Shown piece by piece: positions 1 through 64,000 of a stretch of 64,000 bases of DNA. Each line of letters opens with the position of its first letter. Within the stretch, counting starts at the first letter, position 1. Below the pieces are notes generated by a model, which made no database searches, was not told the DNA's origin, and saw only the letters and a list, made by a program, of their open reading frames with translations. The stretch is taken from positions 204,072 through 268,071 of the forward strand of contig JBMORT010000002.1 of the NCBI GenBank assembly GCA_049319825.1, read 5' to 3'. The translations under genes and the position numbers were made by a program. This stretch comes from Patescibacteria group bacterium (GTDB lineage Bacteria; Patescibacteriota; Patescibacteriia; UBA11705; DATKZF01).

Positions 1-3
1 ACG

Positions 4-465
4 TTGGATAATCTGCGCGACTATCCGCTGCCGGAAAAGCACTGTGAAATCACGCGCATCAATTTCACGGCCGCGGGCATCCCGATGACGGTATCCAGCG
101 TCGAAAACAGCATGTACGTCGAAACCGAGGTGAGGGATGTCGTCGCCTTCAGACAGTATGCCAGTGATGCGCTATCCTGGTGGAAAATCAGTTCGGGAAA
201 AATTGAAGATCTCGGGTCGCGGCTGTCCATGAAAGTCGCGACGCGGCAAAAATACGATTTTGCCATGCTCCGGCAGGCCATGTTCGATTACTACGGCAGG
301 TACTTCGACGATGTCAGCGCCACGGTCACTTGCGGCAATTTGCCCGAATGGATCGTGACGGAATATCCCGTCGAGTGGGAACGGGTGATTCGCGAGGCGC
401 CGATTCGCGAAGATCTCGCGCCGCCGGAACCAACCGCTCGTCCGGGGAAAAGGCGCCCACGATAA
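4..465 (+). CDS. hypothetical protein (possibly 5' truncated by window edge)
   Basis: 153-aa ORF running from the window start region; no recognisable motif; followed by hairpin terminator. Confidence 0.35.
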   Translation: MDNLRDYPLPEKHCEITRINFTAAGIPMTVSSVENSMYVETEVRDVVAFRQYASDALSWWKISSGKIEDLGSRLSMKVATRQKYDFAMLRQAMFDYYGRYFDDVSATVTCGNLPEWIVTEYPVEWERVIREAPIREDLAPPEPTARPGKRRPR

Positions 466-475
466 CTACGAAATT

Positions 476-498
476 AAAGCTCTGCATCAGAGCTTTTT
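476..498 (+). terminator. intrinsic terminator hairpin AAAGCTCTG-cat-CAGAGCTTT + TT
   Basis: 9-bp perfect inverted repeat immediately after stop of ORF 4..465. Confidence 0.5.
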
Positions 499-519
499 AT
501 AATTAAAAAAAATGAAAAA

Positions 520-546
520 AACACCGATCTAACCGGTGTTTTTATT
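520..546. terminator. bidirectional terminator hairpin AACACCG..CGGTGTT flanked by A-run and T-run
   Basis: 7-bp stem with A7 upstream and TTTATT downstream; lies between convergent ORFs. Confidence 0.45.
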
Positions 547-563
547 GTGATGGGGAGGTCGGG

Positions 564-1160
564 TTATTGAGGGTAGTTGGTGACATCGATTACTTTGCCG
601 TCATCATCCAGTAAAATCGTCACCGTCGGTTCCATGTCGGTTTGGTTTGGAAATGCCTGGACTTCCCAAAGATAATGAAAGTCGAGACCGTTGTAGCGCA
701 GCAGTGAAATAATGACCACCGCGTCGGGGTTAGAGGCTTTGAAAGCCTCGATTTCCTTTTTGGCCGCGTTATAAACCGCCGGACTGTCCATCTTCAGCGC
801 CTCACCGCCTTGCTGATCGTAAGAGCATTCGCCCTGATCGGTCATGGAAACGACCATTTCTTTTTTTACGGTCAGGTATTCGACTTTATTTTGAGACGGA
901 GAGCAATAGTAGAAGTACCAAGCGTCGCTTCTGCCGGTTTCATCGATCATTGATTGAAAGTTTTTTTCCACTACCGCGTCGGTCGCCCATGTCTTCGCTT
1001 TGACATCTGCCACTTTCTTCGCTTCTTGGATGGTCATCAGCGTTTTGCCTTCGACTTGATTTTGTGATTGCTGCTGATTGGCGGTCGGGGTTTGCTGCCC
1101 GCAGCCGGTCGCCATCAGCACCAGCGTCAACATCGGAATAAAAAGAAATGCTTTTTTCAT
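564..1160 (-). CDS. putative lipoprotein, unknown function
   Basis: N-terminal signal peptide with lipobox-like LMATGC; no catalytic motif recognised. Confidence 0.5.
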   Translation of the reverse strand: MKKAFLFIPMLTLVLMATGCGQQTPTANQQQSQNQVEGKTLMTIQEAKKVADVKAKTWATDAVVEKNFQSMIDETGRSDAWYFYYCSPSQNKVEYLTVKKEMVVSMTDQGECSYDQQGGEALKMDSPAVYNAAKKEIEAFKASNPDAVVIISLLRYNGLDFHYLWEVQAFPNQTDMEPTVTILLDDDGKVIDVTNYPQ

Positions 1161-1165
1161 AGTTT

Positions 1166-2149
1166 TTATTCTTTAATTAATAATCCGATTTTTTTATATA
1201 CTTCTTCCAATTTCCCCTCGGCTATTTTATTGGCGGCTTTCGAGCCTTTATCTAGAATTTTTATGACTTCTTTGTCGTCAATTTTTTTTAGCCGATCTTG
1301 AATCGGGGCAAAAAATTCGATTACTTTTTCCGCCAGATCTTTTTTAAAATCGCCATAACCTCGGCCTTGAAACGTTTTTTGTATGTCATTCATGCCTTTT
1401 CCGGTCACCAGATGGTAGATGGTCATTAAATTGGAAACAGCCGGCTTATCCGGCGCGTAGGCTATCTCTGAGCCGGAATCAGTGACCGCCTTGGCGATTT
1501 TTTTTCGAATAATATCAGGCTCATCGGTAACGGCGATGTAATTGTACTCGGATGCCGCTGATTTGGACATCTTTTGATTTGGATCGTCCAGCCCCATCAG
1601 GCGGGCGCCGAGGTTGGGTACAAAGCTTTGCGGCACAGTGAATGTTTGGCCGTACAAATTATTGAATTTTTTGGCAATGGTTCTGGCCAGCTCCACGTGC
1701 TGTTTTTGGTCTTCGCCCACCGGCACGACTTCCGTGTCGTAGAGCAAGATGTCGGCGGCCATCAGCACCGGATAATCAAACAAGCCCGCGTTAATATTTT
1801 CTTGGTGTCTTTGTGATTTGTCTTTGAATTGCGTCATGCGCTCAAGCTCGGCCATCGGCGTGATGGTGTTCAAAATCCATGACAGCTCGGCATGCGCCGG
1901 CACGCTGGATTGAAGAAACAGCGTGCATTTTTTCGGATCAATACCTGATGCCATGAACAACTTGGCCAAGTTGATCGTATTTTGTCTGAGTAATTCCGGA
2001 GGTTGGTGCACTGTCAGCGCGTGCCAATCGACAATGCAAAAAAACGAATCATATTCATTAATGAAATCAAGCCAATTTTTAATGGCGCCGAAATAATTGC
2101 CGATATGGATTATGCCGCTCGGCTGAATGCCGCTGAAGATTCTTTTCAT
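1166..2149 (-). CDS. trpS: tryptophanyl-tRNA synthetase
   Basis: class I aaRS HIGH-type motif (GIQPSG..HIGNY) and KMSKS motif; ~327 aa typical TrpRS size. Confidence 0.9.
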   Translation of the reverse strand: MKRIFSGIQPSGIIHIGNYFGAIKNWLDFINEYDSFFCIVDWHALTVHQPPELLRQNTINLAKLFMASGIDPKKCTLFLQSSVPAHAELSWILNTITPMAELERMTQFKDKSQRHQENINAGLFDYPVLMAADILLYDTEVVPVGEDQKQHVELARTIAKKFNNLYGQTFTVPQSFVPNLGARLMGLDDPNQKMSKSAASEYNYIAVTDEPDIIRKKIAKAVTDSGSEIAYAPDKPAVSNLMTIYHLVTGKGMNDIQKTFQGRGYGDFKKDLAEKVIEFFAPIQDRLKKIDDKEVIKILDKGSKAANKIAEGKLEEVYKKIGLLIKE

Positions 2150-2176
2150 ATATTTATGAAGCTGATTTAAATTGAC

Positions 2177-3907
2177 TTAGACTTCAATGACCACGGGCAG
2201 TACCATGGGACGTCGCTGCGTTTTTTTGAATAAAAATGCGCCAACTTCGTTTCTGAGCTTGTTTTTAATTTCGTTTGGATCGGCCGGACATTTGGCATTT
2301 TTATCCTTGACGATTTTTTTCACCAGACTTCTGGCGCTCTCCACCAATTCCTTGCTTTCCTTCATGTAAATGAATCCGCGAGAAATAATATCCGGACTGC
2401 CGACCAGCTCCCCGGTTCTCCGGCTGACCGTGGCGATTACCACGAACATGCCGTCTTCGGCCATTTGCATGCGGTCGCGCAATACAATATTGCTGATATC
2501 GCCGACGCCCAATCCGTCCACCATCACATACTCGGTCGGCACCCGTTCCTTGGTCAATTCGCCCATAATTTCCCGCCCTTTTTTATAGAATTCCATTACT
2601 TGGCCGTTATCGGCGACAAAGATGTTCGATTTGGGCATGCCCAGACTTTCCGCCAGTTCAGCGTTGGCTCGGAGCATGAAGTGATTGGCTTCGATCGGTA
2701 TGTAATATTTCGGCTTGAGCAATCGAATCAACATCTTCAGGTCTTCCTGCCGAGCGTGTCCGCCGGCATGGACATCCATCATTTTATAATGAAAAACTTT
2801 GGCCCCCTGCCTGGCGAGCGTGTCTTTTAAACTTTGAATGGTTCTTTCATTCCCGGGAATAACCGATGATGAGAAAATCACGGTGTCGCCTTTGGCAATG
2901 GACATAAAGCGGTGATCATTGTTGGCGATCCTCATTAACACCGCATTACTTTCGCCTTGCGCGCCGGTGCCGATCAGCACCTGTTTTTGCGGCGCCAGCC
3001 GTTGAAATTCTCCTTCTTCGACAATGGTGCCCGGCTTGATTTTTAAATATCCCAGCTGATGCGCGATTTCCACATTGGACTTCATGCTGCGTCCGTCAAG
3101 ATAAACTTTTTTTTCGAGTTTTTCGCAGATGGAGATGATCTGCTGAACTCGATTTAATAAAGAAGCGAAAGTGCCGACGATAATGCGGCCGGGAGCTTGT
3201 TCGAGTATTTGTTCCAAGTCTTGGCCGACAGTGCTTTCGGATATCTGGTAGCCGGGTTGCTCGGCGTTGGTGGAATCGGCCATTAGCGCTAAAACGCCGC
3301 GGGCGCCGAACTGGGCGATGCGGTTTAAATCCGCCGGCTTATCATTGATCGGGTTAAAATCAATTTTAAAATCTCCGGTGTGCACGATCATGCCGACCGG
3401 CGAAGTGATCACCACGCCGAAGCTATCGGGTATATTGTGGTTGACTCTGAAAAATTCCGCTTTCAATTTTCCCAGCGCGATGCTGTCTTTTTCCGGAATG
3501 ATTGTTTGAATGTTGAGTTTGGGCTGTTTGGATTCTTCGTGCCGCTTGGCGATGATGCCGGCCGTCAATTTGGTGGTGTAAATCGTCGGATTGCCCAGCT
3601 CCGGAATCAAATAAGACACGGCGCCGATGTGGTCGTAGTGGCCGTGAGTGATGATCACGCCTTTGATGTTTTTGATTTTGTTTTTTAGATAGGTGATGTC
3701 GGGAATGATAAAATCAATGCCCGGCATGTCTTCTTCTGGAAACTGCAATCCCATGTCGATAATGACTATGTCATTGCCGTATTCGACGACAGTCATGTTC
3801 CGGCCGACTTCTTCGAGTCCGCCAAGGGCCATCACGCGCAATTTATTGCCGCGCTGAGCCCAAGTTCTGGATAATGGCCGTCGCTGTCTGATTTTTCTTC
3901 TGTCCAT
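2177..3907 (-). CDS. rnj: ribonuclease J (metallo-beta-lactamase / beta-CASP RNase)
   Basis: ITHGHYDHIGA metallo-beta-lactamase motif, 576 aa; true start may be the internal MALGGLEEVG. Confidence 0.85.
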   Translation of the reverse strand: MDRRKIRQRRPLSRTWAQRGNKLRVMALGGLEEVGRNMTVVEYGNDIVIIDMGLQFPEEDMPGIDFIIPDITYLKNKIKNIKGVIITHGHYDHIGAVSYLIPELGNPTIYTTKLTAGIIAKRHEESKQPKLNIQTIIPEKDSIALGKLKAEFFRVNHNIPDSFGVVITSPVGMIVHTGDFKIDFNPINDKPADLNRIAQFGARGVLALMADSTNAEQPGYQISESTVGQDLEQILEQAPGRIIVGTFASLLNRVQQIISICEKLEKKVYLDGRSMKSNVEIAHQLGYLKIKPGTIVEEGEFQRLAPQKQVLIGTGAQGESNAVLMRIANNDHRFMSIAKGDTVIFSSSVIPGNERTIQSLKDTLARQGAKVFHYKMMDVHAGGHARQEDLKMLIRLLKPKYYIPIEANHFMLRANAELAESLGMPKSNIFVADNGQVMEFYKKGREIMGELTKERVPTEYVMVDGLGVGDISNIVLRDRMQMAEDGMFVVIATVSRRTGELVGSPDIISRGFIYMKESKELVESARSLVKKIVKDKNAKCPADPNEIKNKLRNEVGAFLFKKTQRRPMVLPVVIEV

Positions 3908-4034
3908 AATGTGTTCGATGTTTAATTATTAAAGAGAGAGCGGCGCCGCCTTCGGCGGCCACCATAAATTTCGGATCTCGCCGAAATTCGGGATCATTAT
4001 TTGAAGATATGGAATTCTTAAACGATGAATGTCG

Positions 4035-5891
4035 CTATTCTGATTTTTTGCCCAGCCGGCGATCGGTATTGACATACCAATCGGAGATGCCGGCATAACG
4101 ATGAGCGGGCATGATTATTTGGTGAGTTTCGATGCCTTGAATTTTTTTGGATATGGGATAAGTGTAGGTCGTGTTGATTAAAAATATCGCCGGCAATTCT
4201 TCCGCTATGATATTTTGAAATTCGACGTATTTGGTTTGCCGATCTTCCGTGTTTGTGGTTTTTCGGGCTTCCTCCAGCAGTTTATCGGCTTTGGCGTTTT
4301 TAAAGCATGACAAGTTCAGGCCCGGATGCTTGCATTGGGTAGAATGCCAAAACGGATACGGGTCGGGATCGGTGCCCAGAATTTCACCGTAAAGCAGAAT
4401 GCCGAAATTTCGATCTTTTATTTTATCTCGCTGTATTTGAGCGGCATCTAAAATCTCCAGGTTGGTTTTAACTCCGATTTGCTGCCATGATTGCTGAATG
4501 CTTTTGGCGATTTTTTCATACTCCGTTTGAGCGGGGAGAGTGATCGCCAGTTCCAAAAATTGATCTCCTTTTTTACGAACTTGAAATGGGTACGGATCAC
4601 TGCCTTCGCTCGTTGGATAAGCGGACAGCTTCCAGCCGGCGTCATCCAATATTTTTTTGGCTTGCTCTATATCGAAGCCGTATTTTTTAATGTCTTGGTT
4701 GTAGCCGATAAATCCTTCCAAAATCGGGCTGTCGATAGCAATGGCCGAATTTTGGTAAATCGATTCGACGATCTCGTTTTTATTAACGCCAGACGCCAGC
4801 GCCTGCCTGACGTTTTTATCTTTTAAAATTTCCGCCACGTTCAGATTGATAAATAAGGCAATGTATTGAGGCAGAGAAAATTGATAAAAATTTAAACTGC
4901 GGTTATTAAAAATATCCGATTTGTTTTTTTCCGGCAGATAGCTGATGCCCTCGATGTTTTTATTGTTAAGAGCGTCAATGGCGCTGGTAAAGTCAGGATA
5001 GAATTTGAAGGTTAAGGTTTCTATATAAGGCTGCTGTCCGTGATATAATTTGTTTTTCGTCAGAGAAATGATTTTAACCGCACCGTTTTTTTCTTTGTAT
5101 ATTGATTTGACTTTATATTTTCCGCAACCAACGGGTTTAATGTTCGTTTCCGCCAGATTCATGTTTTCCGCGGGGATATCAATCCAAACATGCTCCGGTA
5201 AGATGCCGACCGTCAGCGATTCCATAAATGGGGCAAAGACTTCCTCCAGTTTGAATTTAACTGTCCGATCGTCAATTCTTTCAACGCTGACGCCGCTGAA
5301 ATTGAAAATCAGCGGGCTTTTGGCCTTTGGATCTTTTATCCGGTCAACAGTAAAGATAACATCGTCAACCGTTAGTTTTTCACCGTCATCCCAGCTTAAT
5401 CCTTCACGCAAAGAGAGCGTGTATTCTTTTTGATCGTCGCTGATTTGAATGCTTGACGCCAGATCCGGAACCAATCCTTGGCTCGGATCAAATCGCAGCA
5501 GACCGGAGAAAATCAAATAACTCAAATCAAGATCGACATCGTTTGTTTGAGCCAGAACCGGATTTATGTATTGGGGCGATCCGATCAATCCTTCGGTGTA
5601 TTCGCCGCCTGCGGCGGCGGACACGTATGAGTTAATCCAATATAAATTTACGGCCAGCGCCATCACCGCGAATACGAGCAGCGGCGCGATTATTTTAATT
5701 AGCAACGATTCTGTTTTAGATAAATATTTGGAAACGTATTTAAGCTGCTTTAATGACGGTAGCCGTTTGGCGCCGCTTAAATTTTGGACCAGTCGCTGAT
5801 CCATTTGGGTCTGATATTGTATTCTCTTTATTTTTTCGCGATTTCCGGCGCCGATTCTCCCACGTAAAAATTTGTGAAAATATTTATTCAC
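4035..5891 (-). CDS. ABC transporter substrate-binding protein, family 5 (oligopeptide/nickel type), membrane anchored
   Basis: N-terminal TM helix then ~550 aa SBP_bac_5-like region. Confidence 0.65.
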   Translation of the reverse strand: MNKYFHKFLRGRIGAGNREKIKRIQYQTQMDQRLVQNLSGAKRLPSLKQLKYVSKYLSKTESLLIKIIAPLLVFAVMALAVNLYWINSYVSAAAGGEYTEGLIGSPQYINPVLAQTNDVDLDLSYLIFSGLLRFDPSQGLVPDLASSIQISDDQKEYTLSLREGLSWDDGEKLTVDDVIFTVDRIKDPKAKSPLIFNFSGVSVERIDDRTVKFKLEEVFAPFMESLTVGILPEHVWIDIPAENMNLAETNIKPVGCGKYKVKSIYKEKNGAVKIISLTKNKLYHGQQPYIETLTFKFYPDFTSAIDALNNKNIEGISYLPEKNKSDIFNNRSLNFYQFSLPQYIALFINLNVAEILKDKNVRQALASGVNKNEIVESIYQNSAIAIDSPILEGFIGYNQDIKKYGFDIEQAKKILDDAGWKLSAYPTSEGSDPYPFQVRKKGDQFLELAITLPAQTEYEKIAKSIQQSWQQIGVKTNLEILDAAQIQRDKIKDRNFGILLYGEILGTDPDPYPFWHSTQCKHPGLNLSCFKNAKADKLLEEARKTTNTEDRQTKYVEFQNIIAEELPAIFLINTTYTYPISKKIQGIETHQIIMPAHRYAGISDWYVNTDRRLGKKSE

Positions 5892-5912
5892 ACGATTGTA
5901 TGTAATTATTCA

Positions 5913-6134
5913 TTATAAAACGATTTGAAGAAATGAAACGCAGATGAATAATATGGAGAAAATAATGGTCAAAGTAAAAAGAGTTTTTTCGATACCGCGT
6001 TTGGTGCGATAAACCGCGCCGCTACCGCCGAAAACCCCGCTGAGGCCGGTGCCCCGATTCTGAAGCAAGATAACGATGATCAATAAAACTGACAGCGTGA
6101 TTTGGATAATAGTTAATATTCTTGATAAATCCAT
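5913..6134 (-). CDS. secG: preprotein translocase subunit SecG
   Basis: 73 aa, two TM helices with LLQ.RG.GL.G.FGG signature. Confidence 0.7.
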   Translation of the reverse strand: MDLSRILTIIQITLSVLLIIVILLQNRGTGLSGVFGGSGAVYRTKRGIEKTLFTLTIIFSILFICVSFLQIVL

Positions 6135-6284
6135 AGATTTAATTAATTTTCACCAATTAGTAATTTGGTAAAAAATCGTATTTTGGGATAGTTTAACGTT
6201 ATATAAAGGATTATAATGTAAACTTCGCGGCTTGTCAACGGCCGAGTTTTCGTTTCTTTTTTAAAAAATGCTATAATATAACCA

Positions 6285-6989
6285 ATGAAAAATAAACAAC
6301 AATGGCGTCAGCGGAGTTGGTTCAAACCGACAATGATTATGGTCGGCGTTGTTTTGATAATTACGGCCGTCGAGCTGGCCGTTCATCGTCCTTTTGGTAA
6401 TTTCTTTAGCGCCCTGCTTCATAAAACGGCAGTCAGAACATTTGACATGGAACAAATCGTCACCGCCGCCGATCCTTATCTGGGAGATCAATCCGCTCCG
6501 GTAAAAATAGTGGAATTCGCCGATTTCAATTGTCCGTATTGCCGGGCGGCTTACCCGGTGGTGCGAGAAGTGCTGAGCGAATATCAAGCCAGCGAGGTTT
6601 TTTTTCAGTTTCGGGATTTCCCGGTGGTCGCTGCCTCTTCGGTCTGGCTGGCCATGGCCGGATCATGCGCTCATGAGCAGAACAAATTCTGGCCTTTTCA
6701 TGATAAACTTTTTTTGCGACAGGGGCAGGTAACGGAATCAAACATCGGGCAGCTGGCTCAAACCGCCGGCCTGAATGTCGATTCGTTTCAACGCTGCCTT
6801 GATGGCGAAAAATATAGAAACGAAGTGGCCGACGATTATTTATCCGCGGAAAACAACGCCGTCGACGGCACGCCCACTTTTTTTATAAACGGTTTGATGT
6901 TTCAAGGCGTGCCGGAAAAGGAAAATTTGATAAAAATCATCGATCATTTTTTATCGACACAAGATTCGAAGGTCAAAACGGAGAAGTGA
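6285..6989 (+). CDS. DsbA-family thiol:disulfide oxidoreductase, membrane anchored
   Basis: N-terminal TM helix; thioredoxin-fold CPYC active site (FNCPYCRAAYP). Confidence 0.7.
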   Translation: MKNKQQWRQRSWFKPTMIMVGVVLIITAVELAVHRPFGNFFSALLHKTAVRTFDMEQIVTAADPYLGDQSAPVKIVEFADFNCPYCRAAYPVVREVLSEYQASEVFFQFRDFPVVAASSVWLAMAGSCAHEQNKFWPFHDKLFLRQGQVTESNIGQLAQTAGLNVDSFQRCLDGEKYRNEVADDYLSAENNAVDGTPTFFINGLMFQGVPEKENLIKIIDHFLSTQDSKVKTEK

Positions 6990-7076
6990 AATGAATGGAG
7001 AAATCGGCATTGCGTCTATTGCCGAATTATCGCCGATGTTTAATGTTTGCGGCTTCGCGTTTTAAATTAATTTCAT

Positions 7077-7631
7077 ATGAAAGAAATCAGAATACACGGT
7101 CGGGGAGGCCAAGGAGCGGTGACCGCCGCGGAATTGCTGGCCAGAGCCGTTTTCTATGCCGGAAAATATTCGCAAGCCTTTCCCAATTTTGGAGTTGAAA
7201 GACGTGGCGCTCCGCTTGAGGCTTACGTCCGGGTCAGCGACCAGTCGATCAGGTTGCGCCAGCAGGTTTATCATCCCGATTTTTTGATTATCATGGATAA
7301 AAGCTTATTGATGTCTTCGCGCACCGTGCACGGCGTGAAAAAAAATACGATTGTTTTGGTCAATAGCGAACATCCTTGTCGCTGTTCCAATTTGAAAACC
7401 TACCATGTTCCCGCCACTTCGATCGCTTTGGAGGCTTTGTCGAATCCCAATCTTATCAATACCGCTCTAATGGGAGCTTTCGCCGTCCTGACCGGATTGG
7501 TGACCGCTGATTCGCTTGAGCGAGCCGCCCAAGAAAGTTTTTTTCACAAGGGAGAAGACATTATTCAAAAAAATATCATTGCCATGAAAGTGGCGCGAAG
7601 GTTTATCGAAGAGGAATATTTAAAAAAATGA
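7077..7631 (+). CDS. porG: pyruvate/2-oxoacid:ferredoxin oxidoreductase gamma subunit
   Basis: N-terminal MKEIRIHGRGGQGAVTAAELLA signature of POR gamma. Confidence 0.8.
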   Translation: MKEIRIHGRGGQGAVTAAELLARAVFYAGKYSQAFPNFGVERRGAPLEAYVRVSDQSIRLRQQVYHPDFLIIMDKSLLMSSRTVHGVKKNTIVLVNSEHPCRCSNLKTYHVPATSIALEALSNPNLINTALMGAFAVLTGLVTADSLERAAQESFFHKGEDIIQKNIIAMKVARRFIEEEYLKK

Positions 7632-7682
7632 AAATATTAGCGCTTCGGACAATTATATTCGCTTAAGTTCAATTATTATCTT

Positions 7683-7961
7683 ATGAAAAAGCCGTTACAG
7701 ACCAAGCCCGGCACCTCCCGCTTCAATAATACCGGCGTTTGGCGGACATTTAAGCCCATCGTCGATCACTCGCGCTGCATCGCCTGCGGGATATGCTCGC
7801 GTGTCTGTCCGGAAGGCTGTATTTTTCCGGTCGGAGAAAAAATTCTTCAAAAGGGCGGAAAGGTTTTTTTCGAGCAAGACCTTGATTACTGCAAAGGGTG
7901 CGGCATTTGCGCCCAAGAATGTCCGGTCAAGTGCATTAAAATGATCAGAGAAGAAAAATAA
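7683..7961 (+). CDS. porD: pyruvate/2-oxoacid:ferredoxin oxidoreductase delta subunit (2x[4Fe-4S] ferredoxin)
   Basis: two CxxCxxCxxxCP clusters in 92 aa. Confidence 0.8.
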   Translation: MKKPLQTKPGTSRFNNTGVWRTFKPIVDHSRCIACGICSRVCPEGCIFPVGEKILQKGGKVFFEQDLDYCKGCGICAQECPVKCIKMIREEK

Positions 7962-8011
7962 AATAGCAACCGAAATTGAGATATCAATATGAAAACAGCG
8001 AGTTTACAAAT

Positions 8012-9121
8012 ATGAAAAAATTTCTCGAGGGATCTCAGGCCGTGGCTGAAGTGATCAAGCTGGTCAAACCGGATGTGGTGGCAGTTTATCCGATCACGCC
8101 GCAGACCCATATAATCGAAGCATTGGCTCAATATAAAGCCGACGGTTTGGCCGATTTTGAATATATCAGGGCTGAAAACGAGTTTGCTTCTTCTTCCATC
8201 GTTTTGGGCGCCAGCGCGGCCGGCAGCCGCGTTTATACCGCCTCGAGTTCTCAGGGACTGCTTTTAATGACTGAGGTTTTATACAATATCGCCGGCATGC
8301 GTTTACCAGTGGTGATGACCGCGGCGAACCGAGCAGTTTCCGCTCCGCTGAACATCTGGAACGATCAGCAAGACGCCATGCCCGCGCGCGATTCGGGCTG
8401 GTTGATGTTCTTTGCCAAGGATAATCAGGAGGCGGCGGATCTTCATTTGATGGCTTATAAGTTGGCCGAAAAGCTTTCGTTGCCGGCGATGGTCAATATG
8501 GACGGCTTTGTGTTGACGCACACTTATGAGCCGGTGGACATCCCGACTCAAGCGCAAGTCAATAAATTCATAAAAAAATACGTGCCGAAAAAAAATGCTC
8601 ATCTTAACGTTATCAGCCCGGTCAGTCTGGGCTGCTTTGCCACGCCCGACGATTATCAGGAAATTCGGCTCGAGCTCCACCGTGATTTGCTGGACGCGAA
8701 AAATCTTTATTTGCGGGAATTGAAAAAATTTAAAGCGATATTCGGCAGAGATCTCGGTATCATCGAATATTATGGGCCGAAAAACGCCACCAGAGTGTTA
8801 GTCTCGCTGGGGGCGGTGAGCGGTACGATACGAGCGGCGATTGACGAGTTAAACAAATCCGGACAAACCACGGCCGCGCTGAATATCACGCTGTTTCGAC
8901 CTTTTCCGATTGAAGAAATAAGAAACGCATTAAAAAACAAAAAAGAGGCGATCGTGCTCGATCGAGCCATTTCGTTGGGCAGCGGCGGTATTCTGCATAA
9001 TGAAATTTCCGCTGCCCTGGCCGGGTTGAAAGTGAAGGTCACCAGCCGGGTGACCGGACTCGGTGGCCGAGACATTACGGTCGATCAAATAAAGAAATTT
9101 TTTTCGAGTTATGACAAATAA
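8012..9121 (+). CDS. porA: pyruvate/2-oxoacid:ferredoxin oxidoreductase alpha subunit
   Basis: ORF track starts at TTG 7976; first ATG at 8012 (MKKFLEGSQAVAE..) typical PorA N-terminus. Confidence 0.85.
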   Translation: MKKFLEGSQAVAEVIKLVKPDVVAVYPITPQTHIIEALAQYKADGLADFEYIRAENEFASSSIVLGASAAGSRVYTASSSQGLLLMTEVLYNIAGMRLPVVMTAANRAVSAPLNIWNDQQDAMPARDSGWLMFFAKDNQEAADLHLMAYKLAEKLSLPAMVNMDGFVLTHTYEPVDIPTQAQVNKFIKKYVPKKNAHLNVISPVSLGCFATPDDYQEIRLELHRDLLDAKNLYLRELKKFKAIFGRDLGIIEYYGPKNATRVLVSLGAVSGTIRAAIDELNKSGQTTAALNITLFRPFPIEEIRNALKNKKEAIVLDRAISLGSGGILHNEISAALAGLKVKVTSRVTGLGGRDITVDQIKKFFSSYDK

Positions 9122-11444
9122 AAACAAAATTTTGATTTTTCTGATTTTTTTATCGGCCGCGTCATTTATCGGGCTGGCGCACCGCGTCGAGGCCGCCGCG
9201 GATTTGCAGCAAATCATTCCGCAGCTTCGAATTCCGATCCCTGATATATTGACTGAATTTCAGCAACCGACCTTCAGCACCGAAGGTGATAAAAGCTACG
9301 TGTACATCCCCTGGATCGCTCAGTATATCAGCGCCGTGTATCGCTACTCTTTGGTCATCGCCTCGGTTATATCCGTGATCGCGGTCATGATCGGCGGGTT
9401 TTTATATCTGACCAGCGCCGGCTTTCCATCCAGAATCGAGCAGGGCAAAAAATTTATTTTCGGCGCCATCACGGGCATGGTAATTATTATTTCATCATAC
9501 GTACTGCTTAACCTGATCAATCCGGAATTGGTGCGATTAAAGCCGATTAAGGTGCAAACAGTGGTTGGCGAGGTGGTGGTCGAGGGTGCGGCTTGCGAAA
9601 ATTTGAATCCGACGCAGGTCGCGGTCATTACGCCCACAGGCCCGGCGCGTCCGGATCAGGGACGATTTGCCTGCGCTAAGCCGTATGATGTCACCTCCAT
9701 CAACTCGCAGTATGTGGTGCCGACCGGCCAGCAGTGCCGCGGCGGTCATTGCGAAGATAATCAGGTCTGTACCGCTTCCGGCTGCGTTCAAGGATTGTTT
9801 TATGGCACCATCACTCAGCAGAGCGTGCCCGGATTCGGTTTGCGTTACGTTGATACAATTTATTTGTTTTTGGAAGAAGATGTCACGGGATCATCCGTCC
9901 AATTGACTCTGGGATCGATTTTCGGCACCGGATCGGCGGTGGAGACCGGCAAAGCTATTTATAAACAAGAGTATGGCGATCGCCCGACAAGCTTTTTTAT
10001 TCCCAGAACGCCGGAAGTGGTGAACGCCATTAAAGAAAACGGCGGCCGGGTAATGCTGGGAGTGGAGATCAATGACACCGGACAAAATATCAGCCAAATT
10101 TCAAAAGAATTATACGGAGATTTCGCCGGATTTTTAATTGGTAAGACGACTCCGACTATCGATGACGATTATTTTATCGGGAAAAGCGCCGCAGATCCGC
10201 GGCAGGCCGCCTGGATACAGCCGCAATGCAAAGTTTGTTTTTCTTTCGAAGTTAACGAGTCGGGCAAAGGCTACGCCGCTACCGCCGGTTGCCAGATGTG
10301 GAGCGCGCTCGAGGTGGTCAACAGCACCCAGCCGATCGAAGTAAACATCCGAGTCGGCGATTTTTTGGAAGATTATAACACTCAATCCGTTTGTGATTAT
10401 TCAAAGACATTGACCAAGACCGATGCCAAACCGGGCGGTCAATGTTTGGCCAGTGAATTGTATACCGTGAAAAAAATTGGCGGAGTTGATTATACTTGCC
10501 GGCCGGTGACTGCCAATTCTTCGGAATGGACGCGTCTGGCCGGCGCTCAGCAAAACGAGGTCTGTGACAATTTTGATTTTGTGCAGCCCAATGTTCCGCT
10601 GAACGGCACTGTTCCCGGCAATTGGAACAGCACCACCACCCAAGTGACCTGCGCCGATCAAAATACCGGCTGTTCATGGGCGATCCACGGCGCGACGCAA
10701 TGCGAATCGTCCACGCCGCTGACAAGATTGTACTGCTATGGCCGCTGTTTGGCCGGCGGCAACCAAGCGGTGGTGTCCGCTCCCGGGGAGCGCTGCGCCG
10801 CCGGCGGTGTCTGCGGTAAGTACGCAGGCGATCAATTGATATGTAATTATACTCAAAATATCTGTCAATTTGGAGAATGGGGCGATCAGTGCGTGCGGGA
10901 TGCGGATTGCAAAACTCCGGAATATCGATGCGACACATCGGAAAAAGCATGCGTGCGCACGCAAAAAGCCGCACAGCAGTGGCAGCATTGCATCGATAAT
11001 AATGATTGTCCTCAAGATTACTCGTGTTTGGAGGCGGGGTATACAAATGACTTGACTAAGTGCAAAGGTAATTTATCCAAGATGGCCGATCCGACAGAAG
11101 CGGCAAATTCAGATATCGATTACGGTATTTGCTGGCCAAACGATAAGATTGACGCTGATGGCGATACTGAATCCGATTGGGATGTGTTCGGGGTTTGCTA
11201 TTGCACCAGCTACACCGATTGCCAAGGAAACGTCAATTGGCCCGAAGCGACTTTTTGCAATACCGGCGGCGATAACTATTGCACCAAGCCGATCGCCGGC
11301 GCGCGCTGCGACGATCAGCTCGGGGTCGGTCTGCCTTCGGCGGCGACAAAGATAATCAGCCAGCCATTCCTATATTTGGATATTGGCAATGATTTGATCT
11401 GCACCTCGACCGATATTCTAAAATCCAAAAGACAATTATATTGA
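9111..11444 (+). CDS. secreted/membrane cysteine-rich protein with N-terminal TrbC/VirB2-like two-helix pilin module
   Basis: signal peptide, two hydrophobic helices separated by SAGFPSRIEQGKK loop, then ~600 aa Cys-rich region; overlaps porA stop by 11 nt and ends 1 nt before porB ATG. Confidence 0.6.
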   Translation: MTNKNKILIFLIFLSAASFIGLAHRVEAAADLQQIIPQLRIPIPDILTEFQQPTFSTEGDKSYVYIPWIAQYISAVYRYSLVIASVISVIAVMIGGFLYLTSAGFPSRIEQGKKFIFGAITGMVIIISSYVLLNLINPELVRLKPIKVQTVVGEVVVEGAACENLNPTQVAVITPTGPARPDQGRFACAKPYDVTSINSQYVVPTGQQCRGGHCEDNQVCTASGCVQGLFYGTITQQSVPGFGLRYVDTIYLFLEEDVTGSSVQLTLGSIFGTGSAVETGKAIYKQEYGDRPTSFFIPRTPEVVNAIKENGGRVMLGVEINDTGQNISQISKELYGDFAGFLIGKTTPTIDDDYFIGKSAADPRQAAWIQPQCKVCFSFEVNESGKGYAATAGCQMWSALEVVNSTQPIEVNIRVGDFLEDYNTQSVCDYSKTLTKTDAKPGGQCLASELYTVKKIGGVDYTCRPVTANSSEWTRLAGAQQNEVCDNFDFVQPNVPLNGTVPGNWNSTTTQVTCADQNTGCSWAIHGATQCESSTPLTRLYCYGRCLAGGNQAVVSAPGERCAAGGVCGKYAGDQLICNYTQNICQFGEWGDQCVRDADCKTPEYRCDTSEKACVRTQKAAQQWQHCIDNNDCPQDYSCLEAGYTNDLTKCKGNLSKMADPTEAANSDIDYGICWPNDKIDADGDTESDWDVFGVCYCTSYTDCQGNVNWPEATFCNTGGDNYCTKPIAGARCDDQLGVGLPSAATKIISQPFLYLDIGNDLICTSTDILKSKRQLY

Positions 11445-11445
11445 T

Positions 11446-12360
11446 ATGCCCACCAATCATCCTTATCATTCACCTTTTCAGCATTTAATCAATCCCGGCC
11501 ACACCGCCTGCTCCGGCTGCGGTTTAATCGTGGCCATGATTAATGTCTTGGACGCGCTCGGACCCAATACCATCATCGCCAATGCCACCGGCTGCAGCGA
11601 AGTGATTTCCAGTAAATACCCTCAGACCGCCTTCAAGGTGCCCTGGATTCATTCTTTATTTGAAAATCCGGTGGCCGTGGCTTCCGGAATAGAAGCGTCG
11701 CTTAGAAAAAACGGCAAGTCAGGTGAAATCAACGTGGTCGCCTGGGGCGGAGACGGCGCCATGTTCGATATCGGTATGGGATTTATTTCCGCCTCATGGG
11801 AAAGAAGAGAAAATATAATGATCGTCTGCCTCGACAATGAAGCATATATGAATACGGGCATTCAGGCCAGCGCGGCCACGCCACTGGACACTTATACGAT
11901 GACATCGCCATCGGGAAAAAGATCATGCGGCAATACGCTGACGAAAAAGGACATGGTGCGTTTGGCGCTGGCTCACGACGTGCCGTATGTGGCCACCGCG
12001 ACCATTGGCGATTTGATTGATTTGACCAATAAAGTGAAAAAAGCGGCCAAGATCAAAGGCCCCAAATATATTCAGGTACTGACCACCTGCGTTCCCGGCT
12101 GGAACACCGATCCGAAGGATTCAATCAATCTGGCTCGGCTGGCTCAGCAGACCGGCATTTATCCGGTTCTCGAATATGAATTTGGAAAATTGGCAGCCGT
12201 TAAAAAAGTATCCAAGGATCGGCCGCCGGTCGAGGAATATTTAAAACCTCAGGGACGGTTCCGGCATTTGTTTTCGAAAAGCGGATCTTGTCAGGCTGGC
12301 GTGGCGGCGATACAAAAAATGGCCGATGATAATGTGGAAAAGTTCGGATTGTTAAAATAA
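11446..12360 (+). CDS. porB: pyruvate/2-oxoacid:ferredoxin oxidoreductase beta subunit (TPP-binding)
   Basis: CSGCG motif and GDG..N TPP-binding region (WGGDGAMFDIGMGF..LDNEAYMNTG). Confidence 0.85.
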   Translation: MPTNHPYHSPFQHLINPGHTACSGCGLIVAMINVLDALGPNTIIANATGCSEVISSKYPQTAFKVPWIHSLFENPVAVASGIEASLRKNGKSGEINVVAWGGDGAMFDIGMGFISASWERRENIMIVCLDNEAYMNTGIQASAATPLDTYTMTSPSGKRSCGNTLTKKDMVRLALAHDVPYVATATIGDLIDLTNKVKKAAKIKGPKYIQVLTTCVPGWNTDPKDSINLARLAQQTGIYPVLEYEFGKLAAVKKVSKDRPPVEEYLKPQGRFRHLFSKSGSCQAGVAAIQKMADDNVEKFGLLK

Positions 12361-12605
12361 AATTATAATTTAAGGATAAGGATTAAGGCACCCGAATAAT
12401 GATAATCCCTTGGTGAATTTATTCGAAAGCTTTAATTTTTTTTATTGGAAACGGCTGAATGCCTGGTTTTAAATTTTTGCAATCTCAGGCTATTGCCGCT
12501 TTGATAAATGTATGATAGACTGATAAGCAAGATGTTTAAATACCTCCTGAACGGAGCTTGTGTGAAAGAGGTAATGTGGATTTCCAGTTATATATTTTAA
12601 GACAT

Positions 12606-15476
12606 ATGAACAAAACAATAAAAATAAAAGGCGCGCGGGTAAATAATTTAAAGAACATTTCCTTGGAAATCCCCCGAAACAAATTAATCGTTATTACCGG
12701 ACTGTCTGGCTCGGGCAAGTCTTCACTGGCGTTTGACACCATTTACGCGGAAGGTCAGCGTCGCTACGTGGAGAGCTTGTCTTCTTATGCCAGGCAGTTT
12801 TTAGATGTTCAGGATAAACCCGATGTCGATTTGATAGCAGGTTTGTCGCCGGCGATCGCCATCGATCAGCGCTCTTCTTCCAGAAATCCTCGATCAACCG
12901 TGGGCACGATCACCGAAACATACGATTTGCTGAGGCTGCTTTACGCGAGAATCGGCATCCCGCATTGTCCGGTTTGCGGCCGTGAATTGAAAAAACAGAG
13001 TGTCGACGAGATCGTCGATAAAATTTGGGCTATCGATCATCATGTTAATGTCACTATTTTGGCGCCGGTGCTGCGAGAGCAAAAAGGCAGCCATCGAAAG
13101 ATATTTGAAGAGTTGCAAAAAGCCAATTACTACCAAGTCCGTTTCGACGGCATTATCTATAATATTGAAGAAGCCCTCGCCATGCCGATCGACAAACAGA
13201 AAAAACACACCATGGAAGTGGTCGTTGATCGGGTGTTGCTCGACGGCGACAGAGATTTAAAAAATCAGCTGTCCGAATCGGTGAAAATCGCATTGGATCT
13301 GGGCGACGGCCTGGTTGTCATTCAACGATCGGATACCGAAGAAGATCAGCTTTTCAGCCAATATTACAATTGTCCGGAATGCGGCGTTAATTTCCCGGAA
13401 ATCGATTTGCGGAGTTTTTCGTTCAATTCGCCAAACGGCGCCTGTACGGATTGCTCCGGCTTGGGAACCAAGCAGGAGGTGGATCCCCAGCTGGTGATTT
13501 CCAACCCGCGTTTGACTTTGGCCGAAGGCGCCATCAAGCCCTGGACCAAAATATTTTCCACTCAAACGTCAAATATGCAGCTATTGGAAGCGGTGGCTCA
13601 GAAATATAAATTTTCATTGAATACTCCGGCCGGAAAATTGTCTAAAAAAGCGGTTGAGATCGTGCTTTACGGCACCGGACCCGAATTGTATCACATCGGC
13701 TCAAAATCAATGGCCTTCATCGGGGTGATACCGTTTTTGGAACAGAAATACAAAACGACAGATTCCGATTACATCCGAAAAGAGATTGAAAAATACATGC
13801 GCATGCATATCTGCCCGACCTGCGGCGGTAAAAGATTAAAAAAAGAAAGCCTGGCCGTTACTGTGGCCGGTATCAATATTTCCGAATTTTCGAACTTTAA
13901 TATCGGAAAGATCATCCAGCTCATTGCCGAGGCGTCATTAAGCGTAAAAGTCGCCGGGAAAAAGCTGCCCAGAAAGTTTGATTTAATCAAGGAGCCGCTC
14001 GATCGGCGACAGCTGGGAATCGCCGATCAGATTTTTAAAGAGCTGAAGAGACGGCTCGGCTTTATCGAGGATGTCGGCTTGGGTTATTTAACTCTCGACC
14101 GCAGCGCGGTCACCTTGTCCGGCGGCGAAGCGCAGCGCATCAGGCTGGCAACGCAGATGGGATCAAAGTTGGCTGAAGTGGTTTATGTCCTCGACGAGCC
14201 AACAATCGGTCTGCATCAGGCGGATGTTACTAAATTAATCGGCGCCCTGCAGAGTCTTAAAGCTCAGGAAAACACCGTAATCGTTGTTGAACATGACGAA
14301 TCGACCATGCTCGCCGCCGATCAAATCATCGACATCGGACCGGGTGCGGGTATTTACGGCGGAGAAGTGATCGCTCAGGGAACACCCGAACAAATCAAAA
14401 AAAATCCAAAATCATTAACGGGCCAGTATTTATCGGGCAAAAAAAAGATTTGTGCGACCGTTTCCAATCGAGCCAAACGCGGCAATGGAAAAAATATTTC
14501 CATTAAAGGCGCGACAGCCAACAATTTAAAAAATATCAATGTCGAAATACCGTTGGGGAAATTCGTTTGTATCACCGGCGTTTCCGGCTCGGGCAAATCG
14601 ACCTTGATGACCGATATTTTATCAAAGGCGCTGGCCAGGCAGTTCTATCGGTCAAAAGAATTGCCGGCAGAACATAAAAGTATTGACGGCATTCAGCACC
14701 TGGATAAGGTGATTACGATCGATCAATCACCGATTGGCAGGACGCCGCGCTCAAATCCGGCCACCTACACCGGCGTGTTTACCTATATCCGCGATTTGTT
14801 CACGCAAATTCCCGAAGCCAAAATCAAAGGTTATGACGCGGGTAAATTCAGCTTTAATGTCAAAGGCGGCCGCTGCGAAGCCTGCGGCGGAGACGGATTC
14901 GTTAAAATCGAAATGCAGTTTTTGCCCGATGTTTATGTGATCTGCGAAGAGTGCAAGGGAACCAGATATAAAAAAGAAATTCTGGAAATTCATTATCGAG
15001 GCAAAAACATCGCCGACATTTTGGAAATGACCATTGCCGAAGCCAATGAATTTTTCAGCGATATCCCTATTCTCAAAGAAAAATTGACTGTCTTGCAAGA
15101 AGTTGGTTTGGGCTATTTAAAGCTCGGTCAAAGCGCCACTACCTTGTCCGGCGGCGAGGCGCAGCGCATTAAACTGGCGACCGAACTTTCAAGGTATTCG
15201 ACCGGAAAGACTCTTTACATCCTTGATGAGCCGACCACCGGTCTTCATTTTGACGATATTAACCGACTGCTATTGATACTGAACCGCTTGGTCGATAAAG
15301 GCAATTCGGTGCTGATCATCGAGCATAATGTCGATGTTATCCGGCAGGCTGATTGGATTATTGATCTTGGTCCAGCAGGCGGTGAAAACGGCGGTTATCT
15401 GGTGGCTCAGGGAGCGCCGGCGGACATCATTAGGTCCAAAAAATCATTAACCGGTAAATATTTGAAAAAATCGTGA
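12606..15476 (+). CDS. uvrA: excinuclease ABC subunit A
   Basis: two ABC ATPase modules with Walker [10 protein letters not shown] / GVSGSGKST, zinc-finger CxxC pairs, 957 aa; first ATG in ORF at 12606. Confidence 0.95.
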
Positions 15477-15487
15477 CATTGACAAAA

Positions 15488-15862
15488 ATGCAATTTAATT
15501 ATAAATTAAAAAAGTGCCAAATCGGCGCTTTTTTTGCAGTGAACCAATGCTCTTGGGGGGAAAAGAGCATGACCGGAGCGGCCATCAGTTCGGAAATTAC
15601 CAATGTGCAGCAGGGGAATGACGTATCTCGGGTTTACTGTCGATCTTGCGGCAGCTTGTTGCCGCGATCAGGCATAGCTCTGGTCGATCACCAGCGTTTG
15701 CCCAATTGGGTACGATCATTATTTTCGGAATTGAAACCCAATGAACAGCATATTTTGACATACCACCCGCAGCTGGTTATTTGGCAGCAGTTTTTCCCGC
15801 GGTTGGATTATCTGCCGCTTAAATGCTGTAACTGTAACGGTCCGGTGACTTCAAACGAATAG
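15488..15862 (+). CDS. hypothetical small Cys-containing protein
   Basis: ORF immediately after uvrA; CRSCG and CCNCNG motifs; no family recognised. Confidence 0.3.
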   Translation: MQFNYKLKKCQIGAFFAVNQCSWGEKSMTGAAISSEITNVQQGNDVSRVYCRSCGSLLPRSGIALVDHQRLPNWVRSLFSELKPNEQHILTYHPQLVIWQQFFPRLDYLPLKCCNCNGPVTSNE

Positions 15863-15989
15863 AACCGTCAACAATTGGCGGTTTTTTAAAATACAAATAA
15901 AAGGAAATATCAATAAAAGAACGGCGATCTTATGTCAGCGGCGCATATAAAATTGATTGCGAAAAAAAACTACCTGCGTGGGGTAGTTA

Positions 15990-16406
15990 TCATCTGGTTT
16001 CCAAAAGTTTTTCAACTTCGGCGATTATTTCAGACGCCCTGATCGGTTTATCAATGTAGGCGTCGGCGCCATAAAGCGGAGATGTCATCTCGTTCAGATT
16101 GGGACCGATCGCCGTCACCATCAGGATCAGCGTCCTTTTTGTCCGGTGAGACTTGGCGGCTCCGCCGTTGGCAGTATATTGACGATCCTCCCAAGCCCTG
16201 ATTCTCCGGCAGGTTTCCCAGCCATTCCCAATCGGTAGCATGACATCCAAGATAATTACGTCTGGTCGAAATTCCACAAAGACATTAAAGGCGGTATCGC
16301 CGTCATAGGCTTCGAGCACCTGCAGTTCGAAAAATCTCTTTTTAAATGCTTTTTTGATAATCCGGCAATAATCTTCGTCGTCATCAACGATCAACAGTCT
16401 ATCCAT
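15990..16406 (-). CDS. stand-alone response-regulator receiver (CheY-like) domain protein
   Basis: IVDDDED acidic pocket, phospho-acceptor D in ILDVMLP, MVTA and DKP signatures. Confidence 0.75.
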   Translation of the reverse strand: MDRLLIVDDDEDYCRIIKKAFKKRFFELQVLEAYDGDTAFNVFVEFRPDVIILDVMLPIGNGWETCRRIRAWEDRQYTANGGAAKSHRTKRTLILMVTAIGPNLNEMTSPLYGADAYIDKPIRASEIIAEVEKLLETR

Positions 16407-16496
16407 GATTTTTCTCCCCCTCAGAGAAAAAGACGATAACGGCAGTTTACCTTAATTTTTTTTGAAAATCAAGGAGATTGAGAACAGACCGTTTGA

Positions 16497-16931
16497 TTAT
16501 GCCTTTTCCTCGAATGCCCGGCCAAAGACCTCAAACACATGAGAGCGCCGGATCGGATTGGGAATCCGATAGTCAGCACCCCAGCCGACAATGTCGTTTT
16601 TCCAAAATTCGCTGTCCGATTTTACTCCAACGATAATGAAATGACGACCATATTTTCCGATATCGAGCAGTGGATCGAGATTAAAATGGAATTGTTCGTC
16701 TATGAAAATGAGGCGGATTTGGTATCGGAAAGTCAGATCCCTGACATAAATCACATCTTCGGTGTTTACAATAAAAATTTGTTCGTTTATCGGGCAAAAT
16801 ATGTTTTGCAGTTGCCTGAATAATTCGAAATTTTTTGAAAGAACCAGCATATGAGGGATGCGCAGGGTTTTGGATAGCCATTCATCTCGATTTGCCGGCG
16901 ACTGCTTTTTGCGATAAATCCGTTGCCGCAT
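16497..16931 (-). CDS. hypothetical protein, possibly degenerate receiver-like fold
   Basis: alternating hydrophobic strands resembling REC topology but acidic pocket absent. Confidence 0.35.
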   Translation of the reverse strand: MRQRIYRKKQSPANRDEWLSKTLRIPHMLVLSKNFELFRQLQNIFCPINEQIFIVNTEDVIYVRDLTFRYQIRLIFIDEQFHFNLDPLLDIGKYGRHFIIVGVKSDSEFWKNDIVGWGADYRIPNPIRRSHVFEVFGRAFEEKA

Positions 16932-16970
16932 GTTTATCCCTCCCTATTTAAAAAAATTGATGAATTAAAA

Positions 16971-16991
16971 AACGGAAAAAGTTTTTCCGTT
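16971..16991. terminator. terminator hairpin AACGGAAAAA/TTTTTCCGTT after rplS
   Basis: 10-bp inverted repeat flanked by A/T runs directly at rplS stop. Confidence 0.55.
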
Positions 16992-17317
16992 TATTTGATT
17001 TCTTTAAGCTTTTTATTCGAGGTCCGAAGATGCTTCAGCTTGGCTCGATTTGTCTTATACTGTTTCTTTACGGTTATTTTCTCGATCGAGGGCATATTGA
17101 GCGGAAATATTTTTTCAACCCCGACACCGTCGGAAATTTTTCGAACTGTGATTGTGGCGCCCGATTGCGACCCGTGTTTTCTGGCTAGAACAGTGCCTTC
17201 AAAGACCTGTATTCTTTCTTTTTCTTCTCCTTTGGGGTTAAGTTCTTTGATCTTTTGGTAAATTCGAACAACTTTGCCGGGCTGGACATCTTGATGAATT
17301 TGTTTGGTTTCGGACAT
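16991..17317 (-). CDS. rplS: 50S ribosomal protein L19
   Basis: VFEGTVLARKHG..ATITVRKIS.GVGVEKIFPL signature. Confidence 0.9.
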   Translation of the reverse strand: MSETKQIHQDVQPGKVVRIYQKIKELNPKGEEKERIQVFEGTVLARKHGSQSGATITVRKISDGVGVEKIFPLNMPSIEKITVKKQYKTNRAKLKHLRTSNKKLKEIK

Positions 17318-17422
17318 ATTAATGGAAATAATAAGTAAAAAATAGTAAAAATATTGACGGTTTGGAGAATTGGGCAGTAACCGATCAACTGCAGTTAAGT
17401 TTAGACTTTTTTTCCGCCATTG

Positions 17423-17983
17423 TCAAGCATTTGAAAATATAATCTTTGCGCATGCCCGAACAGCGTCATCGAGCCGATTTTCAGGGTTAGCTACTGAAAA
17501 ATCGGCATATTTGGCCATTTCTTTTTCAGCCGGTATTTTTTCCAATCGTTTTTTTATTCGTTCCGAACCGAGATGCCTTTTTTTTAACCGGTTTTCCAAT
17601 GAAGCAGTGTCATTCCCGTCAATGAAAATGATGATAGAATCGTGGCGGTGGAATTCCGGCTTGTCGATGGACAGCGGATCGATCGTGCCGATCGCCGCTT
17701 TGCCACGGCTCCAAATATCCTCAATGTTTTCCATTGACTTGCCGTAATAATTGCCGTAGACAAGATCGTATTCCAATAGTTTTTTTTCTTCGATAAATTT
17801 TTGGAAATTATCGGTCGACACAAATTCATATTCTCCCGTTGTTTCATGGTTTTCACCGCGCGGCTCGCGGGTGGTATAGGTTTTTATCCTTTCCAGCCGG
17901 TCAGGATATTGCTGCAGCAGTTTATTGATGATGGTCGTTTTTCCGGCTCCCGACGGTCCGGAAATGATTATCAATTTATACAT
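17423..17983 (-). CDS. gmk: guanylate kinase
   Basis: P-loop GPSGAGKTT, YTTREPR..E..G..Y.F. Confidence 0.9.
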   Translation of the reverse strand: MYKLIIISGPSGAGKTTIINKLLQQYPDRLERIKTYTTREPRGENHETTGEYEFVSTDNFQKFIEEKKLLEYDLVYGNYYGKSMENIEDIWSRGKAAIGTIDPLSIDKPEFHRHDSIIIFIDGNDTASLENRLKKRHLGSERIKKRLEKIPAEKEMAKYADFSVANPENRLDDAVRACAKIIFSNA

Positions 17984-17989
17984 ATGGTA

Positions 17990-19555
17990 TTACGCATTGC
18001 CCGAATTACCCAGAATTTGTTTTTTGTTTTTTAATAAGAATTCAGCCGCCTCTTCCTTGGTGTAGATCCTGGCGGCCAGTTGCTCTTCCCGGACCATTTC
18101 CTTTGCTGCTTTGATCCACGGGCCGCCTTTTTTAATCATGAATACCTCCATTATTTCCATGCCGTCTAAAAGCTCGGCCGGCAGATGCTGCTGCTTTTCT
18201 CTAATGGCGTTGATTTTGCGGATTCTTTTGACCAGAGCATTATAATTATCCAGCGGCACAGATCCGTCAGGCCTAAGCGAGCATAACGAGTCGAGATAGA
18301 AAAGCATCAGCAGGCGATGACCTTTGGGACCCATGAAATATTTTTCAATGGTAGTATTTTTAATGGTGGCCGGGTTGGCGGAAACCGCGGTCATGTGCCT
18401 CTCTATTAAAAATTTGATCTGCTCGATTTGCTTTTTGGGAAATCTCAGCCGGCGTAGGATTGCATCGGCGATTTGCGCCCCGGCTTCATCATGACCGAAA
18501 AAGGTGATTTTCGCTTGTCCGTTTTTTTGGGTTTCTTTTCTGGTGGCGGGCTTGCCGATGTCATGAAGCAGCATGGCCATGACGAATTGCCCGTCAATTT
18601 TCGAGTCCGGAAATTGTTTTTTGAATTCCGGGGATTCAATCTTTCCGAGCATCAGCTTAGTATGTTCCCAGGTATCGCCTTCATAGTGGAATTCCGGCGG
18701 CTGCTCGCAGCCTTTTAGCGCCGACAATTCAGGCACGATCTGCTCGAAGACTCCTGATTTGTCAAAGAGGTCAAAGGCTCGGGTCGGATTGGCTTCCAGG
18801 GCCTTTAGCATTTCTTTTCTGATCGTATCTTCAGGCACGATTCGTTCTGTTTTGCCTTCGTTATTTTTCCTGGTGTCATTTAAATGCTTAGCGTTAGCAA
18901 TGATCGCCTGCCAAGTTTTCGGCTCGATTTCAAAGTCGAATTTGCAGGCGAAGCGGATGGCGCGCAATATTCTCGAATAGTCTTCTTTGAATCTTTCATT
19001 CGGATCGCCGACCGCGCGAATGATTTTATTTTCCAAATCCTTTTGCCCGCTGAAAGGATCGATCAGCTTGCCTTCGCGGACATCATAAGCCATGGCATTG
19101 ATAGTCAGATCGCGCCGGCCGAGATCTTTTTCGATCGGTAAATTGGGATCAGCCTGCACTTCAAAATCGCGGTAGCCGCCGGTGCCGGCAGCGTATTCCA
19201 CGCGCGGAAAAGCGATATCGATCGCTTCTTTGAGGCTTGAATCGGCGGGCATGAATTTATAAACGCCGAAATTTCTGCCGACCAGATCCAGGCTGCCTTT
19301 TTCCCGGGTCAAGGCGCTTTCTAATTCCTCTCGCGATATTTTTCTGAAAATAAAGTCATAATCCTTTGATTTCCCGGCTCCCAGCAGCGTGTCCCGAACA
19401 ATTCCGCCGACCAAATACAATTCCAACTGATCAAGCTCTTGATTTTCGATCAGGTCATCCAAAAAGCGCTTGATCGACGGCTCGGTTAAGATTTTTTTGC
19501 GGAGCTTATCTTCGGGCGTTTCTTTTTTGAAAAATATTTCTTTAAAAAATTTCAT
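17990..19555 (-). CDS. cca: CCA-adding tRNA nucleotidyltransferase with HD domain
   Basis: pol-beta NTase motif LVGGIVRD plus HD motif LLHDIGKP. Confidence 0.8.
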   Translation of the reverse strand: MKFFKEIFFKKETPEDKLRKKILTEPSIKRFLDDLIENQELDQLELYLVGGIVRDTLLGAGKSKDYDFIFRKISREELESALTREKGSLDLVGRNFGVYKFMPADSSLKEAIDIAFPRVEYAAGTGGYRDFEVQADPNLPIEKDLGRRDLTINAMAYDVREGKLIDPFSGQKDLENKIIRAVGDPNERFKEDYSRILRAIRFACKFDFEIEPKTWQAIIANAKHLNDTRKNNEGKTERIVPEDTIRKEMLKALEANPTRAFDLFDKSGVFEQIVPELSALKGCEQPPEFHYEGDTWEHTKLMLGKIESPEFKKQFPDSKIDGQFVMAMLLHDIGKPATRKETQKNGQAKITFFGHDEAGAQIADAILRRLRFPKKQIEQIKFLIERHMTAVSANPATIKNTTIEKYFMGPKGHRLLMLFYLDSLCSLRPDGSVPLDNYNALVKRIRKINAIREKQQHLPAELLDGMEIMEVFMIKKGGPWIKAAKEMVREEQLAARIYTKEEAAEFLLKNKKQILGNSGNA

Positions 19556-19561
19556 AAATTT

Positions 19562-19685
19562 TCCACCCCACTTTCAGTGGGCCTGTTTTTGAAGCCGACT
19601 GAAAGTCGGGCAGAAATTAAGTATTTCTACCCCACTTTTAGTGGACATTGTTATCTGAGTACACTGGAAGTCGGGCCGAAATTAT
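19562..19685. repeat. tandem ~62-bp duplicated unit carrying paired REP-like hairpins (CCCACTttcAGTGGG / CCGACTgaaAGTCGG)
   Basis: two diverged copies; each unit has two related short palindromes of form CCNACT-NNN-AGTNGG. Confidence 0.5.
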
Positions 19686-20620
19686 AATTTTCGCAAAAAA
19701 TTATTCAATTCTTCTTTTAAATCAATCTCATACTCCATCTCATTGCCCTGCAAATCCGTGAATTTCAAATAATATGATTCTAAAAACATGCGGCCGATGT
19801 CTGCCGGCTTGTATTGCTTGGATTTATATAATGGATCGCCGACCACCGGATGGCTGAGCGCGAACAGGTGTACTCTGATCTGGTGCGTGCGGCCGGTTTT
19901 CGGGCTGACATCGAGCAGCGAGTATTTGTTGTATTCTTTAATCACCTCGTATTGGGTTAGCGCTTCCCGGCCGAGGTCAGAGTTAAACGGATGGGCGGCC
20001 ATGGCGCCTTTATTCGAGCTGCGGCCGATGCGAAAAGCGATTGAGTCTTCTTTGGTGTCCAGTTTGCCGTAGATGAGCGCGTAATATTTTTTGGCAATGA
20101 GCCGGTCCTGAAATTGTTTTTTGAAATAATGAAATGCTGCCTGCGTTTTCGGAATAATCATCAGTCCCGATGTTTCTTTATCGAGGCGATGGACTATCGC
20201 CGGCCTGCTCGGATCGTCGCCGATATTTTTTAATTTAGGAAATTTTTTCATCAGCCAGTCGACCAATGTTTTCTCTTGACTCGATTCGGTGGGATGAACC
20301 AAAAGGTCAGCCGGTTTATTGATGATCAAATAATCGTCTTTATCGTCAATGATTTCAATTTTTTTAAAAAGCTCTTTGCTCATGTCTTTTTGAAAAACCT
20401 TTTTAACCTTGCTGATTGCTTTTTTTACTTTTTCTTCTTTGAATTCGACATTATCTCCGGTTTTTAAAAATTGATGCACAGCTGGCTTTTTGCCATTAAC
20501 CAAAACCAGGCCGGATTGAATTTTTTTCTGAATCTGACTGCGCGTGACTTCAGGCAGCGTTTCATTTAAAAATTTATCCAGCCGCCATTTATTGAATTGT
20601 TCTGATACTTTGTATTTCAT
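19682..20620 (-). CDS. rluD: RluA-family 23S rRNA pseudouridine synthase (RluD-like) with N-terminal S4 domain
   Basis: HRLDKETSGLMI catalytic motif; S4-like N-terminus. Confidence 0.85.
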   Translation of the reverse strand: MKYKVSEQFNKWRLDKFLNETLPEVTRSQIQKKIQSGLVLVNGKKPAVHQFLKTGDNVEFKEEKVKKAISKVKKVFQKDMSKELFKKIEIIDDKDDYLIINKPADLLVHPTESSQEKTLVDWLMKKFPKLKNIGDDPSRPAIVHRLDKETSGLMIIPKTQAAFHYFKKQFQDRLIAKKYYALIYGKLDTKEDSIAFRIGRSSNKGAMAAHPFNSDLGREALTQYEVIKEYNKYSLLDVSPKTGRTHQIRVHLFALSHPVVGDPLYKSKQYKPADIGRMFLESYYLKFTDLQGNEMEYEIDLKEELNNFLRKL

Positions 20621-20687
20621 GGGTGTATTCTAGCATTTGGGGCTATTTTTTTCAATAAAAAACGATTTTGCGTGGAAAATCGTTCGA

Positions 20688-21677
20688 TTAACACAGTTCG
20701 GTTTTTATCTGGTCCATGGAAAGCAGGTGTTTTCTCGCTCGAGTTAAAGTTTGTTCGATGCGGCATGGAGAAAAGTCCGCTTCGGTGAGAATTTTGGTCA
20801 AATCATCTTCTTCAATGATTGTTCTTGCCAGCATAAAGCGGGCGATTCTGCCGATTTCCGGAATTTTGGTGCCGCTTTTAATAAAGGCATGAAGTATTCT
20901 TTCACCTGGCCAATTTTTTTGTGAAAAAAGCGCGGTAAGAATTTTATCCAGCGACCAATCGCAGTCGCTGAGCGCCTTTAGCAGTCTGGCGTCCTCCCAG
21001 CGTAGCCATTCTGACATTTCCTGCACGATATTATAAGTGCTCCAGCTGTTTGCTTCGAGCGCGGCGATTATTTCAACGTCGTTCCAACCGGACTCCGTCA
21101 AATAGAGCTGCATGCTCTGCTTTGAGGACTTGGTGTCGCAAAAGGCTTTAACTATCCTGGATTTCGTCCAAGCTTGTTTCTCCAGAGTCATGACGATCAG
21201 GTGTCCTTTGAATATCTTTAACAGTAAGGCGACGATTTCATCGTCATCCCACTTCAAAGCGATCAGCGCGGTGGCGGTGCGTTCCAATATCGCGGTGTTT
21301 TTTTGGATGCCCAGCTCAAACAGCTGTCTCGAGTTTTCAGATAATAAACCGTGATTGAGAAAGAACAATGCTCTGGAAAAAATACTTACCCCGTATTTTT
21401 TTTCGGGAAAATAATCTCTGAGCGCTTCGATGATTAAATCATCCGGCAGGCCGGCGGCGATCAAATTCGCCACGGTGGCAATGTGAAGCAGCCGGATTTT
21501 TCTCCGCATTGACTCTTTTTCTATTTCCGAATTGGGCCATTGCGGTTGCTTGTTTCGGTCGGAGCCGAATATTTTATTAAGCAGCGCGACATTAATTCGA
21601 GCGCGGCTTTCCGGGTGTCCGATCAGTAAATCGCGGTATCTTTGCAGCAGCATTGGCAGGTCGCTGTTTGGTGTCAT
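20688..21677 (-). CDS. hypothetical alpha-helical repeat protein
   Basis: ~6 internal ~35-aa repeats (W/D-x-DD-x-I-I-x-A-L..); RBS GGAGGGGG upstream of ATG. Confidence 0.5.
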   Translation of the reverse strand: MTPNSDLPMLLQRYRDLLIGHPESRARINVALLNKIFGSDRNKQPQWPNSEIEKESMRRKIRLLHIATVANLIAAGLPDDLIIEALRDYFPEKKYGVSIFSRALFFLNHGLLSENSRQLFELGIQKNTAILERTATALIALKWDDDEIVALLLKIFKGHLIVMTLEKQAWTKSRIVKAFCDTKSSKQSMQLYLTESGWNDVEIIAALEANSWSTYNIVQEMSEWLRWEDARLLKALSDCDWSLDKILTALFSQKNWPGERILHAFIKSGTKIPEIGRIARFMLARTIIEEDDLTKILTEADFSPCRIEQTLTRARKHLLSMDQIKTELC

Positions 21678-21735
21678 GCTTCCCCCTCCAAGCGGAAAGA
21701 ACTTATTTATGATAACAATTTTTTGAAAAAAATAA

Positions 21736-21766
21736 AAGCGGCGATTTGCTTGGCCAATCGCCGCTT
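21736..21766 (-). terminator. terminator hairpin AAGCGGCGATT-tgcttggcc-AATCGCCGCTT (copy 1)
   Basis: 11-bp perfect stem overlapping the stop codon of gene 21765..22364, followed on minus strand by U-run. Confidence 0.55.
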
Positions 21767-22364
21767 ATGCAATTATTCTTTTTCTATTATAATGGATGGC
21801 CATGACGGCTACAGAGCCATTACCCAAAATGCCATTGACAAGCGGATATAGCAGTTGCGCGATGTCGCCTGACCAGTTTGAAATGATAACCGCCAAAGTC
21901 AGGCAGTAAGAGATGACTCCTAAAATCCATGGAGGCGATTTTTCTTTCAGCCTGCCGCTTTTAAGCCCCACCCAAATGGGAACAAAGGAAACGAACAAAA
22001 TTATTTGGAGCATCAGATTAGCCAGTCTGGCATTACCAGTGGTTAGCCAAAGGATTCCGACTGCGGCAGCCAGCGCCAGGCAGAAATAATCAAGCTTGCT
22101 GAATTCGACAAATTTACGTTTGATGTAAGAATACACAAAGACAATGATGGTCATGGCCGCGCAAAATATTGCCAATAAGCATTTTTCCCAACTGATGACC
22201 ATGATTGCAAAGGTGACTGCGTTCATGCTCATTACTACCAGCAAAATAATCCATGTTGCCGGATTGGGAATGGATTCCCCTTTCGAGATTTGCTTTAGAT
22301 AAATAAAATAAACCGGAATAATCAGGAGGCTTGACACCAGCCCGAGCATTTCCGATGCGGTCAT
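21765..22364 (-). CDS. hypothetical polytopic membrane protein (about 6 TM)
   Basis: start chosen at MTASEM with AAGGGAGA RBS 5 nt upstream; hydrophobicity pattern only. Confidence 0.5.
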   Translation of the reverse strand: MTASEMLGLVSSLLIIPVYFIYLKQISKGESIPNPATWIILLVVMSMNAVTFAIMVISWEKCLLAIFCAAMTIIVFVYSYIKRKFVEFSKLDYFCLALAAAVGILWLTTGNARLANLMLQIILFVSFVPIWVGLKSGRLKEKSPPWILGVISYCLTLAVIISNWSGDIAQLLYPLVNGILGNGSVAVMAIHYNRKRIIA

Positions 22365-22427
22365 TTTATTCTCCCTTCGTCTGCAGTTCAAAAAATTATA
22401 TTTTAAATAATGGATTTTGTCAATTAA

Positions 22428-22458
22428 AAGCGGCGATTTGCTTGGCCAATCGCCGCTT
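22428..22458 (-). terminator. terminator hairpin, identical copy 2 of the 21736..21766 element
   Basis: 35-nt identity to copy 1 including full stem-loop. Confidence 0.5.
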
Positions 22459-22495
22459 AAAAATTATTCCTTTGATTTGTTTTCTGTTTTTCGAA

Positions 22496-22693
22496 TCATT
22501 TTTTCTTTCTTTTTTCTGCCGTAAGCTTTTTCCTTGAAGAAATTCCCGTGCCCGGAATGCCCGTGTTCAGGAAAATCCCTTTTCTTCCGATGCTAATCGA
22601 CAGCCCCGGAATGCCGAAAGAAACTCCAATTCCATTTCCGGAAAGATTCAAACGAAGATTTCGGCCGAGTCTGATCCTTCGCTGGAAGCGCAT
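22496..22693 (-). CDS. DUF4236-like small glycine-rich protein
   Basis: MRFQRRIRLG..RLNLS..G.G.S.GIPG pattern typical of DUF4236; GGAG RBS. Confidence 0.5.
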   Translation of the reverse strand: MRFQRRIRLGRNLRLNLSGNGIGVSFGIPGLSISIGRKGIFLNTGIPGTGISSRKKLTAEKRKKK

Positions 22694-22704
22694 GTCTCTG
22701 CTCC

Positions 22705-22750
22705 TTTTCTAAAGTTAAAAAGAGGCGGTCTGGAATGTCCAAACCGCCTC
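22705..22750 (-). terminator. intrinsic terminator GAGGCGGT..ACCGCCTC + U-run
   Basis: 8-bp stem downstream of stop of 22772..23317 gene. Confidence 0.55.
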
Positions 22751-22771
22751 GCGTCACTGTGCTTGCAGCGG

Positions 22772-23317
22772 CTACTTCGTCGAGGACGAGCGCTTGCTCT
22801 CGGCGAGCGCCTCGGGCTCCTGCTCCAAGATATTGATCTTGGTGATGGCCTCGAAGGCGGGCTCGAGCTGCTTGAGCAGGGAGGCCGCCACTTCTCGGCC
22901 CGTGCCCTGCATGCAGTATTCGGCCACCTTGGCCACGGTGTTCGAGTTCGGGATGAATCCGTACTGAGTGGAGAGGTAGTGGACCGCGGTGGCGACGACC
23001 AGCGGTTCGAGCATGCGGCCGAGCTCGGTGTCGAAGTAACCGGGGTAGCTCTTGCCGAGCGCGCGTCGGACAATGCCGATGAGCAAATGGCAGGCCTCCT
23101 CGGACCCGGCGATCTTGGCGCCGTGCTTGAGGTTGTCCGTGACGGCCTGGAAAGTCTTGTTCGTCTTGTCGGTCATGGGGGGTCCTCCTTGGGTGGTTGA
23201 GCTGATGGCGGTATCAGCCCGTTTAGTTTCGGTCTGGACTTCGCTGTCAGGGTCTGGATCGCTCGCGGATTCTGGAATGCCCAGAACTTGCGCGATCTTC
23301 TTTTTCACGTTGGACAT
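22772..23317 (-). CDS. hypothetical protein on GC-rich (foreign-composition) island
   Basis: GC clearly ~60% versus ~42% flanks; strong AGGAGG RBS 6 nt before ATG (MSNVKKK); no family recognised. Confidence 0.55.
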   Translation of the reverse strand: MSNVKKKIAQVLGIPESASDPDPDSEVQTETKRADTAISSTTQGGPPMTDKTNKTFQAVTDNLKHGAKIAGSEEACHLLIGIVRRALGKSYPGYFDTELGRMLEPLVVATAVHYLSTQYGFIPNSNTVAKVAEYCMQGTGREVAASLLKQLEPAFEAITKINILEQEPEALAESKRSSSTK

Positions 23318-23421
23318 GCTGACCTCCTTTCGCTTCATGCCCCCAGCTTGATGGGCATAAAAACCGGCGATTTAACTCAGTAGACTCCTTCTCCACATGT
23401 TTTTGTTTGCTCGAGTTATCC

Positions 23422-24102
23422 TTAACCTTTTTGCATTTCCAAGTTTTCTACCAGAAGCATTTCAACAAACCTATCGATTACATCCGCTCTTGATTCAGTA
23501 TCTTCGCCGAGAGCCCTCAGCTCGGAAATCACGTCCGCATCGGTGATTTCTGATTCCTCGAACCAATCAGACTTTTTCCATTTCTCGTCAGCCGCCTGGC
23601 CCATGAAATCCAAATTGTTGCATGTCGGACAGGCGGCAAAAATGGATGGCCCGAGTCTTAGCACGACTCTATGGGAATCAAAATGACAGCAATTGGCCGT
23701 GAAATGCAAAGGATTTTCAATGCCCGATTCGATTTCCATATTAATTTCTTTAAAGACATTTCCCCAATCTGACATTTTTCTGAGTTTGGAATCAAGTTTA
23801 TCCTCGGAGACAGTCCATTTATTCACAAAGTTTTCGTCATCTCTTTGAACGTCTTCCAATTCATAGATCAGACCGCATGCAGGGCAATACGTGTAAAACA
23901 TTTTTGCGAATTCAAGAATCACCCAGTATGATGTCTGGGGATCATTACATTTTTGGCTTCGGCAGCGCCGAAAAGTAAAGAGCTTCACATCCTTGGGCAT
24001 ACTTGCCTTGAATTTTCTTTCGCGGGTTTTATGGAAGAATGCACAACGATCCCTGTCATGATTGTATGATTTGGCATATAGTGTTCCGAATGGCTCTGTC
24101 AT
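23422..24102 (-). CDS. hypothetical protein with two tandem CxxC-type zinc-ribbon-like halves
   Basis: internal duplication each with C..C and CP(A/T)C motifs. Confidence 0.5.
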   Translation of the reverse strand: MTEPFGTLYAKSYNHDRDRCAFFHKTRERKFKASMPKDVKLFTFRRCRSQKCNDPQTSYWVILEFAKMFYTYCPACGLIYELEDVQRDDENFVNKWTVSEDKLDSKLRKMSDWGNVFKEINMEIESGIENPLHFTANCCHFDSHRVVLRLGPSIFAACPTCNNLDFMGQAADEKWKKSDWFEESEITDADVISELRALGEDTESRADVIDRFVEMLLVENLEMQKG

Positions 24103-24285
24103 TTCTCTCTTCCCCCTTGGCGCTAATCAGCGCGTCTCGCGGTTGTCAACGAACAATTAACAAGCCATTATAACAAGAAAAAAATGAATATTCAATAATC
24201 TGTCAATAAAAAATATTATTATTTTAAATTCAATTCACTAAATTTAGATAAAAAAATAAAAATTAAAAAATTCTGTTCGTAAAAA

Positions 24286-24314
24286 TTGACAGATATTTAT
24301 CAATTTGCTATAAT
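24286..24314 (+). promoter_or_regulatory. sigma70-type promoter TTGACA-17-TATAAT, probably leaderless transcript
   Basis: perfect hexamers; -10 ends 6 nt before ATG at 24321. Confidence 0.6.
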
Positions 24315-24320
24315 AAAAGC

Positions 24321-25133
24321 ATGGAAACCAAAGCGGAACAAATCAAACTAATCAGCGAGCTGAGAAAAGCCGGATTAAAGCAAAAAGAAGCGGAAATTTA
24401 TGCCGCGCTTTTGGAATTGGGCGGCGCTTATCCTTCAAAAATAGCAGAATACACGAAATTAAACCGAAGCACTGTATATAAAATTTTGGAGGAGTTATCT
24501 ATCAAAGGTTTAGTATCAGAGGTTCAAAAGGGGAAAAAGCTATATTATCAGATTGAAAAGCCGGATAAATTGGTTCGCTTCGCAAAAGAGCAAATTAAAT
24601 TAGCGGAAAACAGATTGGAAAACGCGGAAAAAATATTGCCTGATATTGAAGGTTTATTTACTCTAACGCCGAATAAACCCAAAGTCAGTTTTTATGAAGA
24701 ACTTGACGGAGTTTTAAAAGTGTATGCGGATCATGTTGATGTCAAGGAATCATATGAACAGCTGGCATTTTCAAACACAGCCGGGGTCATTGAATTCATG
24801 CCATTAAAATTTAGAGAAGATTATGTAAAGAAAAAAGAGAAAATTTCCATCCCTTCCAGAGGAATTGTTCCTGACACGGAAAAGGATATTGATTATAACA
24901 AAACCGTATATAGAAATGTTAATAAAGGAATATGGCCGAAGTTGCGCTGGATACCGGCTAAAATGTTTCCCTATAAAGGTGAAATTACCATTTATGAAAA
25001 TAATAAAGTCTCTTTGGTTAATTTCAGCGAGCCGACGATGATTGGGGTAATTATTGAAGATAAAGACATCCACGACATGATGGCCATGATTTTCGAGCTA
25101 GCCTGGGCCGGAGCGAAGGAATTTGGAAATTAA
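24321..25133 (+). CDS. TrmB-family winged-helix transcriptional regulator
   Basis: N-terminal TrmB-type wHTH (KEAEIYAALLELGGAYPSKIAEYTKLNRSTVYKILEEL..KGLV). Confidence 0.7.
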   Translation: METKAEQIKLISELRKAGLKQKEAEIYAALLELGGAYPSKIAEYTKLNRSTVYKILEELSIKGLVSEVQKGKKLYYQIEKPDKLVRFAKEQIKLAENRLENAEKILPDIEGLFTLTPNKPKVSFYEELDGVLKVYADHVDVKESYEQLAFSNTAGVIEFMPLKFREDYVKKKEKISIPSRGIVPDTEKDIDYNKTVYRNVNKGIWPKLRWIPAKMFPYKGEITIYENNKVSLVNFSEPTMIGVIIEDKDIHDMMAMIFELAWAGAKEFGN

Positions 25134-25160
25134 AAGAAAGTTTGATTTTTACAGTTGGTG

Positions 25161-26486
25161 ATGATATTATTGAATAAATCAATAAAAAATATGACTCAAA
25201 CATTTATAAAAGATTTTAAAAATTTTAAAGACAAAGAGGTTTCAATCAAGGGCTGGGTTTATAACTTGCGCTCATCGGGCTCGATCATGTTTTTGCAGGT
25301 TCGCGACGGCTCCGGATTCGTGCAGGCGGTTGTTTCCAAAAAAGAAGTTGACGCCAAAGTATGGGAAGAAGCGAAAAAGATTACCACGGAAAGTTCCGTT
25401 GAATTGTCAGGCAAAGTAACCGAACATCCCAAGCAAAAAGGCGTTTTTGAATTGCAGGTTCTCGGCGTGAAAGTGATTCAAGTCGCGGCCGAATATCCGA
25501 TCGGCAAAAAAGAGCACGGCCCGGAGTTTTTATTGGATAATCGTCACCTGTGGCTCCGCTCTCCCAAGCAGTGGGCGGTCTTGCGCGTTCGCAACACGAT
25601 TATCAACGCGACTTACGAATATTTGAATAAAGAAGGATTTATAAAAGTCGACGCGCCGATTTTGACGCCCGTGTCATGCGAAGACACCACCACTTTGTTT
25701 GAAACGGATTATTTTGATTTGGGAAAAGCTTATTTGTCGCAATCGGGACAGCTTTATATTGAGGCCGCGATATTTTCGGTCGGACGCTGCTTTGACTTTG
25801 GTCCGACTTTCAGGGCGGAAAAGTCAAAGACTCGTCGACACTTGACCGAGTTTTGGATGATGGACGCGGAAGCCGCTTTTGTCGAACACGAAGAGAATAT
25901 GAAAATTCAGGAAGGGCTGATTTGCTTTATCATTAAAAAAGTCTTGGAGCAAAATCAATATGAGCTTGGCGTTTTGGAAAGAGATGTCGAGGCATTGAAG
26001 AAAATTAAAGCGCCATTCGGCCGGATGACTCACGCGGAAGCCGTTAAAAAGCTCCAGTCGCTCGGGTCAGACATTAAAAAAGACGATGACCTCGGCGCTG
26101 ATGACGAGACTTTGCTGACCAAAGAAAGCGCGGTGCCGATTTTCGTGGAGAAGTGGCCGGCGAAAATCAAAGCGTTTTACATGAAGATCGATCCGGAAAA
26201 CAATGACGTGGTGCTGGGCTCAGACCTGATCGCGCCCGAAGGCGCCGGAGAAATTATCGGCGGGTCTCAGCGCGAAGATGATTATGATTCATTGCTAAAG
26301 AGAATGAAAGCGCAGAAAATGCCGATCGAATCATTTCAGTGGTATCTTGACTTAAGAAAATACGGCTCAGTGCCGCACAGCGGCTTCGGCTATGGACTCG
26401 AAAGACTTGTTCGCTGGATCTGCGGCCTGCAGCATATCAGGGAAACTATACCTTTTCCGAGGATGATTAATCGGTTGACGCCGTAG
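25161..26486 (+). CDS. asnS: asparaginyl-tRNA synthetase
   Basis: class II core FRAEKSKTRRHLTEFWMMDAEAAF (E. coli AsnRS-like), C-terminal GSVPHSGFGYGLERL..IPFPR; start may be 25191. Confidence 0.85.
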   Translation: MILLNKSIKNMTQTFIKDFKNFKDKEVSIKGWVYNLRSSGSIMFLQVRDGSGFVQAVVSKKEVDAKVWEEAKKITTESSVELSGKVTEHPKQKGVFELQVLGVKVIQVAAEYPIGKKEHGPEFLLDNRHLWLRSPKQWAVLRVRNTIINATYEYLNKEGFIKVDAPILTPVSCEDTTTLFETDYFDLGKAYLSQSGQLYIEAAIFSVGRCFDFGPTFRAEKSKTRRHLTEFWMMDAEAAFVEHEENMKIQEGLICFIIKKVLEQNQYELGVLERDVEALKKIKAPFGRMTHAEAVKKLQSLGSDIKKDDDLGADDETLLTKESAVPIFVEKWPAKIKAFYMKIDPENNDVVLGSDLIAPEGAGEIIGGSQREDDYDSLLKRMKAQKMPIESFQWYLDLRKYGSVPHSGFGYGLERLVRWICGLQHIRETIPFPRMINRLTP

Positions 26487-26506
26487 AGCGAAAACATCGA
26501 TGCCAA

Positions 26507-26552
26507 TATACCCTTCGACCATGCTCAGGGCAGGCGAATTCATACTAATGAT
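26507..26552 (+). repeat. conserved ~45-nt 3' element (copy after asnS)
   Basis: ACCCTTCGAC..CTCAGGGCAGGC..AATTC..AATGAT, homologous to 35506..35550 after aspS. Confidence 0.5.
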
Positions 26553-26616
26553 ACGAATATTTAATCCGAATGCTCCGAATATCCTATCCGAATACCACGA
26601 ATATCCCAAAAGTTTG

Positions 26617-26641
26617 ATCCATGATCCATGATCCATGATCC
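26617..26641 (+). repeat. GATCCAT heptamer tandem repeat (x4) abutting start codon
   Basis: gatccatgatccatgatccatgatccatgat directly 5' of ATG at 26642. Confidence 0.7.
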
Positions 26642-26851
26642 ATGATTTATATGCCCATAGAAAACAGAGACGACGTCGATCCCGGCATGGAAGTGCTGAT
26701 TGTCCTAAAAAAAGATCAGCCCACCGGAAAATTGACCAAAGGTATTGTCAAAGAAATTTTAACCAATTCCGCTTTTCATCCGCGGGGGATCAAAGTCAGG
26801 CTCGAAGACGGGCAGGTGGGCCGGGCGCAGGAAATATTGGAGAATAAATAA
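26642..26851 (+). CDS. YwbE-family small protein (DUF2196-like)
   Basis: PGM.V.IVLKKDQ.TGKLT.GIVK.ILTNS..HP.GIKVRL..GQVGR pattern matches B. subtilis YwbE. Confidence 0.65.
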   Translation: MIYMPIENRDDVDPGMEVLIVLKKDQPTGKLTKGIVKEILTNSAFHPRGIKVRLEDGQVGRAQEILENK

Positions 26852-26890
26852 TTTTGACAATGAAAAATCATTGAGTGAAAATAAAAGTGT

Positions 26891-27262
26891 ATGGAAAAAG
26901 AAGTGACAACCAATAAAATTTTGGAATTTTTGCAAGAGCATGGCGCGACCAAGGCTGATATTAAGATTTTGAAAGGGGAAATGGATGAAAAATTCGATGA
27001 GGTTAATTCAAGATTCGATGAGGTTAATTCAAGATTCGAGGGGGTTAATTCAAGATTGGATAGGATTGAGTCACAGATGGTCACTAAGGAATATTTAGAT
27101 GATAAGCTCGCTGATTTAAGGGGCGATCTTGTTATTCTGACGAGAAAAGAAGACGCGAAATTAATTGAATTGGTTAAAATATTGGGAAACAAACAAGTCC
27201 TTGCCGAAGACGAAGTAAAAAAAATTCTGGAAATGGAGCCTTTTCCTAAATTAAGCTTATAA
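26891..27262 (+). CDS. hypothetical coiled-coil protein containing in-frame 21-bp x3 tandem repeat (FDEVNSR)
   Basis: protein-like plus-strand ORF; minus-strand overlapping ORF judged shadow. Confidence 0.45.
   Translation: MEKEVTTNKILEFLQEHGATKADIKILKGEMDEKFDEVNSRFDEVNSRFEGVNSRLDRIESQMVTKEYLDDKLADLRGDLVILTRKEDAKLIELVKILGNKQVLAEDEVKKILEMEPFPKLSL
26983..27046 (+). repeat. 21-bp tandem repeat x3 inside CDS
   Basis: attcgatgaggttaattcaag x2 plus a variant third copy. Confidence 0.7.
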
Positions 27263-27368
27263 ATGTTTTTAATTTAAAAGTAAAAAGTAAAATGGAATTA
27301 TTTTAAAATGTCTCGGCCGGGGCGTTTTTTTGATTGAAAAATATGACCGGATGTGATATTTTGATAAT

Positions 27369-28517
27369 ATGAATAACGCTTTGCCGCAAATATTCAGTAA
27401 AAAATGGTTTCTGGGCATTCGCCGTGAAGAATCCTTATTTTTTTATTCGTCAAAGTTTATTGACCGGGAAAAATTTACCCTGAAAAAGTACGAAAATAAT
27501 TTTGTCGAGTCAATATTAATTCCTCATGAAGATAATGAGCTGATTCGTGCTTTCAATTCCGATCAAGCCAAGCTTTTTCATCAGGAGTCAAAGGAAAAGG
27601 TTCTAAAAGATTTTTCAATAATAGAAAAGTTCATCAGCCATGACGACACGTTATGGGTTGAAATCCAGAAGCTTTCAGAAAAGCTGGCCAAATCGGTTGA
27701 GAAGCTCGACTTCAAAAAAGCGAAAGGAATTTTTCAGCGCATTCTTGAAAAATACGGCGAGCATGGCGCGTATTTTTTCTTTATTTTCTCAGTGGGCATG
27801 ATGCTTGAGGGAAATAAAGAAGAAGTTGCAAACTCAAAGCCGGCTTTGGCCGCGCATGACAAATGGAGAAATGAGGTGGCATTTAAAGAAGAAAAAATGG
27901 GCGAAAACTTGTTTGGGTTTTTTAAATTACTAAAATCTCAAAGCGTTTTGAACACTGCGGAAAAAGAGATGATGGAATTTTTGACTGCCGGTGAAGTCTT
28001 GGCTTTGGCCAGTTGTCAGATAACGAAAGAAGAAATCGAAAATAAAATCGCGCGCCGGAAGCAAAATGGCTATGTCTATTTATATTTGAGGGATTTGCAG
28101 TATCAAGACGTGGTTATTGATGATCTTTCGACAGTTGAAGCTGTTAAAAAATATTTTGAGAGTATGGAAGCGCCGGCAGGCAAAGTGATCGAAGGCCAGG
28201 TCGCTTTCCCCGCGAAAGAGAAAATTATCGGCGAAGCTGTTGTTCTCAAAGATAAAAGCGAATTAGGAAAAGCGGATTTGGCGGGAAAAATTTTGGTCAC
28301 CATCCAAACCACGCCGCATTTTATTCCGTATTTAAAAAATGTTAAGGCGATAATCACCGACGAAGGCGGCATCACCTGCCACGCGGCGATTGTGGCCAGG
28401 GAGTTAAAAATACCGTGCGTCATTGGCACGAAAATTGCTACAAAGATTTTAAAAGATGGCGACAAAGTGGAGGTGGATGCGGAAAAAGGGGTGGTGAAAA
28501 TTATTAAGAATGTTTGA
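27369..28517 (+). CDS. PEP-utilizing-enzyme mobile (phosphohistidine swivel) domain protein with unique 290-aa N-terminal domain (paralog 1)
   Basis: C-terminal ILVT..TTP.F.P..K...[28 protein letters not shown] matches PpsA/PPDK central His domain. Confidence 0.7.
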   Translation: MNNALPQIFSKKWFLGIRREESLFFYSSKFIDREKFTLKKYENNFVESILIPHEDNELIRAFNSDQAKLFHQESKEKVLKDFSIIEKFISHDDTLWVEIQKLSEKLAKSVEKLDFKKAKGIFQRILEKYGEHGAYFFFIFSVGMMLEGNKEEVANSKPALAAHDKWRNEVAFKEEKMGENLFGFFKLLKSQSVLNTAEKEMMEFLTAGEVLALASCQITKEEIENKIARRKQNGYVYLYLRDLQYQDVVIDDLSTVEAVKKYFESMEAPAGKVIEGQVAFPAKEKIIGEAVVLKDKSELGKADLAGKILVTIQTTPHFIPYLKNVKAIITDEGGITCHAAIVARELKIPCVIGTKIATKILKDGDKVEVDAEKGVVKIIKNV

Positions 28518-28523
28518 AATTAT

Positions 28524-29618
28524 ATGTTAAATAAAAAGAAAAAATTAGTTTTTGAAAAATCAATTACTAGGGACTGGCCGCTTTTTATCGTACAAATGTT
28601 GCATAAAGGTTTTACAAAAGAATTTGAAAAACAATTTAAATTTAGATATTTAGAAGTTTTATTTGATTGTTTTTCTGACCATTTAGATATATATAGAGCA
28701 CCTATTGAACATATTGAGAAAATGAGAGCCTTTATTTTAAATAATCTGCGCAGAAATCCCAATTTCATAAGAGAGGTTGCTAAAAAGTTAATAGATTATT
28801 TTGAAAATTTTAAAGATATAATTCATGAAATTGATAATAAAAGTTTAGTTGTAACTTCAAATAAAGAATTGTCACAAATTATAAAAGCTTTTATTAAAGC
28901 ACATCAAGAGTTGGAACCTTGTTTTGTTATGATGTTTTGGTTTCCAATACAAATGGAAAATCATCAAAATAAAGAAAAATATAAGCCAGATATTGATATC
29001 GCGGCAAAAATGCGGGCAAAGACCGAGAAAGTTGGCCCAGAGGGTGATAGAATTGCTAGAAAACTTTCTGAAGAAGTCAGCAGAAGAATGTTTGGGAATA
29101 AGGATTTTGCCAAATTTATTTCTTTAAAAGAAACGCACGCTTTTTTAACAAAGAATAAAAAAGTTAATAAAAAGATTATTGAAAAAAGAAAAAAGGGTTT
29201 TATATACGGAGCTTTAGGAATTAAATATATAAAATTGTCAGACTATGCAAAACTTGAAGGGTTGGAAGTAAAAACAACATTAGCAGACATAAACAATAAT
29301 TACATTAAAGGTTCAATTGCTTACAAAGGATATGTGAAAGGTAAAGTGAGAATTATTATATCAAAGAAAAATATTAAAACCCTGAAAAATGGTGAAATTT
29401 TGGTCACCGCAATGACAACACCTGAATTTGTCCCAGCAATGAAAAAAGCGGCGGCAATTATTACAGATGAAGGCGGCATCACCTGCCACGCGGCGATTGT
29501 CGCTAGAGAATTGAAAATTCCGTGCGTGATCGGCACTAAGGTCGCCACCAAAGTGCTAAAGGATGGCGACCAAGTAGAGGTTGACGCGACCAAGGGGATT
29601 GTCAGGATTTTAAAATAA
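28524..29618 (+). CDS. PEP-utilizing-enzyme mobile domain protein with different N-terminal domain (paralog 2)
   Basis: same C-terminal swivel domain; 32-nt stretch identical at DNA level to paralog 1. Confidence 0.7.
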
Positions 29619-29750
29619 TTTTTATAGAATATTATGGAACGCATGATGTATGTCCCAGGCATGGAAATATTAGGTATCAATAGCGAGTACTTTACAAGTA
29701 ATATATATTATTGTAAGATACACAATGATTGTTATTAATCCTACAATAAT

Positions 29751-31571
29751 ATGCTTGATAAATTATTCAATTCAAAAACCCGCGTGGCTGTTTTAGGCTT
29801 ATTTTTCAATGATGAAGACAAAAAATCTTATATCCAGGAAATCATCAAATCAGCGAAGACAGACGCGGCCAATACTCATCGCGAATTGGATAAGCTTGAA
29901 AAGCTCGGCATTCTAAAGAGCAAAAAACAGGGCAACCAAAAATATTATTTTTTAAATAAAGACAATGCTTACTTCGAAGCTTTGAAAAGGTTGTTCGCGG
30001 TTTACCGCCGGAAAGACGATGGCTGGTACCTGCTCGAAGAAATTCCCAATGGCACTCCCACCTTTGTGGCTGATGTCTGCAATTCCAAGCTGTCAGTGGA
30101 ATGGAATGAGAAAAAAGGCTTCAAATATCCTCCCACGGATTTTCTGACCATCTACCGGAACGGCGTGGCCAGCATTTACTTTGTAAAATCTCAATTCGAT
30201 AAATACAGCCGCAGCATGCTGGACGGCTTTATCGCCGATCCCGCTTCTTTGCACAAAGTGAATGAAGAAATCATCAAGCAGTCGGACAGCTTGCGCGCTT
30301 ATTCACAAAAAGTATCTGCCATGAATCTGAAAATATTGGACGACAAAGAGCTGGGCAGTGTATTTTCTAATTTTTATAGAGAATATGAGCGCACTCATAT
30401 GTGGGCCTGGCCGCATACTGCGCCTGACTTTGGCGAAGCGTATTTATCCAAGTATTCTTTCGCGTATCTTAATGAGCGGCTGAAAAAAACCGGTAAAAAT
30501 TATTCGGTTGGCGAGATTTTCTCCAAGCTGACTTCGCCGACAGAGGAAAGCAATGCCCAAAAAGAATATCGCGACTTGCTTGCGATTTTGGATTATATTT
30601 TAAAGGAGAAATCATTGAGCCAATACTTTGCTGAAACCGAAACCCGCTTTATCCTGCGCGACCTGATGAAAAAAAATGAAAAGGCCTGGCAGATGATCGT
30701 CAATCATACTGATAAGTACGGCTGGCTGGGCTATGGCCTGATCGGCCCTGGCTGGAGCGAAGAGTACTTTATTGATATTTTGTGCAGCTTGATCAGGCAG
30801 CAAAGCGATCCGCAAAAGCTTTTGGCCAAAATCGAAGCTGAGAGGAAGGAATTGGCAAAGGAGCAGGAAAATATTTTCCAAGAGCTAAAAATTGACGACA
30901 GGAATCGAGAATTCTTTATCGGCGCCAAAGGCCTGGTCTTCACCAAGGGTTATCGAAAAGATTCATTATTCTACTTTTTCAGCGTGCTGGAAAATATTCT
31001 CAATGAATTGTGCAGAAGATACTATTTGTCAATGAACCAGGCGCGAATGCTCTTCCCGCATGAGATCGAAGATATATTAGGCGGCCAAAGCTTTGACTTC
31101 TCGGTTTTGAATGACAGGCAGAAATTATGCGCGCACTATTCAGCCGGACGCACCGATTATTGGAATGACACCATTGTAATCGGCGCTGAAGCGGAGAAAT
31201 TGATCAATAAGCTGCAATTCATTGAAGAAGACATTTCTGATATTAAAATTTTGAACGGCGAATGCGCCTCGCCCGGCAAATCCAGGGGCCGGGCCGTGAT
31301 TGTCAATGTCACGAAGGACATGCAGAAAATGAAAGACGGCGATATCTTGATTTCCATTGCCACCAATCCTGACCTGGTGCCGGCCATCAAGCGCGCCTCA
31401 GCCATTGTCACTGATGTGGGCGGGATCACCTGCCATGCGGCCATTATTTCCCGCGAGCTGGGAGTGCCCTGCGTCATTGGCACGAAATACTCGACCAAAG
31501 TGCTCAAAGACGGGGATATCATCGAAGTCGATGCCACGCACGGCAAAGTGACTATTATTAAAAGAGCGTAA
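29751..31571 (+). CDS. wHTH plus large middle domain plus PEP-utilizing-enzyme mobile domain protein (paralog 3)
   Basis: N-terminal ArsR-like wHTH, ~420-aa middle region, C-terminal [22 protein letters not shown]. Confidence 0.7.
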   Translation: MLDKLFNSKTRVAVLGLFFNDEDKKSYIQEIIKSAKTDAANTHRELDKLEKLGILKSKKQGNQKYYFLNKDNAYFEALKRLFAVYRRKDDGWYLLEEIPNGTPTFVADVCNSKLSVEWNEKKGFKYPPTDFLTIYRNGVASIYFVKSQFDKYSRSMLDGFIADPASLHKVNEEIIKQSDSLRAYSQKVSAMNLKILDDKELGSVFSNFYREYERTHMWAWPHTAPDFGEAYLSKYSFAYLNERLKKTGKNYSVGEIFSKLTSPTEESNAQKEYRDLLAILDYILKEKSLSQYFAETETRFILRDLMKKNEKAWQMIVNHTDKYGWLGYGLIGPGWSEEYFIDILCSLIRQQSDPQKLLAKIEAERKELAKEQENIFQELKIDDRNREFFIGAKGLVFTKGYRKDSLFYFFSVLENILNELCRRYYLSMNQARMLFPHEIEDILGGQSFDFSVLNDRQKLCAHYSAGRTDYWNDTIVIGAEAEKLINKLQFIEEDISDIKILNGECASPGKSRGRAVIVNVTKDMQKMKDGDILISIATNPDLVPAIKRASAIVTDVGGITCHAAIISRELGVPCVIGTKYSTKVLKDGDIIEVDATHGKVTIIKRA

Positions 31572-31575
31572 AAAT

Positions 31576-32514
31576 ATGTTCACAAAAATTTTCAAGGAAT
31601 TAAACTATAAAAGCGTCGACATCGCCGGCGGCAAAGGAGCTTCGCTGGGAGAAATGACTCGGGCCGGCATTCCGATTCCTCCCGGATACGTTGTTTTGGC
31701 CGGAGCTTTTGATAAATTTTTGGAAGAAACGGATTTAAATGTGGAAATAAAGGCTGTGATCGACGAGGTTAATTACGAAGACGTGAAATCAGTTGACGTA
31801 GCGTCGAGCAAAATCAGAGATTTAATCGCTGATGCGGATTTTCCGGCAGATATTGCCGGCGAAGTCCAAGAAGAATTCAAAAAATTGGGCGCTGAATACG
31901 TGGCGGTGCGAAGTTCAGCCACGGCTGAAGATTCTTCGATCGCTTCCTGGGCCGGCGAGCTGGAAAGTTATTTGAATGTTAAAGAAAAAGGCCTGCTTGA
32001 CGCAGTGAAAAAATGCTGGTCGTCTTTATTTACTCCGCGGGCGATTTTTTACCGCAAAGAAAAAGGATTGATCGACAGCAAGGTTTCAGTCGCGGTGGTG
32101 ATTCAAAAAATGGTCAATAGTGAAATTGCCGGCATTACCTTTACAGTTCATCCGGTGACCAAGGATCCGAATCAAATAATCATTGAAGCCGGATTCGGTC
32201 TGGGCGAGGCGATAGTTTCCGGCAGTATTACCCCCGATAGCTATGTGATTGAAAAAGATACCTGGAATATCATTGATATCAATGTGGCAGAGCAGGAGCG
32301 CCAGCTGGTTCGCGTGCCGGCCGGCGGCAACGTTTGGAAGGAGCTGCCTGCAACTAAGAAAGAAAAGCAAAAATTGACCGGCGAGCAAGTGGTTGAATTG
32401 GCACAATTATGCTATGACATTGAAAAGCACTATAATTTCCCGTGCGATATTGAGTGGGCGTTTGATGCCGGCAAGTTTTATATAACGCAGTCAAGGCCGA
32501 TAACGACTTTGTGA
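31576..32514 (+). CDS. stand-alone PEP synthase / pyruvate phosphate dikinase N-terminal ATP-grasp (PPDK_N) domain protein
   Basis: GGKGASLGEM, VRSSATAED, DIEWA..GKFYITQSRP motifs align with E. coli PpsA N-terminal 320 aa; no His or TIM-barrel domain in this ORF. Confidence 0.75.
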   Translation: MFTKIFKELNYKSVDIAGGKGASLGEMTRAGIPIPPGYVVLAGAFDKFLEETDLNVEIKAVIDEVNYEDVKSVDVASSKIRDLIADADFPADIAGEVQEEFKKLGAEYVAVRSSATAEDSSIASWAGELESYLNVKEKGLLDAVKKCWSSLFTPRAIFYRKEKGLIDSKVSVAVVIQKMVNSEIAGITFTVHPVTKDPNQIIIEAGFGLGEAIVSGSITPDSYVIEKDTWNIIDINVAEQERQLVRVPAGGNVWKELPATKKEKQKLTGEQVVELAQLCYDIEKHYNFPCDIEWAFDAGKFYITQSRPITTL

Positions 32515-32550
32515 AGGCAGTAGGCAAGAGGCAATAGGCAGTAGGTAAAT

Positions 32551-32572
32551 CGGCGCACGGCGCCGGTTTTTT
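32551..32572 (+). terminator. terminator CGGCGC-acg-GCGCCG + T6
   Basis: follows ATP-grasp gene and AGGCRAT heptamer array. Confidence 0.55.
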
Positions 32573-32574
32573 AA

Positions 32575-32603
32575 TTGACAGAATTCAGGTATTGATTTAA
32601 TAT
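32575..32603 (+). promoter_or_regulatory. sigma70-type promoter TTGACA-17-TAATAT
   Basis: consensus -35, good -10, 40 nt upstream of AGGAGG RBS. Confidence 0.5.
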
Positions 32604-32642
32604 GAAGTGTTGTTGTCGGCCGAGCAAAAAAGGAGGAGAGAT

Positions 32643-33278
32643 TTGGCAATCAACGGCTATAAAAAAATCGAAGCCCGGGTGGAAAGAATCAAAGAGTGGT
32701 TCAGGCTTCACGGCTTTGAAATTGAGGTTCCTTTTCCGAGGAGCGAAAACGGATTTCAAATCGAGATTCCTTTTCCGGGGATTAAAAGCCAATTTCAATC
32801 TTTCAATGCCCAATACGCGTTGAGACAAGAGAATGGCTGGGAGCTTTTTTACCGGCCGTCGAGCAGGGAAGTTTCGTATTTCGAATTTTTGGCGGAAGTT
32901 GGACAGAAATTTCATTGGACAACGAGAATCGGTGTTCGAAAAAGCATCAATTGGACATGGACGCAAAGCGGCTATTGGTTCTGGGCGCAAATTTGTCCTG
33001 CCGCGCCCGTTTTTGGCAAATGCGAAGACGTGGTGCCGGCGCGTTGCCAGGAAAATCAGCGGCCGCCGAGCATTGAAGAATATTTGCTGATGTATCATTT
33101 GCACCGATGCGATACTGGCCGCAAGCTGGATCACAATCCCGCGGTTTGGCTGACGACCAAGCTCCGCGGACACGCGCTGAGCGCGCTCGGCGATTGCGGC
33201 GGCATCAATGTCGGCATTGCCGACAATTTCACGCCCAACCCCGGCTGTGGCTTGCGCTTGGTGAAAGTGATCGGTTGA
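32643..33278 (+). CDS. hypothetical Trp-rich protein
   Basis: TTG start 6 nt after AGGAGG; internal repeat GF(E/Q)IE(V/I)PFP; minus-strand 260-aa ORF over same region rejected. Confidence 0.45.
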   Translation: MAINGYKKIEARVERIKEWFRLHGFEIEVPFPRSENGFQIEIPFPGIKSQFQSFNAQYALRQENGWELFYRPSSREVSYFEFLAEVGQKFHWTTRIGVRKSINWTWTQSGYWFWAQICPAAPVFGKCEDVVPARCQENQRPPSIEEYLLMYHLHRCDTGRKLDHNPAVWLTTKLRGHALSALGDCGGINVGIADNFTPNPGCGLRLVKVIG

Positions 33279-33445
33279 TTTTACCCTGTTTTCATAAAGC
33301 GGGGTTTTTTGTTTTGTCGAAGTGGCCGGACAAAAATTAATTGATATTCGCAAAGAAATAGTGTGATTTTTCGCGTGTTGTCGAATGTGGAAAACATTTT
33401 ATTCGATTTTTTGATACCCCTCGGGTTATGATGAAAATATAATTT

Positions 33446-33979
33446 ATGATTTATAAAGAATCAAAACAATATCGTTTACCCGGTTATAATTACGCCAATG
33501 ATGGATTTTATTTTGTGACGATTTGCGCCCAGAACATGCGAATGTTTTTTGGGAACGTTGTCAACGGCCAAATGATTTTGTCAAAAATCGGAAAAATCGC
33601 CAATCAATATTGGCTCGAAATTCCCAAACATTTTCCGCATGCGCGGTTGCATGAATACATTGTTATGCCGCACCATGTCCATGGAATTTTGGAGTTGCGA
33701 ACCCGTGTTGTTGTAGGAACGCGCCATGGCGCGTTCTTACAACAAAATTCCATGGGCATGCATCCATTGGTCAGGAATTCGTTGTCATCAATCCTCAACC
33801 ATTTCAAGGGGGCAGTGAAAAAATGGTGCAATCGAAACAATCATGGAAATTTTGCCTGGATGTCACGATTTCGCGATACAGTTATTTTGCATGAAAACGC
33901 ATTATACAACTTCCGCAAATACATCATTAACAACCCGTCAAATTGGGAATTGAAGAAAAACAATCCTGATTTGATGTAA
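33446..33979 (+). CDS. REP-associated tyrosine transposase (RAYT) / IS200-like HUH Y1 transposase
   Basis: YR.PG..YFVT N-terminus, HUH motif PHHVHGIL, C-terminal RFRD..I.....Y....YI.NNP, matching E. coli RayT pattern. Confidence 0.7.
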   Translation: MIYKESKQYRLPGYNYANDGFYFVTICAQNMRMFFGNVVNGQMILSKIGKIANQYWLEIPKHFPHARLHEYIVMPHHVHGILELRTRVVVGTRHGAFLQQNSMGMHPLVRNSLSSILNHFKGAVKKWCNRNNHGNFAWMSRFRDTVILHENALYNFRKYIINNPSNWELKKNNPDLM

Positions 33980-33995
33980 TATAATATCAAAATTC

Positions 33996-34019
33996 ATCGC
34001 GCTTGCCGCGATTTTTTTT
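33996..34019 (+). terminator. terminator ATCGCG-cttgc-CGCGAT + T8
   Basis: follows RAYT stop. Confidence 0.55.
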
Positions 34020-34132
34020 ATTTTTGAAGAATGAATCAGGGGTGCGTCAATATATTTGAAAAACCGGTGCCGATGCTGTATAATTATTGTAATAATTATT
34101 GATATTATTAATTATTTTTTATTTAAAAAAAT

Positions 34133-35479
34133 ATGGACAGAACGCTCAATTTGGAGGTAGTCAATAAAAAAGGAGAGGAAGTGATGATCGAAGGCTGGGT
34201 CGATGGCCGCAGAAACATGGGAAAAATCGTGTTTCTCGACATGCGCGACCGCACCGGAGTTCTGCAGGTCGTTTTGGTGCCCGGCGAGCTCGATAAAGAT
34301 TCCCAAAAACTGATTGATAACATCAGGCCGCAATTCGTATTGGCGATTGAAGGCATCGTTAACGAGCGGACAGGCAAAAACGCCAATCCGCAGATGGAGA
34401 CCGGCACAGTGGAAGTGCTGGCTAAAAAAATCACGGTTTTGGCCGAGGCGGAAACGCTGCCTTACGAGCTTGGTTCGGAAATGAAAATGGATACGTACCT
34501 CGATAACGCGCCGCTCAATTATCGAGATGAAAAAGCAAGAGCGATTTTTAAAGTGCAGGCCGCGTTGATACAGGGTTTTAGGAGCTTTTTAACGGCCGAA
34601 GGTTTTACCGAATTCCAGGCGCCCAAGCTGGTGGCCGAGGCCACTGAAGGCGGCGCCAATGTTTTCAAAATCGATTATTTCGGCAAAGCCGCTTATCTGG
34701 GCCAGAGTCCGCAATTTTACAAACAAATTATGACCGGCGTCTATGAGCGGGTTTTCACCTGCGGAAACGTTTATCGGGCGGAAGCGCATCACACATCACG
34801 GCATATTAATGAATATACCTCGCTTGATTTTGAAATGGGATTTATCAAAGATCATACGGATGTGATGGACATGACTCGCAGAGCTTTGACGGCAATGATG
34901 AATAACGTGGTTAAAAATTGCGATAAGCAAATCAAACTTCTTGATGCGGCCGTGCCCGAAGTGCCGGCGGAGATTCCGGCCTTGAAATTGGCCGAAGCGC
35001 AGAAAATTTTAAAGCATGAATTCGGCCAGGACTGCGAAGGCGAGCCGGATCTCGAGCCGCACCATGAAGAATTGATCTGCCAGTATGCCAAGCGGGAATT
35101 TAATTCTGATTTTATTTTCATCACTCATTATCCGGTCGAAAAAAGGCCGATGTACACCATGCCTGATGAAAAGGATAAGGGAAAGACCAAAAGCTTTGAC
35201 CTGCTTTTCCGCGGCTGCGAAATAGTGACCGGCGGTCAGCGTATCCATGACTATGAAATGCTGCTTGATAATATTAAAAAATTTAAAATGGATCCCCAGG
35301 ACTTTGAATTTTATTTAGAGGCGTTCAAATACGGCATGCCGCCCGAAGGCGGGATCGGCATGGGGCTGGAGCGGGTGACCCAAAAACTGCTTGGCCTGGA
35401 AAATATCAAGCAGGCCACGCTGTTTCCGCGCGATGATGTAAGGATAGATTTGCCTTTAAGTAAAGAAAATAACAAATAA
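34133..35479 (+). CDS. aspS: aspartyl-tRNA synthetase, archaeal/eukaryal type (likely non-discriminating)
   Basis: class II core YRAEAHHTSRHINEYTSLDFEM; C-terminal GMGLERV...LFPRD..RI.P. Confidence 0.8.
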   Translation: MDRTLNLEVVNKKGEEVMIEGWVDGRRNMGKIVFLDMRDRTGVLQVVLVPGELDKDSQKLIDNIRPQFVLAIEGIVNERTGKNANPQMETGTVEVLAKKITVLAEAETLPYELGSEMKMDTYLDNAPLNYRDEKARAIFKVQAALIQGFRSFLTAEGFTEFQAPKLVAEATEGGANVFKIDYFGKAAYLGQSPQFYKQIMTGVYERVFTCGNVYRAEAHHTSRHINEYTSLDFEMGFIKDHTDVMDMTRRALTAMMNNVVKNCDKQIKLLDAAVPEVPAEIPALKLAEAQKILKHEFGQDCEGEPDLEPHHEELICQYAKREFNSDFIFITHYPVEKRPMYTMPDEKDKGKTKSFDLLFRGCEIVTGGQRIHDYEMLLDNIKKFKMDPQDFEFYLEAFKYGMPPEGGIGMGLERVTQKLLGLENIKQATLFPRDDVRIDLPLSKENNK

Positions 35480-35505
35480 CAAAATCCAAATAACAAATAA
35501 ATCAC

Positions 35506-35550
35506 AATGACCCTTCGACTAATCTCAGGACAGGCCTAAATTCCAATGAT
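35506..35550 (+). repeat. conserved ~45-nt 3' element (copy after aspS)
   Basis: homologous to 26507..26552. Confidence 0.5.
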
Positions 35551-35629
35551 CCAAACAATTTTGAAAATTTGGACATTGGAGCTTTAATATTATTTGTGAT
35601 TTGTGATTTGACATTTGAGATTTATTGCA

Positions 35630-35956
35630 ATGCGTTTATCAAAGCTCCAAAAATACATTCTCATTCAATGCTATCAAGATAAAGGCGACAAAATGCACCG
35701 CGATCGCCTGATTGGATTTTATGGAAATATTCAGCAAGCGCCCAAATCTAAAGTTCAGACAAAGATAATCACCCGCAGCTTGGAAAGCCTGATTGATAAA
35801 GAATTAATGACCGGATTCGGCGTGCGCACTCCGCATAAGTGGTTCATAAAGGAAATCAGACTGACATCAAAAGGCAAAAAAGAAGCGAAGAATCTGCTCG
35901 GCGAGCAGATGAGTTTGCCATTAAAAACAAGAAAGGCGATAGGCGATAGGCGATAA
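35630..35956 (+). CDS. hypothetical basic protein; 3' end overlaps AGGCGAT x3 repeat
   Basis: 108-aa ORF upstream of scpA; no motif. Confidence 0.35.
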   Translation: MRLSKLQKYILIQCYQDKGDKMHRDRLIGFYGNIQQAPKSKVQTKIITRSLESLIDKELMTGFGVRTPHKWFIKEIRLTSKGKKEAKNLLGEQMSLPLKTRKAIGDRR

Positions 35957-35975
35957 GCGACACGCATTTCAAATT

Positions 35976-36665
35976 ATGTATAAAATTCAGACAGAAAAAT
36001 ATTCCGGACCGCTTGATCTGCTGTTAAAGCTGATCGAGGATAAGAAATTTGAGATCACTGAAATCTCTTTGGGGAAGGTGACCGATCAATATTTGGCGCG
36101 CATTGAAAAAATGGCGGATAAGCCGGCGGAAGAATTAGCTGATTTTTTGGTTATCGCGGCCAAGCTGCTGCTGCTGAAGTCAAAGGCGATTTTGCCGGTA
36201 ATGGAGGAAGATGAAGAGCCGGATGAACTGGAAAAGCAACTCCGGATTTATAAGGAATTTTATGAGGCCAGCAAAATCATGAACAAAATACTATTATCGG
36301 AAAATTTTTCTTTCGGCCGGGAGCGCCCCCCAATGCCGCTGGAAGTGGAATTCGCGCCGCCCAAGGATCTGGCCGCCACGGATTTAATGAATACTTTTAT
36401 TAGAATATTAAAAAAACTTGATCCGCTCATTCATTTGCCGAAAGTATCCATAAAAAAAGCGATCAGTTTGCAGGCGACCATCATGGATTTACAAAATTCA
36501 ATAAAACGTTTTAGAAAAATAGATTTTTCGAAAATTACTCAGAAAGCCAAATCAAAAACTGAGCTGATAGTTCATTTTCTCGCCTTGCTTGAATTGATGA
36601 AAAGACAAGACGTGGAAGCGGAGCAGAGCGGGGTTTTCGGAAATATTTTAGTTAAAAAAATATAG
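35976..36665 (+). CDS. scpA: segregation and condensation protein A
   Basis: GPLDLLL.LI......I..I.L..V..QY plus ADFLVIAAKLLLLKS. Confidence 0.8.
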   Translation: MYKIQTEKYSGPLDLLLKLIEDKKFEITEISLGKVTDQYLARIEKMADKPAEELADFLVIAAKLLLLKSKAILPVMEEDEEPDELEKQLRIYKEFYEASKIMNKILLSENFSFGRERPPMPLEVEFAPPKDLAATDLMNTFIRILKKLDPLIHLPKVSIKKAISLQATIMDLQNSIKRFRKIDFSKITQKAKSKTELIVHFLALLELMKRQDVEAEQSGVFGNILVKKI

Positions 36666-36781
36666 AGATTACAAATTTATCACAAAGTGATCCCTTCGGG
36701 ACAAATTGAATACAAATATTACAAATGGTTACAAATTGTTGCGAGTCCGTATAATCTCGTAACATCTCGTAACAATAATTT

Positions 36782-37342
36782 ATGTTAAAATCACAACTCG
36801 AAAGTATTTTATTCGCATCCACCAAGCCTGTCTCAGTTAAGGACCTGCAGAGATTTTTTAAAAAATCTAATTTAAAAATTGATAAAACCGAAATTAGTGT
36901 CGCGCTCGGCGCATTGATGCTGGAATATAATGTTGATCATAAGGGCGTGCACATTATTAATGTCGAGGATAAATATCAAATGGTCACCAACCCCAGCAAT
37001 AAAGATTTGGTTGAAAAAATGATAAAACTCGATCGTACCGGCGAGCTAACGCAGCCGTCCTTGGAAACCTTGACGATCATCGCGTATCGGGGCCCGATTT
37101 CCAAGATTGAACTGGAGCAGATCAGAGGCGTGAATTGCAGCTTGATCATAAGGAATTTGATGATCCGCGGATTAATTGATACGACCATAAACGATGTTAA
37201 TGGACAGGAAATGTATAATATTACCACCGAGTTTTTGCAGTTTTTGGGGATGAACACCGTCGATGAGTTGCCTGATTACGCCAAGCTGCACCAGATAGAA
37301 AGCTTGGATGAGTTTTTGGGGAAAGGCAACCCTGCCGAATAA
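36782..37342 (+). CDS. scpB: segregation and condensation protein B
   Basis: LESILFAS..PVSV..L N-terminus, ~186 aa. Confidence 0.75.
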   Translation: MLKSQLESILFASTKPVSVKDLQRFFKKSNLKIDKTEISVALGALMLEYNVDHKGVHIINVEDKYQMVTNPSNKDLVEKMIKLDRTGELTQPSLETLTIIAYRGPISKIELEQIRGVNCSLIIRNLMIRGLIDTTINDVNGQEMYNITTEFLQFLGMNTVDELPDYAKLHQIESLDEFLGKGNPAE

Positions 37343-37344
37343 TT

Positions 37345-38232
37345 ATGATTGAATTTGTCATATCGCTAATATTACTGTTAAATCCCATAGCCGCGCCGGC
37401 CGCGCCGAATATTTTTAATTTTTCAGTTCAGGAATCCGGACCGCAAAAGATTCAAAACGGCAATATGGGAGTGAAGCTGACCGCCTCAAATTTCATTGCC
37501 AAAGACGTTGAGTCCGGGGCAATCTTATATTCCTCGGGTGAAAATGAGCAGACTCCTTTGGCGAGCTTGACCAAGCTGATGACCGCGCTGGTTTTTTCGG
37601 ATACCAATCCCGAATGGCAATCCCAGATCGAACTGACCCAAAAAGATGAAACTGACGGCGCTTATCCTCATGTATATCGCGGAGAGAAAGTAACCATTGA
37701 AAATCTTTTCAATTCCATGCTGATTTCCTCCGATAACAATTCAGCGGAAGCATTGGTCAGATCGACCGGGTTATCTTCAGAAAAATTTGTTGAAAGGATG
37801 AATATGCTGGCGGCCAATAATGATCTGAAACAAACTCATTTCGTCGATCCCACGGGATTATCGGCGGAAAATGTATCCAGCGCGGCTGACGTGGCGCGGT
37901 TACTGGAGTTGGCGGTATTAAACGATGATATTCGAAAAGCGTTATCACATAAAACTTATAGTTTTGATATATTAAACAGTAATAAAATCAGAAAAATTTA
38001 TACCACCAATCAATTACTGGATAGCTTTTTAAACTCAGAAAAAAGCGGCTACGCCATAATTGGCGGTAAGACCGGGTTTTTGCCGGAAGCGGGCGGTTGT
38101 TTGGCGGTCATGATCGAAAAAGACGGACGGCGGATCATTTCAGTCGTTTTGGGCAGCAGCAATTACGATACTCGTTTTCAGGATACGAAAGCATTGGTTG
38201 ACTGGGTGTTTTTAAATTATCAGTGGGAATGA
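37345..38232 (+). CDS. D-alanyl-D-alanine carboxypeptidase (peptidase S11, low-MW PBP)
   Basis: SxxK (LASLTKLM), SxN (SSDNNS), KTG (GGKTGF) motifs. Confidence 0.75.
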   Translation: MIEFVISLILLLNPIAAPAAPNIFNFSVQESGPQKIQNGNMGVKLTASNFIAKDVESGAILYSSGENEQTPLASLTKLMTALVFSDTNPEWQSQIELTQKDETDGAYPHVYRGEKVTIENLFNSMLISSDNNSAEALVRSTGLSSEKFVERMNMLAANNDLKQTHFVDPTGLSAENVSSAADVARLLELAVLNDDIRKALSHKTYSFDILNSNKIRKIYTTNQLLDSFLNSEKSGYAIIGGKTGFLPEAGGCLAVMIEKDGRRIISVVLGSSNYDTRFQDTKALVDWVFLNYQWE

Positions 38233-38333
38233 TCCGAATTTTCGATTCGAAATATCCCAAATGACCCGAATTGGCAGGACGAAGATGTAATATTCGTGGC
38301 ATTCGGATACATTCGGGGATTCGGATTATATAT

Positions 38334-38834
38334 ATGATTCAATCAATCATCGATTTCTTCAGTCGGCTGGATCCGCGATGGGCCACTTTTTGGCTGTCAA
38401 TGATTCCGGTGACAGAGCTTCGGGCCGCCATCCCCATTGCGCTGAGCGTCTATAAGCTTTCGGTGGCGCAAACAATAATATTTGCCGTGCTCGGTGATAT
38501 TTTGCCTGCAATTTTTATATTGTTTGGATTTGAGAAAGCCAGCAGTTATTTGGCGGGGAAGTCAAATACTTATAAAAAATTTCAGGATTGGCTTTTCGAG
38601 CGGACAAGAAAGAAATTTGAAAAAAAATATCATAAATATGGATTGATCGGTCTGGCGCTTTTCGTGGCGATTCCGCTGCCGGGAACAGGCTCATGGACCG
38701 GATCGATCGCCGCTTTTCTTTTCGGTCTGGAAAAAAAGAGAGCATTGATTTTTATTTTGCTGGGTGTTATTATGGCTTCAATTTTAGTAACCTTGCTGAG
38801 TTTGGGTGTGATTCACATAAATCACGCAATATGA
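38334..38834 (+). CDS. small membrane protein (COG2426-like putative small multidrug export family)
   Basis: ATG at 38334 preceded by ATTCGG repeat array; 4 TM. Confidence 0.45.
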   Translation: MIQSIIDFFSRLDPRWATFWLSMIPVTELRAAIPIALSVYKLSVAQTIIFAVLGDILPAIFILFGFEKASSYLAGKSNTYKKFQDWLFERTRKKFEKKYHKYGLIGLALFVAIPLPGTGSWTGSIAAFLFGLEKKRALIFILLGVIMASILVTLLSLGVIHINHAI

Positions 38835-39271
38835 AAATAACGATTTGCGGTTCAATCGCGTTTTTCGATGAAATGCAGAAGATTCATGATAATTTGCTGC
38901 AGTTGGGGCATGAAGTGAAGATTCCTCCGACAGAAATCGCCGATAATCAAGGCAAGCTGATTTCAGTCAAACGTTATTATGAAATGAGAAAAGAGGAAAA
39001 TGACGATGTCAGTTGGATTTGGGAAAAAAAGAAAAAAGCGATGCGCGCTCATTTTGAAAAAGTCGAGTGGGCCGATGCCATTTTGGTATTAAATTACAAT
39101 AAGAACGGCATTGAAAATTATATCGGTGCCAATACTTTCCTGGAAATGGGATTGGCCTTCCACTTGGGAAAGACGATATATTTATTGAATCCGATTCCCG
39201 ATATTTCATATAAAGAAGAATTGCTGGCGATGTTTCCATGTGTAATTAATGGTGATTTAACTCAATTATGA
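38831..39271 (+). CDS. nucleoside 2-deoxyribosyltransferase-like protein
   Basis: ATGA overlap with previous gene; ITICGS...LEMGLAFHLGKTIYLL pattern. Confidence 0.4.
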   Translation: MKITICGSIAFFDEMQKIHDNLLQLGHEVKIPPTEIADNQGKLISVKRYYEMRKEENDDVSWIWEKKKKAMRAHFEKVEWADAILVLNYNKNGIENYIGANTFLEMGLAFHLGKTIYLLNPIPDISYKEELLAMFPCVINGDLTQL

Positions 39272-40395
39272 AAATAGGCGTCGACTGCCGAAAAATATTC
39301 AACCCGATTACCAACGAAGGCGCTGGCATTGAGCGTTATGTGTTTAATTTGGTGAAAAATTTAATTGAAATTGATGAAAACAATCAGTATGTCTTATTCG
39401 TGCCGAAAAGATATCCTCAAGAGGCATTAGACATATTAATAAAGCGCCAAGCCAATGTAAAATTAATACCAATAAGCGACGGTAAGATTCCGTTTTTTTC
39501 CAATCATTTACTTTTCGCGCTCGAGCTTCGAAGAGCATCGCTTGATTTGGCGATCTTTCCCGCCAATACCATTCCAATCGGATATAATCGTCGTTCTTTT
39601 TTGTTTATTCATGATTTGATCATTTACAAACATCCTGAATGGTTTCCGGCCGGGCAATTTTTTTCCAGAAAAATTGCGGTTCCGCTGAGTATAAAAAAAT
39701 CAGATAAAATATTGGCGATTTCTCAGGCGGTAAAAACCGATTTGGAACAATTATTCGGAGTTCAGAGCAATAAAATCAAGATCATCTATCCGTCCATCGA
39801 TATTTATACCGAGGTCGACGAAGAAACGGAAAATAAGATTATCGCCAAATATAATTTGAAAAAGCGATATATTTTTTTCGTCGGCACTATAGAACCGAGG
39901 AAAAATTTGGAAAATTTAATTAGGGCATTTACAAAAATTTCATCTGCCATGGCCGATGTCGATTTGTACATCGCCGGCAATATCGGTTGGCATTATGAGC
40001 GCATTTTTCAGGCGGCCAAAACCTCCGGCGGCAAATCGAATATTCGATTTTTGGGAGCTGTCTCGAACCGCGAAAAATTGGTTTTAATGAAAGAGGCGAT
40101 GATTTTCGCTTTCATTTCATGGGACGAGGGTTTTGGCATGCCGGTATTGGAAGCGATGAAAATCGGACTGCCGGTGATCACCTCGAGCTGCGGCGGATTG
40201 GGTGAACTTGTTTATGATCAGCGTCAAATCGTTCGGCCGGGCGATGTTAATGATATTGCCGCAAAATTAAAAAATCTCCTGGAAGATCAGGAAATTCGTA
40301 AGAATATCATTGAAAAACAAAGAAAATGGGCGGAAAATTTCAGCTGGCGGATCTCCGTTCAAAAACTGTTAAAAATTATAGAAGGCGAACAATAA
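39268..40395 (+). CDS. glycosyltransferase family 4 (GT-B, group 1)
   Basis: FVGTIEPRKN..L and EGFG..E..A.G.PV motifs. Confidence 0.8.
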   Translation: MKIGVDCRKIFNPITNEGAGIERYVFNLVKNLIEIDENNQYVLFVPKRYPQEALDILIKRQANVKLIPISDGKIPFFSNHLLFALELRRASLDLAIFPANTIPIGYNRRSFLFIHDLIIYKHPEWFPAGQFFSRKIAVPLSIKKSDKILAISQAVKTDLEQLFGVQSNKIKIIYPSIDIYTEVDEETENKIIAKYNLKKRYIFFVGTIEPRKNLENLIRAFTKISSAMADVDLYIAGNIGWHYERIFQAAKTSGGKSNIRFLGAVSNREKLVLMKEAMIFAFISWDEGFGMPVLEAMKIGLPVITSSCGGLGELVYDQRQIVRPGDVNDIAAKLKNLLEDQEIRKNIIEKQRKWAENFSWRISVQKLLKIIEGEQ

Positions 40396-40833
40396 AATCA
40401 ATATTGCCAGTTGCATCATCAGCCCGGTAGACAGGCTGATTTTTTTTGTTTTGAATATATCATGGAAAAATTCGTGCGCCTGATAAAATCTTCTGAACAA
40501 TTTGGGATAAACCTCGTGAACTCCCACCAATAAGTCGGGCAGCAGCGATCCGGCTAAGGCCATGAAGATAGCTAGGTAACTGATGATATTATTATGAAAC
40601 TTTATCAGCCAAAATAAATTGAATGCCAGGCATAGGCCAATATCAATTAAAATCAGCTGTACGATTTGTTTCGGCTTGGTTTTGGCGCGATATTCCTCTA
40701 TCAAATTTTGATCGCCATGGGGAATCATGTCCATGATAAAATGAGCGATAAAGGCAATGATGAACGCCAGCCACCAATTGTTAGTTTTTTGTCCGATTAA
40801 AACGCCGGTCGCGGCGTGAACGGTTAATAGCAT
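40369..40833 (-). CDS. membrane-bound metal-dependent hydrolase-like protein (YdjM/DUF457-like)
   Basis: His-rich TM helices; ATG at 40833 with GATCCATGATCCATG directly upstream. Confidence 0.4.
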   Translation of the reverse strand: MLLTVHAATGVLIGQKTNNWWLAFIIAFIAHFIMDMIPHGDQNLIEEYRAKTKPKQIVQLILIDIGLCLAFNLFWLIKFHNNIISYLAIFMALAGSLLPDLLVGVHEVYPKLFRRFYQAHEFFHDIFKTKKISLSTGLMMQLAILILLFAFYNF

Positions 40834-40911
40834 ATAGCATGGATCATGGATCAATTCAATGATTTTTTATTTATTTCATGTCGAATGCCCCATGTTCCAT
40901 CAGTCATTATA

Positions 40912-41859
40912 TCACAAGTCAACATTAAGTATAGATACCTCCGGTGGATTAAATAAACGCGCGCGCGGGCCGGTTTCTCCCACTCCCGGAGTTATAAACA
41001 ATTGAGTTTGATCGAATCGAAACAATCCGGTGTCAAATTTTCTTCCCAGCTCATCCGGCAGCGGAGATAACGGGCCTATCAGCGGCAGCCTGATTTGGCC
41101 GGCATGCGTGTGACCGCTGAGCATAATATCGACCTGGTTATTCGCTTCCAGTATGTAATCAGGGTTGTGACAGAGCATCAGACTGGGAATTGATTCATTT
41201 ATCCCGGACAAAGCTTTTTCCAAATCAGCCTCGCCGGTCCAGATTTCCTTGATGCCGATGATGTTGAATTGCTGACTATTGATTGTTAATTGTTGATTGT
41301 CGTTTTCCAGCAGGGCAAGGTTATACTTTCGCAGCATTTGTCGGAGCACGTATGTTTTATCTTGTTGCTGCGAGCTTTTGAATTCAGAAAGGTGATAGTC
41401 ATGGTTGCCGCTGATGACAACCAGCGGAAATTTCCCACTGAGTTTTAATATCGGTTCGAGATATTTGGCATTTTCTCCGGCGCCATAAATATAGTCGCCG
41501 AGTAAAACTATCAGATCAGGATTTTGTTGATCTATGGTGTCAGCGATTTTTTGGCTGTAATTATATTTTTTAAATGGCCCAAAATGAGGATCGGAAACGG
41601 CCGCTATCTTAATGCGATCCGGCGATTCATTTTTTTTGATATCAACTGAATATTCTTTAACCGTGACCAGCTTGGGTTCGATGAAGCTGCCATAAAATAC
41701 TACGACAAAACCGACAATCAATATAATTCCGATTATCAATTTCCAAGCGTGTCTGCTGCCGTGTTTAAAACAAAAAAATGCCTTTAACAATTTATAGGCA
41801 AATAAGGCGCTGAATATAAGGAATGAATCGGTTATTATTTCAAAAGCGTAGAAAATCAT
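40912..41859 (-). CDS. calcineurin-like metallophosphoesterase, membrane anchored
   Basis: DPHFG, GDYIYG, GNHDY, GHTHAGQ motifs. Confidence 0.75.
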   Translation of the reverse strand: MIFYAFEIITDSFLIFSALFAYKLLKAFFCFKHGSRHAWKLIIGIILIVGFVVVFYGSFIEPKLVTVKEYSVDIKKNESPDRIKIAAVSDPHFGPFKKYNYSQKIADTIDQQNPDLIVLLGDYIYGAGENAKYLEPILKLSGKFPLVVISGNHDYHLSEFKSSQQQDKTYVLRQMLRKYNLALLENDNQQLTINSQQFNIIGIKEIWTGEADLEKALSGINESIPSLMLCHNPDYILEANNQVDIMLSGHTHAGQIRLPLIGPLSPLPDELGRKFDTGLFRFDQTQLFITPGVGETGPRARLFNPPEVSILNVDL

Positions 41860-41911
41860 CGTTATAAAAATTAAAGGTAACGTTTATGTATTAGAACGAT
41901 TTTAAATATTT

Positions 41912-41987
41912 TGGTAGCGGGGAGGGGACTCGAACCCCTGACCTCCAGGTTATGGGCCTGGCGAGCTGCCAACTGCTCTACCCCGCG
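41912..41987 (-). tRNA. tRNA-Met (CAU), initiator-type
   Basis: cloverleaf with anticodon loop CCCAUAA, A11:U24, mismatched 1:72 (C x U), encoded CCA. Confidence 0.8.
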
Positions 41988-42059
41988 ATAAAAAAAATAA
42001 TGTGGCTGTGCCATTCGAAGCGCACGCAATCAATGCGATAATTCAGTATATTCCTGTCG

Positions 42060-42079
42060 TTCTTCGCTGGCGCGAAGAA
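42060..42079 (-). other. tRNA 3'-trailer hairpin TTCTTCGC-tggc-GCGAAGAA abutting tRNA 3' end
   Basis: 8-bp stem ends 1 nt before CCA of tRNA 42080..42156. Confidence 0.5.
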
Positions 42080-42156
42080 TGGTAGCAGGGGCGGGGATCG
42101 AACCCGCGACCTGAGGGTTATGATTCCTCCGCTCTAGCCAACTGAGCTACCCTGCC
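42080..42156 (-). tRNA. tRNA with CAU anticodon (elongator Met or Ile2-lysidine)
   Basis: cloverleaf, loop AUCAUAA, C11:G24, encoded CCA. Confidence 0.75.
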
Positions 42157-42256
42157 CCACGGAAAATAAAAAATACCGTTTTAAGGTTCTTAAATATTAT
42201 AGCAAACATATGAATTCTTGGCAAGAAAAGATTAAAAAAGAGCATAATTTATGCTC

Positions 42257-43165
42257 TTATCGAAGTTTAATCTGAATCCATTTCTCAGCCGTGCTTTTTC
42301 TGTAATAAATTTGAATGTAGCTTTCGGTCTTTTCCGAGCGCAGGCTTTTTCGCAGCAGCAGCTGCGCCGCATGCAGCTCAGGGACGATTTCCGGGTCCAG
42401 TTCCAGCCCCAGGAATTGATACAGTTGAGGGCCGACCTTGAAATTCGTTTTTTCGACCAGCAGCTGCTTTGTCAGATCATACAAGGCCTGCTGATCAGGC
42501 GACATTGTTTTTTCTTCAGTGAATTTCGCGAAAAACGCGCTGATCAAGTCAAGCGCTTTGGCCGCGAGTTCCGGCTCGATCCTGGTAATGTGTGCGACGA
42601 TCGCCCTGACTCTTCTCAGGCCGTCAGAGGAGTCGATGGTGATCTGGCTGCGTAGCTTGCCAGCCTCATCAATCAGTCGATGATACACATGGCTGCTCAG
42701 ATAATCATTGCGATGCGCCAGAGCTTCAAGGACACGATTGTTAAGTGCGAATACCTGATCGACCAGATCATCTGTTTCTTTTTTCTCGGTTTCGACTTGT
42801 TGCCTTAAAGTCGCCAACTCTATCTCCAGGAGTTTGATTCTATGCTGGTGATCTTTAATATGCTTTCTGGCAATATCCCGTTTCTCGGTTAGCTTATCGG
42901 TGTCAACTTCCCAATCTTTGACAATATTTTGCCACGTCAGATGCTTTTTCGTTCCGAAAAGTCGGACGGTGACATTGGCCAGATCGGCGGCCGCTTTTCG
43001 GAATCGGTTATATCCCTGAGTCCACTTGGCTCTGGCCTTTGCTTCTACCTCAACCCATACGGAAAGTCCTTTTTTCAATTTGCAAAGCAATGATTCTTTT
43101 TGCTGAATCGGGTTTGGCTTTTTGGCCACGATTCTTCTCCTTTTCCTTGTCGTGATATTGAACAC
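42257..43165 (-). CDS. hypothetical coiled-coil protein
   Basis: 302-aa ORF, heptad-rich; alternative GTG start with GGAGA RBS at ~43127. Confidence 0.45.
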   Translation of the reverse strand: MFNITTRKRRRIVAKKPNPIQQKESLLCKLKKGLSVWVEVEAKARAKWTQGYNRFRKAAADLANVTVRLFGTKKHLTWQNIVKDWEVDTDKLTEKRDIARKHIKDHQHRIKLLEIELATLRQQVETEKKETDDLVDQVFALNNRVLEALAHRNDYLSSHVYHRLIDEAGKLRSQITIDSSDGLRRVRAIVAHITRIEPELAAKALDLISAFFAKFTEEKTMSPDQQALYDLTKQLLVEKTNFKVGPQLYQFLGLELDPEIVPELHAAQLLLRKSLRSEKTESYIQIYYRKSTAEKWIQIKLR

Positions 43166-43417
43166 GATATTCTATGTTAAAATTTTATTATAAAAATGTC
43201 AAGAAAAAAAATCCCTTAAAAGGGAAATGTGGCTGCGCCAGCCTTAGCGCAGTAGCTTGTCAGTAAAAGAAAACGTGAATTTTCAAGGCCCTTCTTCGCT
43301 GAAGCGACGAAGGGCATTCTTCGCTCTGCACAATGGCCGTGCCAGCCGTAGCGCCAGCCAATTATTACGTTTACTGCTGATCAAGATGTCGTCCTTCGCG
43401 TAAAGCTTCGGACGACA

Positions 43418-43437
43418 GCCTTCGCTGGCGCGAAGGC
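43418..43437 (-). other. tRNA 3'-trailer hairpin GCCTTCGC-tggc-GCGAAGGC abutting tRNA-Leu 3' end
   Basis: same architecture and loop as 42060..42079. Confidence 0.5.
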
Positions 43438-43524
43438 TGGTGCCGCCGGTCGGAGTCGAACCGACATGGACGTAAGCCCACACGATTTTGAGTCGTGCGC
43501 GTCTACCAGTTCCGCCACGGCGGC
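43438..43524 (-). tRNA. tRNA-Leu (CAA)
   Basis: 87 nt, long variable arm, anticodon loop CUCAAAA, encoded CCA. Confidence 0.85.
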
Positions 43525-43839
43525 ATGAAAAATTAATAATCTTTTTTAATCCACTAATTACTTAAATATTTAATATTTCCTTATTTATTAATGTTTTTCA
43601 ATATTCTTTACCGATACCTGATTTTTAAATATTTTTCTCTTTCTCTTGCTGCCGTTCTTGATAAAAATTTTTCTATCAAAATTGTTTTAAATGGCTTATA
43701 TGGTTTCGTGGTTCTATTGTATCCCAAATTGTGCTGTTTTATTCTTCTTGCTGGATTATCAGATATGCCAACCTATATGTATGTTCTTGCTACGCTAGAA
43801 ATCGCATAAGTAAAGTAGCTTTTCATATGAAAAAAATAT

Positions 43840-43893
43840 GTCGTGCGCGCCTGCCTGCCGGCAGGCAGGTCTACCAATTTCGCCACGGCGGCA
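43840..43893 (-). pseudogene. truncated tRNA-Leu 5' fragment interrupted by a perfect 20-bp palindrome
   Basis: matches tRNA-Leu nt 1-24 and 25-34 with CCTGCCTGCCGGCAGGCAGG inserted between. Confidence 0.5.
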
Positions 43894-44042
43894 ATATGAT
43901 TACGTGAAACATTATACTACAATTAGCAAAAATTGTCAAAAAGGAACGGATATATTATAATGAAATGGAGTTTATGAATCGGATATCAGGCGGGATATTG
44001 GCCGGAAGTAGATGCTTATTTAATTACCACCAATTATACAAT

Positions 44043-44807
44043 ATGGGCAAAATCGTCTCAATCGTCAATCAAAAAGGGGGAGTGGGTAAAACCACCACGG
44101 CCATAAATTTGTGCGCGTATCTGGCGGAATTCGGCAAATTCGTATTGCTTGTCGACATGGATCCGCAGGCCAACGCCACCAGCGGATTGGGGATAGACTA
44201 TCAAAATATCGATTACGGCCTTTATGAGGTGCTGATCGGAGAGAAATATTTTAAGGATATTGTTTTACCGACTAAGCACCAGGGCTTTCGCATTGCTCCG
44301 GCCACGCCGAATTTGGCCGGCGCCGGGGTGGAGATGGTCGGTCTGGATCGCCGGGAATTCAGGCTTCAGGACGCGTTGCTCGAAGTCAAGGGAGACTATG
44401 ACTATATATTCATTGACTGCCCGCCATCGCTGGGGCTTTTGACATTAAACAGTTTGGTGGCGGCTGATGAAATATTGATTCCGGTGCAGGCCGAGTACTA
44501 TGCTCTCGAGGGCTTGGGACAGCTCATGTACACGGTTGATTTAGTCAAGGAAAATTTAAAACCGGAAATAGACATCATGGGCGCGGTGATTACCATGTTT
44601 GATAAGAGAAATAATTTGTCAGAGCAGATAATGAATGAACTGTATCAATATTTTCCAAATAAAATTTTTCGGTCAGTGGTTCCAAGGAACGTGCGCCTGA
44701 CAGAGGCTCCCAGTCACGGCCTGTCTATTATTCACTATGATGCGGCTTCGAGCGGCAGCAAGGCTTATGAGAGGCTGGCGAGGGAGATAATTGATTTAGA
44801 AAAATAA
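44043..44807 (+). CDS. parA: ParA/Soj chromosome partitioning ATPase
   Basis: deviant Walker A KGGVGKTTT; first ATG after TTGTCA-17-TATAAT promoter. Confidence 0.85.
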   Translation: MGKIVSIVNQKGGVGKTTTAINLCAYLAEFGKFVLLVDMDPQANATSGLGIDYQNIDYGLYEVLIGEKYFKDIVLPTKHQGFRIAPATPNLAGAGVEMVGLDRREFRLQDALLEVKGDYDYIFIDCPPSLGLLTLNSLVAADEILIPVQAEYYALEGLGQLMYTVDLVKENLKPEIDIMGAVITMFDKRNNLSEQIMNELYQYFPNKIFRSVVPRNVRLTEAPSHGLSIIHYDAASSGSKAYERLAREIIDLEK

Positions 44808-44905
44808 GATATACGGACATTCGGAAAGGTTACAGAAGCTACAAAAGTTGCTTTTCTGTGATTTCCTAGCTTTCCGTAAGTCCGTAACTTTAAATAAAAA
44901 TAAAT

Positions 44906-45787
44906 ATGATACAAAAAAAAGGTTTGGGCCGGGGCCTGGGCTCGTTGATACCTAAAAAGGTTTCTCCCAGTCTGGTGCGGGAAGAAAACAAGGAAATGGT
45001 TTTAGAGCCGAGCAAAGATCAAATCGTCCAAATCCCGGTCGAAAAAATCGAGCCTAATCCGATGCAGCCCAGACAGGTCTTCAGTCATCAGGATCTGGAG
45101 GAATTAATCGAATCGATTAAACATTACGGTATCCTGCAGCCGCTGGTGGTCACGAAAGCGGGCGAGATGTATCAGCTGATCGCTGGCGAGCGGCGCTGGC
45201 GGGCGTCAAAAGTCATCGGTCTGGAAAAGGTGCCGGTTATTGTCAGGGATGCCACTGAGCAGGAAAAGCTGGAATTGTCATTGATAGAAAATATCCAAAG
45301 AAAAAATTTAAATCCGATCGAAGAGGCGGCCAGCTATCAGCGTTTAGCCAATGAATTTAATTTAACTCAAGAGGAAATCGCCGCTAAGCTCGGAAAATCA
45401 AGGCCGAAAATAGCCAATACCATCAGATTGCTACAATTGCCTGAAAAAATTCAGCGCGCGCTGGTGGAGGAGAAAATCACCGAAGGCCATGCGCGGGTGA
45501 TACTCAGCCTGCCGACGGAAAAGCAGCAGCTTGATTTTTTGAATAAAATTTTGCAAAATGAATTTACTGTTAGAGAGGCGGAAACCCAGGCGAGAAAAGC
45601 TTCCGGCCGAAAGCCGAAAGTGCTAAAGAGCCTAAAGGACCCGCTGACTGAAGCTCAGAAAGAAGAGCTGCGCCAGAAGCTTAATACCAAAGTCGATATT
45701 AAAAAATCAGCCGGCCGCGGACAAATATTAATTGATTTTTATTCGGAGGAAGAGCTCGGCGAATTGATCAAAAAAATTTGCGATTAA
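44906..45787 (+). CDS. parB: ParB/Spo0J partition protein
   Basis: KGLGRGL N-terminus, ParB box GERRWRA, HTH region. Confidence 0.85.
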   Translation: MIQKKGLGRGLGSLIPKKVSPSLVREENKEMVLEPSKDQIVQIPVEKIEPNPMQPRQVFSHQDLEELIESIKHYGILQPLVVTKAGEMYQLIAGERRWRASKVIGLEKVPVIVRDATEQEKLELSLIENIQRKNLNPIEEAASYQRLANEFNLTQEEIAAKLGKSRPKIANTIRLLQLPEKIQRALVEEKITEGHARVILSLPTEKQQLDFLNKILQNEFTVREAETQARKASGRKPKVLKSLKDPLTEAQKEELRQKLNTKVDIKKSAGRGQILIDFYSEEELGELIKKICD

Positions 45788-45808
45788 TATTATCTCGTAA
45801 CAATATAT

Positions 45809-46369
45809 ATGAAAAAATTTAAATTTCTAATCGCTCTATTAATTGTTCCTTTGTTAATTTCAGCCTGCAGCTGCCAAAAGCAGCCGACAGATAGAGATCA
45901 CGTTGAGCTGCTCGTGCCCGATGATGTCAAGGGCAAGGTAAAGGACTGGGTCGTTTATACCAACCCGGCGTTTCGCTACGAGCTGCGCTCTCCAGAAAAT
46001 TGGGAAATATTGGATCTGAATAAAACCGGTGAGGATGTGTATTTTTATGAAAAAGGGAAAAGCATCACCGACGATTATAAGGGGGAGCTCAGGATTCTGG
46101 GATTTTCCAATTGGCTGGAAAAACTGTCCATTGACGAATTTATAAAATCAAAGGCGCCGACCAATTATTACGCCATCAGTGCCGGAGAAGATCGACAGGA
46201 AATTCAATTCAGGGACTTTTACGCCATACGTTTTGATAATGTGGAGATCGCCGAAAATCAGCTGATCGACGTATTGGCGATAGATGGCCGAGACAGGATA
46301 ATTTTGATAGAGCTTCGCGGTACAAAAAAAGATATTGAAACGATTCTGGGCAGCATGTATTTTTATTAA
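45809..46369 (+). CDS. putative lipoprotein
   Basis: signal peptide with LISAC lipobox. Confidence 0.5.
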   Translation: MKKFKFLIALLIVPLLISACSCQKQPTDRDHVELLVPDDVKGKVKDWVVYTNPAFRYELRSPENWEILDLNKTGEDVYFYEKGKSITDDYKGELRILGFSNWLEKLSIDEFIKSKAPTNYYAISAGEDRQEIQFRDFYAIRFDNVEIAENQLIDVLAIDGRDRIILIELRGTKKDIETILGSMYFY

Positions 46370-46438
46370 TGGTCAATAATTAAAGATTAAAGCAAATATC
46401 GAGCGGTGCTTTCGCCGCGCAAAAAAATTAAAAATAAT

Positions 46439-46470
46439 AAGACCGAGAGTGTTTTCTCGGTCTTTTTTTT
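46439..46470. terminator. bidirectional terminator AAGACCGAGA-gtgtt-TTCTCGGTCTT + T9
   Basis: 10-bp stem between convergent genes. Confidence 0.6.
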
Positions 46471-47162
46471 TAGTTTGAATAGTTGAAGACCCGGATTTGG
46501 GTCCTCGCCTTGGCCTTTACCAGCAGTCTGGTGGCCATGGGATTGACCCACATCGGGTCGGTCTTGCCGTTCCAGACGAAGATTCGTCCGGCTTTGGCAA
46601 CGGGCAGTTCCGCCCAGTTGCCGATGTTTTTTTCGTCCGGCACCATCACCATGATGGGCGCGGTGTAGTCGAAGATCTTGGCCAGCACCGGCTTGCCCAT
46701 CCTGATTTCGTAGATGGGGCCGGGCTCGATGTCGGCCTCGAAATCGGGCCGCCAGGCCATGGCCACGGCCGCCGGGCGGTCATTGTCCGTGATCGGACTG
46801 CTGATGCTCAAACCGAACACGCGGTTGAGCATCCCCGGCAGCGCGTAGTTTAGAACCACCAGCGCGCCAATGACGATGGCGATGAATACCACCATCGCCT
46901 TGGCCCAGAACCAGTCTCTGGGCTTTGGCTTTTTGGCCTCGGGCTTTTTGGCCGTTTTCTTGGCATCGGCCTCGGACTTGTCGTCCGTTTTTTGGGTCTG
47001 CGCGTCCGCCTTCGGCCAGGCGCCCAGACACACGAAAAGTCCTGCCACTGCGGCTCCGATCACTGCCCAGACCGCGTAGCCCGGGATGACCTTGAGCCCG
47101 ATGGCCGAGCCGATCAGCGCGACCAGCAGTCCGAACAGAATTGCCATTACCTTCCTTTTCAT
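46470..47162 (-). CDS. membrane protein co-transcribed with SPFH protein (possible NfeD-like partner), GC-rich
   Basis: 3 TM plus Lys-rich linker plus C-terminal soluble domain; GC ~58%. Confidence 0.5.
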   Translation of the reverse strand: MKRKVMAILFGLLVALIGSAIGLKVIPGYAVWAVIGAAVAGLFVCLGAWPKADAQTQKTDDKSEADAKKTAKKPEAKKPKPRDWFWAKAMVVFIAIVIGALVVLNYALPGMLNRVFGLSISSPITDNDRPAAVAMAWRPDFEADIEPGPIYEIRMGKPVLAKIFDYTAPIMVMVPDEKNIGNWAELPVAKAGRIFVWNGKTDPMWVNPMATRLLVKAKARTQIRVFNYSN

Positions 47163-47172
47163 TAAAAACCTC

Positions 47173-48189
47173 CTAGAGGTTGAAGAGTTTCGCGGGATCG
47201 ATCAGGTTCACATTGCCCTGTCCGCCCTTGCCCCAGGCGGCCAGCGCCTGCCACTTGAGCTGCTCAAGCTTGAATCGAGCCAGCTCTGCGCCGGTGACTC
47301 CCAGTTTCCCGAGAGCCTCGGCCTCCTTTTCGAGCGCCTTGACCTGCGCCTGGCCTTCGAGCGCGCTCAGCTCTTCTTTACGGCGAGCGACCTCGATGCT
47401 GGCCTGAATGTCGACCAGCGCAGCCTGACGCTTCTGATGCTCGACCACGACCGCCTTGAGGCTTTCCTCGACCTCGGGGTCGAGGTTGACGTCCTCGATC
47501 AGCACATCAAGGATCTCGATGCCCCACTGATTCTGGATGTCGATCTCATCGGTGGTCGGGTTCAGCAGTCCCTCCCTCATCAGGCGGCTGTTTTCGAGCC
47601 AGTCGATGGCCAGCAGGTTCTCGAACTCGACGTTGATGTCGAGCACGATCTTTTGGAACAACCTGCGGATCAGGTCGTCCACCAGTTCCCGGGCCTTGGT
47701 TTCTTCGGCTCCGCCAATCAGATTTTGCTTGACCTGCAGAAATCTTTCGGCGTTCCGAATGAGGTTCCCCTTCGTCTGGAACCTCAGGTTGAGCGAGATC
47801 TCTTTGGCCACCACCTTGACCGGAGTCTTGATGGCTTTGCCGTCGCTGCCGACCACCGTGTACTGGAGATCGGCTTTGACATCTCGCACATTTAGCGAGA
47901 ATAATTCCGTGGACTGGACGATGCGCTCTTCCCACCAGGGGAAGTAGATCCTCCAGCCCGGGTGTTTCACCGCGATCAGGCCACCGAAACTGACGATAAA
48001 CCAGATTTCGGTGGGTTTGACCATCTCGACCCTGATCATGTTCATGACCAGGATCGCGGCCGCGATGATCGTGCTGCCGATGATCAGCATGTCGCTGACA
48101 TCGATCGGCCGCATGACCCACAGCAAGATCATCTCGCACAAAACAAACAGCCAGAGCAGGGCGAATTTCAACATGCTCGAATAATTCAT
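47173..48189 (-). CDS. SPFH/band-7 (stomatin/flotillin-like) family protein, GC-rich
   Basis: N-terminal TM then SPFH core then long coiled coil; start at second ATG (48189) preceded by GGGAGG. Confidence 0.75.
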   Translation of the reverse strand: MNYSSMLKFALLWLFVLCEMILLWVMRPIDVSDMLIIGSTIIAAAILVMNMIRVEMVKPTEIWFIVSFGGLIAVKHPGWRIYFPWWEERIVQSTELFSLNVRDVKADLQYTVVGSDGKAIKTPVKVVAKEISLNLRFQTKGNLIRNAERFLQVKQNLIGGAEETKARELVDDLIRRLFQKIVLDINVEFENLLAIDWLENSRLMREGLLNPTTDEIDIQNQWGIEILDVLIEDVNLDPEVEESLKAVVVEHQKRQAALVDIQASIEVARRKEELSALEGQAQVKALEKEAEALGKLGVTGAELARFKLEQLKWQALAAWGKGGQGNVNLIDPAKLFNL

Positions 48190-48231
48190 CTGATTCCTCC
48201 CGATTGGTTTAATTTCATCCAAATTCATATT

Positions 48232-48260
48232 ATTATATCATATTTTTTCATTTTTGTCAA
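48232..48260 (-). promoter_or_regulatory. sigma70 promoter TTGACA-17-TATAAT driving GC-rich SPFH operon
   Basis: perfect hexamers, AT-rich host-like context. Confidence 0.6.
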
Positions 48261-48261
48261 T

Positions 48262-48291
48262 TTAGCCAAAAAGAGAGCCGGAGCTCTCTTT
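48262..48291 (-). terminator. terminator AAAGAGAGC-tccg-GCTCTCTTT after pilin-like gene
   Basis: 9-bp stem plus U-run. Confidence 0.5.
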
Positions 48292-48324
48292 GGTATTAGA
48301 TGATTTTTATTCTAAAATTAGCAA

Positions 48325-48825
48325 TTATTGCTGCAATGCTCTAAGAACGAATGAAACCAAGGTATAGCTGAGGAAAATAACAGCCAAACCGATGGCCGCG
48401 TATAGCATGGCCTTCTTGCCTTTGTCAATCCGGCCTTCACTGCCGCCAGAAAACATCCACAGCACGCCGCCGTAGATGAATACGGCCAGAGCGATCGATC
48501 CGGAAACGCCGATAACCGATTTGATGATCCGGCCAATCACCACGTTGATGTCGGTTTGCTCCCCCGGTGTTTTGGCCAGAAAATTTGGTAAAATAATGTC
48601 CGCCGGCGTAGTAGATTGAGCGCCGCCCGGAGCGGGCGGTGTAACTTCCAGCGTGGCGGTGCCGCCCGGAACCTCGCCGGTCTGCGTGCCGCCGCCTTCA
48701 CCGCCCGTTTGAGTGCCGCCGGCGTCCGGCAGAGTTTGAGTCGCCAAAGCCAATGGCGCTGATGCGATCACCAGAGAAAATAGCAAAATTGTCGGAATTA
48801 ATAAATGGATTGTTTTGGTTTTCAT
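48325..48825 (-). CDS. TrbC/VirB2-like pilin-family protein
   Basis: signal peptide, G/T/P-rich repeats, two C-terminal TM helices with GGSEGRIDKGKK loop; internal Met start at 48825. Confidence 0.6.
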   Translation of the reverse strand: MKTKTIHLLIPTILLFSLVIASAPLALATQTLPDAGGTQTGGEGGGTQTGEVPGGTATLEVTPPAPGGAQSTTPADIILPNFLAKTPGEQTDINVVIGRIIKSVIGVSGSIALAVFIYGGVLWMFSGGSEGRIDKGKKAMLYAAIGLAVIFLSYTLVSFVLRALQQ

Positions 48826-48827
48826 AT

Positions 48828-50276
48828 TTATGTGCTGGGAATTATTTTTTTCCATGTTGATTTTTTAAAACTGCTGATATGCGTTTTGGCCGTTCGTGTT
48901 TTGACGAATTTAAGCCACTGGGGATTTGGACCCTTGCGGTGCTTGTCGATGATGATGTCAACGACATCGCCGTTTTTAAGCTTGGCGTCGAGCGGCACCT
49001 GCTGATCGTTAACGCTAGCGCTGCCGCATTTATTGCCGATATCCGAATGTATTTCATAGGCGAAATCAACCGGGGTGGCGCCTTCGGGCAGATCGATAAC
49101 GTCGCCTTTTGGTGTGAAAACAAAAATTCTATTTTGGAAAAAATCTATTTTGACCGTTTCTAAAAAATTTTCATCGTCTTTAATTTCTTTTTGCCATTTC
49201 GCCAACTCATCGACCCAGCCCAAATCTTCAATTTTTGTTTTTCCTCCCTTTTCTTTATATTTCCAGTGTGAGGCGATGCCGAATTCCGCTTGCTCGTGCA
49301 TCTGCGGCGTGCGAATTTGGAATTCAACCTGCTCGTGATTGTCGCCGAATACGGTGGTATGCAGCGATTGATAACCGTTCGGCTTTGGCTGGGCGATATA
49401 ATCTTTTATTCTGCCTTTAACCGGCTTCCATAAGCTGTGAATAATGCCCAGCGCCGCGTAGCAATCGGCAATATCCTTAACGATGATTCGCGCCGCCACC
49501 AAATCGTAGATGTGATTGATGTCTTTTTCGTTTTTTATCAATTTGCGGTAAAGGCTGTAATAATGCTTCGTGCGGCTGTACACGTCCAGATAGTGGACGT
49601 TATTTTCTTTCAATTTCCGTTTTAATTTATTAAGCATTGATTCCAGCGCGCGTTCTTTGATCGGCAGCCCCTTTTTTATTAAACCCTCCACCCAAATATA
49701 TTCATCGGGAAAACCGTATTTGAACGCCTCATCCTCCAGCTTGCCTTGCAATTCTCCCATGCCCAGCCGATTGGCGATCGGCGCGTAGATTTCCAGCACT
49801 TCCATGGCGATGCGTTTTTGTTTATCCGCCGGCAGCGCGTAGAGCGTTCTTAAATTGTGAAGCCGATCGGCGAATTTGATGATGATCACCCGAATGTCTT
49901 TGGCCATGGCCACGAACATTTTGCGCAAATTTTCAACATAGCGTTTCATGCCGCGGTATTTGACGGTGCCGAGCTTGGTAATGCCATCGACCATGTCGGC
50001 GACGTCAGCGCCGAAATTTTGTTTGATGTCTTCCAGCGTGTATTCGGTGTCTTCCGGAACATCATGAAGCAAGCCGGCGATTATTATATTTTGATTGACC
50101 CCAAGATCGGCGAGGTTTTGGGCGGTGGCCAGCGCGTGATCAATATAGTCGACACCGGTGGCGCGGCGCTGGCCGGCGTGCGCTGTTTTCGCAAATTCAT
50201 AAGCCAGCTCGATCAGCGCCAGATCGGCTTTGGGGTCATACTTTTTAACGGTTGTCAGCAATTTGCGAATGGTCAT
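48828..50276 (-). CDS. rel: Rel/SpoT-family (p)ppGpp synthetase/hydrolase (HD intact) with TGS domain, no ACT
   Basis: HD motif LLHDVPEDT, synthetase YQSLHTTV..RTPQMH, TGS TPKGDVIDLP.GATP.DFAY. Confidence 0.85.
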   Translation of the reverse strand: MTIRKLLTTVKKYDPKADLALIELAYEFAKTAHAGQRRATGVDYIDHALATAQNLADLGVNQNIIIAGLLHDVPEDTEYTLEDIKQNFGADVADMVDGITKLGTVKYRGMKRYVENLRKMFVAMAKDIRVIIIKFADRLHNLRTLYALPADKQKRIAMEVLEIYAPIANRLGMGELQGKLEDEAFKYGFPDEYIWVEGLIKKGLPIKERALESMLNKLKRKLKENNVHYLDVYSRTKHYYSLYRKLIKNEKDINHIYDLVAARIIVKDIADCYAALGIIHSLWKPVKGRIKDYIAQPKPNGYQSLHTTVFGDNHEQVEFQIRTPQMHEQAEFGIASHWKYKEKGGKTKIEDLGWVDELAKWQKEIKDDENFLETVKIDFFQNRIFVFTPKGDVIDLPEGATPVDFAYEIHSDIGNKCGSASVNDQQVPLDAKLKNGDVVDIIIDKHRKGPNPQWLKFVKTRTAKTHISSFKKSTWKKIIPST

Positions 50277-50283
50277 AATTATA

Positions 50284-51912
50284 TTATAGCAGATCTTTAG
50301 TTGAAGCGTATTTAGTTATCATCTTTTTGGCCAAATTTGATTTCACGAAATTCAGCCAAGCCGGATCAGGGCCTTCGGAATTGATGTCCGGAATGATTTC
50401 CACCACGTCCTCATTTTCCAGCTTGCGACTGAGCTCGGCCGGTTGATTGTTTACCAGCGCGAACTTGCAGAAATGTCCCAGATCCGAATGGATATGATAG
50501 GCAAAATCCACCGGCGTGGCCCCCTGCGGCAGGGATATAATATCGCCCTTTGGCGTGTACACGTAAATTTTTTCTTGGAATATTTTGCTCAGCTCCTCGT
50601 CCCAGATATTTTTTTGGGAAAATAGGCTGCTGGCTCGGAGTAAACGCTTGGCCCAGTCGTTTTCCACGGCCGCGCCATCTTTATAGAATAAATGAGCGGC
50701 GACGCCATATTGAGCTTGGTGATGCATGTCATGGGTTCTAATTTGAAATTCGGTCAGACGATTGCCCGGGCCGATGACTGTCGTGTGCAAAGTTTGATAG
50801 CCGTTTTCTTTCGGCGCGGCAATATAATCCTTGATTCTCTTGTGCACCGGCGGCCAGAGGCCGTGAATGATGCGCATCATCAAGTAGCATTCATCGACGG
50901 TATTAACGATGACGCGCAGTGCGAACACATCGTAAATTTCATTGAATGTTTTTTGTTTGGTTTTCATTTTTTGGTAGATGCTGTAGTAGTGCTTAAAACG
51001 GCCGTTGACTTCACAGTTGATGTTGTTCTTTTCCGCTTCTCGCTGCACGGCCTTTTTCAGTTTATTAATGTATTTATCCCTGATTTTTTTATTCTCTTTG
51101 CCGAATTTGTCGGCGATTTTTTGATATTCTTTGGGCTGCAGGATGCGGAATGCGTGATCCTCCAGCTGCCAGCGTACGCGCCAAATGCCCAGCATGTTGG
51201 CGATGGGTGCTAAAATTTCCTTGGCTTGTTTGGCCAAAAGATATTTGTCTTCAAGCGCGATTTTCTCGTCGTTGCCTAGCGAATCGAGCATCGAGGCCAT
51301 CTTGATGAAAATAACGCGAACATCTTGCGCCATTACCAACATCAGTTCTTTGATGTTGTTGTTGAAACTTTTCGTTTTATTGGCCAAGTGATTTATTTTT
51401 CTGTATTTTTTTAATATTTCCAGCGCGTGATTGCCCAGCTCCTTCTTTATCATCGGATCAAAATCATCGATTTCGTTTTCCAAATCGACATGATGGAGCA
51501 TGCTGGCGGCGATAGTGATCGCGTCAACCTTCATCGTGCTCAACAGCTGCGAAGTGTTGACTGAGTGCCAAAAAAACATTCGGTGACGTTTTTGATCCTG
51601 GCCGTTAAAATATTGATCAATGTAATCCAGCACGATTACAATTTTATAATTGTCTCTGCCAATGATTTTTTCTATTTCCGATCTTTTTTCAGGAGAGACT
51701 TGGTTGATTTTAAAAATCGCTGATGAGGCGATAAAAAAAGGAGAAGCATTGGCCATTGCCAGCTTCTCCGCCAGTATTAATTGTTTTTCGTAGGTTTCTT
51801 TGGTGATTATGTTTGCGTTTAGGCATTTTTCCAAATAATTCAAAGCTTCGCCCAATATTTCCGCATCAGGCCTATTTTTTTCGATGAATTCCTGGAGCGT
51901 TTTATTACCCAT
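50284..51912 (-). CDS. RelA-like paralog with degenerate HD domain, synthetase and TGS
   Basis: HD replaced by MLHHVDLE; synthetase YQTLHTTV..RTHDMH; TGS present. Confidence 0.8.
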   Translation of the reverse strand: MGNKTLQEFIEKNRPDAEILGEALNYLEKCLNANIITKETYEKQLILAEKLAMANASPFFIASSAIFKINQVSPEKRSEIEKIIGRDNYKIVIVLDYIDQYFNGQDQKRHRMFFWHSVNTSQLLSTMKVDAITIAASMLHHVDLENEIDDFDPMIKKELGNHALEILKKYRKINHLANKTKSFNNNIKELMLVMAQDVRVIFIKMASMLDSLGNDEKIALEDKYLLAKQAKEILAPIANMLGIWRVRWQLEDHAFRILQPKEYQKIADKFGKENKKIRDKYINKLKKAVQREAEKNNINCEVNGRFKHYYSIYQKMKTKQKTFNEIYDVFALRVIVNTVDECYLMMRIIHGLWPPVHKRIKDYIAAPKENGYQTLHTTVIGPGNRLTEFQIRTHDMHHQAQYGVAAHLFYKDGAAVENDWAKRLLRASSLFSQKNIWDEELSKIFQEKIYVYTPKGDIISLPQGATPVDFAYHIHSDLGHFCKFALVNNQPAELSRKLENEDVVEIIPDINSEGPDPAWLNFVKSNLAKKMITKYASTKDLL

Positions 51913-52029
51913 ATGATCTTAATACTATTATAACAGATTTAGGCGAATGTCAAATACGTTTCAGTTGTAATAAAAAGGCAATAGGCAATAGGCAGTAGGC
52001 AGTAGACGACTGACATATGCGCCGAACTA

Positions 52030-52058
52030 TTGACAACCTTTGAAAAGTTTGCTACAAT
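52030..52058 (+). promoter_or_regulatory. sigma70 promoter TTGACA-17-TACAAT
   Basis: in 880-bp non-coding region. Confidence 0.5.
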
Positions 52059-52064
52059 GTAATT

Positions 52065-52134
52065 GTTGATGCGTTGGGAGTATCCCAATGACGCAGACAC
52101 TCCTCGGAAGTTTTCCTACGAGGAGTGTTTTGTT
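52065..52134 (+). ncRNA. candidate ~70-nt small RNA (two hairpins plus U-tail)
   Basis: hairpin TTGGGA-gta-TCCCAA then CACTCCTCG-12nt-CGAGGAGTG followed by TTTTGTT. Confidence 0.35.
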
Positions 52135-52795
52135 ATTACGAATTTTCCATACTAGAAGATAAAGCATAGCTATGTTTTTGTTACAAATATTACGAATTTT
52201 ACGAATTACAACCACTAATTTGGGAAATCGTAATTTTGTTACGAATTACAATCACTTTCGAGATTTAGGAATTCGAGCTTCACAATCCCTGAATCAAACT
52301 CGGTTTTGATCCATCATCCATGTTCCATGATTCAAGACTTTATCAACAATTCAATTTTTGCATTTCAATTCATATTTGATAAAATAAAGCCGAGGGTCGC
52401 CGGAAACCCTAGCATCAACAATGTCATTGGGGTTACAATCCGGTACCCTCACTGTATTCGATATAAAAAATACAAAATTTGAAATTGGGGATAGACAATG
52501 GAAATCTCCTGTTTCTAAATATTCTTCAGTCAACTCAATATCTCTCAAATCCTTATCCTTGCCTGATGGCTCGCGCAGTAGTTTGTCAGATTCGCTTAAT
52601 CGGGCAATATAAAAAAACAGGACGCCGGGTCCTGATTTTATATTGGGAATTGGAAACTGGAAATTAGAAATTGGGAAAATGTCTACGGATCTATGAAAAA
52701 ATGGATCAACGGATTGCAAACACATATAACATATAACTGATGAATAAATCATTGTTATTTGTTTCATGCTTCATGCTTCATGCTCCATGGACAAA

Positions 52796-55021
52796 TTATT
52801 CCTTCTCCGCCTTCTCAGTATGCTTACATTCCTTATTCGAACATTTGACGGTGCCTTTCGGACCGAATACAAGCTGCGAGCCGCAGTCCGGGCATTTTTT
52901 ATCAACCGGTTTTGACCAATATACGTTCTTGCATTCAGGATAGTTTGAACAGCCGTAAAAAGTCTTGCCGCGCTTTGATCTCCTTTCAATAATTTCGCCT
53001 TTGCCGCATTCGGGACATTTAACGCCCGTTGACTTCACGATCGGCTTGATGTTTTTGCATTCCGGATATTTCGAGCAGCCTAAAAATTTGCCGTAGCGGC
53101 CGTGCTTGATCACCATTGGCGCGCCGCATTTGTCGCAAATCTCATTAGTGGCTTCCGGCTCTTCGGTTTTTATTTCTCCATTAGTCGAAACGATGTTTTT
53201 AGTGTTTTTGCATTCAGGATAATTGGAACAGGCCAAAAATTTTCCGAAGCGGCCCATCTTAATAACCATGGGCGATCCGCATTTTTCGCAAATTTCCTTA
53301 GTCTCTTCTTCGGTAATTTCTTTTTTCGAAACTTCTTTTTCTTTTTTCTCCAAGTTTTTTTCGAATGGATTATAAAATTCATCGATTACTGGCTGCCATT
53401 CTTTTTTTCCTTCGGCGATTTTGTCTAAGTCTTCCTCCATATGAGCGGTGAAATCATAGTCAACGATATTTGGGAAATGAGCGACCAAAAGGTCATTGAC
53501 CACGAAAGCCATGTCTGTTGGCACAAGCTTTTTATCCTCTTTGACCACGTAGTTTCTGTCCTGGATAGTGGCAATGGTAGGCGCGTAAGTGGAAGGCCGA
53601 CCAATGCCGCGCTCTTCGAGCGCTTTGACCAGAGCGGCTTCCGTGTAGCGCGCCGGCGGCTGGGTAAAGTGCTGGAGCGGCTCGATTTTTTTGGCTTCGA
53701 CCGGATCTTTTTCCTTGAGCGCTGGCAAAATAGTTTCCTTGGTGTCTGTGGAATACACTTTTTGCCAGCCCGGGAATTTTATTTGCACGCCATTGGCGCG
53801 GAAAGTGAATTCACCTTTGGCGTTTTCGATATCAACAGCGGTCTGATCGAGCTTGGCATCAGCCATCTGGCTGGCCAGCGATCGCGACCAGATCAGATTG
53901 TAAAGCTTGTATTGATTATTATTTAAAAATTGTTTGATCGAGTCAGGTGTTCTGTCCGCTTGGGTCGGTCTGATGGCTTCATGAGCTTCTTGAGCGCCTT
54001 TTGATTTTTTATAAGCGCGGGCAGCCGGTCCCAGATACTCTTTGCCGAATTCGGATTCAATGAATTTTTTTACGCCGTCTTTGAATTCATCAGATAAATT
54101 CAAAGAGTCGGTTCTCATATAGGTGATCAAACCTGTTGATCCTTCCGATCCCAGCTCAATACCTTCATAAAGCTGCTGAGCCAGCATCATTGTTTGCTTG
54201 GCGGAAAAGCCGAGCTTGCTATTGGCTTCCTGCTGCAGCGTGGAGGTCTTAAATGGCGTCGGCGCTTTTTTAGCGGTTTCTTTGATTTCTACCTTGGCGA
54301 TTTTATAATCCTGCTTTTCAAGCTTGGCCAAAAGCTCCTTGGCCTGCTTTTCATTTTTAATATCCAGCTTCTTTAATGTCTTGCCGTCAACTTTATAAAG
54401 CTTGGCAGAAAATTCATTATTGTCTTTGGCAAATACAGCTTCGATCGTCCAATATTCTTCTTTTTTAAAAGCCTTAATTTCCCGCTCGCGTTCTACTATC
54501 AGGCGGACAGCCACGGACTGGACGCGTCCGGCAGAAAGGCCGCGCGCCACTTTTTTCCAAAGAAAAGGCGACAGCTTGTAGCCGACCAGCCTGTCGAGCA
54601 CGCGCCGCGCCTGCTGGGCGTCGACCAGATGCAAATCAATGTCGCGCGGATGCTCGATTGATTTTTCAATGGCCGACTTGGTTATTTCATGAAAGGTGAT
54701 TCTCTTGGATTTGCCTTTCTTTGGCTTTAAAATATTTTTCAAATGCCAGGCAATGGCTTCGCCTTCGCGGTCCTCGTCAGTCGCGAAGTATATCTCATCC
54801 GATTTTTTAGCCGCTTCTTTTAAGGCGTTGACAGCCTTTCTGGCCTTGGGAGGAATGACATATTGAGGTTCGTAATTGTTTTCGACGTCAACTCCCATTT
54901 TAGTTTTCGGCAAATCCCGCACATGACCAAAAGAAGACAGGATAGTGTATTCAGCCTTTGGTAAAAATTTGGTAATGGTTTTAGCTTTGGTCGGGGATTC
55001 GACGATGACTAGATTTTTCAT
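52796..55021 (-). CDS. topA: DNA topoisomerase I with C-terminal zinc ribbons
   Basis: Toprim plus Topo IA core plus four C4 zinc ribbons. Confidence 0.9.
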   Translation of the reverse strand: MKNLVIVESPTKAKTITKFLPKAEYTILSSFGHVRDLPKTKMGVDVENNYEPQYVIPPKARKAVNALKEAAKKSDEIYFATDEDREGEAIAWHLKNILKPKKGKSKRITFHEITKSAIEKSIEHPRDIDLHLVDAQQARRVLDRLVGYKLSPFLWKKVARGLSAGRVQSVAVRLIVEREREIKAFKKEEYWTIEAVFAKDNNEFSAKLYKVDGKTLKKLDIKNEKQAKELLAKLEKQDYKIAKVEIKETAKKAPTPFKTSTLQQEANSKLGFSAKQTMMLAQQLYEGIELGSEGSTGLITYMRTDSLNLSDEFKDGVKKFIESEFGKEYLGPAARAYKKSKGAQEAHEAIRPTQADRTPDSIKQFLNNNQYKLYNLIWSRSLASQMADAKLDQTAVDIENAKGEFTFRANGVQIKFPGWQKVYSTDTKETILPALKEKDPVEAKKIEPLQHFTQPPARYTEAALVKALEERGIGRPSTYAPTIATIQDRNYVVKEDKKLVPTDMAFVVNDLLVAHFPNIVDYDFTAHMEEDLDKIAEGKKEWQPVIDEFYNPFEKNLEKKEKEVSKKEITEEETKEICEKCGSPMVIKMGRFGKFLACSNYPECKNTKNIVSTNGEIKTEEPEATNEICDKCGAPMVIKHGRYGKFLGCSKYPECKNIKPIVKSTGVKCPECGKGEIIERRSKRGKTFYGCSNYPECKNVYWSKPVDKKCPDCGSQLVFGPKGTVKCSNKECKHTEKAEKE

Positions 55022-55282
55022 ATATAAAGGTATCGATGCGAATATTCTAATTATATTGATGATGCGGATTTAACTTTTCTTTATTTGCATGATTGGTATA
55101 ATTCGCATGCATTTGGATATTGGCATCGATTAAAATTTCATTTTGTTAAAATACTGACACTATTTTATAACCTTGTCAAATAAGATTCTGGAAAAGTTGA
55201 TTTTTGAGCGGTATAATCATCAAATTGACAGGTTTTATGTTTTATATTATATTGTTCAATCAGACAGACCAAGGAGGATATC

Positions 55283-55876
55283 ATGAAAGCCAAGCTTGGA
55301 GCGATTTTTCTCCTTTGCCTTTACTGTCGGTGCTCGGGAATATTGTCGGATGATCAGACAACGGTTCAGGTGGAAATTCAAAAGGTTCCGAATGGCTCGC
55401 CAATCGATATCACCGCCAGGTATTTGGCTGAAATAGAGGTTGCTCAGGCAATTGGTGGCGTCTATCCGTTTTTAAGAAACAAATGCCAAGCGCGATCGGT
55501 CATGGTTTATTTCGATAATTATCATGAGTCTGACGACGTGAGTTTCGCGTCGGTTGTGGTCACCCCGTACGGTTCGGAATTATTGTTTGAGTTTTATGTC
55601 AAGGACATGACTCTAATTCGGCGCTACACGCAGGCAATGATGGCGATCGATGTCAGCCGTCGTGAACCGACGCCGGTGCAGGGGCGATCATTTTATTGGG
55701 CCCGCGTGACGCTTGGCCAGCACCTGCCGCTGGAAAGATTGGCGTACTCGCTGAAGCAATTAGACGCGGGCACGCGCTATACACGGCTGCAGTACATTTG
55801 TCGGAATATTTCCGGAAAAAGAATCAAGCAGCTGGAGGGAAAATGGATTCGATACCAGCGCGAGTTCGTAAAATAA
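55283..55876 (+). CDS. hypothetical secreted protein
   Basis: AGGAGG RBS, signal peptide, terminator after stop. Confidence 0.5.
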   Translation: MKAKLGAIFLLCLYCRCSGILSDDQTTVQVEIQKVPNGSPIDITARYLAEIEVAQAIGGVYPFLRNKCQARSVMVYFDNYHESDDVSFASVVVTPYGSELLFEFYVKDMTLIRRYTQAMMAIDVSRREPTPVQGRSFYWARVTLGQHLPLERLAYSLKQLDAGTRYTRLQYICRNISGKRIKQLEGKWIRYQREFVK

Positions 55877-55878
55877 AC

Positions 55879-55907
55879 AGCCCCTCGGAACGCGAAGGGC
55901 TTTTTTG
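55879..55907 (+). terminator. terminator AGCCCCTCG..CGAAGGGCT + T6
   Basis: 9-bp stem with one mismatch. Confidence 0.55.
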
Positions 55908-55975
55908 TTTTGGGAATTGGAAATGGGGAATTGGAAATGGGGTTAATCCTAGTTTCCAATTTTCATTTTTTAGTT

Positions 55976-57238
55976 TCAGCCATTAAAACTTTTTCTGGTT
56001 TTAAGAATCTTTTCTTCGGACACCCAAAATTTTCTCAGCTCGCCGCACAAAAATGTCGAGCCGGTTATCAGCAGTGTTTCGTTTTTTCTTTGATTCCTTC
56101 TCGCCTCGTCAAAAGCTTGCCAAGGGTCAAGATACGGTTGGCATTTTATTTTCGGCCAGAATTTTTTTATCACGGGCACTATTTTCAGCGGGTCAGTCGC
56201 CCGCCGCTGCTCGACCAAAAAGCGAGTGGCATAAACCTGGCAATTAAAATTGTCGAGCAAGGGCTTGAGGCAGGCTTTTTCATCCTTGGGAGAGGACAGG
56301 GCAAAAACAATGTGAAGTTTTGTCGTTCTATGGTTCTGTAGTTTTATAGTTAAATATTTCAGTTTATCAGGATTGTGAGCGGAGTCCAAAATGACAAGAG
56401 GATTTTTTTGGATAACTTCAAGCCGGCAGGGAAGCTTGGCCTTGGCGATCCCGGCTTTGATGAATTGCTTTTTTATTTTCAGATATTCTGCCATTTTTGA
56501 GGCCAGTTCAGCATTCGGATTTTGTTTCGACTCGACCCAAACCATTTTAGCTTTGGTTTTTTTTGCCTCGTTGTCAAAGATTTTTAGAAATTGTTTTTTC
56601 TTTTCAGTGGTCAAGCAAATATTTTGATGAATAATGCCGGCTTTTTCATATGCCACATCCTTTAATGTCGGCCCGATGATATGCAGATGGTCCGGTCCGA
56701 TATTGGTAATGGCCGCAACATCGATTCTGCTCAAGGCATTGGCCGCGTCATAGCGGCCGCCGCAGCCGACTTCGATGATTTGATAATCGCATTTTTGTTG
56801 TTTGAAATAGAGCAGGGCGATCAGCAGAAAATTCTCAAAATATGAAGGCAGACTCGTTTGCTCATGGCATTTTTCAATGATCGGTTTGGCTTTCTCAACC
56901 ATTGCCGTAAATTCATCCGGGCTGATATATAAATCATTGACTTTGATTCGCTCGATCGCAGCGGTCGAATGGGGAGACATGTAGGTGCCGACTTTTTTTC
57001 CCGCTTCAGTTAAAATTTGCTGCAATATATTGCAAGTTGACCCCTTGCCGCTGGTGCCGGTGACCACAATTATTTTTTTCGCCGACCTTTCAGGATTGCC
57101 CGCCAATTTTAACAGCAGCTTGGCCCGCTTTAAATATTGCCGCGGATCTCTGGCGCCCGTAATTGAAGAATCCTCGCGGAGATTGGCGAGGGAAATTAAA
57201 TAATTGAACGATTGGTTGTATTGCTTGAATGAAAACAT
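55976..57238 (-). CDS. folC: FolC-like Mur-ligase family protein (folylpolyglutamate/dihydrofolate synthase-like)
   Basis: VTGTSGKGST P-loop, DSAHNPD motif, 420 aa. Confidence 0.65.
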   Translation of the reverse strand: MFSFKQYNQSFNYLISLANLREDSSITGARDPRQYLKRAKLLLKLAGNPERSAKKIIVVTGTSGKGSTCNILQQILTEAGKKVGTYMSPHSTAAIERIKVNDLYISPDEFTAMVEKAKPIIEKCHEQTSLPSYFENFLLIALLYFKQQKCDYQIIEVGCGGRYDAANALSRIDVAAITNIGPDHLHIIGPTLKDVAYEKAGIIHQNICLTTEKKKQFLKIFDNEAKKTKAKMVWVESKQNPNAELASKMAEYLKIKKQFIKAGIAKAKLPCRLEVIQKNPLVILDSAHNPDKLKYLTIKLQNHRTTKLHIVFALSSPKDEKACLKPLLDNFNCQVYATRFLVEQRRATDPLKIVPVIKKFWPKIKCQPYLDPWQAFDEARRNQRKNETLLITGSTFLCGELRKFWVSEEKILKTRKSFNG

Positions 57239-57333
57239 TTTTTTTGTAAAGAGATACGCGGGAAAGAAAATGAAACAAGTTCGGCTTTTAAAGACGCGCC
57301 TTGCTAGTTTACTTGTTTTACTTGTCTTGGTAA

Positions 57334-58428
57334 TTATGATTTGACATAATTCTGATTCCCCAGATTCTTCACCATGCCTTTCATTTCCATTATAGTCAGA
57401 TTCGAATTGATTTCGCCAGCGCTGAGGCCGGTCAGCTTGACGACAAGATCGATGTGCTTGGGCTCGTCGGACAAAATTTCCAAAATCCTCTGCTCGATCG
57501 GACTGGCCGGCAGAATTTTTTTGTTTTCGGAATATTCTTCAATTTTTTCAATGTTTAACTCTTCCAATATATCGTCGACGCCGGTCACCAGCTTGGCCCC
57601 CTGTTTGATCAGATCATTGGTGCCTTGACTGACCGGAGAAGTGATCGGACCGGGAACAGCAAACACTTCGCGATTTTGATCAAGCGCGTATTTGGCGGTG
57701 ATCAGCGCGCCGGATGTTTCCCCGGCTTCAATGACCAGAGTTCCGACGCTCAGTCCGGAGATGATTCTGTTTCTGGTCGGGAAATTATGTCGCAGCGGAA
57801 GCGTGCCGATCGGGTATTCGGACAGCAGCAAGCCGCCGTTATCCAATATTTGCTGAGCCAGATAGCGATTAGATGTGGGATAAATATTTTCTCGATCAAT
57901 GCTTGAGCCGAGAACGGCAATAGTTTTTCCGCCGTATTTTATTGTTTCCGAATGAACCAACGAGTCGATTCCCAAAGCCAGACCGCTAACCAAAGTCAGC
58001 TCGGCCTTGACCAGGCCCCGCACCAGTTCCGGCACGATTTGCTGTCCATAGCCGGATATTTTTCGAGTGCCGACTACGGCTAAGGATATTTTTGACAAGC
58101 ATTCAATGTTGCCGCGATAAAACAGCAGCGCCGGCGATCCGTGTATTTGCTTGAGCGGCGCCGGGTATTCCGGCTGAGTGAAAAATATTGCTTTTAACTT
58201 GGCGGATTGGAATTTTTCTAGCTCTGATTCCGGATCAATAAATTTTCGCTTGGCCGCGAATTCCTCGGCCACGGACATTTCAATCCCGGCCTGCATCATT
58301 TCTTGCGGACGTGCATTGAAAGCGTCTTTGAGCGATGGGAAATAATTGAACAATCGCTTGAGACGAACCGAACCGATTTTGGGAAATCTGATAATTCCCA
58401 GACAGTATTTTAATTCTTCGATCAGCAT
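57334..58428 (-). CDS. dprA: DNA processing protein A (DprA/Smf)
   Basis: Rossmann-like DprA core AVVGTRK..G..LA.G.D...H; start at internal ATG 58428. Confidence 0.8.
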   Translation of the reverse strand: MLIEELKYCLGIIRFPKIGSVRLKRLFNYFPSLKDAFNARPQEMMQAGIEMSVAEEFAAKRKFIDPESELEKFQSAKLKAIFFTQPEYPAPLKQIHGSPALLFYRGNIECLSKISLAVVGTRKISGYGQQIVPELVRGLVKAELTLVSGLALGIDSLVHSETIKYGGKTIAVLGSSIDRENIYPTSNRYLAQQILDNGGLLLSEYPIGTLPLRHNFPTRNRIISGLSVGTLVIEAGETSGALITAKYALDQNREVFAVPGPITSPVSQGTNDLIKQGAKLVTGVDDILEELNIEKIEEYSENKKILPASPIEQRILEILSDEPKHIDLVVKLTGLSAGEINSNLTIMEMKGMVKNLGNQNYVKS

Positions 58429-58487
58429 ATGTTGTATCAGGTTAACATAAAAGAAATTTTTTGAAAATATGATTAATTTCCGACGCG

Positions 58488-58516
58488 TTGACAAAAAATG
58501 TTTGAAACGATAGAAT
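58488..58516 (+). promoter_or_regulatory. sigma70 promoter TTGACA-17-TAGAAT
   Basis: drives candidate ncRNA. Confidence 0.5.
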
Positions 58517-58522
58517 TTTATT

Positions 58523-58653
58523 GATGATCGCCCCGCTGCGACAGGGTGAATGGCGCATCGCCCGAATAACCCCTGTTGGCTCACCCATTGCGCCAGCTCA
58601 ACGAAACCGCAAATCGCCCGCAAACAATCATTGTTTGCGGGCCTGCCTTTTTT
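58523..58653 (+). ncRNA. candidate ~130-nt structured RNA with pseudoknot-compatible pairings and terminator
   Basis: interleaved complementary pairs ACAGGG/CCCTGT and TGGCGCA/TGCGCCA; 11-bp terminator stem CCCGCAAACAA/TTGTTTGCGGG then T6. Confidence 0.35.
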
Positions 58654-58831
58654 AAAAAAGTGCCGTAACCAGTAAAAGGAAATAGCTTACGGAAATAGCA
58701 TGAGTTTTTGGCTCTGCTGTGGGTTTGGCATTTCGAGCTTTATTTTTGTGTAAATTTAGCATGTTATCATTGTTTATTGACAACCTTCATAATTATTTAT
58801 AAACTGAAATCGCTTGAAAAACAATGTCACG

Positions 58832-58860
58832 TTGACATTCTCCATATTTTATGATATAAT
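58832..58860 (+). promoter_or_regulatory. sigma70 promoter TTGACA-17-TATAAT with ~200-nt leader to GC-rich lipoprotein gene
   Basis: perfect consensus; second weaker promoter TTGACA-17-TAAACT at 58777..58805. Confidence 0.55.
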
Positions 58861-59073
58861 AGAAAGTCAATTCAGAGGAATGGGAGAATGAATTTTTTAA
58901 CAATACGCGCATGATTTTGCTTATCGGCCGGGTCAGTGCTAGCAGCCCCTCCTCTGCTGCCGAGTACCTGCGTTGGTAAGCAATATCATGAGCGGTATTG
59001 TCCGATAGAATCCCCGGATCCTCGAGATAGCGGGGATTCATTGTATACGACAAACTCACGGAAGGAGTTAACT

Positions 59074-59427
59074 ATGTCCAAGTTGGTAGTTCTGGCTCTT
59101 CTGGTCGGAGTCGGTGGCTGTACGCTGAGCGCGGGTCCGCCGGTTCTCGTCAATACCCCGCACTACGCCTACCATTCGGGCGGCCTGTGCAATGACGGGT
59201 TCTACTACGACGGCTATTACTGCCGTGCGGCCCGGTTCGCCCATGTCTTCTACCGTCCACACCCCGAGTACGGCCGCGGCTACTACCACGGCTACTCGGG
59301 CCATGCCTACTACCGCCATCATCCCTACCGCCGGCCAACCGTCGTCGTCACCGATCACCAGCAGCACCGTAAAGTAAAGGTGGTCAAGGTCAAGCGGCCC
59401 CGCCATCGTCCCCATCGCTATCGCTAA
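59074..59427 (+). CDS. small Tyr/His/Arg-rich lipoprotein on GC-rich island
   Basis: GGAGG RBS, signal peptide with lipobox-like VGGC, GC ~62%. Confidence 0.5.
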   Translation: MSKLVVLALLVGVGGCTLSAGPPVLVNTPHYAYHSGGLCNDGFYYDGYYCRAARFAHVFYRPHPEYGRGYYHGYSGHAYYRHHPYRRPTVVVTDHQQHRKVKVVKVKRPRHRPHRYR

Positions 59428-59438
59428 TCCAAAAAAAA

Positions 59439-59466
59439 GAGCGCTGAAGCCATGCTTTCAGCGCTC
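59439..59466. terminator. bidirectional terminator GAGCGCTGAA..TTCAGCGCTC flanked by A8 / T-run
   Basis: 10-bp stem between lipoprotein gene and pth. Confidence 0.6.
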
Positions 59467-59482
59467 AAAAGTTTTAAATAAG

Positions 59483-60022
59483 CTATATCAATTTTTCCTG
59501 TTCCAAAATCTTGCCAAAGGTTTTTTTTAATTTATTTTTTTCTAATAATGAAAATTTGCGCAATACGAAATCCGCCGCATCGCCCATTTTCCGGCGGTCA
59601 GGCCTGGCCACGCCGATCCGCAGCCGCCAGAAGTCGTTTGATCCAAGCTTGTCCATTATGTCTTGCACCCCGCGGTGGCCGGCGCTTGATCGCGATCGCT
59701 GCAATTTGTATTCGCCCAGTAAAATATCGATGTCATCATGCACGACCAAAATATCGTCCAAATTGATTTTAAAATAGGCGGCGATGCTCTGCGCGGCCGA
59801 ACCCGATTTATTCATAAAAGTCAGCGGCTTGGCCAAAATTATTTTTTTTCCGTCTGCTACGACTTGGTTTATCCAGCTGGACCAGCGCGTTTCTTTCTTC
59901 CAGCCGGAAAATCCTGGCGCTTTGTCGGCGATCATGTCGAGCATCATGAATCCGACATTGTGCCGCGTTTTTTCATATGCGGCCCCGGGATTACCCAGAC
60001 CGATTATTAATTTTGTTTTCAT
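59483..60022 (-). CDS. pth: peptidyl-tRNA hydrolase
   Basis: LIIGLGNPG..Y..TRHN.GF N-terminus. Confidence 0.9.
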   Translation of the reverse strand: MKTKLIIGLGNPGAAYEKTRHNVGFMMLDMIADKAPGFSGWKKETRWSSWINQVVADGKKIILAKPLTFMNKSGSAAQSIAAYFKINLDDILVVHDDIDILLGEYKLQRSRSSAGHRGVQDIMDKLGSNDFWRLRIGVARPDRRKMGDAADFVLRKFSLLEKNKLKKTFGKILEQEKLI

Positions 60023-61398
60023 AAAGTCTGTTGTCTTTTTTTTGCAATGAGTTTAATACCGCTGCCGCTTTTGAAAAATTTTTCCCGCAAACTGTTTAAC
60101 AAATAACGGCGATACGAGAAAGACAGCCATTTGGGTTCATTGACGATTACCGCGAATGTCGGCGGATCAATGCCGATTTGATTGATTTCATAAATATACG
60201 GCGGTTTGGCCAGTCGCGATTTGGCGCGCGGCGGCTGTTTTTTTATCAATGATTTTAGCAATCTATCAAGCCCGCTTTGGCTGATCACTTGTTTTCTGGC
60301 TTCGATCAGTTCGACCAGCATTTCCATTAATTTGGAAACGCGAAATCCGGATTTGGCCGAAACAAACACGATCGGCGCCCAAGCCAAAAAAGGCAGCATC
60401 GTCTGATAATACTCAATATATTTTTTTTGCGTTTTGGTGTCTTTTTCCGGTATCAGATCCCATTTATTGGCGACGATGATCAGGCTGGGATGGTTTTCCA
60501 TAATTTGCTGAGCCAAATTTTTATCTTGAAATTCAAGCCGTCGCGAGCAGTCGGTTATCAGCAGCGCGACATCCGATTCCTCTATCGATTGCAAGCTTTG
60601 TTCAATTCCCTGTCGTTCAAGTTTGCCTTTCACTTTGCCTTTTTTGCGCACGCCGGCGGTATCGATGAATTGAAAATTATAGGTGCTTCCGTTTTTGGCT
60701 TTATAATCAACATCGATCGTTTGCCGGTCGCGGGTGGTATGCGGTTTTTCGTTGACGATCACGCGCTCTTCGCCGGCGATGACATTAAATAGAGATGATT
60801 TGCCGACATTGGGTTTGCCGATCAGCGCGACTTTAATTTTTTTATCCACTTTTTCTTTAACGATTTCAGCCGTTTGTTTGTTTAGATTTATTTTTTCAAA
60901 AATAATGTCCAAAAGATCGCCGGAGCCGCGGCCGCTGAGCGCCGACACCGGAATCGGATCGCCCAGCCCAAGCTTATAGAATTCGGGCAGCGTGGCGTCC
61001 TGCCGGGCCGAATCACATTTGTTGACCACCAATAAAATATCTTTTTTATTTTTTAGACGAATGCGCTTGAGGATTTTTTTGTCATCGGCCAGCGGTCCGG
61101 ATTTGGCGTCAACCACAAACAGCACCAAATCGGCCTGGGCGATGGCGATGTCGGCTTGTTTTAGAGATTGCTCTTCGATCAGATCGGGATCCTTCACGTC
61201 CAGACCCGCGGCATCGATAATCGTGAAATTTTCTCCGCGCCACAATACTTGGCCGTATTGTCGGTCGCGAGTGGTGCCGGCGATGTCGGAAACAATCGCC
61301 TGGCGGGTTTCCGTCAGTTTATTGAACAGCGTGGATTTGCCGACGTTTACTCGGCCGGCCAAAACCACGGCCGGGTTTTCTTTTTTTATCTTGCTCAT
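60019..61398 (-). CDS. der: ribosome-associated GTPase Der (EngA)
   Basis: two G domains (GRVNVGKSTLFN, GKPNVGKSSLFN) plus KH-like C-term. Confidence 0.9.
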   Translation of the reverse strand: MSKIKKENPAVVLAGRVNVGKSTLFNKLTETRQAIVSDIAGTTRDRQYGQVLWRGENFTIIDAAGLDVKDPDLIEEQSLKQADIAIAQADLVLFVVDAKSGPLADDKKILKRIRLKNKKDILLVVNKCDSARQDATLPEFYKLGLGDPIPVSALSGRGSGDLLDIIFEKINLNKQTAEIVKEKVDKKIKVALIGKPNVGKSSLFNVIAGEERVIVNEKPHTTRDRQTIDVDYKAKNGSTYNFQFIDTAGVRKKGKVKGKLERQGIEQSLQSIEESDVALLITDCSRRLEFQDKNLAQQIMENHPSLIIVANKWDLIPEKDTKTQKKYIEYYQTMLPFLAWAPIVFVSAKSGFRVSKLMEMLVELIEARKQVISQSGLDRLLKSLIKKQPPRAKSRLAKPPYIYEINQIGIDPPTFAVIVNEPKWLSFSYRRYLLNSLREKFFKSGSGIKLIAKKRQQTL

Positions 61399-61586
61399 AT
61401 CATTGAATATATTATAGCTTGAGAATGAATGAAATTAAAGGGGCGTCCAAGAAAAAAAAACAAGCACTGTGCTTTTTTGTTTTTAACTTAAAAAATCGCT
61501 GCACGACTCCATGATTTTTATTTTTTGGTCCGAGGCTGGCCCGCCGCCGATGAACTTTTATTAGTTTGTGTTTATAATTTTATCAA

Positions 61587-62987
61587 TCACAGATTGGCAT
61601 TATCCGATCCGATGATGACGTAGAATTCAGTGTTTGGCGCCGCCAGCTTCGCCACCCAATCCGGAATATCAGTCGATGATTTCACCTTGAAAATCGTTTC
61701 CAGTACCTCGGTCGTGCTTTGCTTTTGTCCGCCAGTCAAATCGTATATGAAGGTTTGGTCATAATCTTGGCTGGGAGCATTGCCGATTTTTTCTACTTCA
61801 TAGCCCAAGTTCTGCAATTTGAGCGACGTTTTGTAAGCTAAGCCGCTGACTTTGGTGCCGTTCTTTATTTCGATCGATGCCGTGTTTTTATTTTCGATTT
61901 CGTGCTGTCCGATAAAAATATTTTCCACCGCGAATTGGATTTCCGAAAAGCTATTGCCCACCGGTCGCAGCACCGACGCCTCGCCGAATTTTGTCCCGTA
62001 TAAAAAGCCGTTTGGGCCATCATCGAGCACCAAGGTGAAAATATCCCGATTATTGATATCCTGAGTCAGCCGTGCCAGCCGGACAATTTCCCAAATTTCC
62101 ATGTTGGTCGAGGAATTGTCGCTAAAGGTGCTGATGATGGATGAAATTTTTTTGGGATTGAGAAAAAATTTGTATGAAAGCAGTTTCTCTCTGACCGCTT
62201 GTATCACTTTTTGTTGTCGCCGGCTGCGGGAGAAGTCCCCGGATTCGCCATTGTTGCCGTGTCTGGATCTGACAAATTTAAGCGCCTCTTCGCCGGTCAT
62301 CTGCTGCCAGCCTTCTTCAAAGTGCACCACTTGGTATTTGTAATTGTAGGTGGGATATTGATAATCGGTGAATGTCCGGTCAACATAGACATCGATGCCG
62401 CCAAGGTCATCGATAAAATCCTCGAATCCCTGAAAATCAACTTGAACAAAATAATGAATATCCAGATCCAAAATATTGGAAACGATCTCGGTGGCGTATT
62501 CGCCGCCGGAGCCGCTTTGATGGGCTTCGGCAAAAGCGTAAGCGTTATTGATTTTTCCCTGGCCGTATCCGGGCAAATCCACCAGCAGATCCCGAGGCAC
62601 GGAAATTAAAGCCAGTTGCTGAGTCGACGGCTTATAGCTGGCCAGCATAATAGTATCGGTCAGATTGGCGCCGTCGTGTCCGTGACCGCCATTGCCCAGC
62701 ATCAGAATGTTGATTCGATCTTCCTGTTCTCCGGCAAGAAGCTGTTCATGGCCGAGCAGCAGCTGCCCCATGTTTTTAAAAAAACCTGATCCCGGGAATT
62801 GCATGTTTTCTCCGTCAGAGAAAATTACCTGAAAACCAAAAACAGCAAAAACAGCCAGCGAGATGACGAACAAATATATGACCAATCGGCTGACTTTGAA
62901 TATTTTTTTGCCTTTGGGGGCGGAATTATCCTCTTTATTGAGCAGGTTTATTTTGGTGGCGGTGTCTAGATGATCCAAATTTTTCAT
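61587..62987 (-). CDS. LytR-CpsA-Psr (LCP) family cell-envelope protein with C-terminal LytR_C domain
   Basis: N-terminal TM, LCP core. Confidence 0.7.
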   Translation of the reverse strand: MKNLDHLDTATKINLLNKEDNSAPKGKKIFKVSRLVIYLFVISLAVFAVFGFQVIFSDGENMQFPGSGFFKNMGQLLLGHEQLLAGEQEDRINILMLGNGGHGHDGANLTDTIMLASYKPSTQQLALISVPRDLLVDLPGYGQGKINNAYAFAEAHQSGSGGEYATEIVSNILDLDIHYFVQVDFQGFEDFIDDLGGIDVYVDRTFTDYQYPTYNYKYQVVHFEEGWQQMTGEEALKFVRSRHGNNGESGDFSRSRRQQKVIQAVREKLLSYKFFLNPKKISSIISTFSDNSSTNMEIWEIVRLARLTQDINNRDIFTLVLDDGPNGFLYGTKFGEASVLRPVGNSFSEIQFAVENIFIGQHEIENKNTASIEIKNGTKVSGLAYKTSLKLQNLGYEVEKIGNAPSQDYDQTFIYDLTGGQKQSTTEVLETIFKVKSSTDIPDWVAKLAAPNTEFYVIIGSDNANL

Positions 62988-63118
62988 AATTTCTTTATCT
63001 ACAAAATTATTATAAGAGAATATAGATGATTTGACAACCTCTGTCTGTTTTGGTATTTGCTCTAATTTACAATTGGTGATATAATTAGGGCAATTGCATT
63101 AATTCAGATTACATTTAT

Positions 63119-63733
63119 ATGGAAAAAATAGAAACAAATGATCCGATTATCCCCAACAAATCAAGGAAGCGCGTTTTTTTTGAATTTGTCTGGGACTTGC
63201 TAAAAGTCGCTTGCATTTCGCTGGCGATTATAATTCCGGTCAGATATTTTTTAATCCAGCCGTTTTACGTCAAAGGCGCTTCGATGGAACCGAATTTGTA
63301 TGACCATGAATATCTGATAATCGATGAAATTTCTTATCGTTTCAACGGTCCGGAGCGGGGCGATATTGTCGTTTTTAAATATCCGCTCGACCAATCGCAA
63401 TATTTTATAAAAAGAGTGATCGGTCTGCCGGGAGAAAAAGTCGAGGTCAAAGACGGCATGATTTATATTTATTCTACAGATCAGGAGGGCACTGCCAGAA
63501 AGTACGTGTTGAATGAAACGGGATATCTAGATCCGAGCATTAAAACCTACGGCAACCATGCTTTTACTTTAGCGGCGGATGAATATTTTATGCTGGGAGA
63601 CAACCGCACTCAAAGCCTCGATTCCCGCACTTTTGGACCGGTATACCGGGATTTAATCATGGGAAAGGTTTGGCTGCGCGGCTGGCCTTTTAATCGAGCC
63701 ATGGTGTTCAGCGAGGTCGAATACGGGTTTTAA
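63119..63733 (+). CDS. lepB: signal peptidase I
   Basis: GASMEP (Ser box), GDIVVFK, KRVIGLPGE (Lys box), GDNR..S.DSR. Confidence 0.85.
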   Translation: MEKIETNDPIIPNKSRKRVFFEFVWDLLKVACISLAIIIPVRYFLIQPFYVKGASMEPNLYDHEYLIIDEISYRFNGPERGDIVVFKYPLDQSQYFIKRVIGLPGEKVEVKDGMIYIYSTDQEGTARKYVLNETGYLDPSIKTYGNHAFTLAADEYFMLGDNRTQSLDSRTFGPVYRDLIMGKVWLRGWPFNRAMVFSEVEYGF

Positions 63734-63799
63734 CGTTTCAGACGCGTCATTATATAGCTCAAAATTTTAATCTTTTATTTTTTATCTAATCTTCAACCT

Positions 63800-64000
63800 A
63801 TGCCACGCAGAAAAAAAACCGAAGAGCCGGCGGTAAAAATAAAATCAATTAAAACCCCTCAGCTGGTCAGAGGGATGAAGGATATAATTCCCGGTGATCA
63901 AAAATACTGGAATTATTTAAGGGATAGAATCAGAAAGATCGCCGAAGATTACTCATTTAAAAGAATCGATACCCCGATTTTAGAAAGCGTCAATCTGTTC
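63800..64000 (+). CDS. hisS: histidyl-tRNA synthetase, N-terminal fragment (runs off window)
   Basis: RGMKDIIPGDQKYW..I.......Y.F..I.TPI.E...LF matches HisRS N-terminus. Confidence 0.6.
   Translation, partial: MPRRKKTEEPAVKIKSIKTPQLVRGMKDIIPGDQKYWNYLRDRIRKIAEDYSFKRIDTPILESVNLF

Follow-up and report, generated by a model that had tools for sequence, protein, structure and literature searches.

Two paralogous aminoacyl-tRNA synthetase genes, asnS and aspS, are each followed at this locus by a short run of similar sequence, which raises the question of whether the synthetases share a 3' signal or whether the likeness has an origin unrelated to them. The sequence-only reading of the region had described a conserved element of about 45 nt behind both genes and had offered three explanations, namely a 3' UTR element, the tail of a duplicated segment, and a degraded repeat.

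Two copies behind two synthetase genes

The asnS gene lies at positions 25191-26486 of the window (the whole 64-kb stretch of DNA that was analysed), with its stop codon at 26484-26486, and aspS lies at 34133-35479, with its stop codon at 35477-35479. Pfam confirmed the same architecture for both, a class II D/K/N synthetase domain with an OB fold, and the AsnRS and AspRS proteins share 30% amino-acid identity. The exact AspRS sequence is recorded from a Patescibacteria metagenome-assembled genome. Copy 1 of the repeat core occupies positions 26510..26535 on the forward strand, 23 nt past the asnS stop, and reads ACCCTTCGAC-CATG-CTCAGGGCAGGC. Copy 2 occupies positions 35510..35535 on the same strand, 30 nt past the aspS stop, and reads ACCCTTCGAC-TAAT-CTCAGGACAGGC, without the G that is usual in the family before CTCAGG. 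Both are exact pattern matches. The core common to them is ACCCTTCGAC-N4-CTCAGG-R-CAGGC, which spans 26 nt, 22 of which are identical between the copies.

The presence and positions of the shared element were thus confirmed, whereas its proposed length of about 45 nt was not, as only the 26-nt core rises above chance. In a formal Smith-Waterman alignment of the 3' regions, the core scored 32, compared with 17.3 ± 2.6 for 1000 dinucleotide shuffles, one of which reached 32. The alignment of the left flanks was equalled or beaten by 974 of the 1000 shuffles. The right flank, which had been counted as part of the element in the form of an 'AATTC…AATGAT' extension, was equalled or beaten by 520 of 1000 and is no longer included. 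The 'AATGAT' falls in local repeat material, in the region of CCGAATA/ACGAATA-like arrays.

The pattern CCCTTCGACNNNNCTCAGGNCAGGC has two matches in 64 kb, even when three mismatches are allowed, with an expectation of 0.00. A profile HMM of the family was built from 216 distinct non-redundant copies, and an nhmmer search with it recovered copy 1 (E 1.7e-7, 27.4 bits) and copy 2 (E 3.5e-7) and no other site in the window. The weaker relatives suggested earlier at 36687-36700 and 38262-38290 were missed by this profile even at E <= 1000. Furthermore, CCCTTCGAC with one mismatch is seen eight times in the window with 9.9 expected, which corresponds to chance frequency. Both copies are reproduced in an independent Logan assembly of run SRR32167788, copy 1 on contig L001 and copy 2 on contig L002. 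The centres of the two copies, CATG and TAAT, are rare variants within the family. Because of these centres and the G missing from copy 2, the window copies appear somewhat decayed and, judged from their sequences, not to be recent copies of each other.

The core has little structure of its own. The earlier statement that no strong hairpin is evident holds, with fold z-scores of +0.1 to +1.5. Specifically, the window copies with their flanks give z-scores of +0.14 and +1.04, and neither beats its shuffles on either strand; folding energies of the 24-25-mers are -2.7 to -4.4 kcal/mol, and their z-scores lie above 0. The view that the element is not simply a terminator is likewise borne out, since no terminator-like site is present in 26400-26700 or 35400-35700. 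Rfam searches at gathering thresholds (the window and 14 motif loci) and at E <= 10 (both spacers) returned no family, T-box included. Set beside tmRNA, RNase P RNA, 4.5S RNA, and the T- and D-loops of tRNA, the motif presumably shows resemblances of 6-9 nt only. Pairing of the flanks into an enclosing stem was considered and rejected: the mean was -12.0 kcal/mol versus -11.25 kcal/mol in mismatched-partner controls (p = 0.03), a weak excess that probably reflects copies inserted into palindromic repeats.

The spacers of the window genome and its relatives contain short tandem arrays, mostly heptamers. Copy 2 is hosted by a long imperfect hairpin at 35455..35632 on the forward strand, which was delineated by TRF (period 7) and RNA folding and is built from inverted heptamer arrays, AAATAAC-type at 35467-35500 and ATTTGAG/ATTTGTG-type at 35592-35623. 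The hairpin has a folding energy of -33.6 kcal/mol with a z-score of -3.06, none of 200 shuffles being equally stable, and the core of copy 2 forms an unpaired bulge in it. The syntenic relative L233 forms an equivalent hairpin in its aspS spacer without the motif. Thus, the heptamer-array hairpin is common to both genomes and is no part of the repeat itself; the motif comes on top of it. Beside copy 1, TRF identified direct arrays at 26547..26646 on the forward strand, ahead of the DUF2196 gene: CCGAATA/ACGAATA-like units at 26547-26606 and TGATCCA x4.6 at 26615-26646. These arrays are the host context of copy 1 and are outside the repeat. Logan contig L001 ends within the TGATCCA array. A composite element of heptamer array plus motif was also considered and rejected, as the association with period-7 arrays (4.2% versus 2.0% of random positions) is about 2-fold and rare. 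Copies within heptamer arrays elsewhere were seen in L012, L074, and L119. What connects the motif with period-7 arrays is probably no more than that both are intergenic.

A repeat family dispersed across bacterial phyla

Both window sites match a cross-phylum repeat pattern, CCCTTCGAC-N3-4-CTCAGGRCAGGC. The family consensus is (A)CCCTTCGAC-[AAG/AGG/TTCG/TCCG]-CTCAGG-R-CAGGC-(T), a unit of 24-26 nt. Among 123 genome copies, the centre is TTCG in 27, AAG in 22, AGG in 18, and TCCG in 10, and the R position is G in 76 and A in 45. The flank columns of the family copies are uninformative, with the exception of a T at +1 in 60%.

One genome per species was scanned with the pattern CCCTTCGAC-N2-6-CTCAGG-N-CAGGC. 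The motif, exact at 20 specified bases, was found in at least 120 species-representative genomes from about 20 or more bacterial phyla, in unrelated flanks. The matches listed include Acidobacteriota (many), Chloroflexota, Nitrospirota, Planctomycetota, Verrucomicrobiota/Kiritimatiellia/Lentisphaeria, Bacteroidota, Alpha-, Beta- and Gammaproteobacteria, Desulfobacterota, Myxococcota, Bdellovibrionota, Gemmatimonadota, Actinomycetota, Chlamydiota, Patescibacteria, Dormibacterota, Eremiobacterota, Methylomirabilota, Binatota, and Latescibacterota. Cultured isolates among the matches listed include Gelidibacter mesophilus DSM 14095, Aequorivita sinensis, Leeuwenhoekiella aestuarii, Occallatibacter savannae, and Sphingobium quisquiliarum. 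It further occurs in 86 viral contigs of IMG/VR. Finished plasmids or chromids with the motif come from Sphingobium (up to 10 places per replicon), Novosphingobium, Moraxella osloensis, and Trichlorobacter lovleyi. None of 5,426 complete E. coli genomes contains it. A longer form, extended by a leading A and by AATTC at the other end, was found in 24 metagenome contigs, whose flanks are unrelated to the window or to each other. In Sphingobium, REPIN-like inverted doublets of a sister sub-family (…TTCGACAAGCTCAGGGCGAACGG, with the end …GCTCAGGGCGAACGG) lie between convergent genes and show strain-level indels. The degraded repeat is therefore the closest of the three original explanations: each site is a copy of a dispersed repeat, but of a huge family that crosses phyla and is not confined to this genome.

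The copies are not spread evenly with respect to genes. Spans of at least 200 codons hold 51% of the copies versus 83% of random positions, so the motif is depleted from long ORFs. Positions within 80 nt of gene 3' ends are about 2.4-fold enriched, with 47 of 240 copies in sense and 47 of 240 in antisense orientation (19.6% each; random about 8%). This equal placement argues against a strand-specific RNA role. No class IIb synthetase gene was found at any of the 232 other motif loci. In eight of ten ORFs tested, the motif lies within a Pfam domain envelope, namely of HsdM, CCA-adding enzyme, PfkB, ATP-dependent DNA ligase, Ser/Thr kinase, FAD oxidoreductase, GlyRS-beta (in an isolate), and T2SS ATPase, and a further copy lies within UvrA. 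By direct reading, five of the unit's six frames are open. The frame that is commonest in bona fide genes ends in …GSGQA and encodes small flexible residues.

Other copies are nested in repeats, as in CCGTTCGCCCTGAG[motif]…GTCGAAGGG, which contains an opposite-orientation relative, and in acidobacterial hairpins. The T. lovleyi copy is antisense within a transposase coding sequence and is not at an IS end. No transposase was found among ten ORFs between motif pairs at other loci, which were housekeeping or phage genes; their products include a thioredoxin-reductase-like protein, ribosomal protein L2, a phage portal protein, NYN, and DUF3164. Nor was a RAYT gene found beside any copy examined.

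Filled and empty sites and their interpretation

The closest comparison for the window is provided by two syntenic relatives. L233/L234 (AspRS 87% identical) and L235 (85%) keep the gene order trmB-asnS-DUF2196-…-aspS-orf-scpA-scpB, and neither carries the motif after asnS or aspS or elsewhere in 21 kb. The motif is also missing from three more distant relatives (L243-L245), in two of which, L243 and L244, asnS and aspS adjoin or nearly so. In all, seven loci of five relatives (L233-L236, L243-L245), amounting to 64 kb, were free of it. A search of the window, of relatives, and of other genomes, in line with the check proposed in the sequence-only reading, recovered the two window copies and many copies in other bacteria, while syntenic and related Patescibacteria lack the motif at their synthetase loci.

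Alignment of the aspS spacer of the window with that of L233 (alignment A2) shows a clean 26-column gap exactly at TGACCCTTCGACTAATCTCAGGACAG, i.e., a filled versus an empty site, and the 26-nt gap is seen in L233/L234. The asnS spacer is too diverged for alignment with the relatives; in L235, a canonical terminator is found at the asnS site instead. The argument from filled and empty sites is thus drawn from the aspS spacer and from a second case, thyA. Here the motif is present in L042 and missing from L239, a 92%-identical homologue. The empty DNA reads GTGG-CGGATGGC-AAA and the filled DNA GTGG-CCCCTTCGACAGGCTCAGGACAGGCC-AAA, so that 24 nt stand in place of 6, a net gain of 18 nt in frame. 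The ThyA protein with the motif is full-length and scores 424 bits against E. coli ThyA, and its loop 'YVAD------GKLSC' reads 'YVAPSTGSGQAKLSC'. As this loop is of variable length in Comamonadaceae, the example is a replacement and not a simple insertion. At the two filled/empty junctions, aspS spacer and thyA, no target-site duplication was seen, and both share a 3' GC/GGC. Some Sphingobium strains lack one arm of an inverted pair through a 73-nt indel that shows CTTG microhomology; this is not a clean insertion of a single unit.

Taken with the family data, these comparisons make it probable that the window sites are independent copies of a dispersed repeat of 24-26 nt, insertional or selfish in behaviour, and most likely without a function related to the synthetases. 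Five observations are counted against a mobile repeat. First, both copies have the same orientation and follow the only two class IIb synthetase genes of the window, in spacers 9 kb apart. The chance of such a placement is very roughly 1 in 400 to 1 in 1500, a post-hoc estimate that was not computed. The double placement finds no support in the relatives or the wider family and is treated as coincidence or as local hopping from one permissive, repeat-rich spacer to the other. Second, the loci examined revealed neither a mobilising enzyme nor terminal inverted repeats nor a target-site duplication. Third, the density is low, with two copies in the 64-kb window versus none in 64 kb of relatives, which lends proliferation within the lineage no support. 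Fourth, exact conservation across phyla would require putative conserved recognition machinery or putative frequent horizontal transfer. Fifth, the thyA example is a replacement in a loop of variable length.

Of the alternatives, the one that survives best is a functional DNA or symmetric RNA site, in the form of a bipartite binding site of a widely conserved host protein that is kept by selection and not by mobility. Such a site might help to organise the nucleoid, mark boundaries of replication or transcription, or be a target of defence or restriction systems. The two conserved halves, CCCTTCGAC and GCTCAGGRCAGGC, around a variable centre of 3-4 nt would suit it, as would the exact conservation over about 20 phyla and the 3'-end enrichment in both orientations. 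It is nevertheless unlikely, given that the motif sits in frame within many unrelated enzymes, is nested in other selfish repeats, and is present or absent between close relatives without a compensating site. Its absence from the 5,426 E. coli genomes means that the factor cannot be universal, and the low density seen in the window and its relatives is also irregular.

Far less probable is a cis-acting 3' UTR RNA element of the paralogous class IIb synthetase genes, such as a mimic of tRNA(Asp/Asn) or a signal for transcript stability or feedback. Autoregulation of aminoacyl-tRNA synthetases through tRNA-like mRNA elements is established elsewhere, as for E. coli thrS and yeast AspRS. In the window, both copies are in sense orientation a short way past the stops (23 and 30 nt), and the motif includes GAC, an Asp codon. 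Against this, the asnS and aspS spacers of the relatives, both those with 85-87% identical AspRS and the three more distant ones, have no motif. There is no stable or conserved structure and no Rfam match, class IIb synthetases are found at 0 of 232 other loci, sense and antisense copies are equal in number across the family, and the same 25-mer occurs within unrelated coding sequences. The conserved 3' UTR element of the sequence-only reading is not supported and is largely refuted.

The proposal that the core is the surviving tail of an asnS/aspS duplication, or the product of gene conversion between the loci, has hardly any probability left. The genes are indeed paralogues and adjoin in distant relatives, but the similarity ends abruptly at the 26-nt core, beyond which nothing aligns, the orthologous spacers of close relatives do not contain it, and the same core recurs at hundreds of unrelated loci. 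At 30% identity between the proteins, the duplication is too old for neutral 3' DNA to have persisted. More generally, an element that is common to 30%-identical paralogues and missing from 85%-identical orthologues can be neither a regulatory feature passed on by descent nor a remnant of duplication. An artefact of assembly, adapters, or contamination, to which the preponderance of metagenome-assembled genomes among the matches might point, is just as remote, as the motif occurs in cultured isolates, in finished replicons including Sphingobium plasmids, and in long-read chromosome-level MAGs, is reproduced by the independent Logan assembly, varies at its centre (AAG, AGG, TTCG, TCCG), and preserves reading frames in genes.

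Both copies are probably inert passengers in repeat-rich spacers. The proposed course of events would be as follows. A repeat scattered over the chromosomes, plasmids, and phage-like contigs of many phyla would be gained and lost between close relatives and would insert into other repeats and into genes. It would survive where it does little harm, as in spacers near gene 3' ends and in protein loops in a tolerated frame, e.g., PSTGSGQA. Two such copies would have settled in the repeat-rich spacers 3' of asnS and aspS. Family membership, unrelated flanks, filled and empty sites, in-frame copies in genes, and the lack of structure and of strand bias are observed; we infer that the spread would be active and depend on a trans-acting factor that operates on DNA. 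The likeliest analogues would be a sequence-specific single-strand transposase of HUH/Y1 type, as in the REP/REPIN-RAYT system, or microhomology-primed patch insertion. Either route would be compatible with the shared 3' GC/GGC and with the fact that neither terminal repeats nor target duplications were seen at the two junctions examined, and the exact cross-phylum conservation implies conserved recognition machinery or frequent horizontal transfer.

A more far-reaching proposal is that the 25-mer could be the footprint of a class of ultra-small mobile DNA that is new to science and still active across most bacterial phyla and phages; this is put forward tentatively and we think it rather doubtful. 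Such DNA would have no coding capacity, terminal repeats, or hairpin and would be placed in intergenic DNA, in other repeats, and, with the frame kept, in essential genes such as thyA, uvrA, glyS, and DNA ligase. The writer would be conserved trans-acting machinery or microhomology-primed templated patching. If this were true, no known mobile element would be smaller or more widely distributed than the repeat, which would also give rise again and again to small insertions in protein loops.

Literature searches with DNA words of both strands (TTCGACAAGCTCAGG, GAGCTTGTCGAAGG, CTCAGGGCAGGC) and with the peptides FDKLRAG, LRQAQGR, and PSTGSGQA returned nothing in the searchable literature. No description of the motif sequence was found in the literature on small dispersed repeats or in papers citing Elhai et al. 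2008. The motif may have been noticed informally elsewhere. The peptides PFDKLRAG, LRQAQGR, and PSTGSGQA are familiar from spurious 'hypothetical protein' annotations. To our knowledge, the very short repeats described so far (REP, SDR, HIP1, uptake sequences) are all lineage-specific, and a family of such breadth would therefore be unusual. The finding at the locus is ordinary, two passenger copies of a promiscuous repeat, and it is the repeat family itself that is unusual. For the locus, a tempting but wrong inference is removed, that of a regulatory 3' element shared by two paralogous synthetases, and short cross-locus matches in candidate-phyla genomes should be treated with caution, as they may represent copies of promiscuous repeats. 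If the family is actively mobile, it would point to a broadly conserved insertion machinery, would account for a large class of spurious 'hypothetical proteins' with motif peptides, and would naturally mark horizontal exchange among the bacteria of soil and groundwater.

Comparison with known elements

Several kinds of element share single features with the motif. Intrinsic (Rho-independent) terminators and 3' UTR stabiliser hairpins are also located just 3' of stop codons, but the motif has neither a GC-rich stem nor a T-run. Compared with T-box or tRNA-mimic regulatory RNAs of synthetase genes, the motif lies downstream instead of upstream, is not retained at orthologous loci, and has no Rfam match. 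MITEs are characterised by terminal inverted repeats, target-site duplication, and a length of about 50-500 bp, whereas the motif has 24-26 nt and no inverted repeats, and no duplication was seen at the two filled/empty junctions examined. The cyanobacterial STRR heptamer arrays recall the spacers of both window copies, which consist of heptamer arrays; the motif, in contrast, is a single 25-nt unit and not a tandem one.

Among the kinds known, the motif would appear to work most like REP/REPIN elements and the small dispersed repeats (SDRs) of cyanobacteria. REP/REPIN elements, which are mobilised by RAYT, an IS200/IS605-like Y1 HUH transposase (Bertels & Rainey 2011, PMC3116915; Di Nocera et al. 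2013, PMC3733652), likewise code for nothing, measure 20-40 nt, and are widely dispersed. Like the motif, they favour extragenic DNA close to gene 3' ends in both orientations, though many motif copies are intragenic. Neither kind has its own coding capacity, terminal inverted repeats, or target duplications. In contrast, a REP is an imperfect palindrome with a stem-loop, while the motif core is not palindromic and does not fold. A GTAG or CGTC tag defines the two REP super-families (PMC3733652). By direct reading, neither strand of ACCCTTCGACNNNNCTCAGGRCAGGC has GTAG/CTAC or CGTC/GACG, so the motif does not carry the tag by which REPs are defined. The text of PMC3733652 does not mention the motif sequence. 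Furthermore, REPs are lineage-specific, whereas the motif is found exactly across about 20 phyla and in frame within genes.

The SDRs of heterocyst-forming cyanobacteria, SDR1-8, are reportedly 21-27 nt long and are attributed to Elhai et al. 2008 (Genome Res 18:1484), as cited in PMC3116915 and PMC5861425. In that account they are said to insert in intergenic DNA, in other repeats, and in conserved genes, with filled and empty sites and a mobilisation mechanism that is unknown. Several SDR families reportedly share a hairpin, and the motif core has none. A further difference is distribution: SDRs are confined to Nostocaceae (PMC5861425), which does not fit the cross-phylum occurrence of the motif. 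By description, the two are of the same size class (24-26 nt for the motif), dispersed, nested in other repeats, and found within conserved genes. SDRs would be the closest conceptual precedent for the motif.

Copies of the motif in genes and on replicons

Past the residues FFQFYVA, the loop of the thymidylate synthase ThyA, a protein whose gene can carry the motif in frame, differs in length across Burkholderiales (Comamonadaceae ThyA homologues P0121-P0240; L240). Its variants include ADGKLSC, APSTGSGQ[AG]KLSC, APSEVAGQPGKLSC and APPQAGEQRGRLSC, among others. The pattern AP-S…GQ of the motif-encoded peptide recurs in several of the longer variants, which may be decayed descendants from an old insertion of the motif element.

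On a Sphingobium chromid (L238, compared with L241 and L242), the sister repeat, a sub-family of the motif, forms an inverted doublet, CCGTTCGGGCTGAGCTTGTCGAAGCC … ACCCTTCGACAAGCTCAGGGCGAACGG, between convergent genes (2940-3030). Strain TomTYG64 lacks a 73-nt segment that holds one arm of this doublet, and the indel is flanked by CTTG microhomology. The Trichlorobacter lovleyi plasmid pIAE1 contains a motif copy (L237, 3001-3028) lying antisense within a CDS annotated as a transposase, in its 3' part, where the coding strand of the transposase reads …EPALSVVEG…. This copy adjoins a sul1/qacEdelta1 integron remnant.

The asnS-aspS interval and other repeats

In the window, asnS and aspS are separated by a PPDK_N gene and three tandem paralogues of a PEP-utilising-enzyme (mobile domain) gene (27369-31571), which have a 238-nt repeat in common (28288-28525, 29395-29632 and 31342-31579). 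Since the two synthetase genes are neighbours or almost so in the more distant relatives L243 and L244, the block has the look of a segment inserted or expanded between them. In L243 (Falkowbacteria), the asnS-aspS spacer (241-600) is crowded with further widespread repeat types, namely gtcattccgac…, gatccctcgactccgtttcgctccgctcgggatga and gagattgcttcgtcg…ctcctcgcaatgac, some of which show visible kinship to the super-family of the motif. The spacers flanking asnS and aspS seem to be repeat sinks across several candidate-phyla lineages.

Two other repeats were found in the window. The 21-nt tandem repeat ATTCGATGAGGTTAATTCAAG (3.3 copies, 91% matches, 26992-27061) falls within an ORF that lacks any Pfam match (26891-27262) and is an in-frame protein repeat of seven residues. 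The 38-nt hairpin AAAAGCGGCGATTTGCTTGGCCAATCGCCGCTTA occurs twice with 97% identity (21730-21767 and 22422-22459), the copies being ~690 nt apart and flanking both sides of a 208-aa minus-strand ORF (21765-22391). These two copies are possibly terminator-like repeats, or else mark the two ends of a small cassette.

Heptamer arrays and spacer-long hairpins

In this Patescibacteria genome, intergenic spacers consist of tandem arrays, for the most part of heptamers (26615-26646, 32515-32545, 35467-35500, 35592-35623, 35934-35960, 51976-52005, 52642-52674, 52763-52789 and 55910-55942). Inverted heptamer or hexamer arrays give rise to long imperfect hairpins over entire spacers, such as the one between aspS and the next orf (35455-35632; fold of -33.6 kcal/mol, z -3.06) and that with CCGAAT…ATTCGG arrays (38236-38330). 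These may function as terminators or mRNA stabilisers, canonical terminators being absent there in this lineage.

The asnS-bearing contig L001, from an independent Logan assembly, ends within a TGATCCA array (window position 26643) and not at the 25-nt motif; short-read assembly breaks at the asnS locus are due to the heptamer arrays, not to the motif. The other units in the window are AGGCAAT/AGGCGAT, AAATAAC, ATTTGAG, ATTGGAA, TTCATGC and TTGGGAA. Analogous arrays with other units (TACGAGA, GTCATTA/TAATGAC) are present in the syntenic relatives L233 and L235. The heptamer arrays of the window recall the STRR sequences of cyanobacteria.

Follow-up and report, generated by a model that had tools for sequence, protein, structure and literature searches.

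GATCCAT heptamer arrays near start codons in a Patescibacteria genome: one family among many intergenic heptamer repeats, and a possible leader element

Among long simple sequence repeats (LSSRs), those with 7-nt units are the commonest in many bacterial genomes, an excess for which the footprint of the replicative polymerase has been offered as a tentative explanation (Mrazek 2007, as summarized in PMC4679880 and PMC4692102). In marine Beggiatoaceae, TAACTGA repeats occur in sets of two to six copies, tens to hundreds of sets per genome, mostly in forward orientation and one to a few nucleotides before start codons that lack a Shine-Dalgarno (SD) sequence (MacGregor 2015, PMC4679880). Binding of a post-transcriptional factor, for example S1, Csp, or CsrA, has been proposed for them (PMC4679880). 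The GGGAATC repeats of Xanthomonas are intergenic, mostly comprise four units, and are sometimes inverted (Rehm et al. 2015, PMC4692102). The (ATCTTTC)n repeat of hmw1A and hmw2A in Haemophilus influenzae is a phase-variable tract of 11 to 63 units in the 5' UTR (PMC12721329). Heptads are also recognized by transcription factors, since ToxR binds TTTTGAT heptads at ctxAB and SARPs bind heptameric direct repeats. No description of such heptamer arrays in Patescibacteria (CPR) was found in the literature searched.

The window analyzed here is a 64-kb stretch of a Patescibacteria genome. Tandem Repeats Finder (TRF) identifies (TGATCCA)x4.6 with 100% matches at 26615-26646 on the forward (+) strand, so the GATCCAT tandem repeat reported at 26617-26641 by the first-pass annotation is real and lies inside this array. 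With up to two mismatches, the 14-mer GATCCATGATCCAT has seven matches in the window against 0.7 expected, a number that none of 100 shuffles reached. Four of these matches form the main array, one is at 40839-40852 (-), and two are at 52308-52328, indicating that the repeat and its two echoes are non-random. As in heptanucleotide LSSRs, the main array is made of uninterrupted head-to-tail 7-nt copies beyond chance (4.6, all perfect), and it belongs to a period-7 excess that is biased to non-coding DNA.

The gene downstream is ywbE (DUF2196/TIGR03833; 26651-26851, +; 66 aa plus stop), as supported by Pfam (1.1e-30), NCBIfam, an identical NCBI protein (P0001), and an N-terminal alignment. Each unit of the array contains a TGA, and ATG triplets are present at 26621, 26628, 26635, and 26642. 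The repeat had been described as ending at the ywbE ATG. The last ATG of the array is in frame with ywbE and would add the residues MIY, but the start common to the homologues and the NCBI protein (66 aa, MPIENRDD...) is ATG 26651, 4 nt past the array end. No SD motif is present upstream of this start. YwbE is a small conserved cytoplasmic-type protein rather than a surface or host-interaction protein. A 70-aa arginine-rich ORF (26635-26847, +) begins at the third ATG of the array and overlaps all of ywbE in another frame; this ORF is created by the repeat and is probably spurious. Just 3' of ywbE is a gene for a 123-aa coiled-coil-like protein, in which a 21-bp coding tandem repeat (x3.3, 91% matches, 26992-27061, +) encodes FDEVNSR repeats.

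The asnS-ywbE spacer (26487-26650, +) contains a dispersed motif (CCCTTCGAC-N4-CTCAGG-N-CAGGC, 26511-26535), a run of CGAAT boxes (26547-26606), and then the GATCCAT array. It is about 155 nt long in the window and only 3 nt long in the relatives L176 and L177, so it is an expansion built from repeats. Neither a promoter-like nor a terminator-like site was detected in this spacer, and co-transcription of asnS and ywbE is therefore plausible. No Rfam family matches the spacer, even at E = 1. Compared with shuffled sequences, its RNA is less structured, both over the full spacer (z = +1.5) and around the start (z = +0.9).

Both of the other spacer components recur elsewhere. The dispersed motif is found again at 35511-35535 and at about 3250-3290 of the related locus L161, adjoins heptamer arrays in at least two spacers of the window and in this relative, and may be a small mobile or REP-like element. 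Boxes of the form (A/C)CGAAT(A/T), spaced every 10 to 13 nt or so, are present at 26547-26606, 38233-38330, and 52140-52260, and those at 38233-38330 form opposed sets (CCGAAT ... ATTCGG). They could represent a second intergenic repeat class or a putative protein-binding array. Two class-II aaRS genes of the D/K/N type (tRNA-synt_2 plus OB anticodon domain; 25155-26486 and 34133-35479) are located within 9 kb of sequence, and both precede repeat-rich spacers.

The second GATCCAT locus is an exact two-copy array (40839-40852, -) that is sense to its gene and ends 5 nt before an ATG at 40833, a start confirmed by P0121. The gene (40369-40833, -) codes for a 154-aa hypothetical membrane-like protein. 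The first-pass annotation had correctly placed a two-copy array beside this ATG, but its YdjM-like label for the gene finds no backing, as the protein has no Pfam or NCBIfam match. The degenerate copy that had been noticed near 52304-52328 was located at 52308-52328 (+) and reads GATCCAT CATCCAT GTTCCAT, with one to two mismatches to GATCCATGATCCAT. It sits in a long repeat-rich non-coding stretch and adjoins no supported gene start. GATC and CATG are present in every unit, as had been pointed out, and neither is unusual in the window, where their observed/expected ratios are 1.10 and 1.33. A relevance of these sites to restriction-modification or Dam was rejected, as they are neither avoided nor unusually enriched.

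Among the window and the related loci compared, GATCCAT arrays proper are confined to the window and to one other locus, L162, which is a JGI contig encoding a YwbE 88% identical to that of the window. Related forms in the same YwbE clade are also found in L173, and a variant unit is found in L163. The ywbE leader of L162 reads GATCCAT GATTCAT GTTCCAT GTTTCAT GAT, followed by AAAAAAT and the ywbE ATG. A second L162 array, GATCCATGATCCATGAAAAAAAT, is followed by the ATG of the next gene, which codes for a TcaA-like Zn-ribbon protein. The orthologous spacer is TTGATCCATGCTCTTTGATCCATGTTTCATGATTTATTAAAT in L173-L175 and TTACATGTTACATGATAAAAAT in L163, in each case followed by the ATG. Both units of L163 are altered alike, which is a signature of slippage-driven homogenization, and the number of units before the Zn-ribbon gene differs between species (2 versus about 4). 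Including the two window loci, six of the seven arrays of this family with known context are sense-oriented and located 4 to 11 nt before an ATG without an SD sequence. The enrichment near start codons that the first-pass annotation had proposed to look for is thus found for the GATCCAT unit family. Its arrays share the arrangement of the TAACTGA repeats, with two to six forward copies a few nucleotides from an SD-less start.

Contigs from viral collections with (GATCCAT)4-13 were judged unrelated. In the IMG/VR contigs L165, L167, L169, and L170 (53% GC), a perfect (GATCCAT)4 followed by an A-run lies inside 100-122-bp GATC-rich tandem units, within a 370-bp intergenic region resembling an iteron-containing origin. 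Judging from sample numbers, some of these contigs, at least, seem to derive from the JGI sample series that also yielded L162 and L163.

The GATCCAT tract is one of many intergenic heptamer arrays in this genome and lineage and is not a special locus. TRF reports eight to nine further period-7 arrays in the window, with about four to five copies of quite different units, and our own census of the window yielded 17 period-7 hits compared to 0 to 1 at periods 5, 6, and 8 to 12. All main arrays are intergenic or overlap a stop codon, and the unit families include GATCCAT (three loci), AGGCRRT (three loci), and TTGGRAA (two loci). On the + strand, an AGGCAGT-type array (x4.4, 32515-32545) directly follows the stop codon of a PPDK_N gene and is itself followed by a hairpin. 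An AAATAAC array (x4.9, 35467-35500) overlaps the stop codon of a class-II aaRS gene, ATTTGTG (x4.6, 35592-35623) is intergenic, and AGGCGAT (x3.9, 35934-35960) is located 15 nt upstream of the scpA ATG. Further along the same strand, AGGCAAT (x4.3, 51976-52005) is upstream of relA/spoT, a minus-strand gene, and of its TTGACA/TATAAT-like promoter, ATTGGAA (x4.7, 52642-52674) adjoins a bidirectional terminator hairpin downstream of topA, and TTCATGC (GCATGAA on the gene strand; x3.9, 52763-52789) is 5 nt past the topA stop codon. A mixed heptamer/14-mer array of TTGGGAA/TTGGAAA (55910-55942, +) separates convergent genes and is closely followed, on its downstream side, by a partial inverted copy.

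Several of these arrays are associated with gene ends in other ways. Repeat sequence at 35467-35479 and 35934-35956 provides the last codons and the stop of the aaRS gene and of an 87-aa ORF upstream of scpA, and the 3' ends of these two genes are thus partly repeat-derived. Inverted pairs of heptamer arrays are present in the window (55910-55975) and in the related loci L152 (1472-1564), L119 (16391-16450), and L031 (7586-7664). They would form long hairpins that fill the whole intergenic spacer, in L152 with 0 nt left over at both the stop-codon and the start-codon end, and may be terminator-like structures made of heptamer repeats. Between relA/spoT and topA, a TTGACA-N17-TACAAT promoter-like site is followed by two hairpins, the second of which is a terminator with a T-run (ACACTCCTCG...CGAGGAGTGTTTTGTT). 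This region (52031-52137, +) is a candidate small non-coding RNA, with no Rfam match even at E = 1.

By AsnRS comparison, the window belongs to the Patescibacteria (CPR), close to the Uhr-, Magasanik-, Komeili-, and Falkowbacteria-type lineages, and the closest AsnRS sequences are 74% to 80% identical. We analyzed 160 related loci (2.2 Mb) collected via AsnRS. The census covers arrays with 3.5 or more copies and an identity of 85% or higher, with composition-preserving shuffles for comparison and genes taken from naive longest-ORF calls. The 2.2 Mb contain 104 period-7 arrays, compared to 41, 22, and 4 at periods 6, 8, and 9, respectively, and the shuffles contain none at period 7. Perfect heptamer arrays of at least three copies number 16 in 2.1 Mb. 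Array lengths are 25 to 41 bp, with two longer exceptions. Most arrays (88%) lie outside ORF interiors, while non-coding DNA makes up only about 15% of the sequence, a density ratio of about 40-fold. Within co-directional spacers, 18 arrays are no more than 10 nt from a stop and 13 no more than 10 nt from a start, against 9.9 expected in each case; among spacers offering 60 or more free nt, 8 arrays are at the stop edge and 7 at the start edge, against 2.8 expected. A strong period-7 signal is present in the spacer downstream of asnS in only 6 of 153 relatives, and this spacer was dismissed as a hot spot.

Units are shared (up to one mismatch, any rotation or strand) by 32% of same-genome array pairs and by 6.7% of pairs between genomes; identical units account for 14% and 0.5%, respectively. 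Each genome therefore has its own favored heptamers. Across genomes, the units have no tetramer in common, and a shared core such as CATG, GATC, or ATGA was rejected. An insulator providing stops in all three frames was likewise rejected, as stop-containing units are equally frequent on the sense and antisense strands.

These observations bear on the possibility that the tract is neutral slippage debris, an irrelevant microsatellite that survives where it is harmless and whose proximity to a start merely reflects short spacers. Unrelated units with no core, the even distribution of stop codons between strands, and the occurrence of arrays at both gene ends are all consistent with this explanation, as is the heptamer excess that is widespread in bacteria and, in the quoted parts of the literature, ascribed to polymerase slippage. 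Heptamer arrays abut stops as often as starts and have units without a common core, suggesting that most of them may be neutral. The arrays are also absent from the orthologous spacers of the syntenic relative L179 and from most ywbE relatives (L161, L163, L171, L172, L173, and L176/L177), indicating that the element is dispensable and evolutionarily labile. However, random seeds arising independently would not be expected to give each genome its own unit families, and the sense orientation and start proximity of six of the seven GATCCAT-family arrays speak against neutral debris. For the GATCCAT arrays we consider it a possible but somewhat doubtful explanation.

The ywbE arrays of the window and L162 also argue against neutrality. 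Their alignment is gap-free, the unit and its copy number agree, and substitutions are found at 4 of 32 positions (12.5%), while the two ywbE genes differ at 45% of their third codon positions and at 15 of their 23 four-fold sites, a silent-site divergence of 45% to 65% (binomial P for the array = 9e-5 or lower). The 40 to 125 nt upstream of the two arrays cannot be aligned. A purely random origin by local slippage fails to explain this match. The comparison is compatible with a retained element under purifying selection or with parallel gain of the same cassette. L163 and L173 are nearer to L162 than the window is, share its synteny, and have no array before ywbE, so the two arrays may be parallel gains, which would weaken the argument for purifying selection.

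The first-pass annotation had named the tract as a candidate for phase variation or an operator array. Under phase variation, slipped-strand mispairing would alter the number of units at high frequency and switch or tune ywbE expression. A perfectly homogeneous tract does imply fairly recent slippage or homogenization, heptamer tracts in the 5' UTR drive phase variation at hmw in H. influenzae, and the arrays before the Zn-ribbon gene vary between species. However, the 4.6 units at ywbE fall well below the natural minimum of 11 at hmw. The gain or loss of one unit would preserve the junction CATGATTTAT-ATG, the in-frame upstream ATG, and the reading frame, and frame switching is not possible because the units are upstream of the ywbE start. 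No -35/-10 pair brackets the tract. YwbE is not of the surface or host-interaction type, and it is improbable that CPR bacteria would use all of their dozens of such arrays as switches.

Copy number is fixed as far as it could be compared. L162 has the same number of units upstream of ywbE, and contig pairs at 98.9% to 99.97% identity have no indels in the other arrays that they cover. An independent Logan assembly of SRR32167788 matches window positions 30369-41969 at 100% identity without gaps, five other arrays included. The organism was found on one NCBI contig (a MAG contig of 384,691 bp) and one Logan contig only, and AsnRS-based scans of genome and metagenome collections yielded no contigs of the same species (best identities 74% to 80%). 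Phase variation is very improbable. What stands of the original proposal is a repeat of the slipped-strand type whose family adjoins start codons and for which a regulatory role is possible; most of the tests applied speak against a switch.

Alternatively, the heptads may act at the DNA level, either by binding a transcription factor or by providing, in the terminal CATGAT, a weak -10 element of a promoter for leaderless mRNA. Such a site would define a small regulon of ywbE, the 154-aa protein, and the Zn-ribbon protein. The GATCCAT unit is found ahead of three or more gene families in three or more genomes, operators made of heptads are known from other bacteria, and the 3'-terminal CATGAT is located 4 to 9 nt before the ATG, where many TATAAT boxes of this genome lie. 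With naive gene calls, an SD-like motif is present at 8 of the 67 genes in the window, and a near-consensus TATAAT ends 3 to 14 nt before the start of 16 of the 67, suggesting widespread leaderless or very short-leader mRNAs. However, a promoter search of the window found no -35/-10 pair around the GATCCAT arrays. A sigma-70 promoter inside the ywbE array was also rejected: there was no hit, and by hand the spacing between the TTGATC at the 5' edge of the array and the CATGAT boxes is 14 or 21 nt and in no case near 17. With a 7-bp period, neighboring sites would not face the same side of the helix, the arrays could not be linked to any candidate regulator, and ywbE may simply be co-transcribed with asnS, given the lack of a terminator. 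The many arrays with other units in the genome and lineage further weaken the reading as a single specific operator. We consider both the DNA-level site and the regulon that it would define unlikely.

We tentatively favor a different explanation, with confidence somewhat short of even, in which the GATCCAT subfamily is a start-proximal leader element made and maintained by slippage. Heptamer arrays would arise and be homogenized by replication slippage, following Mrazek (2007) as quoted elsewhere, and short arrays (3.5 to 6 units, 25 to 41 bp) persist in the small non-coding fraction, mostly directly beside stops and starts. At ywbE, the asnS-ywbE junction has been stretched from 3 nt to about 155 nt. 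GATCCAT arrays would form the immediate 5' leader, unstructured and rich in AUG, which would stand in for an SD sequence or a leaderless promoter and be read at the RNA level by the ribosome or a single-strand-binding protein. Position, orientation, and one conserved instance are the basis of this proposed function. Pairing of UGAUCC with GGAUCA of the 16S 3' tail as an extended anti-SD interaction was considered and is unlikely, because GATC is not generally present upstream of gene starts in the window; the loci collected contained no 16S gene. It is also disfavored by the GATCC units of degenerate arrays, which lie more than 20 nt from the ATG.

A more specific version of the leader hypothesis is that GATCCAT arrays are a clade-specific, SD-independent leader that, as RNA in single-stranded form, would be recognized either by the ribosome or by a small protein of OB/SH3-like type, perhaps YwbE. 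YwbE is a possible reader in that its fold is predicted to be a small SH3/Tudor/Sm-like barrel and its own gene has the best-conserved array. This version is quite unlikely. If true, it would give leaderless-prone CPR bacteria a way to start or control the translation of internal cistrons, and the favored heptamer families of each genome would mark distinct post-transcriptional regulons. A functional leader of any kind could help explain the translation of internal cistrons in CPR, where most genes lack an SD sequence. If the arrays are instead neutral, they show that the heptamer bias of bacterial microsatellites, itself unexplained, is also present in ultra-small CPR genomes. They also create spurious in-frame ATGs and stop codons at gene ends, which is a caution for annotation.

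Heptamer arrays are a known kind of bacterial repeat that is, as far as we could find, apparently new in Patescibacteria. Like prokaryotic heptamer LSSRs, as far as these are described in the sources quoted here, the arrays consist of head-to-tail units beyond chance, with 7 nt dominant among periods of 5 to 11 nt, and are intergenic and numerous per genome. Unlike them, they are short (up to about eight units) and fall into several unit families within a genome. Their genome-specific intergenic families of about four units, with some inverted pairs, resemble Xanthomonas GGGAATC, Nostoc GGGGA(T/C)T, and the cyanobacterial STRR heptamers, and families of the Xanthomonas/Nostoc type also vary between related species (PMC4692102), as do those described here. 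The Xanthomonas and Nostoc units are G-rich and quadruplex-capable, however, whereas GATCCAT is not, and its RNA is predicted to be unstructured.

Similarity to regulatory heptamers is more limited. At hmw, as at ywbE, a heptamer repeat is positioned between upstream control sequences and a start codon. The hmw tract, however, pairs with a G-rich partner in a long hairpin and differs among isolates and among passages, while the ywbE array has 4.6 units, no partner, and no detected variation. The ToxR/H-NS heptads (TTTTGAT) of Vibrio cholerae ctxAB are likewise tandem heptads upstream of a gene, and their number is strain-variable. They are located upstream of the -35 box and have a known regulator, while the ywbE array ends 4 nt from the start and no regulator has been tied to it.

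By analogy, the TAACTGA repeats of Beggiatoaceae are the closest functional counterpart of the GATCCAT arrays. Both are start-proximal, forward sets at SD-less starts, with no pattern in the functions of the downstream genes. They differ in unit and phylum, GATCCAT is present at only three loci in 64 kb, and, unlike in Beggiatoaceae, this genome has other heptamer families that abut stop codons. If functional, the GATCCAT arrays would be a second independent case, after TAACTGA, of heptamers replacing ribosome-binding sites.

Follow-up and report, generated by a model that had tools for sequence, protein, structure and literature searches.

Four genes, designated P1 to P4, lie one after another on the + strand of the 64,000-nt window, the window being the whole stretch of patescibacterial DNA that was analysed. 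P1 (27369..28517) encodes 382 aa, P2 (28524..29618) 364 aa, P3 (29751..31571) 606 aa and P4 (31576..32514) 312 aa, all as open reading frames with no internal stops. The initial annotation described four co-directional genes, which is correct, and spacings of 3-132 nt, which is not quite so, as the gaps measure 6 nt between P1 and P2, 132 nt between P2 and P3 and 4 nt between P3 and P4. The terminator-like hairpin of the upstream gene (27305..27328, + strand) marks the 5′ edge of the operon. Its 3′ edge is marked by an intrinsic-terminator-like hairpin (10 bp, 6 GC) with a T-run, 33 nt past the P4 stop codon (32547..32569, + strand); both hairpins were located by pattern scan and sequence reading. 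A weak, TG-extended promoter-like site, TTGAAA-17-TATTTT (27334..27362, + strand; found by consensus scan only), is positioned 7 nt before the P1 start. The genes are thus adjacent, on one strand and flanked by terminator-like hairpins, and co-transcription is predicted, as for a two-component dikinase.

P4 is a complete stand-alone ATP-grasp nucleotide-binding module. Pfam assigns its residues 15-311 to PF01326 (E 2e-97) and detects no other domain, in keeping with the first description of this gene as only the N-terminal ATP-grasp domain of a PEP synthase. The protein aligns end to end with the rifampin phosphotransferase (RPH; 5HV6/5FBS) ATP-grasp domain and shares its boundary, QSRPITTL followed by the stop, 5HV6 being the crystallised construct; it also aligns with the 387-aa chain 9goj. 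In the RPH alignment K20, R112, S131 and E293 of P4 correspond to K22, R117, T136 and E297, so that P4 has the ATP-contact residues in a stand-alone PPDK_N subunit, as in the two-component dikinases. Its orthologue in a syntenic relative, locus L005, is 84% identical.

P1, P2 and P3 each end in a phosphohistidine swivel domain, as had been proposed. PF00391 matches P1 at residues 306-374 (E 2e-25), P2 at 288-358 (E 4e-28) and P3 at 528-598 (E 8e-23), and the P3 swivel matches structure 8a8e with E 2e-30. The catalytic histidines, H338 of P1 (28380-28382, + strand), H322 of P2 (29487-29489, + strand) and H562 of P3 (31434-31436, + strand), all stand in the context GGITCHAAI(V/I)(A/S)RE. In P1 the swivel (residues 272-382) follows a short RIF-BD-like substrate module (residues 1-271), in P2 the swivel (residues 256-364) follows another short substrate module (residues 1-255), and in P3 a winged helix (residues 1-88) and a long RIF-BD-like domain (residues 89-496) precede the swivel (residues 497-606). 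The three partners therefore combine an RPH-like substrate domain with a C-terminal swivel that carries the catalytic histidine, the architecture of the second subunit of a two-component dikinase. A six-frame search of the window finds one ATP-grasp domain and three swivel domains, and no more of either. The Pfam search gave the anticipated result, PF00391 at the three C-termini, PF01326 in P4 and PF02896 in none of the four proteins; a six-frame phmmer search of the window with the E. coli PpsA TIM barrel as probe likewise revealed no PEP/pyruvate TIM barrel in any frame (best E 0.13), which bears out the earlier statement that this domain is not encoded here.

The N-terminal regions had been considered unrelated to each other, a view that must be abandoned. 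With the models of P1 and P3, RPH is the sole whole-chain structural match and the superposition extends far past the swivel. When the swivels are removed, the profile of P2 aligns with that of the P3 family (hhalign probability 95.8%, E 7e-9, P2 17-132 with P3 101-217). The three N-domains, which were sorted into families F6 (P1), F3 (P2) and F0 (P3), share one fold in divergent forms. Conserved residues include R18, E20, E21, K173, E174 and E175 in P1 and K399, R402, E419 and R423 in P3. Sequence-level similarity to the RIF-binding domain was sought and is rejected: once the swivel is taken off, HMMER detects no likeness between the middle domains and that domain, and neither phmmer with P3 residues 90-500 nor an 11-sequence family profile (A6) finds a match in the PDB. 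The longer HMMER and NCBIfam alignments must therefore be extensions anchored on the swivel. PEP synthase model NF005057 is the top NCBIfam match for all four proteins, although every score is under the cut-offs of the PEP synthase models TIGR01418 and NF005057. With the RPH models NF041857 and NF000283, whose cut-offs are 999 and 1700 bits, P4 scores 286 bits and P1-P3 score 66-86 bits, all far under those cut-offs. The PRK08296.x models, built on swivel-ending proteins of ~600 aa, match P1-P3 over the swivel alone, and on these sequence matches the three proteins may form a clade apart from the characterised H-subunits.

A 32-nt stretch of P1 (28362..28393, + strand), located by exact-match search, is identical to positions 29469-29500 in P2, as the initial annotation reported, and covers codons of the catalytic loop. 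The identity is exact, but it lends no support to the gene conversion or recent duplication that had been deduced from it: the stretch falls on the most constrained motif of the domain and recurs with 2-3 mismatches in four related loci (L005, L026, L032 and L052). The closest relatives of each swivel in P1-P3 are the orthologous swivels of other genomes, and a recent duplication is therefore unsupported. At the DNA level the swivel regions of P1 and P2 are 71% identical, compared with 61-62% for the other pairs, and 27/56 of the shared residues use identical codons. Across families, swivel identity is 0.538 within loci versus 0.515 between loci, a difference so small that wholesale concerted evolution can be dismissed. 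The related proposal of hypervariable N-terminal cassettes also fails, because N-domains within a locus are ≤30% identical while the same families recur across genomes, which identifies them as old paralogues. Recombination between the swivel-coding 3′ ends is nevertheless real. The syntenic relative L005 has neither P2 nor P3 and carries a gene with a chimeric P1/P3 3′ end, indicating that modules are swapped or lost via recombination. P2 itself is compositionally mosaic, with a GC3 of 0.21 in the N-terminal part versus 0.43 in the swivel part; its homologues are 39-59% identical.

The winged helix of P3 (29751-30014, + strand) is probably of the ArsR/MarR type, and a domain of this probable type is present at the N-terminus of 16/16 proteins of 590-634 aa in the P3 class. 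PADLOC, searched for known anti-phage defence families, returned nothing for P1, P2 or P4; in P3 the winged helix alone resembles those of PDC-M05A and Csa3. The spacer between P2 and P3 (29687..29752, + strand) contains a promoter-like site, TTTACA-17-TAAGAT (29691-29719, + strand), which is overlapped by two inverted repeats. I4 has its arms at 29687-29697 and 29711-29721, and I3 has 15-nt arms at 29705-29719 and 29738-29752 that are 93% complementary, the right arm reaching up to the P3 ATG. Related TTGTA-N-TACAA palindromes lie upstream of 6/21 P3-class genes, versus 1/223 of the other ATP-grasp or swivel genes. The spacer repeats are a candidate operator on which the winged helix of P3 might act, and P3, in a trigger-enzyme arrangement, probably attaches to palindromes overlapping the promoter of its own gene. 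BirA and NadR are trigger enzymes with fused DNA-binding domains, and P3 resembles them in its combination of winged helix and enzyme and in the palindromes at its own promoter, where its binding is predicted. The analogy concerns P3 only, and the enzyme parts have no homology.

The layout was compared across 80 loci that encode relatives of P4 (58-68% identical), a set restricted to the closest relatives and phylogenetically non-independent; G denotes an ATP-grasp gene and S a swivel-ending gene or domain. In this co-occurrence analysis, of the kind that had been proposed, the arrangement recurs: a stand-alone G gene of ~312 aa is found in 62/80 loci and fusions in the remaining 18/80. The loci have 0-7 S genes near G, none on the opposite strand, and where at least 9 kb is available on both flanks at least one S gene is present in 23/25. 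Clustering of G and S is not obligatory, since 12/62 stand-alone G genes have no S gene in the flanking DNA examined and the P3-like gene of L001 has no adjacent G. In L005, which has only a P1-like gene and G, the partner of the P4 orthologue is thus of the P1 type; elsewhere a P3-type gene is located upstream of G, at a distance of 11-76 nt, in 6/8 cases. The fusions join the same parts in single chains. P0026 consists of G, a P3-like module and S, and is colinear with NF004879 over 3-848; P0051, P0086 and P0056 are G-S-S, P0064 is G-S-S-S (1836 aa), the L028 fusion has G with four S domains (2388 aa) and the L072 fusion G with five (2350 aa). The catalytic histidine is kept in all swivels inspected in these fusions. 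Conserved 1:n loci and fusions with one to five S domains uphold the idea of one ATP module shared by several swivel modules. Swivels are ~52% identical across families and genomes, and N-domains are ≤30% identical or unalignable; such a pattern would fit swivels that have a common docking partner. In one related cluster (L006) a swivel is fused to a GHKL/MORC domain, and related clusters have genes of histidine-phosphatase-like and HAD-like type embedded in them. The literature was searched for swivel or PEP-utilizer proteins of Patescibacteria, CPR or DPANN with no relevant result, and no description of the operon layout was found in the searchable literature.

Among known systems, those closest to P1-P4 are PpsAB, CreHI and HpeHI, the two-component small-molecule dikinases. 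These characterised RPH homologues are all 1:1 pairs with separate ATP-grasp and substrate/swivel subunits that form transient complexes, and phosphotransfer in trans through such a complex has been demonstrated for HpeHI (PMC12167813). They act on phenolics in aromatic catabolism in Proteobacteria and Actinobacteria, and HpeH, CreH and PpsA have a pairwise identity of ~45% (PMC12167813). The likeness to P1-P4 extends to a separate ATP-grasp subunit (HpeI ~40 kDa, P4 35 kDa), a second subunit made of an RPH-like substrate domain and a C-terminal histidine swivel, adjacent genes with the swivel subunit first, and a histidine within a GGxx[S/C]H motif. The split ATP-grasp/swivel design is therefore not unprecedented, and what sets this locus apart is the 1:n logic: one G gene is accompanied here by three highly divergent S genes, and by up to seven elsewhere. 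The known H subunits are ~70 kDa, whereas the S genes here include mini-modules of 340-390 aa and winged-helix-fused modules of ~600 aa. The present locus also differs in belonging to Patescibacteria and in having no aromatic-catabolism genes nearby and no CBS-type third subunit.

RPH (5FBS/5HV1; PMC4844700) and the single-chain, PEP synthase-like proteins of the PRK06241 type have the same three-part logic and the same proposed swivel mechanism. The description of the locus as a split version of RPH-like domain logic (ATP-grasp, substrate domain and histidine swivel) stands, with P4 ending at the RPH boundary. RPH is one chain of 865 aa in the order ATP-grasp, substrate domain, swivel, whereas here separate genes encode three substrate domain-swivel proteins and then the ATP-grasp. 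The substrate domains of P1 and P2 are ~40% shorter than the RIF-BD of RPH, and the likeness of P1 and P3 to RPH is at the level of fold, with equivalents of the catalytic Arg666-Glu667 unplaced. In sequence, the ATP-grasp and swivel domains are nearest PEP synthase (PpsA) among the group that also contains PPDK and PTS Enzyme I, and the motif GGxTCHAAIxxRE is of the PEP synthase type. In those enzymes the swivel is central and a PEP/pyruvate TIM barrel is present, whereas in P1-P3 the swivel is C-terminal, the substrate domain has another fold and the window has no such barrel.

The reading that we prefer, with a probability of about 0.7, is that P1-P4 constitute a small-molecule dikinase of the RPH or two-component type that is split and has several heads. 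The ATP-grasp of P4 would bind ATP, and the swivel of P1, P2 or P3 would dock on it transiently. H338, H322 or H562 would then accept the β-phosphate, with release of AMP and Pi, and the charged swivel would swing back to its own N-terminal RIF-BD-like domain to hand the phosphate to the bound substrate, as in the swivel mechanism described for RPH (PMC4844700). The three N-domains are old and distinct families, which would mean three different substrates, presumably small molecules, phosphorylated from one ATP-charging subunit. The module content is patchy among close relatives, which suggests accessory roles, for example scavenging or inactivating host or environmental compounds.

The same modules could serve a signalling or regulatory phosphorelay in which swivels charged by P4 pass phosphate to proteins or control DNA binding by P3, as in the PTS, and small molecules would go unmodified. 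The winged helix throughout the P3 class, the palindromes at its promoters and the GHKL/MORC-swivel fusion of L006 would suit such a role, as would the Thr that the swivels keep at His-2, where regulation of PEP synthase and PPDK takes place (PMC12167813). It is unlikely, however, because neither P1 nor P2 has a domain for interaction with DNA or protein, the N-domains have conserved charged residues and superpose on the ligand-binding domain of RPH, and the characterised relatives (RPH, PpsAB, CreHI, HpeHI and PigC/RedH) are all small-molecule enzymes (PMC4844700, PMC12167813); the histidine-phosphatase-like and HAD-like genes of related clusters also fit phospho-metabolites. Still less likely is that P4 pairs only with its neighbour P3 as a 1:1 dikinase, leaving P1 and P2 inactive or dependent on another donor. 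The closeness of P3-type genes to G, the fusion of G with a P3-like module and a promoter-like region of its own before P3 speak for this pairing. Yet in L005 the only partner of the G gene is of the P1 type, the catalytic motifs of P1 and P2 are intact and both proteins are conserved across species, the window contains no other ATP-grasp or TIM-barrel donor, and single polypeptides with one G and as many as five S domains amount to one-to-many use. Outside the window, the genome, whose contig here is 384,691 bp long, could encode another ATP-grasp.

The PPDK reaction is reversible, and the swivel and ATP-grasp domains are nearest bona fide PEP synthase models, so that the system might run in the ATP-forming direction, like PPDK in anaerobes, salvaging energy from phospho-metabolites, AMP and Pi in a fermentative cell with a reduced genome. 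This direction is very improbable: the TIM-barrel PEP site is missing from the window, no candidate high-energy donor is known, and water-dikinase reactions, which yield AMP and Pi, are strongly exergonic toward phosphorylation. HpeHI, moreover, makes AMP (PMC12167813). That the genes are debris of a decayed ppsA or RPH-like gene, to which the best matches to PEP synthase models far under their curated cut-offs might point, has a negligible chance. The reading frames are unbroken and their ends coincide exactly with domain boundaries, full-length orthologues occur in other species, with the ~312-aa G in most of the loci compared, the AF2 models are confident, the catalytic residues are kept, a terminator follows P4, and a TIM-barrel remnant is found in no frame. 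The particular suggestion that P4 is a fragment of a pseudogenised ppsA is rejected on the same grounds.

The multi-headed dikinase may represent a wider platform in Patescibacteria and some DPANN-labelled MAGs, a generalisation to which we give an even chance. One ATP-grasp would serve a set of heads particular to each genome, from one to seven or more, encoded as separate genes or as an ATP-grasp followed by repeated substrate domain-swivel units in chains of up to ~2400 aa; the heads would be turned over by recombination at their swivel ends, and those with a winged helix would be substrate-sensing autoregulators. Two-component dikinases were recognised recently and only as 1:1 enzymes of phenolic catabolism, and the form described here is one-to-many: arrays reach seven heads, fused proteins carry as many as five catalytic histidines, and the form is widespread in Patescibacteria. 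The chimeric junction in L005 is a concrete example of how recombination can turn modules over, the arrays are a natural setting in which to study the recognition of many swivel partners by a single ATP-grasp domain, and P1 and P2, at ~40 kDa, are small defined proteins for substrate discovery. Patescibacteria are ultra-small bacteria with genomes of ~1 Mb and have otherwise shed metabolism. The expenditure of up to ~10 kb on these arrays implies an important set of phosphorylated metabolites in episymbiont biology, which could mean nutrient capture, detoxification or antibiotic inactivation. If the interpretation is true, reduced-genome symbionts would have a lineage-wide and so far unrecognised way to trap, activate or inactivate, by phosphorylation, many small molecules of host or environmental origin with one ATP module.

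The region 27369–32514 contains four intact co-directional ORFs on the forward strand, P1 (27369–28517, 382 aa), P2 (28524–29618, 364 aa), P3 (29751–31571, 606 aa) and P4 (31576–32514, 312 aa), as the initial annotation had described; they are separated by 6, 132 and 4 nt and flanked by terminator-like hairpins upstream of P1 (27305–27328) and downstream of P4 (32547–32569). Pfam searches bear out its domain assignments: the PEP-utilizer mobile (swivel) domain PF00391 forms the C-terminus of P1, P2 and P3 (E 8e-23 to 4e-28), and the ATP-grasp family PPDK_N (PF01326, E 2e-97) covers P4 entirely, leaving the fourth gene an ATP-grasp domain alone. The claim that the window encodes no PEP/pyruvate TIM barrel also stood, with PF02896 absent from the four proteins in Pfam and no match for an E. 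coli PpsA TIM-barrel probe in any six-frame segment of the 64-kb window (best E 0.13). The six-frame scan puts the window's total at three swivel domains and one ATP-grasp domain. The three swivels are 47–55% identical over ~130 C-terminal residues and have in common the motif GGITCHAAI(V/I)(A/S)RE, which places the catalytic histidine at H338 in P1, H322 in P2 and H562 in P3. The deposited cluster proteins are named 'PEP-utilizing enzyme' and belong to a contig of 384,691 bp.

P4 is by its alignments a complete module and not the fragment of a larger gene that had been considered. Its full length can be aligned with the ATP-grasp construct crystallised from Listeria rifampin phosphotransferase (RPH) (5HV6, up to residue 327 in the tagged chain) as well as with residues 8–316 of full-length RPH, and P4 ends at the same QSRPITTL boundary. 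K20, R112, S131 and E293 of P4 are equivalent to K22, R117, T136 and E297 of RPH, which make nucleotide and Mg contacts according to mutagenesis or structure (PMC4844700).

The N-terminal regions of P1–P3, taken earlier to be unrelated, are divergent versions of one fold. BLAST finds nothing significant between them, but with the swivel removed the P2-family and P3-family profiles match in hhalign (probability 95.8%, E 7e-9, P2 17–132 with P3 101–217); the P1 and P2 profiles match marginally (35%). Structural matches confined to the swivel (pyruvate kinase C-domain, Enzyme I, PPDK) mostly align ~100–108 residues. In an independent Foldseek search with P1, six RPH structures rank on top (E 5e-9 to 8e-8), yet with low TM-scores of 0.34–0.37. 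Since HMMER finds no PDB match for the middle domain alone, either as a single sequence or as a family profile, its relation to the rifampin-binding domain of RPH rests on fold and architecture. No counterpart of the catalytic Arg-Glu pair of RPH could be assigned in P1–P3.

The cluster arrangement is conserved and one-to-many. Homologues of P1, P2 and P3 lie in clusters of several PF00391-ending genes with one PPDK_N gene of ~312–332 aa. When species-representative genomes were scanned with a P4 alignment, more than 580 relatives emerged, and the best 80 loci (58–68% identical), almost all in Patescibacteria MAGs with a few labelled archaeal, were analysed with domain HMMs made from our own alignments. 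The ATP-grasp module (G) stands alone in 62 of the 80 loci and is fused to swivel modules (S) in 18. Each stand-alone G has 0–7 S genes nearby, none on the opposite strand. In 23 of the 25 loci where both flanks reach at least 9 kb, one or more S genes are present, mostly three to five. The S proteins of the 80 loci fall into three size classes (340–390, 440–530 and 590–635 aa). Fusions take the forms G-S (13 loci), G-S-S (two) and three giant ORFs in MAGs labelled archaeon or Woesearchaeota: G-Sx4 in L028 (9995–17161, 2388 aa), G-Sx5 in L072 (9989–17041, 2350 aa) and S-G-S-S in L073 (247–6230, at least 1994 aa), which would suggest CPR-DPANN transfer with fusion. An exhaustive search of representatives shows independently that the relatives nearest to P4 (56–66% identical) mostly form the N-terminal part of proteins of 500–1836 aa, with one to three swivel domains and without a TIM barrel. 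In P0026 (859 aa), G is joined to S through a P3-like middle domain (38% identical); the protein follows the single-chain model NF004879 colinearly, yet scores below every curated cut-off. A relaxed catalytic-His motif is matched by at least 186 of 203 swivel domains, and the failures that were inspected also keep the histidine. The residue two positions before it, in PEP synthase and PPDK a threonine that serves as the regulatory phosphorylation site, is Thr in 144, Leu in 25 and another residue in 17 of the 186 swivels of L010–L089; this Thr is missing from all five swivels of L072. A related cluster encodes a 421-aa protein (L006:9283–10548) with HATPase_c/MORC-S5 (GHKL ATPase) Pfam matches and a PF00391 swivel, an unusual combination that might be an alternative ATP-using donor.

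All 16 S proteins of 590–634 aa from the 80 loci begin with a winged helix of the P3 type. Upstream of P3 homologues from several species an ATTGTA-N5-7-TACAAT palindrome flanks a TTGACA -35 box. The motif TTGTA-N3-22-TACAA occurs 34 times in 1.38 Mb; nine of these sites are found in the 150 nt before P3-class genes, spread over 6 of 21 such genes, as against just one of 223 other G or S genes. The 132-nt P2–P3 spacer has a promoter-like site (TTTACA-17-TAAGAT, 29691–29719) overlapped by two inverted repeats with the same half-sites, 29687–29697/29711–29721 and 29705–29719/29738–29752, the latter extending to the P3 ATG, an arrangement that suggests possible autoregulation by P3.

The 180 N-domains of the surveyed loci form about 39 families, with P3 in a large long-domain family (F0), P2 in F3 (seven loci) and P1 in F6 (five loci). 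N-domain paralogues that share a locus have no more than 30% identity, and different genomes show the same combinations of families; the arrays therefore represent long-standing sets of distinct specificities and not the outcome of recent tandem duplication. Each window swivel is nearest to swivels of the same N-family in other genomes (0.67–0.79, against 0.52–0.60 among the three), and cross-family swivel identity is slightly higher within loci (0.538) than between them (0.515). The 32-nt identity between P1 and P2 (28362 and 29469), read earlier as recent duplication or conversion, sits on the catalytic loop, and four further genomes have it in S genes with two to three mismatches. It is best explained by constraint, a short conversion tract being a less likely alternative. 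P2 is mosaic, with an N-part of GC 0.275 and GC3 0.21 and a normal swivel part (0.41 and 0.43); its exact sequence is not among the protein-database matches listed, where P1 and P3 match at 100% identity.

The syntenic relative L005 has TrmB, AsnRS-like (92% identical), DUF2196, P1-like (67%), G (84%), AspRS-like (87%) and ScpA genes and lacks P2 and P3. When the 3' end of its P1-like gene (8001–9149) is compared with window positions 28380–28530 and 31434–31584, it follows P1 until ~30 nt before the stop (33/46 versus 22/46 for P3), while its last ~29 coding nt are of the P3 type (27/29 versus 15/29 for P1). The protein tail, DATHGKVTIIK, contains DATHG, a hallmark of the P3 family (24 of 26 members) that is missing from other P1-family members. 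On the simplest account, recombination between the homologous 3' ends of the P1 and P3 swivel regions removed P2 and P3 from the L005 lineage; conversion of the tail is the alternative. Recombination at swivel-coding ends itself is real, as these alignments show.

Two class-II aminoacyl-tRNA synthetase genes (AsnRS/AspRS-type, PF00152 and PF01336; 25155–26486 and 34133–35479) bracket the cluster, also in L005. Just 5' of P1 a 123-aa ORF (26891–27262) that matches no family contains three 21-nt tandem repeats (27001–27073) coding DEVNSRF-type heptads and has no counterpart in the set of genes called in L005. The ~1.6 kb between P4 and the AspRS-like gene (32515–34132), missing from L005, is possibly a mobile-element remnant; it holds a 223-aa ORF without family match (32607–33278) overlapped by a 260-aa antisense ORF, a two-copy 39-nt tandem repeat (32710–32787) and a 177-aa ORF (33446–33979) weakly resembling a REP-associated tyrosine transposase (match below cut-off to NF047646, E 1.5e-10). 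Phosphatase-like genes, comprising two ~300-aa RHG-motif histidine-phosphatase-like families, HAD-like hydrolases and an LMW phosphatase, recur in related clusters (L002:2576–4142, L003:1364–3069, L007:15434–15886 and 9 + 6 + 4 loci); none lies in the 64-kb window. PrgI/TraC/TraG-type (type-IV-secretion-like) genes are directly 3' of the cluster in L002 (11360–14379) and L003 (11297–14319), and two other proteins, a membrane protein of ~140 aa and one of ~500 aa, recur beside the clusters in 10–11 loci.

The closest characterised systems are PpsAB, CreHI and HpeHI, two-component small-molecule dikinases homologous to RPH but divided between two chains: the ATP-grasp subunit (~40 kDa) charges the swivel histidine of a ~70-kDa substrate-binding subunit via a transient complex (PMC12167813). 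The P1–P4 cluster shares their architecture but differs in stoichiometry (1:3, and in related loci up to 1:7 or fused as G-(B-S)n, B being the substrate-binding domain), in the mini-heads of P1 and P2 (~360–380 aa), in the wHTH fusion of P3, in lineage and in lacking aromatic-catabolism genes nearby. Identification as RPH itself or as PEP synthase is rejected, since the scores fall far short of the cut-offs and the TIM barrel that PEP synthase would need is missing; the interpretation as RPH-like split modules was largely right, apart from the unrelated N-regions and recent duplication it invoked. By the proposed mechanism, to which we give a probability of roughly 0.7, P4 would pass the beta-phosphate of ATP to the swivel histidine of P1, P2 and P3 each, and each charged protein would phosphorylate its own small-molecule substrate on the domain resembling the rifampin-binding domain.

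Four rival explanations are to be weighed against this mechanism. A regulatory phosphorelay would have the winged helix of P3 on its side and the likeness to small-molecule dikinases against it; ATP-forming reversal would run the same transfer backwards. Exclusive pairing of P4 with P3 is to be read beside the genes of the 602–608-aa subclass, 11–76 nt upstream of G in six of eight cases, and beside the chains that join one G to several swivels. Pseudogene debris is to be set against the intact reading frames and retained histidines. The varying presence of modules among close relatives, the foreign composition of P2, the adjoining transposase-like ORF and the recurrence of histidine-phosphatase-like and HAD-like genes in related clusters point away from core metabolism and towards accessory metabolism for the small-molecule mechanism, by which exogenous compounds would be scavenged or inactivated. 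In the searchable literature no paper was found that ties proteins of this kind to Patescibacteria, CPR or DPANN. An architecture of this one-to-many, multi-His fused type occurs widely, has apparently not been described before and lends itself to direct testing.

Follow-up and report, generated by a model that had tools for sequence, protein, structure and literature searches.

TnpAREP subclass 2.4 was defined by Quentin, Siguier, Chandler and Fichant (2018, BMC Genomics 19:475; PMC6006769) and is equivalent to RAYT Group 4 of Bertels, Gallie and Rainey (2017; PMC5581495). Its members have few copies and are patchily distributed among many phyla, and they are recognized by the HuH motif NH[IFV]H, the W motif WQ and the Y motif YIxNNP (PMC6006769, Table 1). 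An in-frame REP (5' GT[AG]G ... C[TC]AC 3') within the gene has already been published as a hallmark of this subclass, and most of its genes were reported to have flanking REPs within +/-1 kb (PMC6006769). The E. coli TnpAREP, also named RayT (YafM; PDB 4ER8), belongs to subclass 2.2, which is RAYT Group 2 (PMC3479197, Messing et al. 2012; PMC3333891, Ton-Hoang et al. 2012). For this enzyme, mutation of GTAG abolishes cleavage, and A3 and G4 are the two foot bases available for pairing with the CT cleavage site (PMC3479197). RAYTs are generally viewed in the literature as domesticated. To our knowledge, no subclass-2.4 enzyme has been studied biochemically, and GTAG-footed hairpins are the only TnpAREP substrate that we know of. 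In addition, our literature search found no paper linking TnpAREP with Patescibacteria.

Here we describe a gene in a 64-kb stretch of a Patescibacteria MAG (hereafter the window). It is very probably an intact and selectively maintained member of TnpAREP subclass 2.4 / RAYT Group 4, which carries an in-frame REP and looks orphaned here.

The gene, its product and its family

33446..33979, + strand: gene of a Y1 HUH transposase of the RAYT / TnpAREP subclass-2.4 type, 177 aa (ATG ORF, profiles, fold)
33674..33682, + strand: codons of the HUH metal-binding motif, H77-V78-H79 (aligned to H59/H61 of E. coli TnpAREP, 4ER8)
33920..33937, + strand: codons of the Y motif, Y159-I-I-N-N-P164 (YIxNNP; alignment to 4ER8)

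The 177-aa ORF that an earlier note on this DNA had placed at 33446-33979 was confirmed, with an ATG start on the (+) strand. Its product matches NCBI MFZ5364821.1 ("MAG: transposase [Patescibacteria group bacterium]") at 100% identity, and the exact protein was found on one contig in a collection of 15 billion proteins. Within the window, tblastn detected one copy of the gene. The motif HHVHGIL is present as claimed (residues 76-82), and so is the RFRD...YI.NNP stretch (RFRDTVILHENALYNFRKYIINNP, residues 141-164). The pattern YR.PG..YFVT, also claimed, does not fit the protein, in which the spacing from PG to YFVT is eight residues and not two.

The catalytic tyrosine, on which the transposase reading of the earlier note hinged, is in place: Y159 aligns to catalytic Y115 of 4ER8 and N163 to active-site N119. 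Y159 is 100% conserved and is predicted to lie in helix 150-171. H77 is invariant and H79 is at least 90% conserved in alignment A1 (100% and 99% in 71 relatives), and H77, H79, Y159, N163 and P164 are kept in at least 97% of these relatives. Furthermore, when the AF2 model of the protein (pLDDT 84.9, pTM 0.79) was searched against the PDB with Foldseek, ranks 1-30 were all Y1 transposases (IS608, ISDra2, IS200 or TnpAREP; E 8e-6 to 9e-4), and the best TMq among these matches was that of 4ER8 (0.54). Judged by sequence and predicted fold, the ORF encodes a homologue of the Y1 HUH single-strand-DNA transposases with H77-V-H79 and Y159 intact.

In a Pfam search for PF01797, which had been proposed as a check, the window protein gave no match even at E<=10. 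A precomputed PF01797 match is present in eight homologues with 38-51% identity to it. The protein matched NCBIfam NF047646 (REP_Tyr_transpos) over residues 16-165 with 41.1 bits (E 1.5e-10), which is sub-threshold at the curated cut-off of 80 bits. In addition, a family profile of 34 sequences matched E. coli TnpAREP 4ER8 (E 4.5e-7) with HUH, W, Tyr and N aligned. A PHROGs search with the window protein returned nothing relevant, and a single-sequence PDB search gave just chance matches to NADH dehydrogenase chain 6. The family was assigned because of the NF047646 match, the family profile reaching 4ER8 and the fold match to IS608, ISDra2 and TnpAREP. Together with PF01797 in the eight homologues, these results bear out the description as a RAYT-like HUH transposase.

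The placement in subclass 2.4 was made from the motif architecture of the nearest relatives, since all 40 database matches and 567 genome matches show [IV][VI]MP[ND]HxH[GA]I, WQ... and YIxNNP. The window protein resembles this subclass in its Y motif (YIINNP), its conserved W, the lack of a C-terminal extension domain and its size (177 aa; about 180-195 aa in the subclass). As in its close relatives, there is a highly variable insertion between beta3 (HUH) and alphaC, and it contains an in-frame double-foot REP. However, the protein has H76-H77-V78-H79 at the position of NH[IFV]H, where N76 occurs in 93% of relatives including the closest homologue (P0002), W138-M139 instead of WQ, and L for the guide-segment R, and one foot of its REP is GTAA. 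It also differs from the subclass in that no REP flanks the gene (+/-1 kb) or occurs elsewhere in the 64 kb, and in its host, a Patescibacteria MAG. The window protein is a real but divergent, ordinary new member of a known family.

Compared with E. coli TnpAREP, the protein shares the fold and the key positions (H59/H61 correspond to H77/H79, Y115 to Y159, N119 to N163 and W94 to W138). Both go with a GTAG-footed palindrome family, which here is the presumed substrate, and with a gene among housekeeping genes that is single-copy (within the 64 kb for the window gene). Nevertheless, the two proteins are only about 18% identical; Q95, H101 and R104 of the E. coli enzyme are not conserved in the window protein, which also lacks the inhibitory C-terminal tail (E161). 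BIME/REP arrays flank the E. coli gene, which itself contains no REP. Moreover, GTAG is unpaired in the E. coli REP, whose hairpin is imperfect and bulged, whereas the 38-bp window palindrome pairs throughout apart from one mismatch and its foot is itself paired.

The REP palindrome within the gene

33713..33740, + strand: in-frame 28-bp "double-foot" REP, GTAGGAACGCGCC|ATGGCGCGTTCTTAC, encoding V90-Q99 (palindrome search; PMC6006769)
33708..33745, + strand: extended 38-bp palindrome, 19+19 nt, one mismatch (95%), no loop (palindrome search, hairpin census)
33674..33760, + strand: 87-nt compound hairpin with outer 18-nt arms, a 16-nt bulge and the 38-bp palindrome

One foot of the 28-bp REP reads GTAG and the other GTAA when read on the opposite strand. 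For this family we write the REP palindrome pattern as GTA[AG]GAACGCGCC, or more fully as GTA[AG]GAACGCGCCATGGCGCGTTC[CT]TAC. Among the hairpins of the 64-kb window, the 38-bp palindrome is the longest. The outer arms of the 87-nt hairpin are formed by the HUH-coding CATGTCCATGGAATTTTG and its inverted copy CAAAATTCCATGGGCATG (33674-33691 / 33743-33760); they match at 94% and are conserved in P0002. The single-stranded DNA of 33660-33775 folds with -30.5 kcal/mol (z = -5.2). We rejected the internal palindrome as a new discovery, as it has been described before (PMC6006769). It is the strongest sequence feature of the locus and had been missed in the earlier note.

A GTAG...CTAC-type palindrome was found at the same spot after the HUH codons in about 50 of 69 homologous genes from many phyla. 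The arms of these palindromes change in concert, and at least two reading frames are used. In 16 loci of relatives, the same palindrome also occurs just outside the gene. In the protein, the REP lies between strand 77-84 and helix 113-130, and residues 89-101 have pLDDT <50 in the AF2 model. The REP-encoded peptide V89-N101 is thus predicted to be disordered and peripheral, so the insertion would be tolerated.

Between the window gene and P0002, dS is 0.17 within the hairpin and 0.82 in the rest of the gene (p=0.005). For a second pair, the corresponding values are 0.06 and 2.1 (p=1e-4). These comparisons point to a palindrome that is maintained at the DNA level, through selection or concerted evolution.

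The guide-binding segment and the REP foot

33857..33889, + strand: codons of WMSRFRDTVIL, W138-L148, the counterpart of the GTAG-binding segment W94-R104 of E. coli TnpAREP

In this segment, Q95, H101 and R104 of the E. coli enzyme are replaced by M139, T145 and L148 in the window protein. The Q is present in 69 of the 69 other relatives and the R in 66 of 69; the Q position deviates only in the window protein (M) and in P0002 (T). GTAA at both REP feet was found in P0002 only, and the window REP has one such foot. Over 30 conserved columns, the window protein has three deviations, which is the upper edge of the family range. The window protein has thus lost two GTAG-contact residues that are otherwise near-invariant, and the REP feet have drifted towards GTAA.

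Selection and inheritance

The dN/dS between the window gene and P0002 is 0.26, and by this measure the protein is under purifying selection. The earlier note called the transposase domesticated. A single copy (within 64 kb) and purifying selection agree with that term, and our data carry it as far as these two points.

P0002 is located between a PDDEXK_1 gene and an ECF sigma factor gene. Synteny with P0002 as a sign of vertical inheritance was rejected, as the gene neighbourhoods differ, and this difference speaks against a gene that was simply passed down vertically at a fixed locus. In addition, the REP centre of the window gene is common to relatives at 52% and 49% identity and not to those at 58% and 56%. 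It does not track the protein phylogeny, which fits replacement and not conservation. One relative with a WQ/R-type segment (L085) has the REP of the window gene. Some relatives show decay: one gene (L088) is frameshifted after the REP, and another (P0003) has HVY in place of HVH.

Flanks and neighbourhood

33283..33305, + strand: terminator-like hairpin with a T-run, after the upstream hypothetical gene and before the conserved 5' region
33305..33445, + strand: conserved 5' region, shared with the P0002, P0003 and P0004 loci though the neighbour genes differ
33996..34012, strand not assigned: terminator-like hairpin ATCGCG-CTTGC-CGCGAT with T-runs on both strands, 17 nt past the stop codon

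The surroundings are largely as they had been described. The upstream hypothetical ORF at 32643..33278, given as about 50% GC, encodes 211 aa and has a GC of 0.513. PEP-utilizers / PPDK_N genes lie upstream and aspS downstream, in line with the phosphotransfer genes and the housekeeping context claimed, and the terminator is seen as an intrinsic-terminator-like hairpin at 33996-34012. The GC of the gene is 0.40 versus 0.46-0.51 for its neighbours. Past the stop codon, the homologous loci are no longer similar. Flanking subterminal palindromes had been suggested as something to look for, but the locus showed no subterminal hairpin pair.

Two direct repeats do exist near the gene; they start at 33314 and 33378 and not at 33313 and 33379, and the description of the gene as flanked by them does not hold, because both copies lie upstream of it. 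The two TTGTCGAA repeats (33314-33325 and 33378-33390) are part of the conserved 5' region, which also includes a small stem AATGT/ACATT. They share an exact core of 8 nt, TTGTCGAA, and 11 nt at 91%; by our own estimate, about 0.2 such 8-nt cores are expected by chance in the 167-nt spacer. Both copies are conserved upstream of three homologous loci, so they are probably parts of the 5' region and not insertion scars. Thus, we rejected them as target-site duplications or element ends, as they are upstream only and conserved in homologous upstream regions.

A promoter or a leader probably lies in the conserved 5' region. Transcription from the promoter-like TTGATA-16-GAAAAT (33411-33438) would yield an mRNA with no leader or almost none. 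A comparison of four sequences for a structured RNA or leader in this region gave two short invariant stems and no covariation, and Rfam over 33100-34200 returned sub-threshold chance matches only.

REPs and repeats beyond the gene in the window

In the 64-kb window, neither the palindrome nor its 10-nt arm has a second copy beyond chance. The hairpin census found no GT[AG]G-foot hairpin family within +/-1 kb of the gene or across the 64 kb, and the other hairpins, including those near the gene, look terminator-like. A permissive GT[AG]G-foot scan of the 64 kb gave 19 unrelated matches (4-14 in shuffles) and no family. Hence, "REP-associated" does not apply in the usual flanking sense, as the sole REP in the 64 kb is the intragenic one. 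In this window the system looks orphaned: the gene occurs once, and there is no further REP, either beside it or elsewhere in the 64 kb. However, "orphan" may be wrong, because the contig measures at least 385 kb and our view covers 64 kb of it.

The transposase had also been proposed as a driver of the repeat families across the window. These families consist of short heptamers in tandem whose units differ between arrays; they are non-palindromic and carry no GTAG foot, so the proposal is unsupported. We therefore rejected a link between the heptamer arrays and the RAYT; the window RAYT is not the source of these repeats.

Proposed mechanism and alternative explanations

The mechanism is carried over from a subclass-2.2 enzyme, E. 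coli TnpAREP, whose identity to the window protein is about 18%. By analogy with it, the window protein would act on single-stranded DNA as a monomeric Y1 HUH enzyme, in which H77 and H79 would hold a divalent metal. Y159, in the C-terminal helix, would cut the DNA and become joined to it by a 5'-phosphotyrosine link, from which re-ligation is possible. The substrate would be a REP hairpin with its GTAG "foot", read by the W-Q...R segment. As is typical of subclass 2.4, the gene has one REP in frame within the loop after the HUH strand, a 28-bp double-foot palindrome with an extension to 38 bp.

It is quite possible, though we lean against it, that the gene is a decayed or re-purposed relic, which has lost REP recognition and movement and serves another cellular role or is heading to loss. 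The changes Q->M and R->L affect positions that are invariant or near-invariant among 69 relatives, N76H affects one conserved at 93%, and the T of the sister P0002 at the Q position suggests relaxed constraint. P0002 has GTAA as its REP feet and the window gene a GTAG/GTAA mixture, GTAG mutation kills cleavage in E. coli (PMC3479197), no other REP occurs in the 64 kb, and L088 and P0003 show that relatives do decay. However, the dN/dS of 0.26 is for the whole gene, HUH, Tyr and NNP are intact, three deviations in 30 conserved columns are at the edge of the family range and not outside it, and both the palindrome and the conserved 5' region have been kept. The same residues might also mark a retargeted system, in which enzyme and REP co-evolved to a new guide (GTAG -> GTAA, Q95->M/T, R104->L) and the cleavage dinucleotide changed. 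The P0002 REP is perfectly palindromic with GTAA/TTAC on both arms, as a compensated change would be; the changed base is G4, which in E. coli could pair with the CT cleavage site (PMC3479197); and the deviating residues are confined to the clade of the window protein and P0002. We regard this as improbable, as a single clade of two sequences allows no statistics, one foot of the window REP is still GTAG, the M/T difference at the Q position resembles drift, and the metagenome search found no GTAA-footed copies outside the two genes.

The intragenic hairpin could further be a selected cis-element, such as a translation-throttling mRNA structure, a self-repression site or a protected REP "master copy". 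In two independent pairs, synonymous divergence is 5- to 30-fold lower in the hairpin than elsewhere in the gene, although gene conversion from other REP copies or hairpin-templated repair explains the low dS equally. The palindrome occurs in most family members across phyla, in the same protein loop and in different reading frames; the hairpin reaches into the HUH codons with 18-nt outer arms at 94% that are kept in P0002; and the fold z-score is -5.2. Nevertheless, a strong palindrome is missing in about a quarter of relatives, several have multiple or partial tandem copies resembling repeated insertion scars, the REP centre does not follow the protein phylogeny, and those who described the feature consider the insertion neutral and its loop peripheral (PMC6006769). 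A selected element is therefore unlikely in our view. A combined reading, in which the intragenic REP is a maintained subclass-2.4 cis-element (for self-recognition, expression control or as master copy) and enzyme and element have jointly shifted to a GTAA guide, is also unlikely; if true, the joint shift would be a natural example of Y1 HUH endonuclease retargeting. Last, an autonomous IS200/IS605-type insertion sequence (TnpA subclass 1.1) that arrived recently between housekeeping genes is extremely improbable. The gene has a GC of 0.40, below the 0.46-0.51 of its neighbours, its closest homologue lies in a different neighbourhood, and the 5' region starts with a terminator-like hairpin, like the IS200 left end. 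The TnpA proteins of IS608, ISDra2 and IS200 (subclass 1.1; PF01797) also share the Y1 HUH fold and catalytic residues with the window protein and are its top structural matches (E about 1e-5). However, the window protein has no Pfam match, and its W and Y motif signatures differ: its motifs are of the TnpAREP type (YIINNP, NH.H-like) and not DH[VI]H / W[TS] / Y[IV]ENQ (PMC6006769, Table 1). Similarity ends at the stop codon with no conserved right end, and the locus has no subterminal left and right hairpin pair, no tnpB among the neighbours and no second copy or other multi-copy signal in 64 kb.

The preferred reading thus remains an intact member of subclass 2.4 with its in-frame REP. The gene class, its single-copy "domesticated" character and the REP within its own coding sequence were all published in 2017-2018 and carry little discovery weight. 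What the locus adds is an example from a reduced Patescibacteria genome, with the enzyme lacking a REP population within the visible 64 kb, and, for two sequence pairs, quantitative evidence of an intragenic REP that stays constant at synonymous sites as the rest of the gene diverges. It also adds a clade in which the GTAG-foot-binding residues and the foot itself have both changed, which could be a small handle on how TnpAREP enzymes read their guide sequence.

REP copies in other genomes

The 28-mer with GTAG feet was found at 12 metagenome loci, both intergenic and in frame in CysRS-like and radical-SAM-like genes, and two copies are present on one 312-kb metagenome contig. As the 28-mer is dispersed in other metagenomic genomes, the REP family is mobile now or was so in the past. 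Intragenic REP / RPE insertions are also known as short GTAG-tagged palindromes in frame in functional genes (Di Nocera et al. 2013, PMC3733652; Rickettsia RPEs). In contrast to these, the host gene here is that of the presumed cognate enzyme, and the site in the post-HUH loop is common to the subclass.

A REP inside the transposase gene

Of the features at this locus, the most interesting is a REP (GTAG-footed palindrome) inside the RAYT gene; it is real and already known.

Features of the RAYT locus
33283-33305, terminator-like hairpin after the upstream gene (211-aa hypothetical protein)
33446-33979, plus strand, RAYT gene
33674-33691 and 33743-33760, 18-nt inverted arms enclosing the 38-bp palindrome
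33708-33745, 38-bp palindrome (19+19 nt, one mismatch), directly after the HUH codons
33713-33740, 28-bp core of the palindrome
33996-34012, terminator-like hairpin 3' of the RAYT gene

The 28-bp core, GTAGGAACGCGCC followed by ATGGCGCGTTCTTAC, is in frame and codes for V90-Q99. The single-stranded DNA fold of the 116-nt region 33660-33775, which holds an 87-nt hairpin, reached -30.5 kcal/mol (z = -5.2), and among the window's 22 hairpins of 10 or more pairs this one was the longest. In addition, residues 89-101 were the sole internal segment of the AlphaFold model with pLDDT <50, and the in-frame REP is thus predicted to sit in a disordered loop. The earlier note on this DNA had overlooked the intragenic palindrome.

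Quentin, Siguier, Chandler and Fichant (2018) defined the TnpAY1 subclass 2.4 (PMC6006769); in the scheme of Bertels et al. 2017 its equivalent is RAYT Group 4 (PMC5581495). Subclass 2.4 proteins have a median length of 194 aa and a variable beta3:alphaC insertion, and their REPs are 'long', 'double foot' (5' GT[AG]G ... C[TC]AC 3') and 'inserted in tnpAREP' with the reading frame undisturbed; Quentin et al. considered the added peptide to be peripheral and to affect activity only slightly (PMC6006769). Furthermore, in-frame GTAG REPs in housekeeping genes were already described by Di Nocera et al. 2013 (PMC3733652). Within this subclass the window gene is an ordinary if slightly aberrant member. 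The subclass motifs are HuH NH[IFV]H, W motif WQ and Y motif YIxNNP (PMC6006769), whereas the window protein has HHVH, with H76 replacing N, and W138-M139.

Family assignment and catalytic residues

The earlier note had called the protein RAYT-like and pointed to PF01797 (Pfam Y1_Tnp), which the Pfam search did not match even at E ≤ 10. A single-sequence PDB search with the protein also found nothing relevant. NCBIfam NF047646 (REP-associated tyrosine transposase) matched residues 16-165 (E 1.5e-10), with a sub-threshold score of 41 bits (curated cut-off 80). The database search gave 40 relatives, 8 of them with PF01797, and one was 100% identical (MFZ5364821.1, 'MAG: transposase [Patescibacteria group bacterium]'). 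A profile built from 34 relatives matched E. coli TnpAREP (PDB entry 4ER8, E 4.5e-7). Furthermore, the 30 best PDB matches of the AlphaFold model (pLDDT 84.9, pTM 0.79) were solely Y1 HUH transposases (ISDra2, IS608, IS200, TnpAREP), and the best query TM-score among them, 0.54, came from 4ER8. Despite the Pfam result, homology is secure from these NCBIfam, database, profile and fold matches.

Residues of the RAYT protein and their E. coli TnpAREP counterparts (profile alignment to 4ER8)
H77 / H79, H59 / H61
W138, W94
Y159, catalytic Y115
N163, N119

The catalytic tyrosine, on which the earlier note had let its reading depend, was found as Y159. The protein has the fold of Y1 HUH transposases, and its HUH, Tyr and NNP are intact. 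A 58% identical relative, P0003 (L097 461-1027), has MPNHVYGIL, i.e., the second HUH histidine is changed to tyrosine; its internal REP is still a perfect GTAG...CTAC despite this change.

The palindrome in related genes

There were at least 567 relatives, and 80 related loci were fetched from species-representative genomes for comparison. Relatives occur in Parcubacteria, Cyanobacteria, Bacteroidota, Chloroflexota, Ignavibacteria, Desulfobacterota, Nitrospira and others. We found a perfect or near-perfect GTAG-N10-N10'-CTAC palindrome at the same position in about 50 of 69 distinct related genes. Its centre varies among loci, the two arms change in concert, and it is read in at least two frames (VETRxxASL, RDAINRVST, DVACNVST). 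Further copies of the same palindrome occur in 16 loci, just up- and/or downstream of the gene and occasionally kilobases off. The centre is GAACACAAA in P0003 and P0004 (58% and 56% relatives), and L085 and L088 (52% and 49%) share the window's GAACGCGCC. The REP centre thus does not track the protein phylogeny, which suggests REP replacement.

The exact 28-mer with GTAG feet was found at 12 metagenomic loci, intergenic sites among them, and therefore the REP family is, or formerly was, mobile. For instance, the 28-bp REP GTAGGAACGCGCCATGGCGCGTTCCTAC is in frame as VGTRHGAFL in a cysteinyl-tRNA-synthetase-like (CysRS-like) ORF (L094 2655-2682 / L095 5651-5678; KMSKS motif present) and a radical-SAM-like ORF (L090 339-366) of metagenomic contigs. 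One 312,703-bp contig has two REP copies, L092 and L095.

Three loci had other arrangements. L088 (about 280-860) has a related RAYT gene with the identical REP and a frameshift just after it: the N-terminal part stops at ...VGTRHGAFLQGKSKIHSAH*, a tRNA-gene-like sequence (by eye) lies just after the stop, and the C-terminal part runs on in another frame. The gene may be a pseudogene, or the frameshift may be a sequencing error at the hairpin. In L006 (9653-9836), a RAYT gene without a strong internal palindrome is directly preceded by three identical tandem double-foot REPs (78-nt spacing). L070 has two RAYT-type genes 9 kb apart with the same internal REP (2043-2070 and 11069-11096).

Selection, REP feet and possible activity

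Between the window gene and P0002, its closest homologue, dN/dS was 0.26 (dS 0.64), which indicates that the gene is under purifying selection and is not decaying overall. In this pair dS was 0.17 in the hairpin codons versus 0.82 elsewhere (Fisher p = 0.005), and in the independent pair P0003/P0004 it was 0.06 versus 2.1 (p = 1e-4). These sequence comparisons indicate that the palindrome is maintained at the DNA level. Two processes would fit the low hairpin dS: selection acting on the hairpin, or concerted evolution by gene conversion or hairpin-templated repair.

In E. coli TnpAREP the GTAG foot is bound by W94, Q95, E100, H101 and R104 (PMC6006769); Q95 helps to sequester foot bases, and A3 and G4 are free for pairing with the CT cleavage site (Messing et al., PMC3479197). 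The window counterparts are W138, M139, D144, T145 and L148. Q is conserved in 69/69 and R in 66/69 other relatives, and the only deviants at these positions were the window protein (M, L) and its sister P0002 (T, L). In addition, the residue preceding the HUH motif, H76 here, is N in 93% of relatives. The window REP has one GTAG and one GTAA foot; that of P0002 is perfectly palindromic, with GTAA/TTAC feet. In this one clade of two members, the altered feet may result from drift once function was lost, or from co-evolution towards a new guide.

By analogy with E. coli TnpAREP and the IS608 family, the RAYT protein would bind the REP hairpin on single-stranded DNA, e.g., at a replication fork, metal held by H77/H79 would activate cleavage, Y159 would form a 5'-phosphotyrosine intermediate, and REPs would be moved or amplified through re-ligation. 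Any activity of the window enzyme, which has M139/L148 and a GTAG/GTAA REP, is putative.

Gene neighbourhood and upstream region

Several observations of the earlier note were confirmed: the ORF encodes 177 aa with HHVHGIL (residues 76-82) and the RFRD...NNP stretch (RFRDTVILHENALYNFRKYIINNP, residues 141-164), a terminator-like hairpin follows it, and its neighbours are housekeeping genes. Upstream are genes for a PEP-utilizers mobile-domain protein, a PPDK_N protein and the 211-aa hypothetical protein (GC 0.513, noted as ~50%), and downstream are aspS, scpA and scpB. The short direct repeats said to flank the gene do not flank it, because both copies (starts 33314 and 33378; exact common core 8 nt) are upstream. 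The GC content of the gene (0.40) is lower than that of its neighbours (0.46-0.51), and P0002, unlike the window gene, is set between PDDEXK_1 and ECF sigma factor genes. Both are compatible with past horizontal movement of the gene.

The P0002, P0003 and P0004 loci share a conserved stretch of about 140-165 nt before the ATG despite differing neighbours, and similarity to homologous loci ends at the stop codon. This stretch includes both short direct repeats of the earlier note (TTGTC[GA]AA) and the block TTGTCGAATGTGGAAAACATTTT. Only two short invariant stems were predicted in it, without covariation, and the Rfam search there found nothing above threshold. A promoter-like TTGATA-16-GAAAAT lies at 33411-33438, with a predicted transcription start near the ATG. 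This region is probably the gene's own promoter or leader.

The ORF of the 211-aa protein, which has no family match except a weak sub-threshold DUF6225, contains a 39-nt tandem duplication (32715-32798; 2.2 copies, 77%) encoding GFEIEVPFPRSEN / GFQIEIPFPGIKS. A 238-nt segment occurs in three copies (28288-28525, 29395-29632, 31342-31579; 61-70% identity), and the third copy is the end of ORF 29751..31571 that encodes the PEP-utilizers mobile domain. The arrangement points to three paralogous genes in tandem with a terminal phosphohistidine swivel domain, then a separate PPDK_N gene.

Repeats in the window

The interpretation in the earlier note was supported for the RAYT identity and not for the gene as candidate driver of the window's repeats. 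There is one copy of the gene in the 64 kb, where neither the palindrome nor its arm recurs and no GT[AG]G-footed hairpin family is present. The recurrent repeats are nine short tandem heptamer arrays of about 4-5 copies with differing units (strict count 5, versus 0 in ten shuffles).

Heptamer arrays
26615-26646, TGATCCA
32515-32545, AGGCAAT
35467-35500, AAATAAC
35592-35623, ATTTGAG
35934-35960, AGGCGAT
51976-52005, AGGCAAT
52642-52674, ATTGGAA
52763-52789, TTCATGC
55910-55942, TTGGGAA

These arrays are non-palindromic and have no GTAG foot; therefore the known TnpAREP mechanism offers no link to the RAYT gene. The four whose gene context was checked (32515, 35467, 35592 and 35934) lie at or near gene ends. 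The arrays resemble the tandem heptamer repeats known as STRR in cyanobacteria. Among the window's hairpins a single pair is repeated, also without GTAG foot: two near-identical 31-nt GC-rich hairpins (AAGCGGCGATTTGCTTGGCCAATCGCCGCTT; 97% over 38 nt) at 21736-21766 and 22428-22458, which bracket the gene of a 208-aa predicted membrane protein (21765..22391, minus strand).
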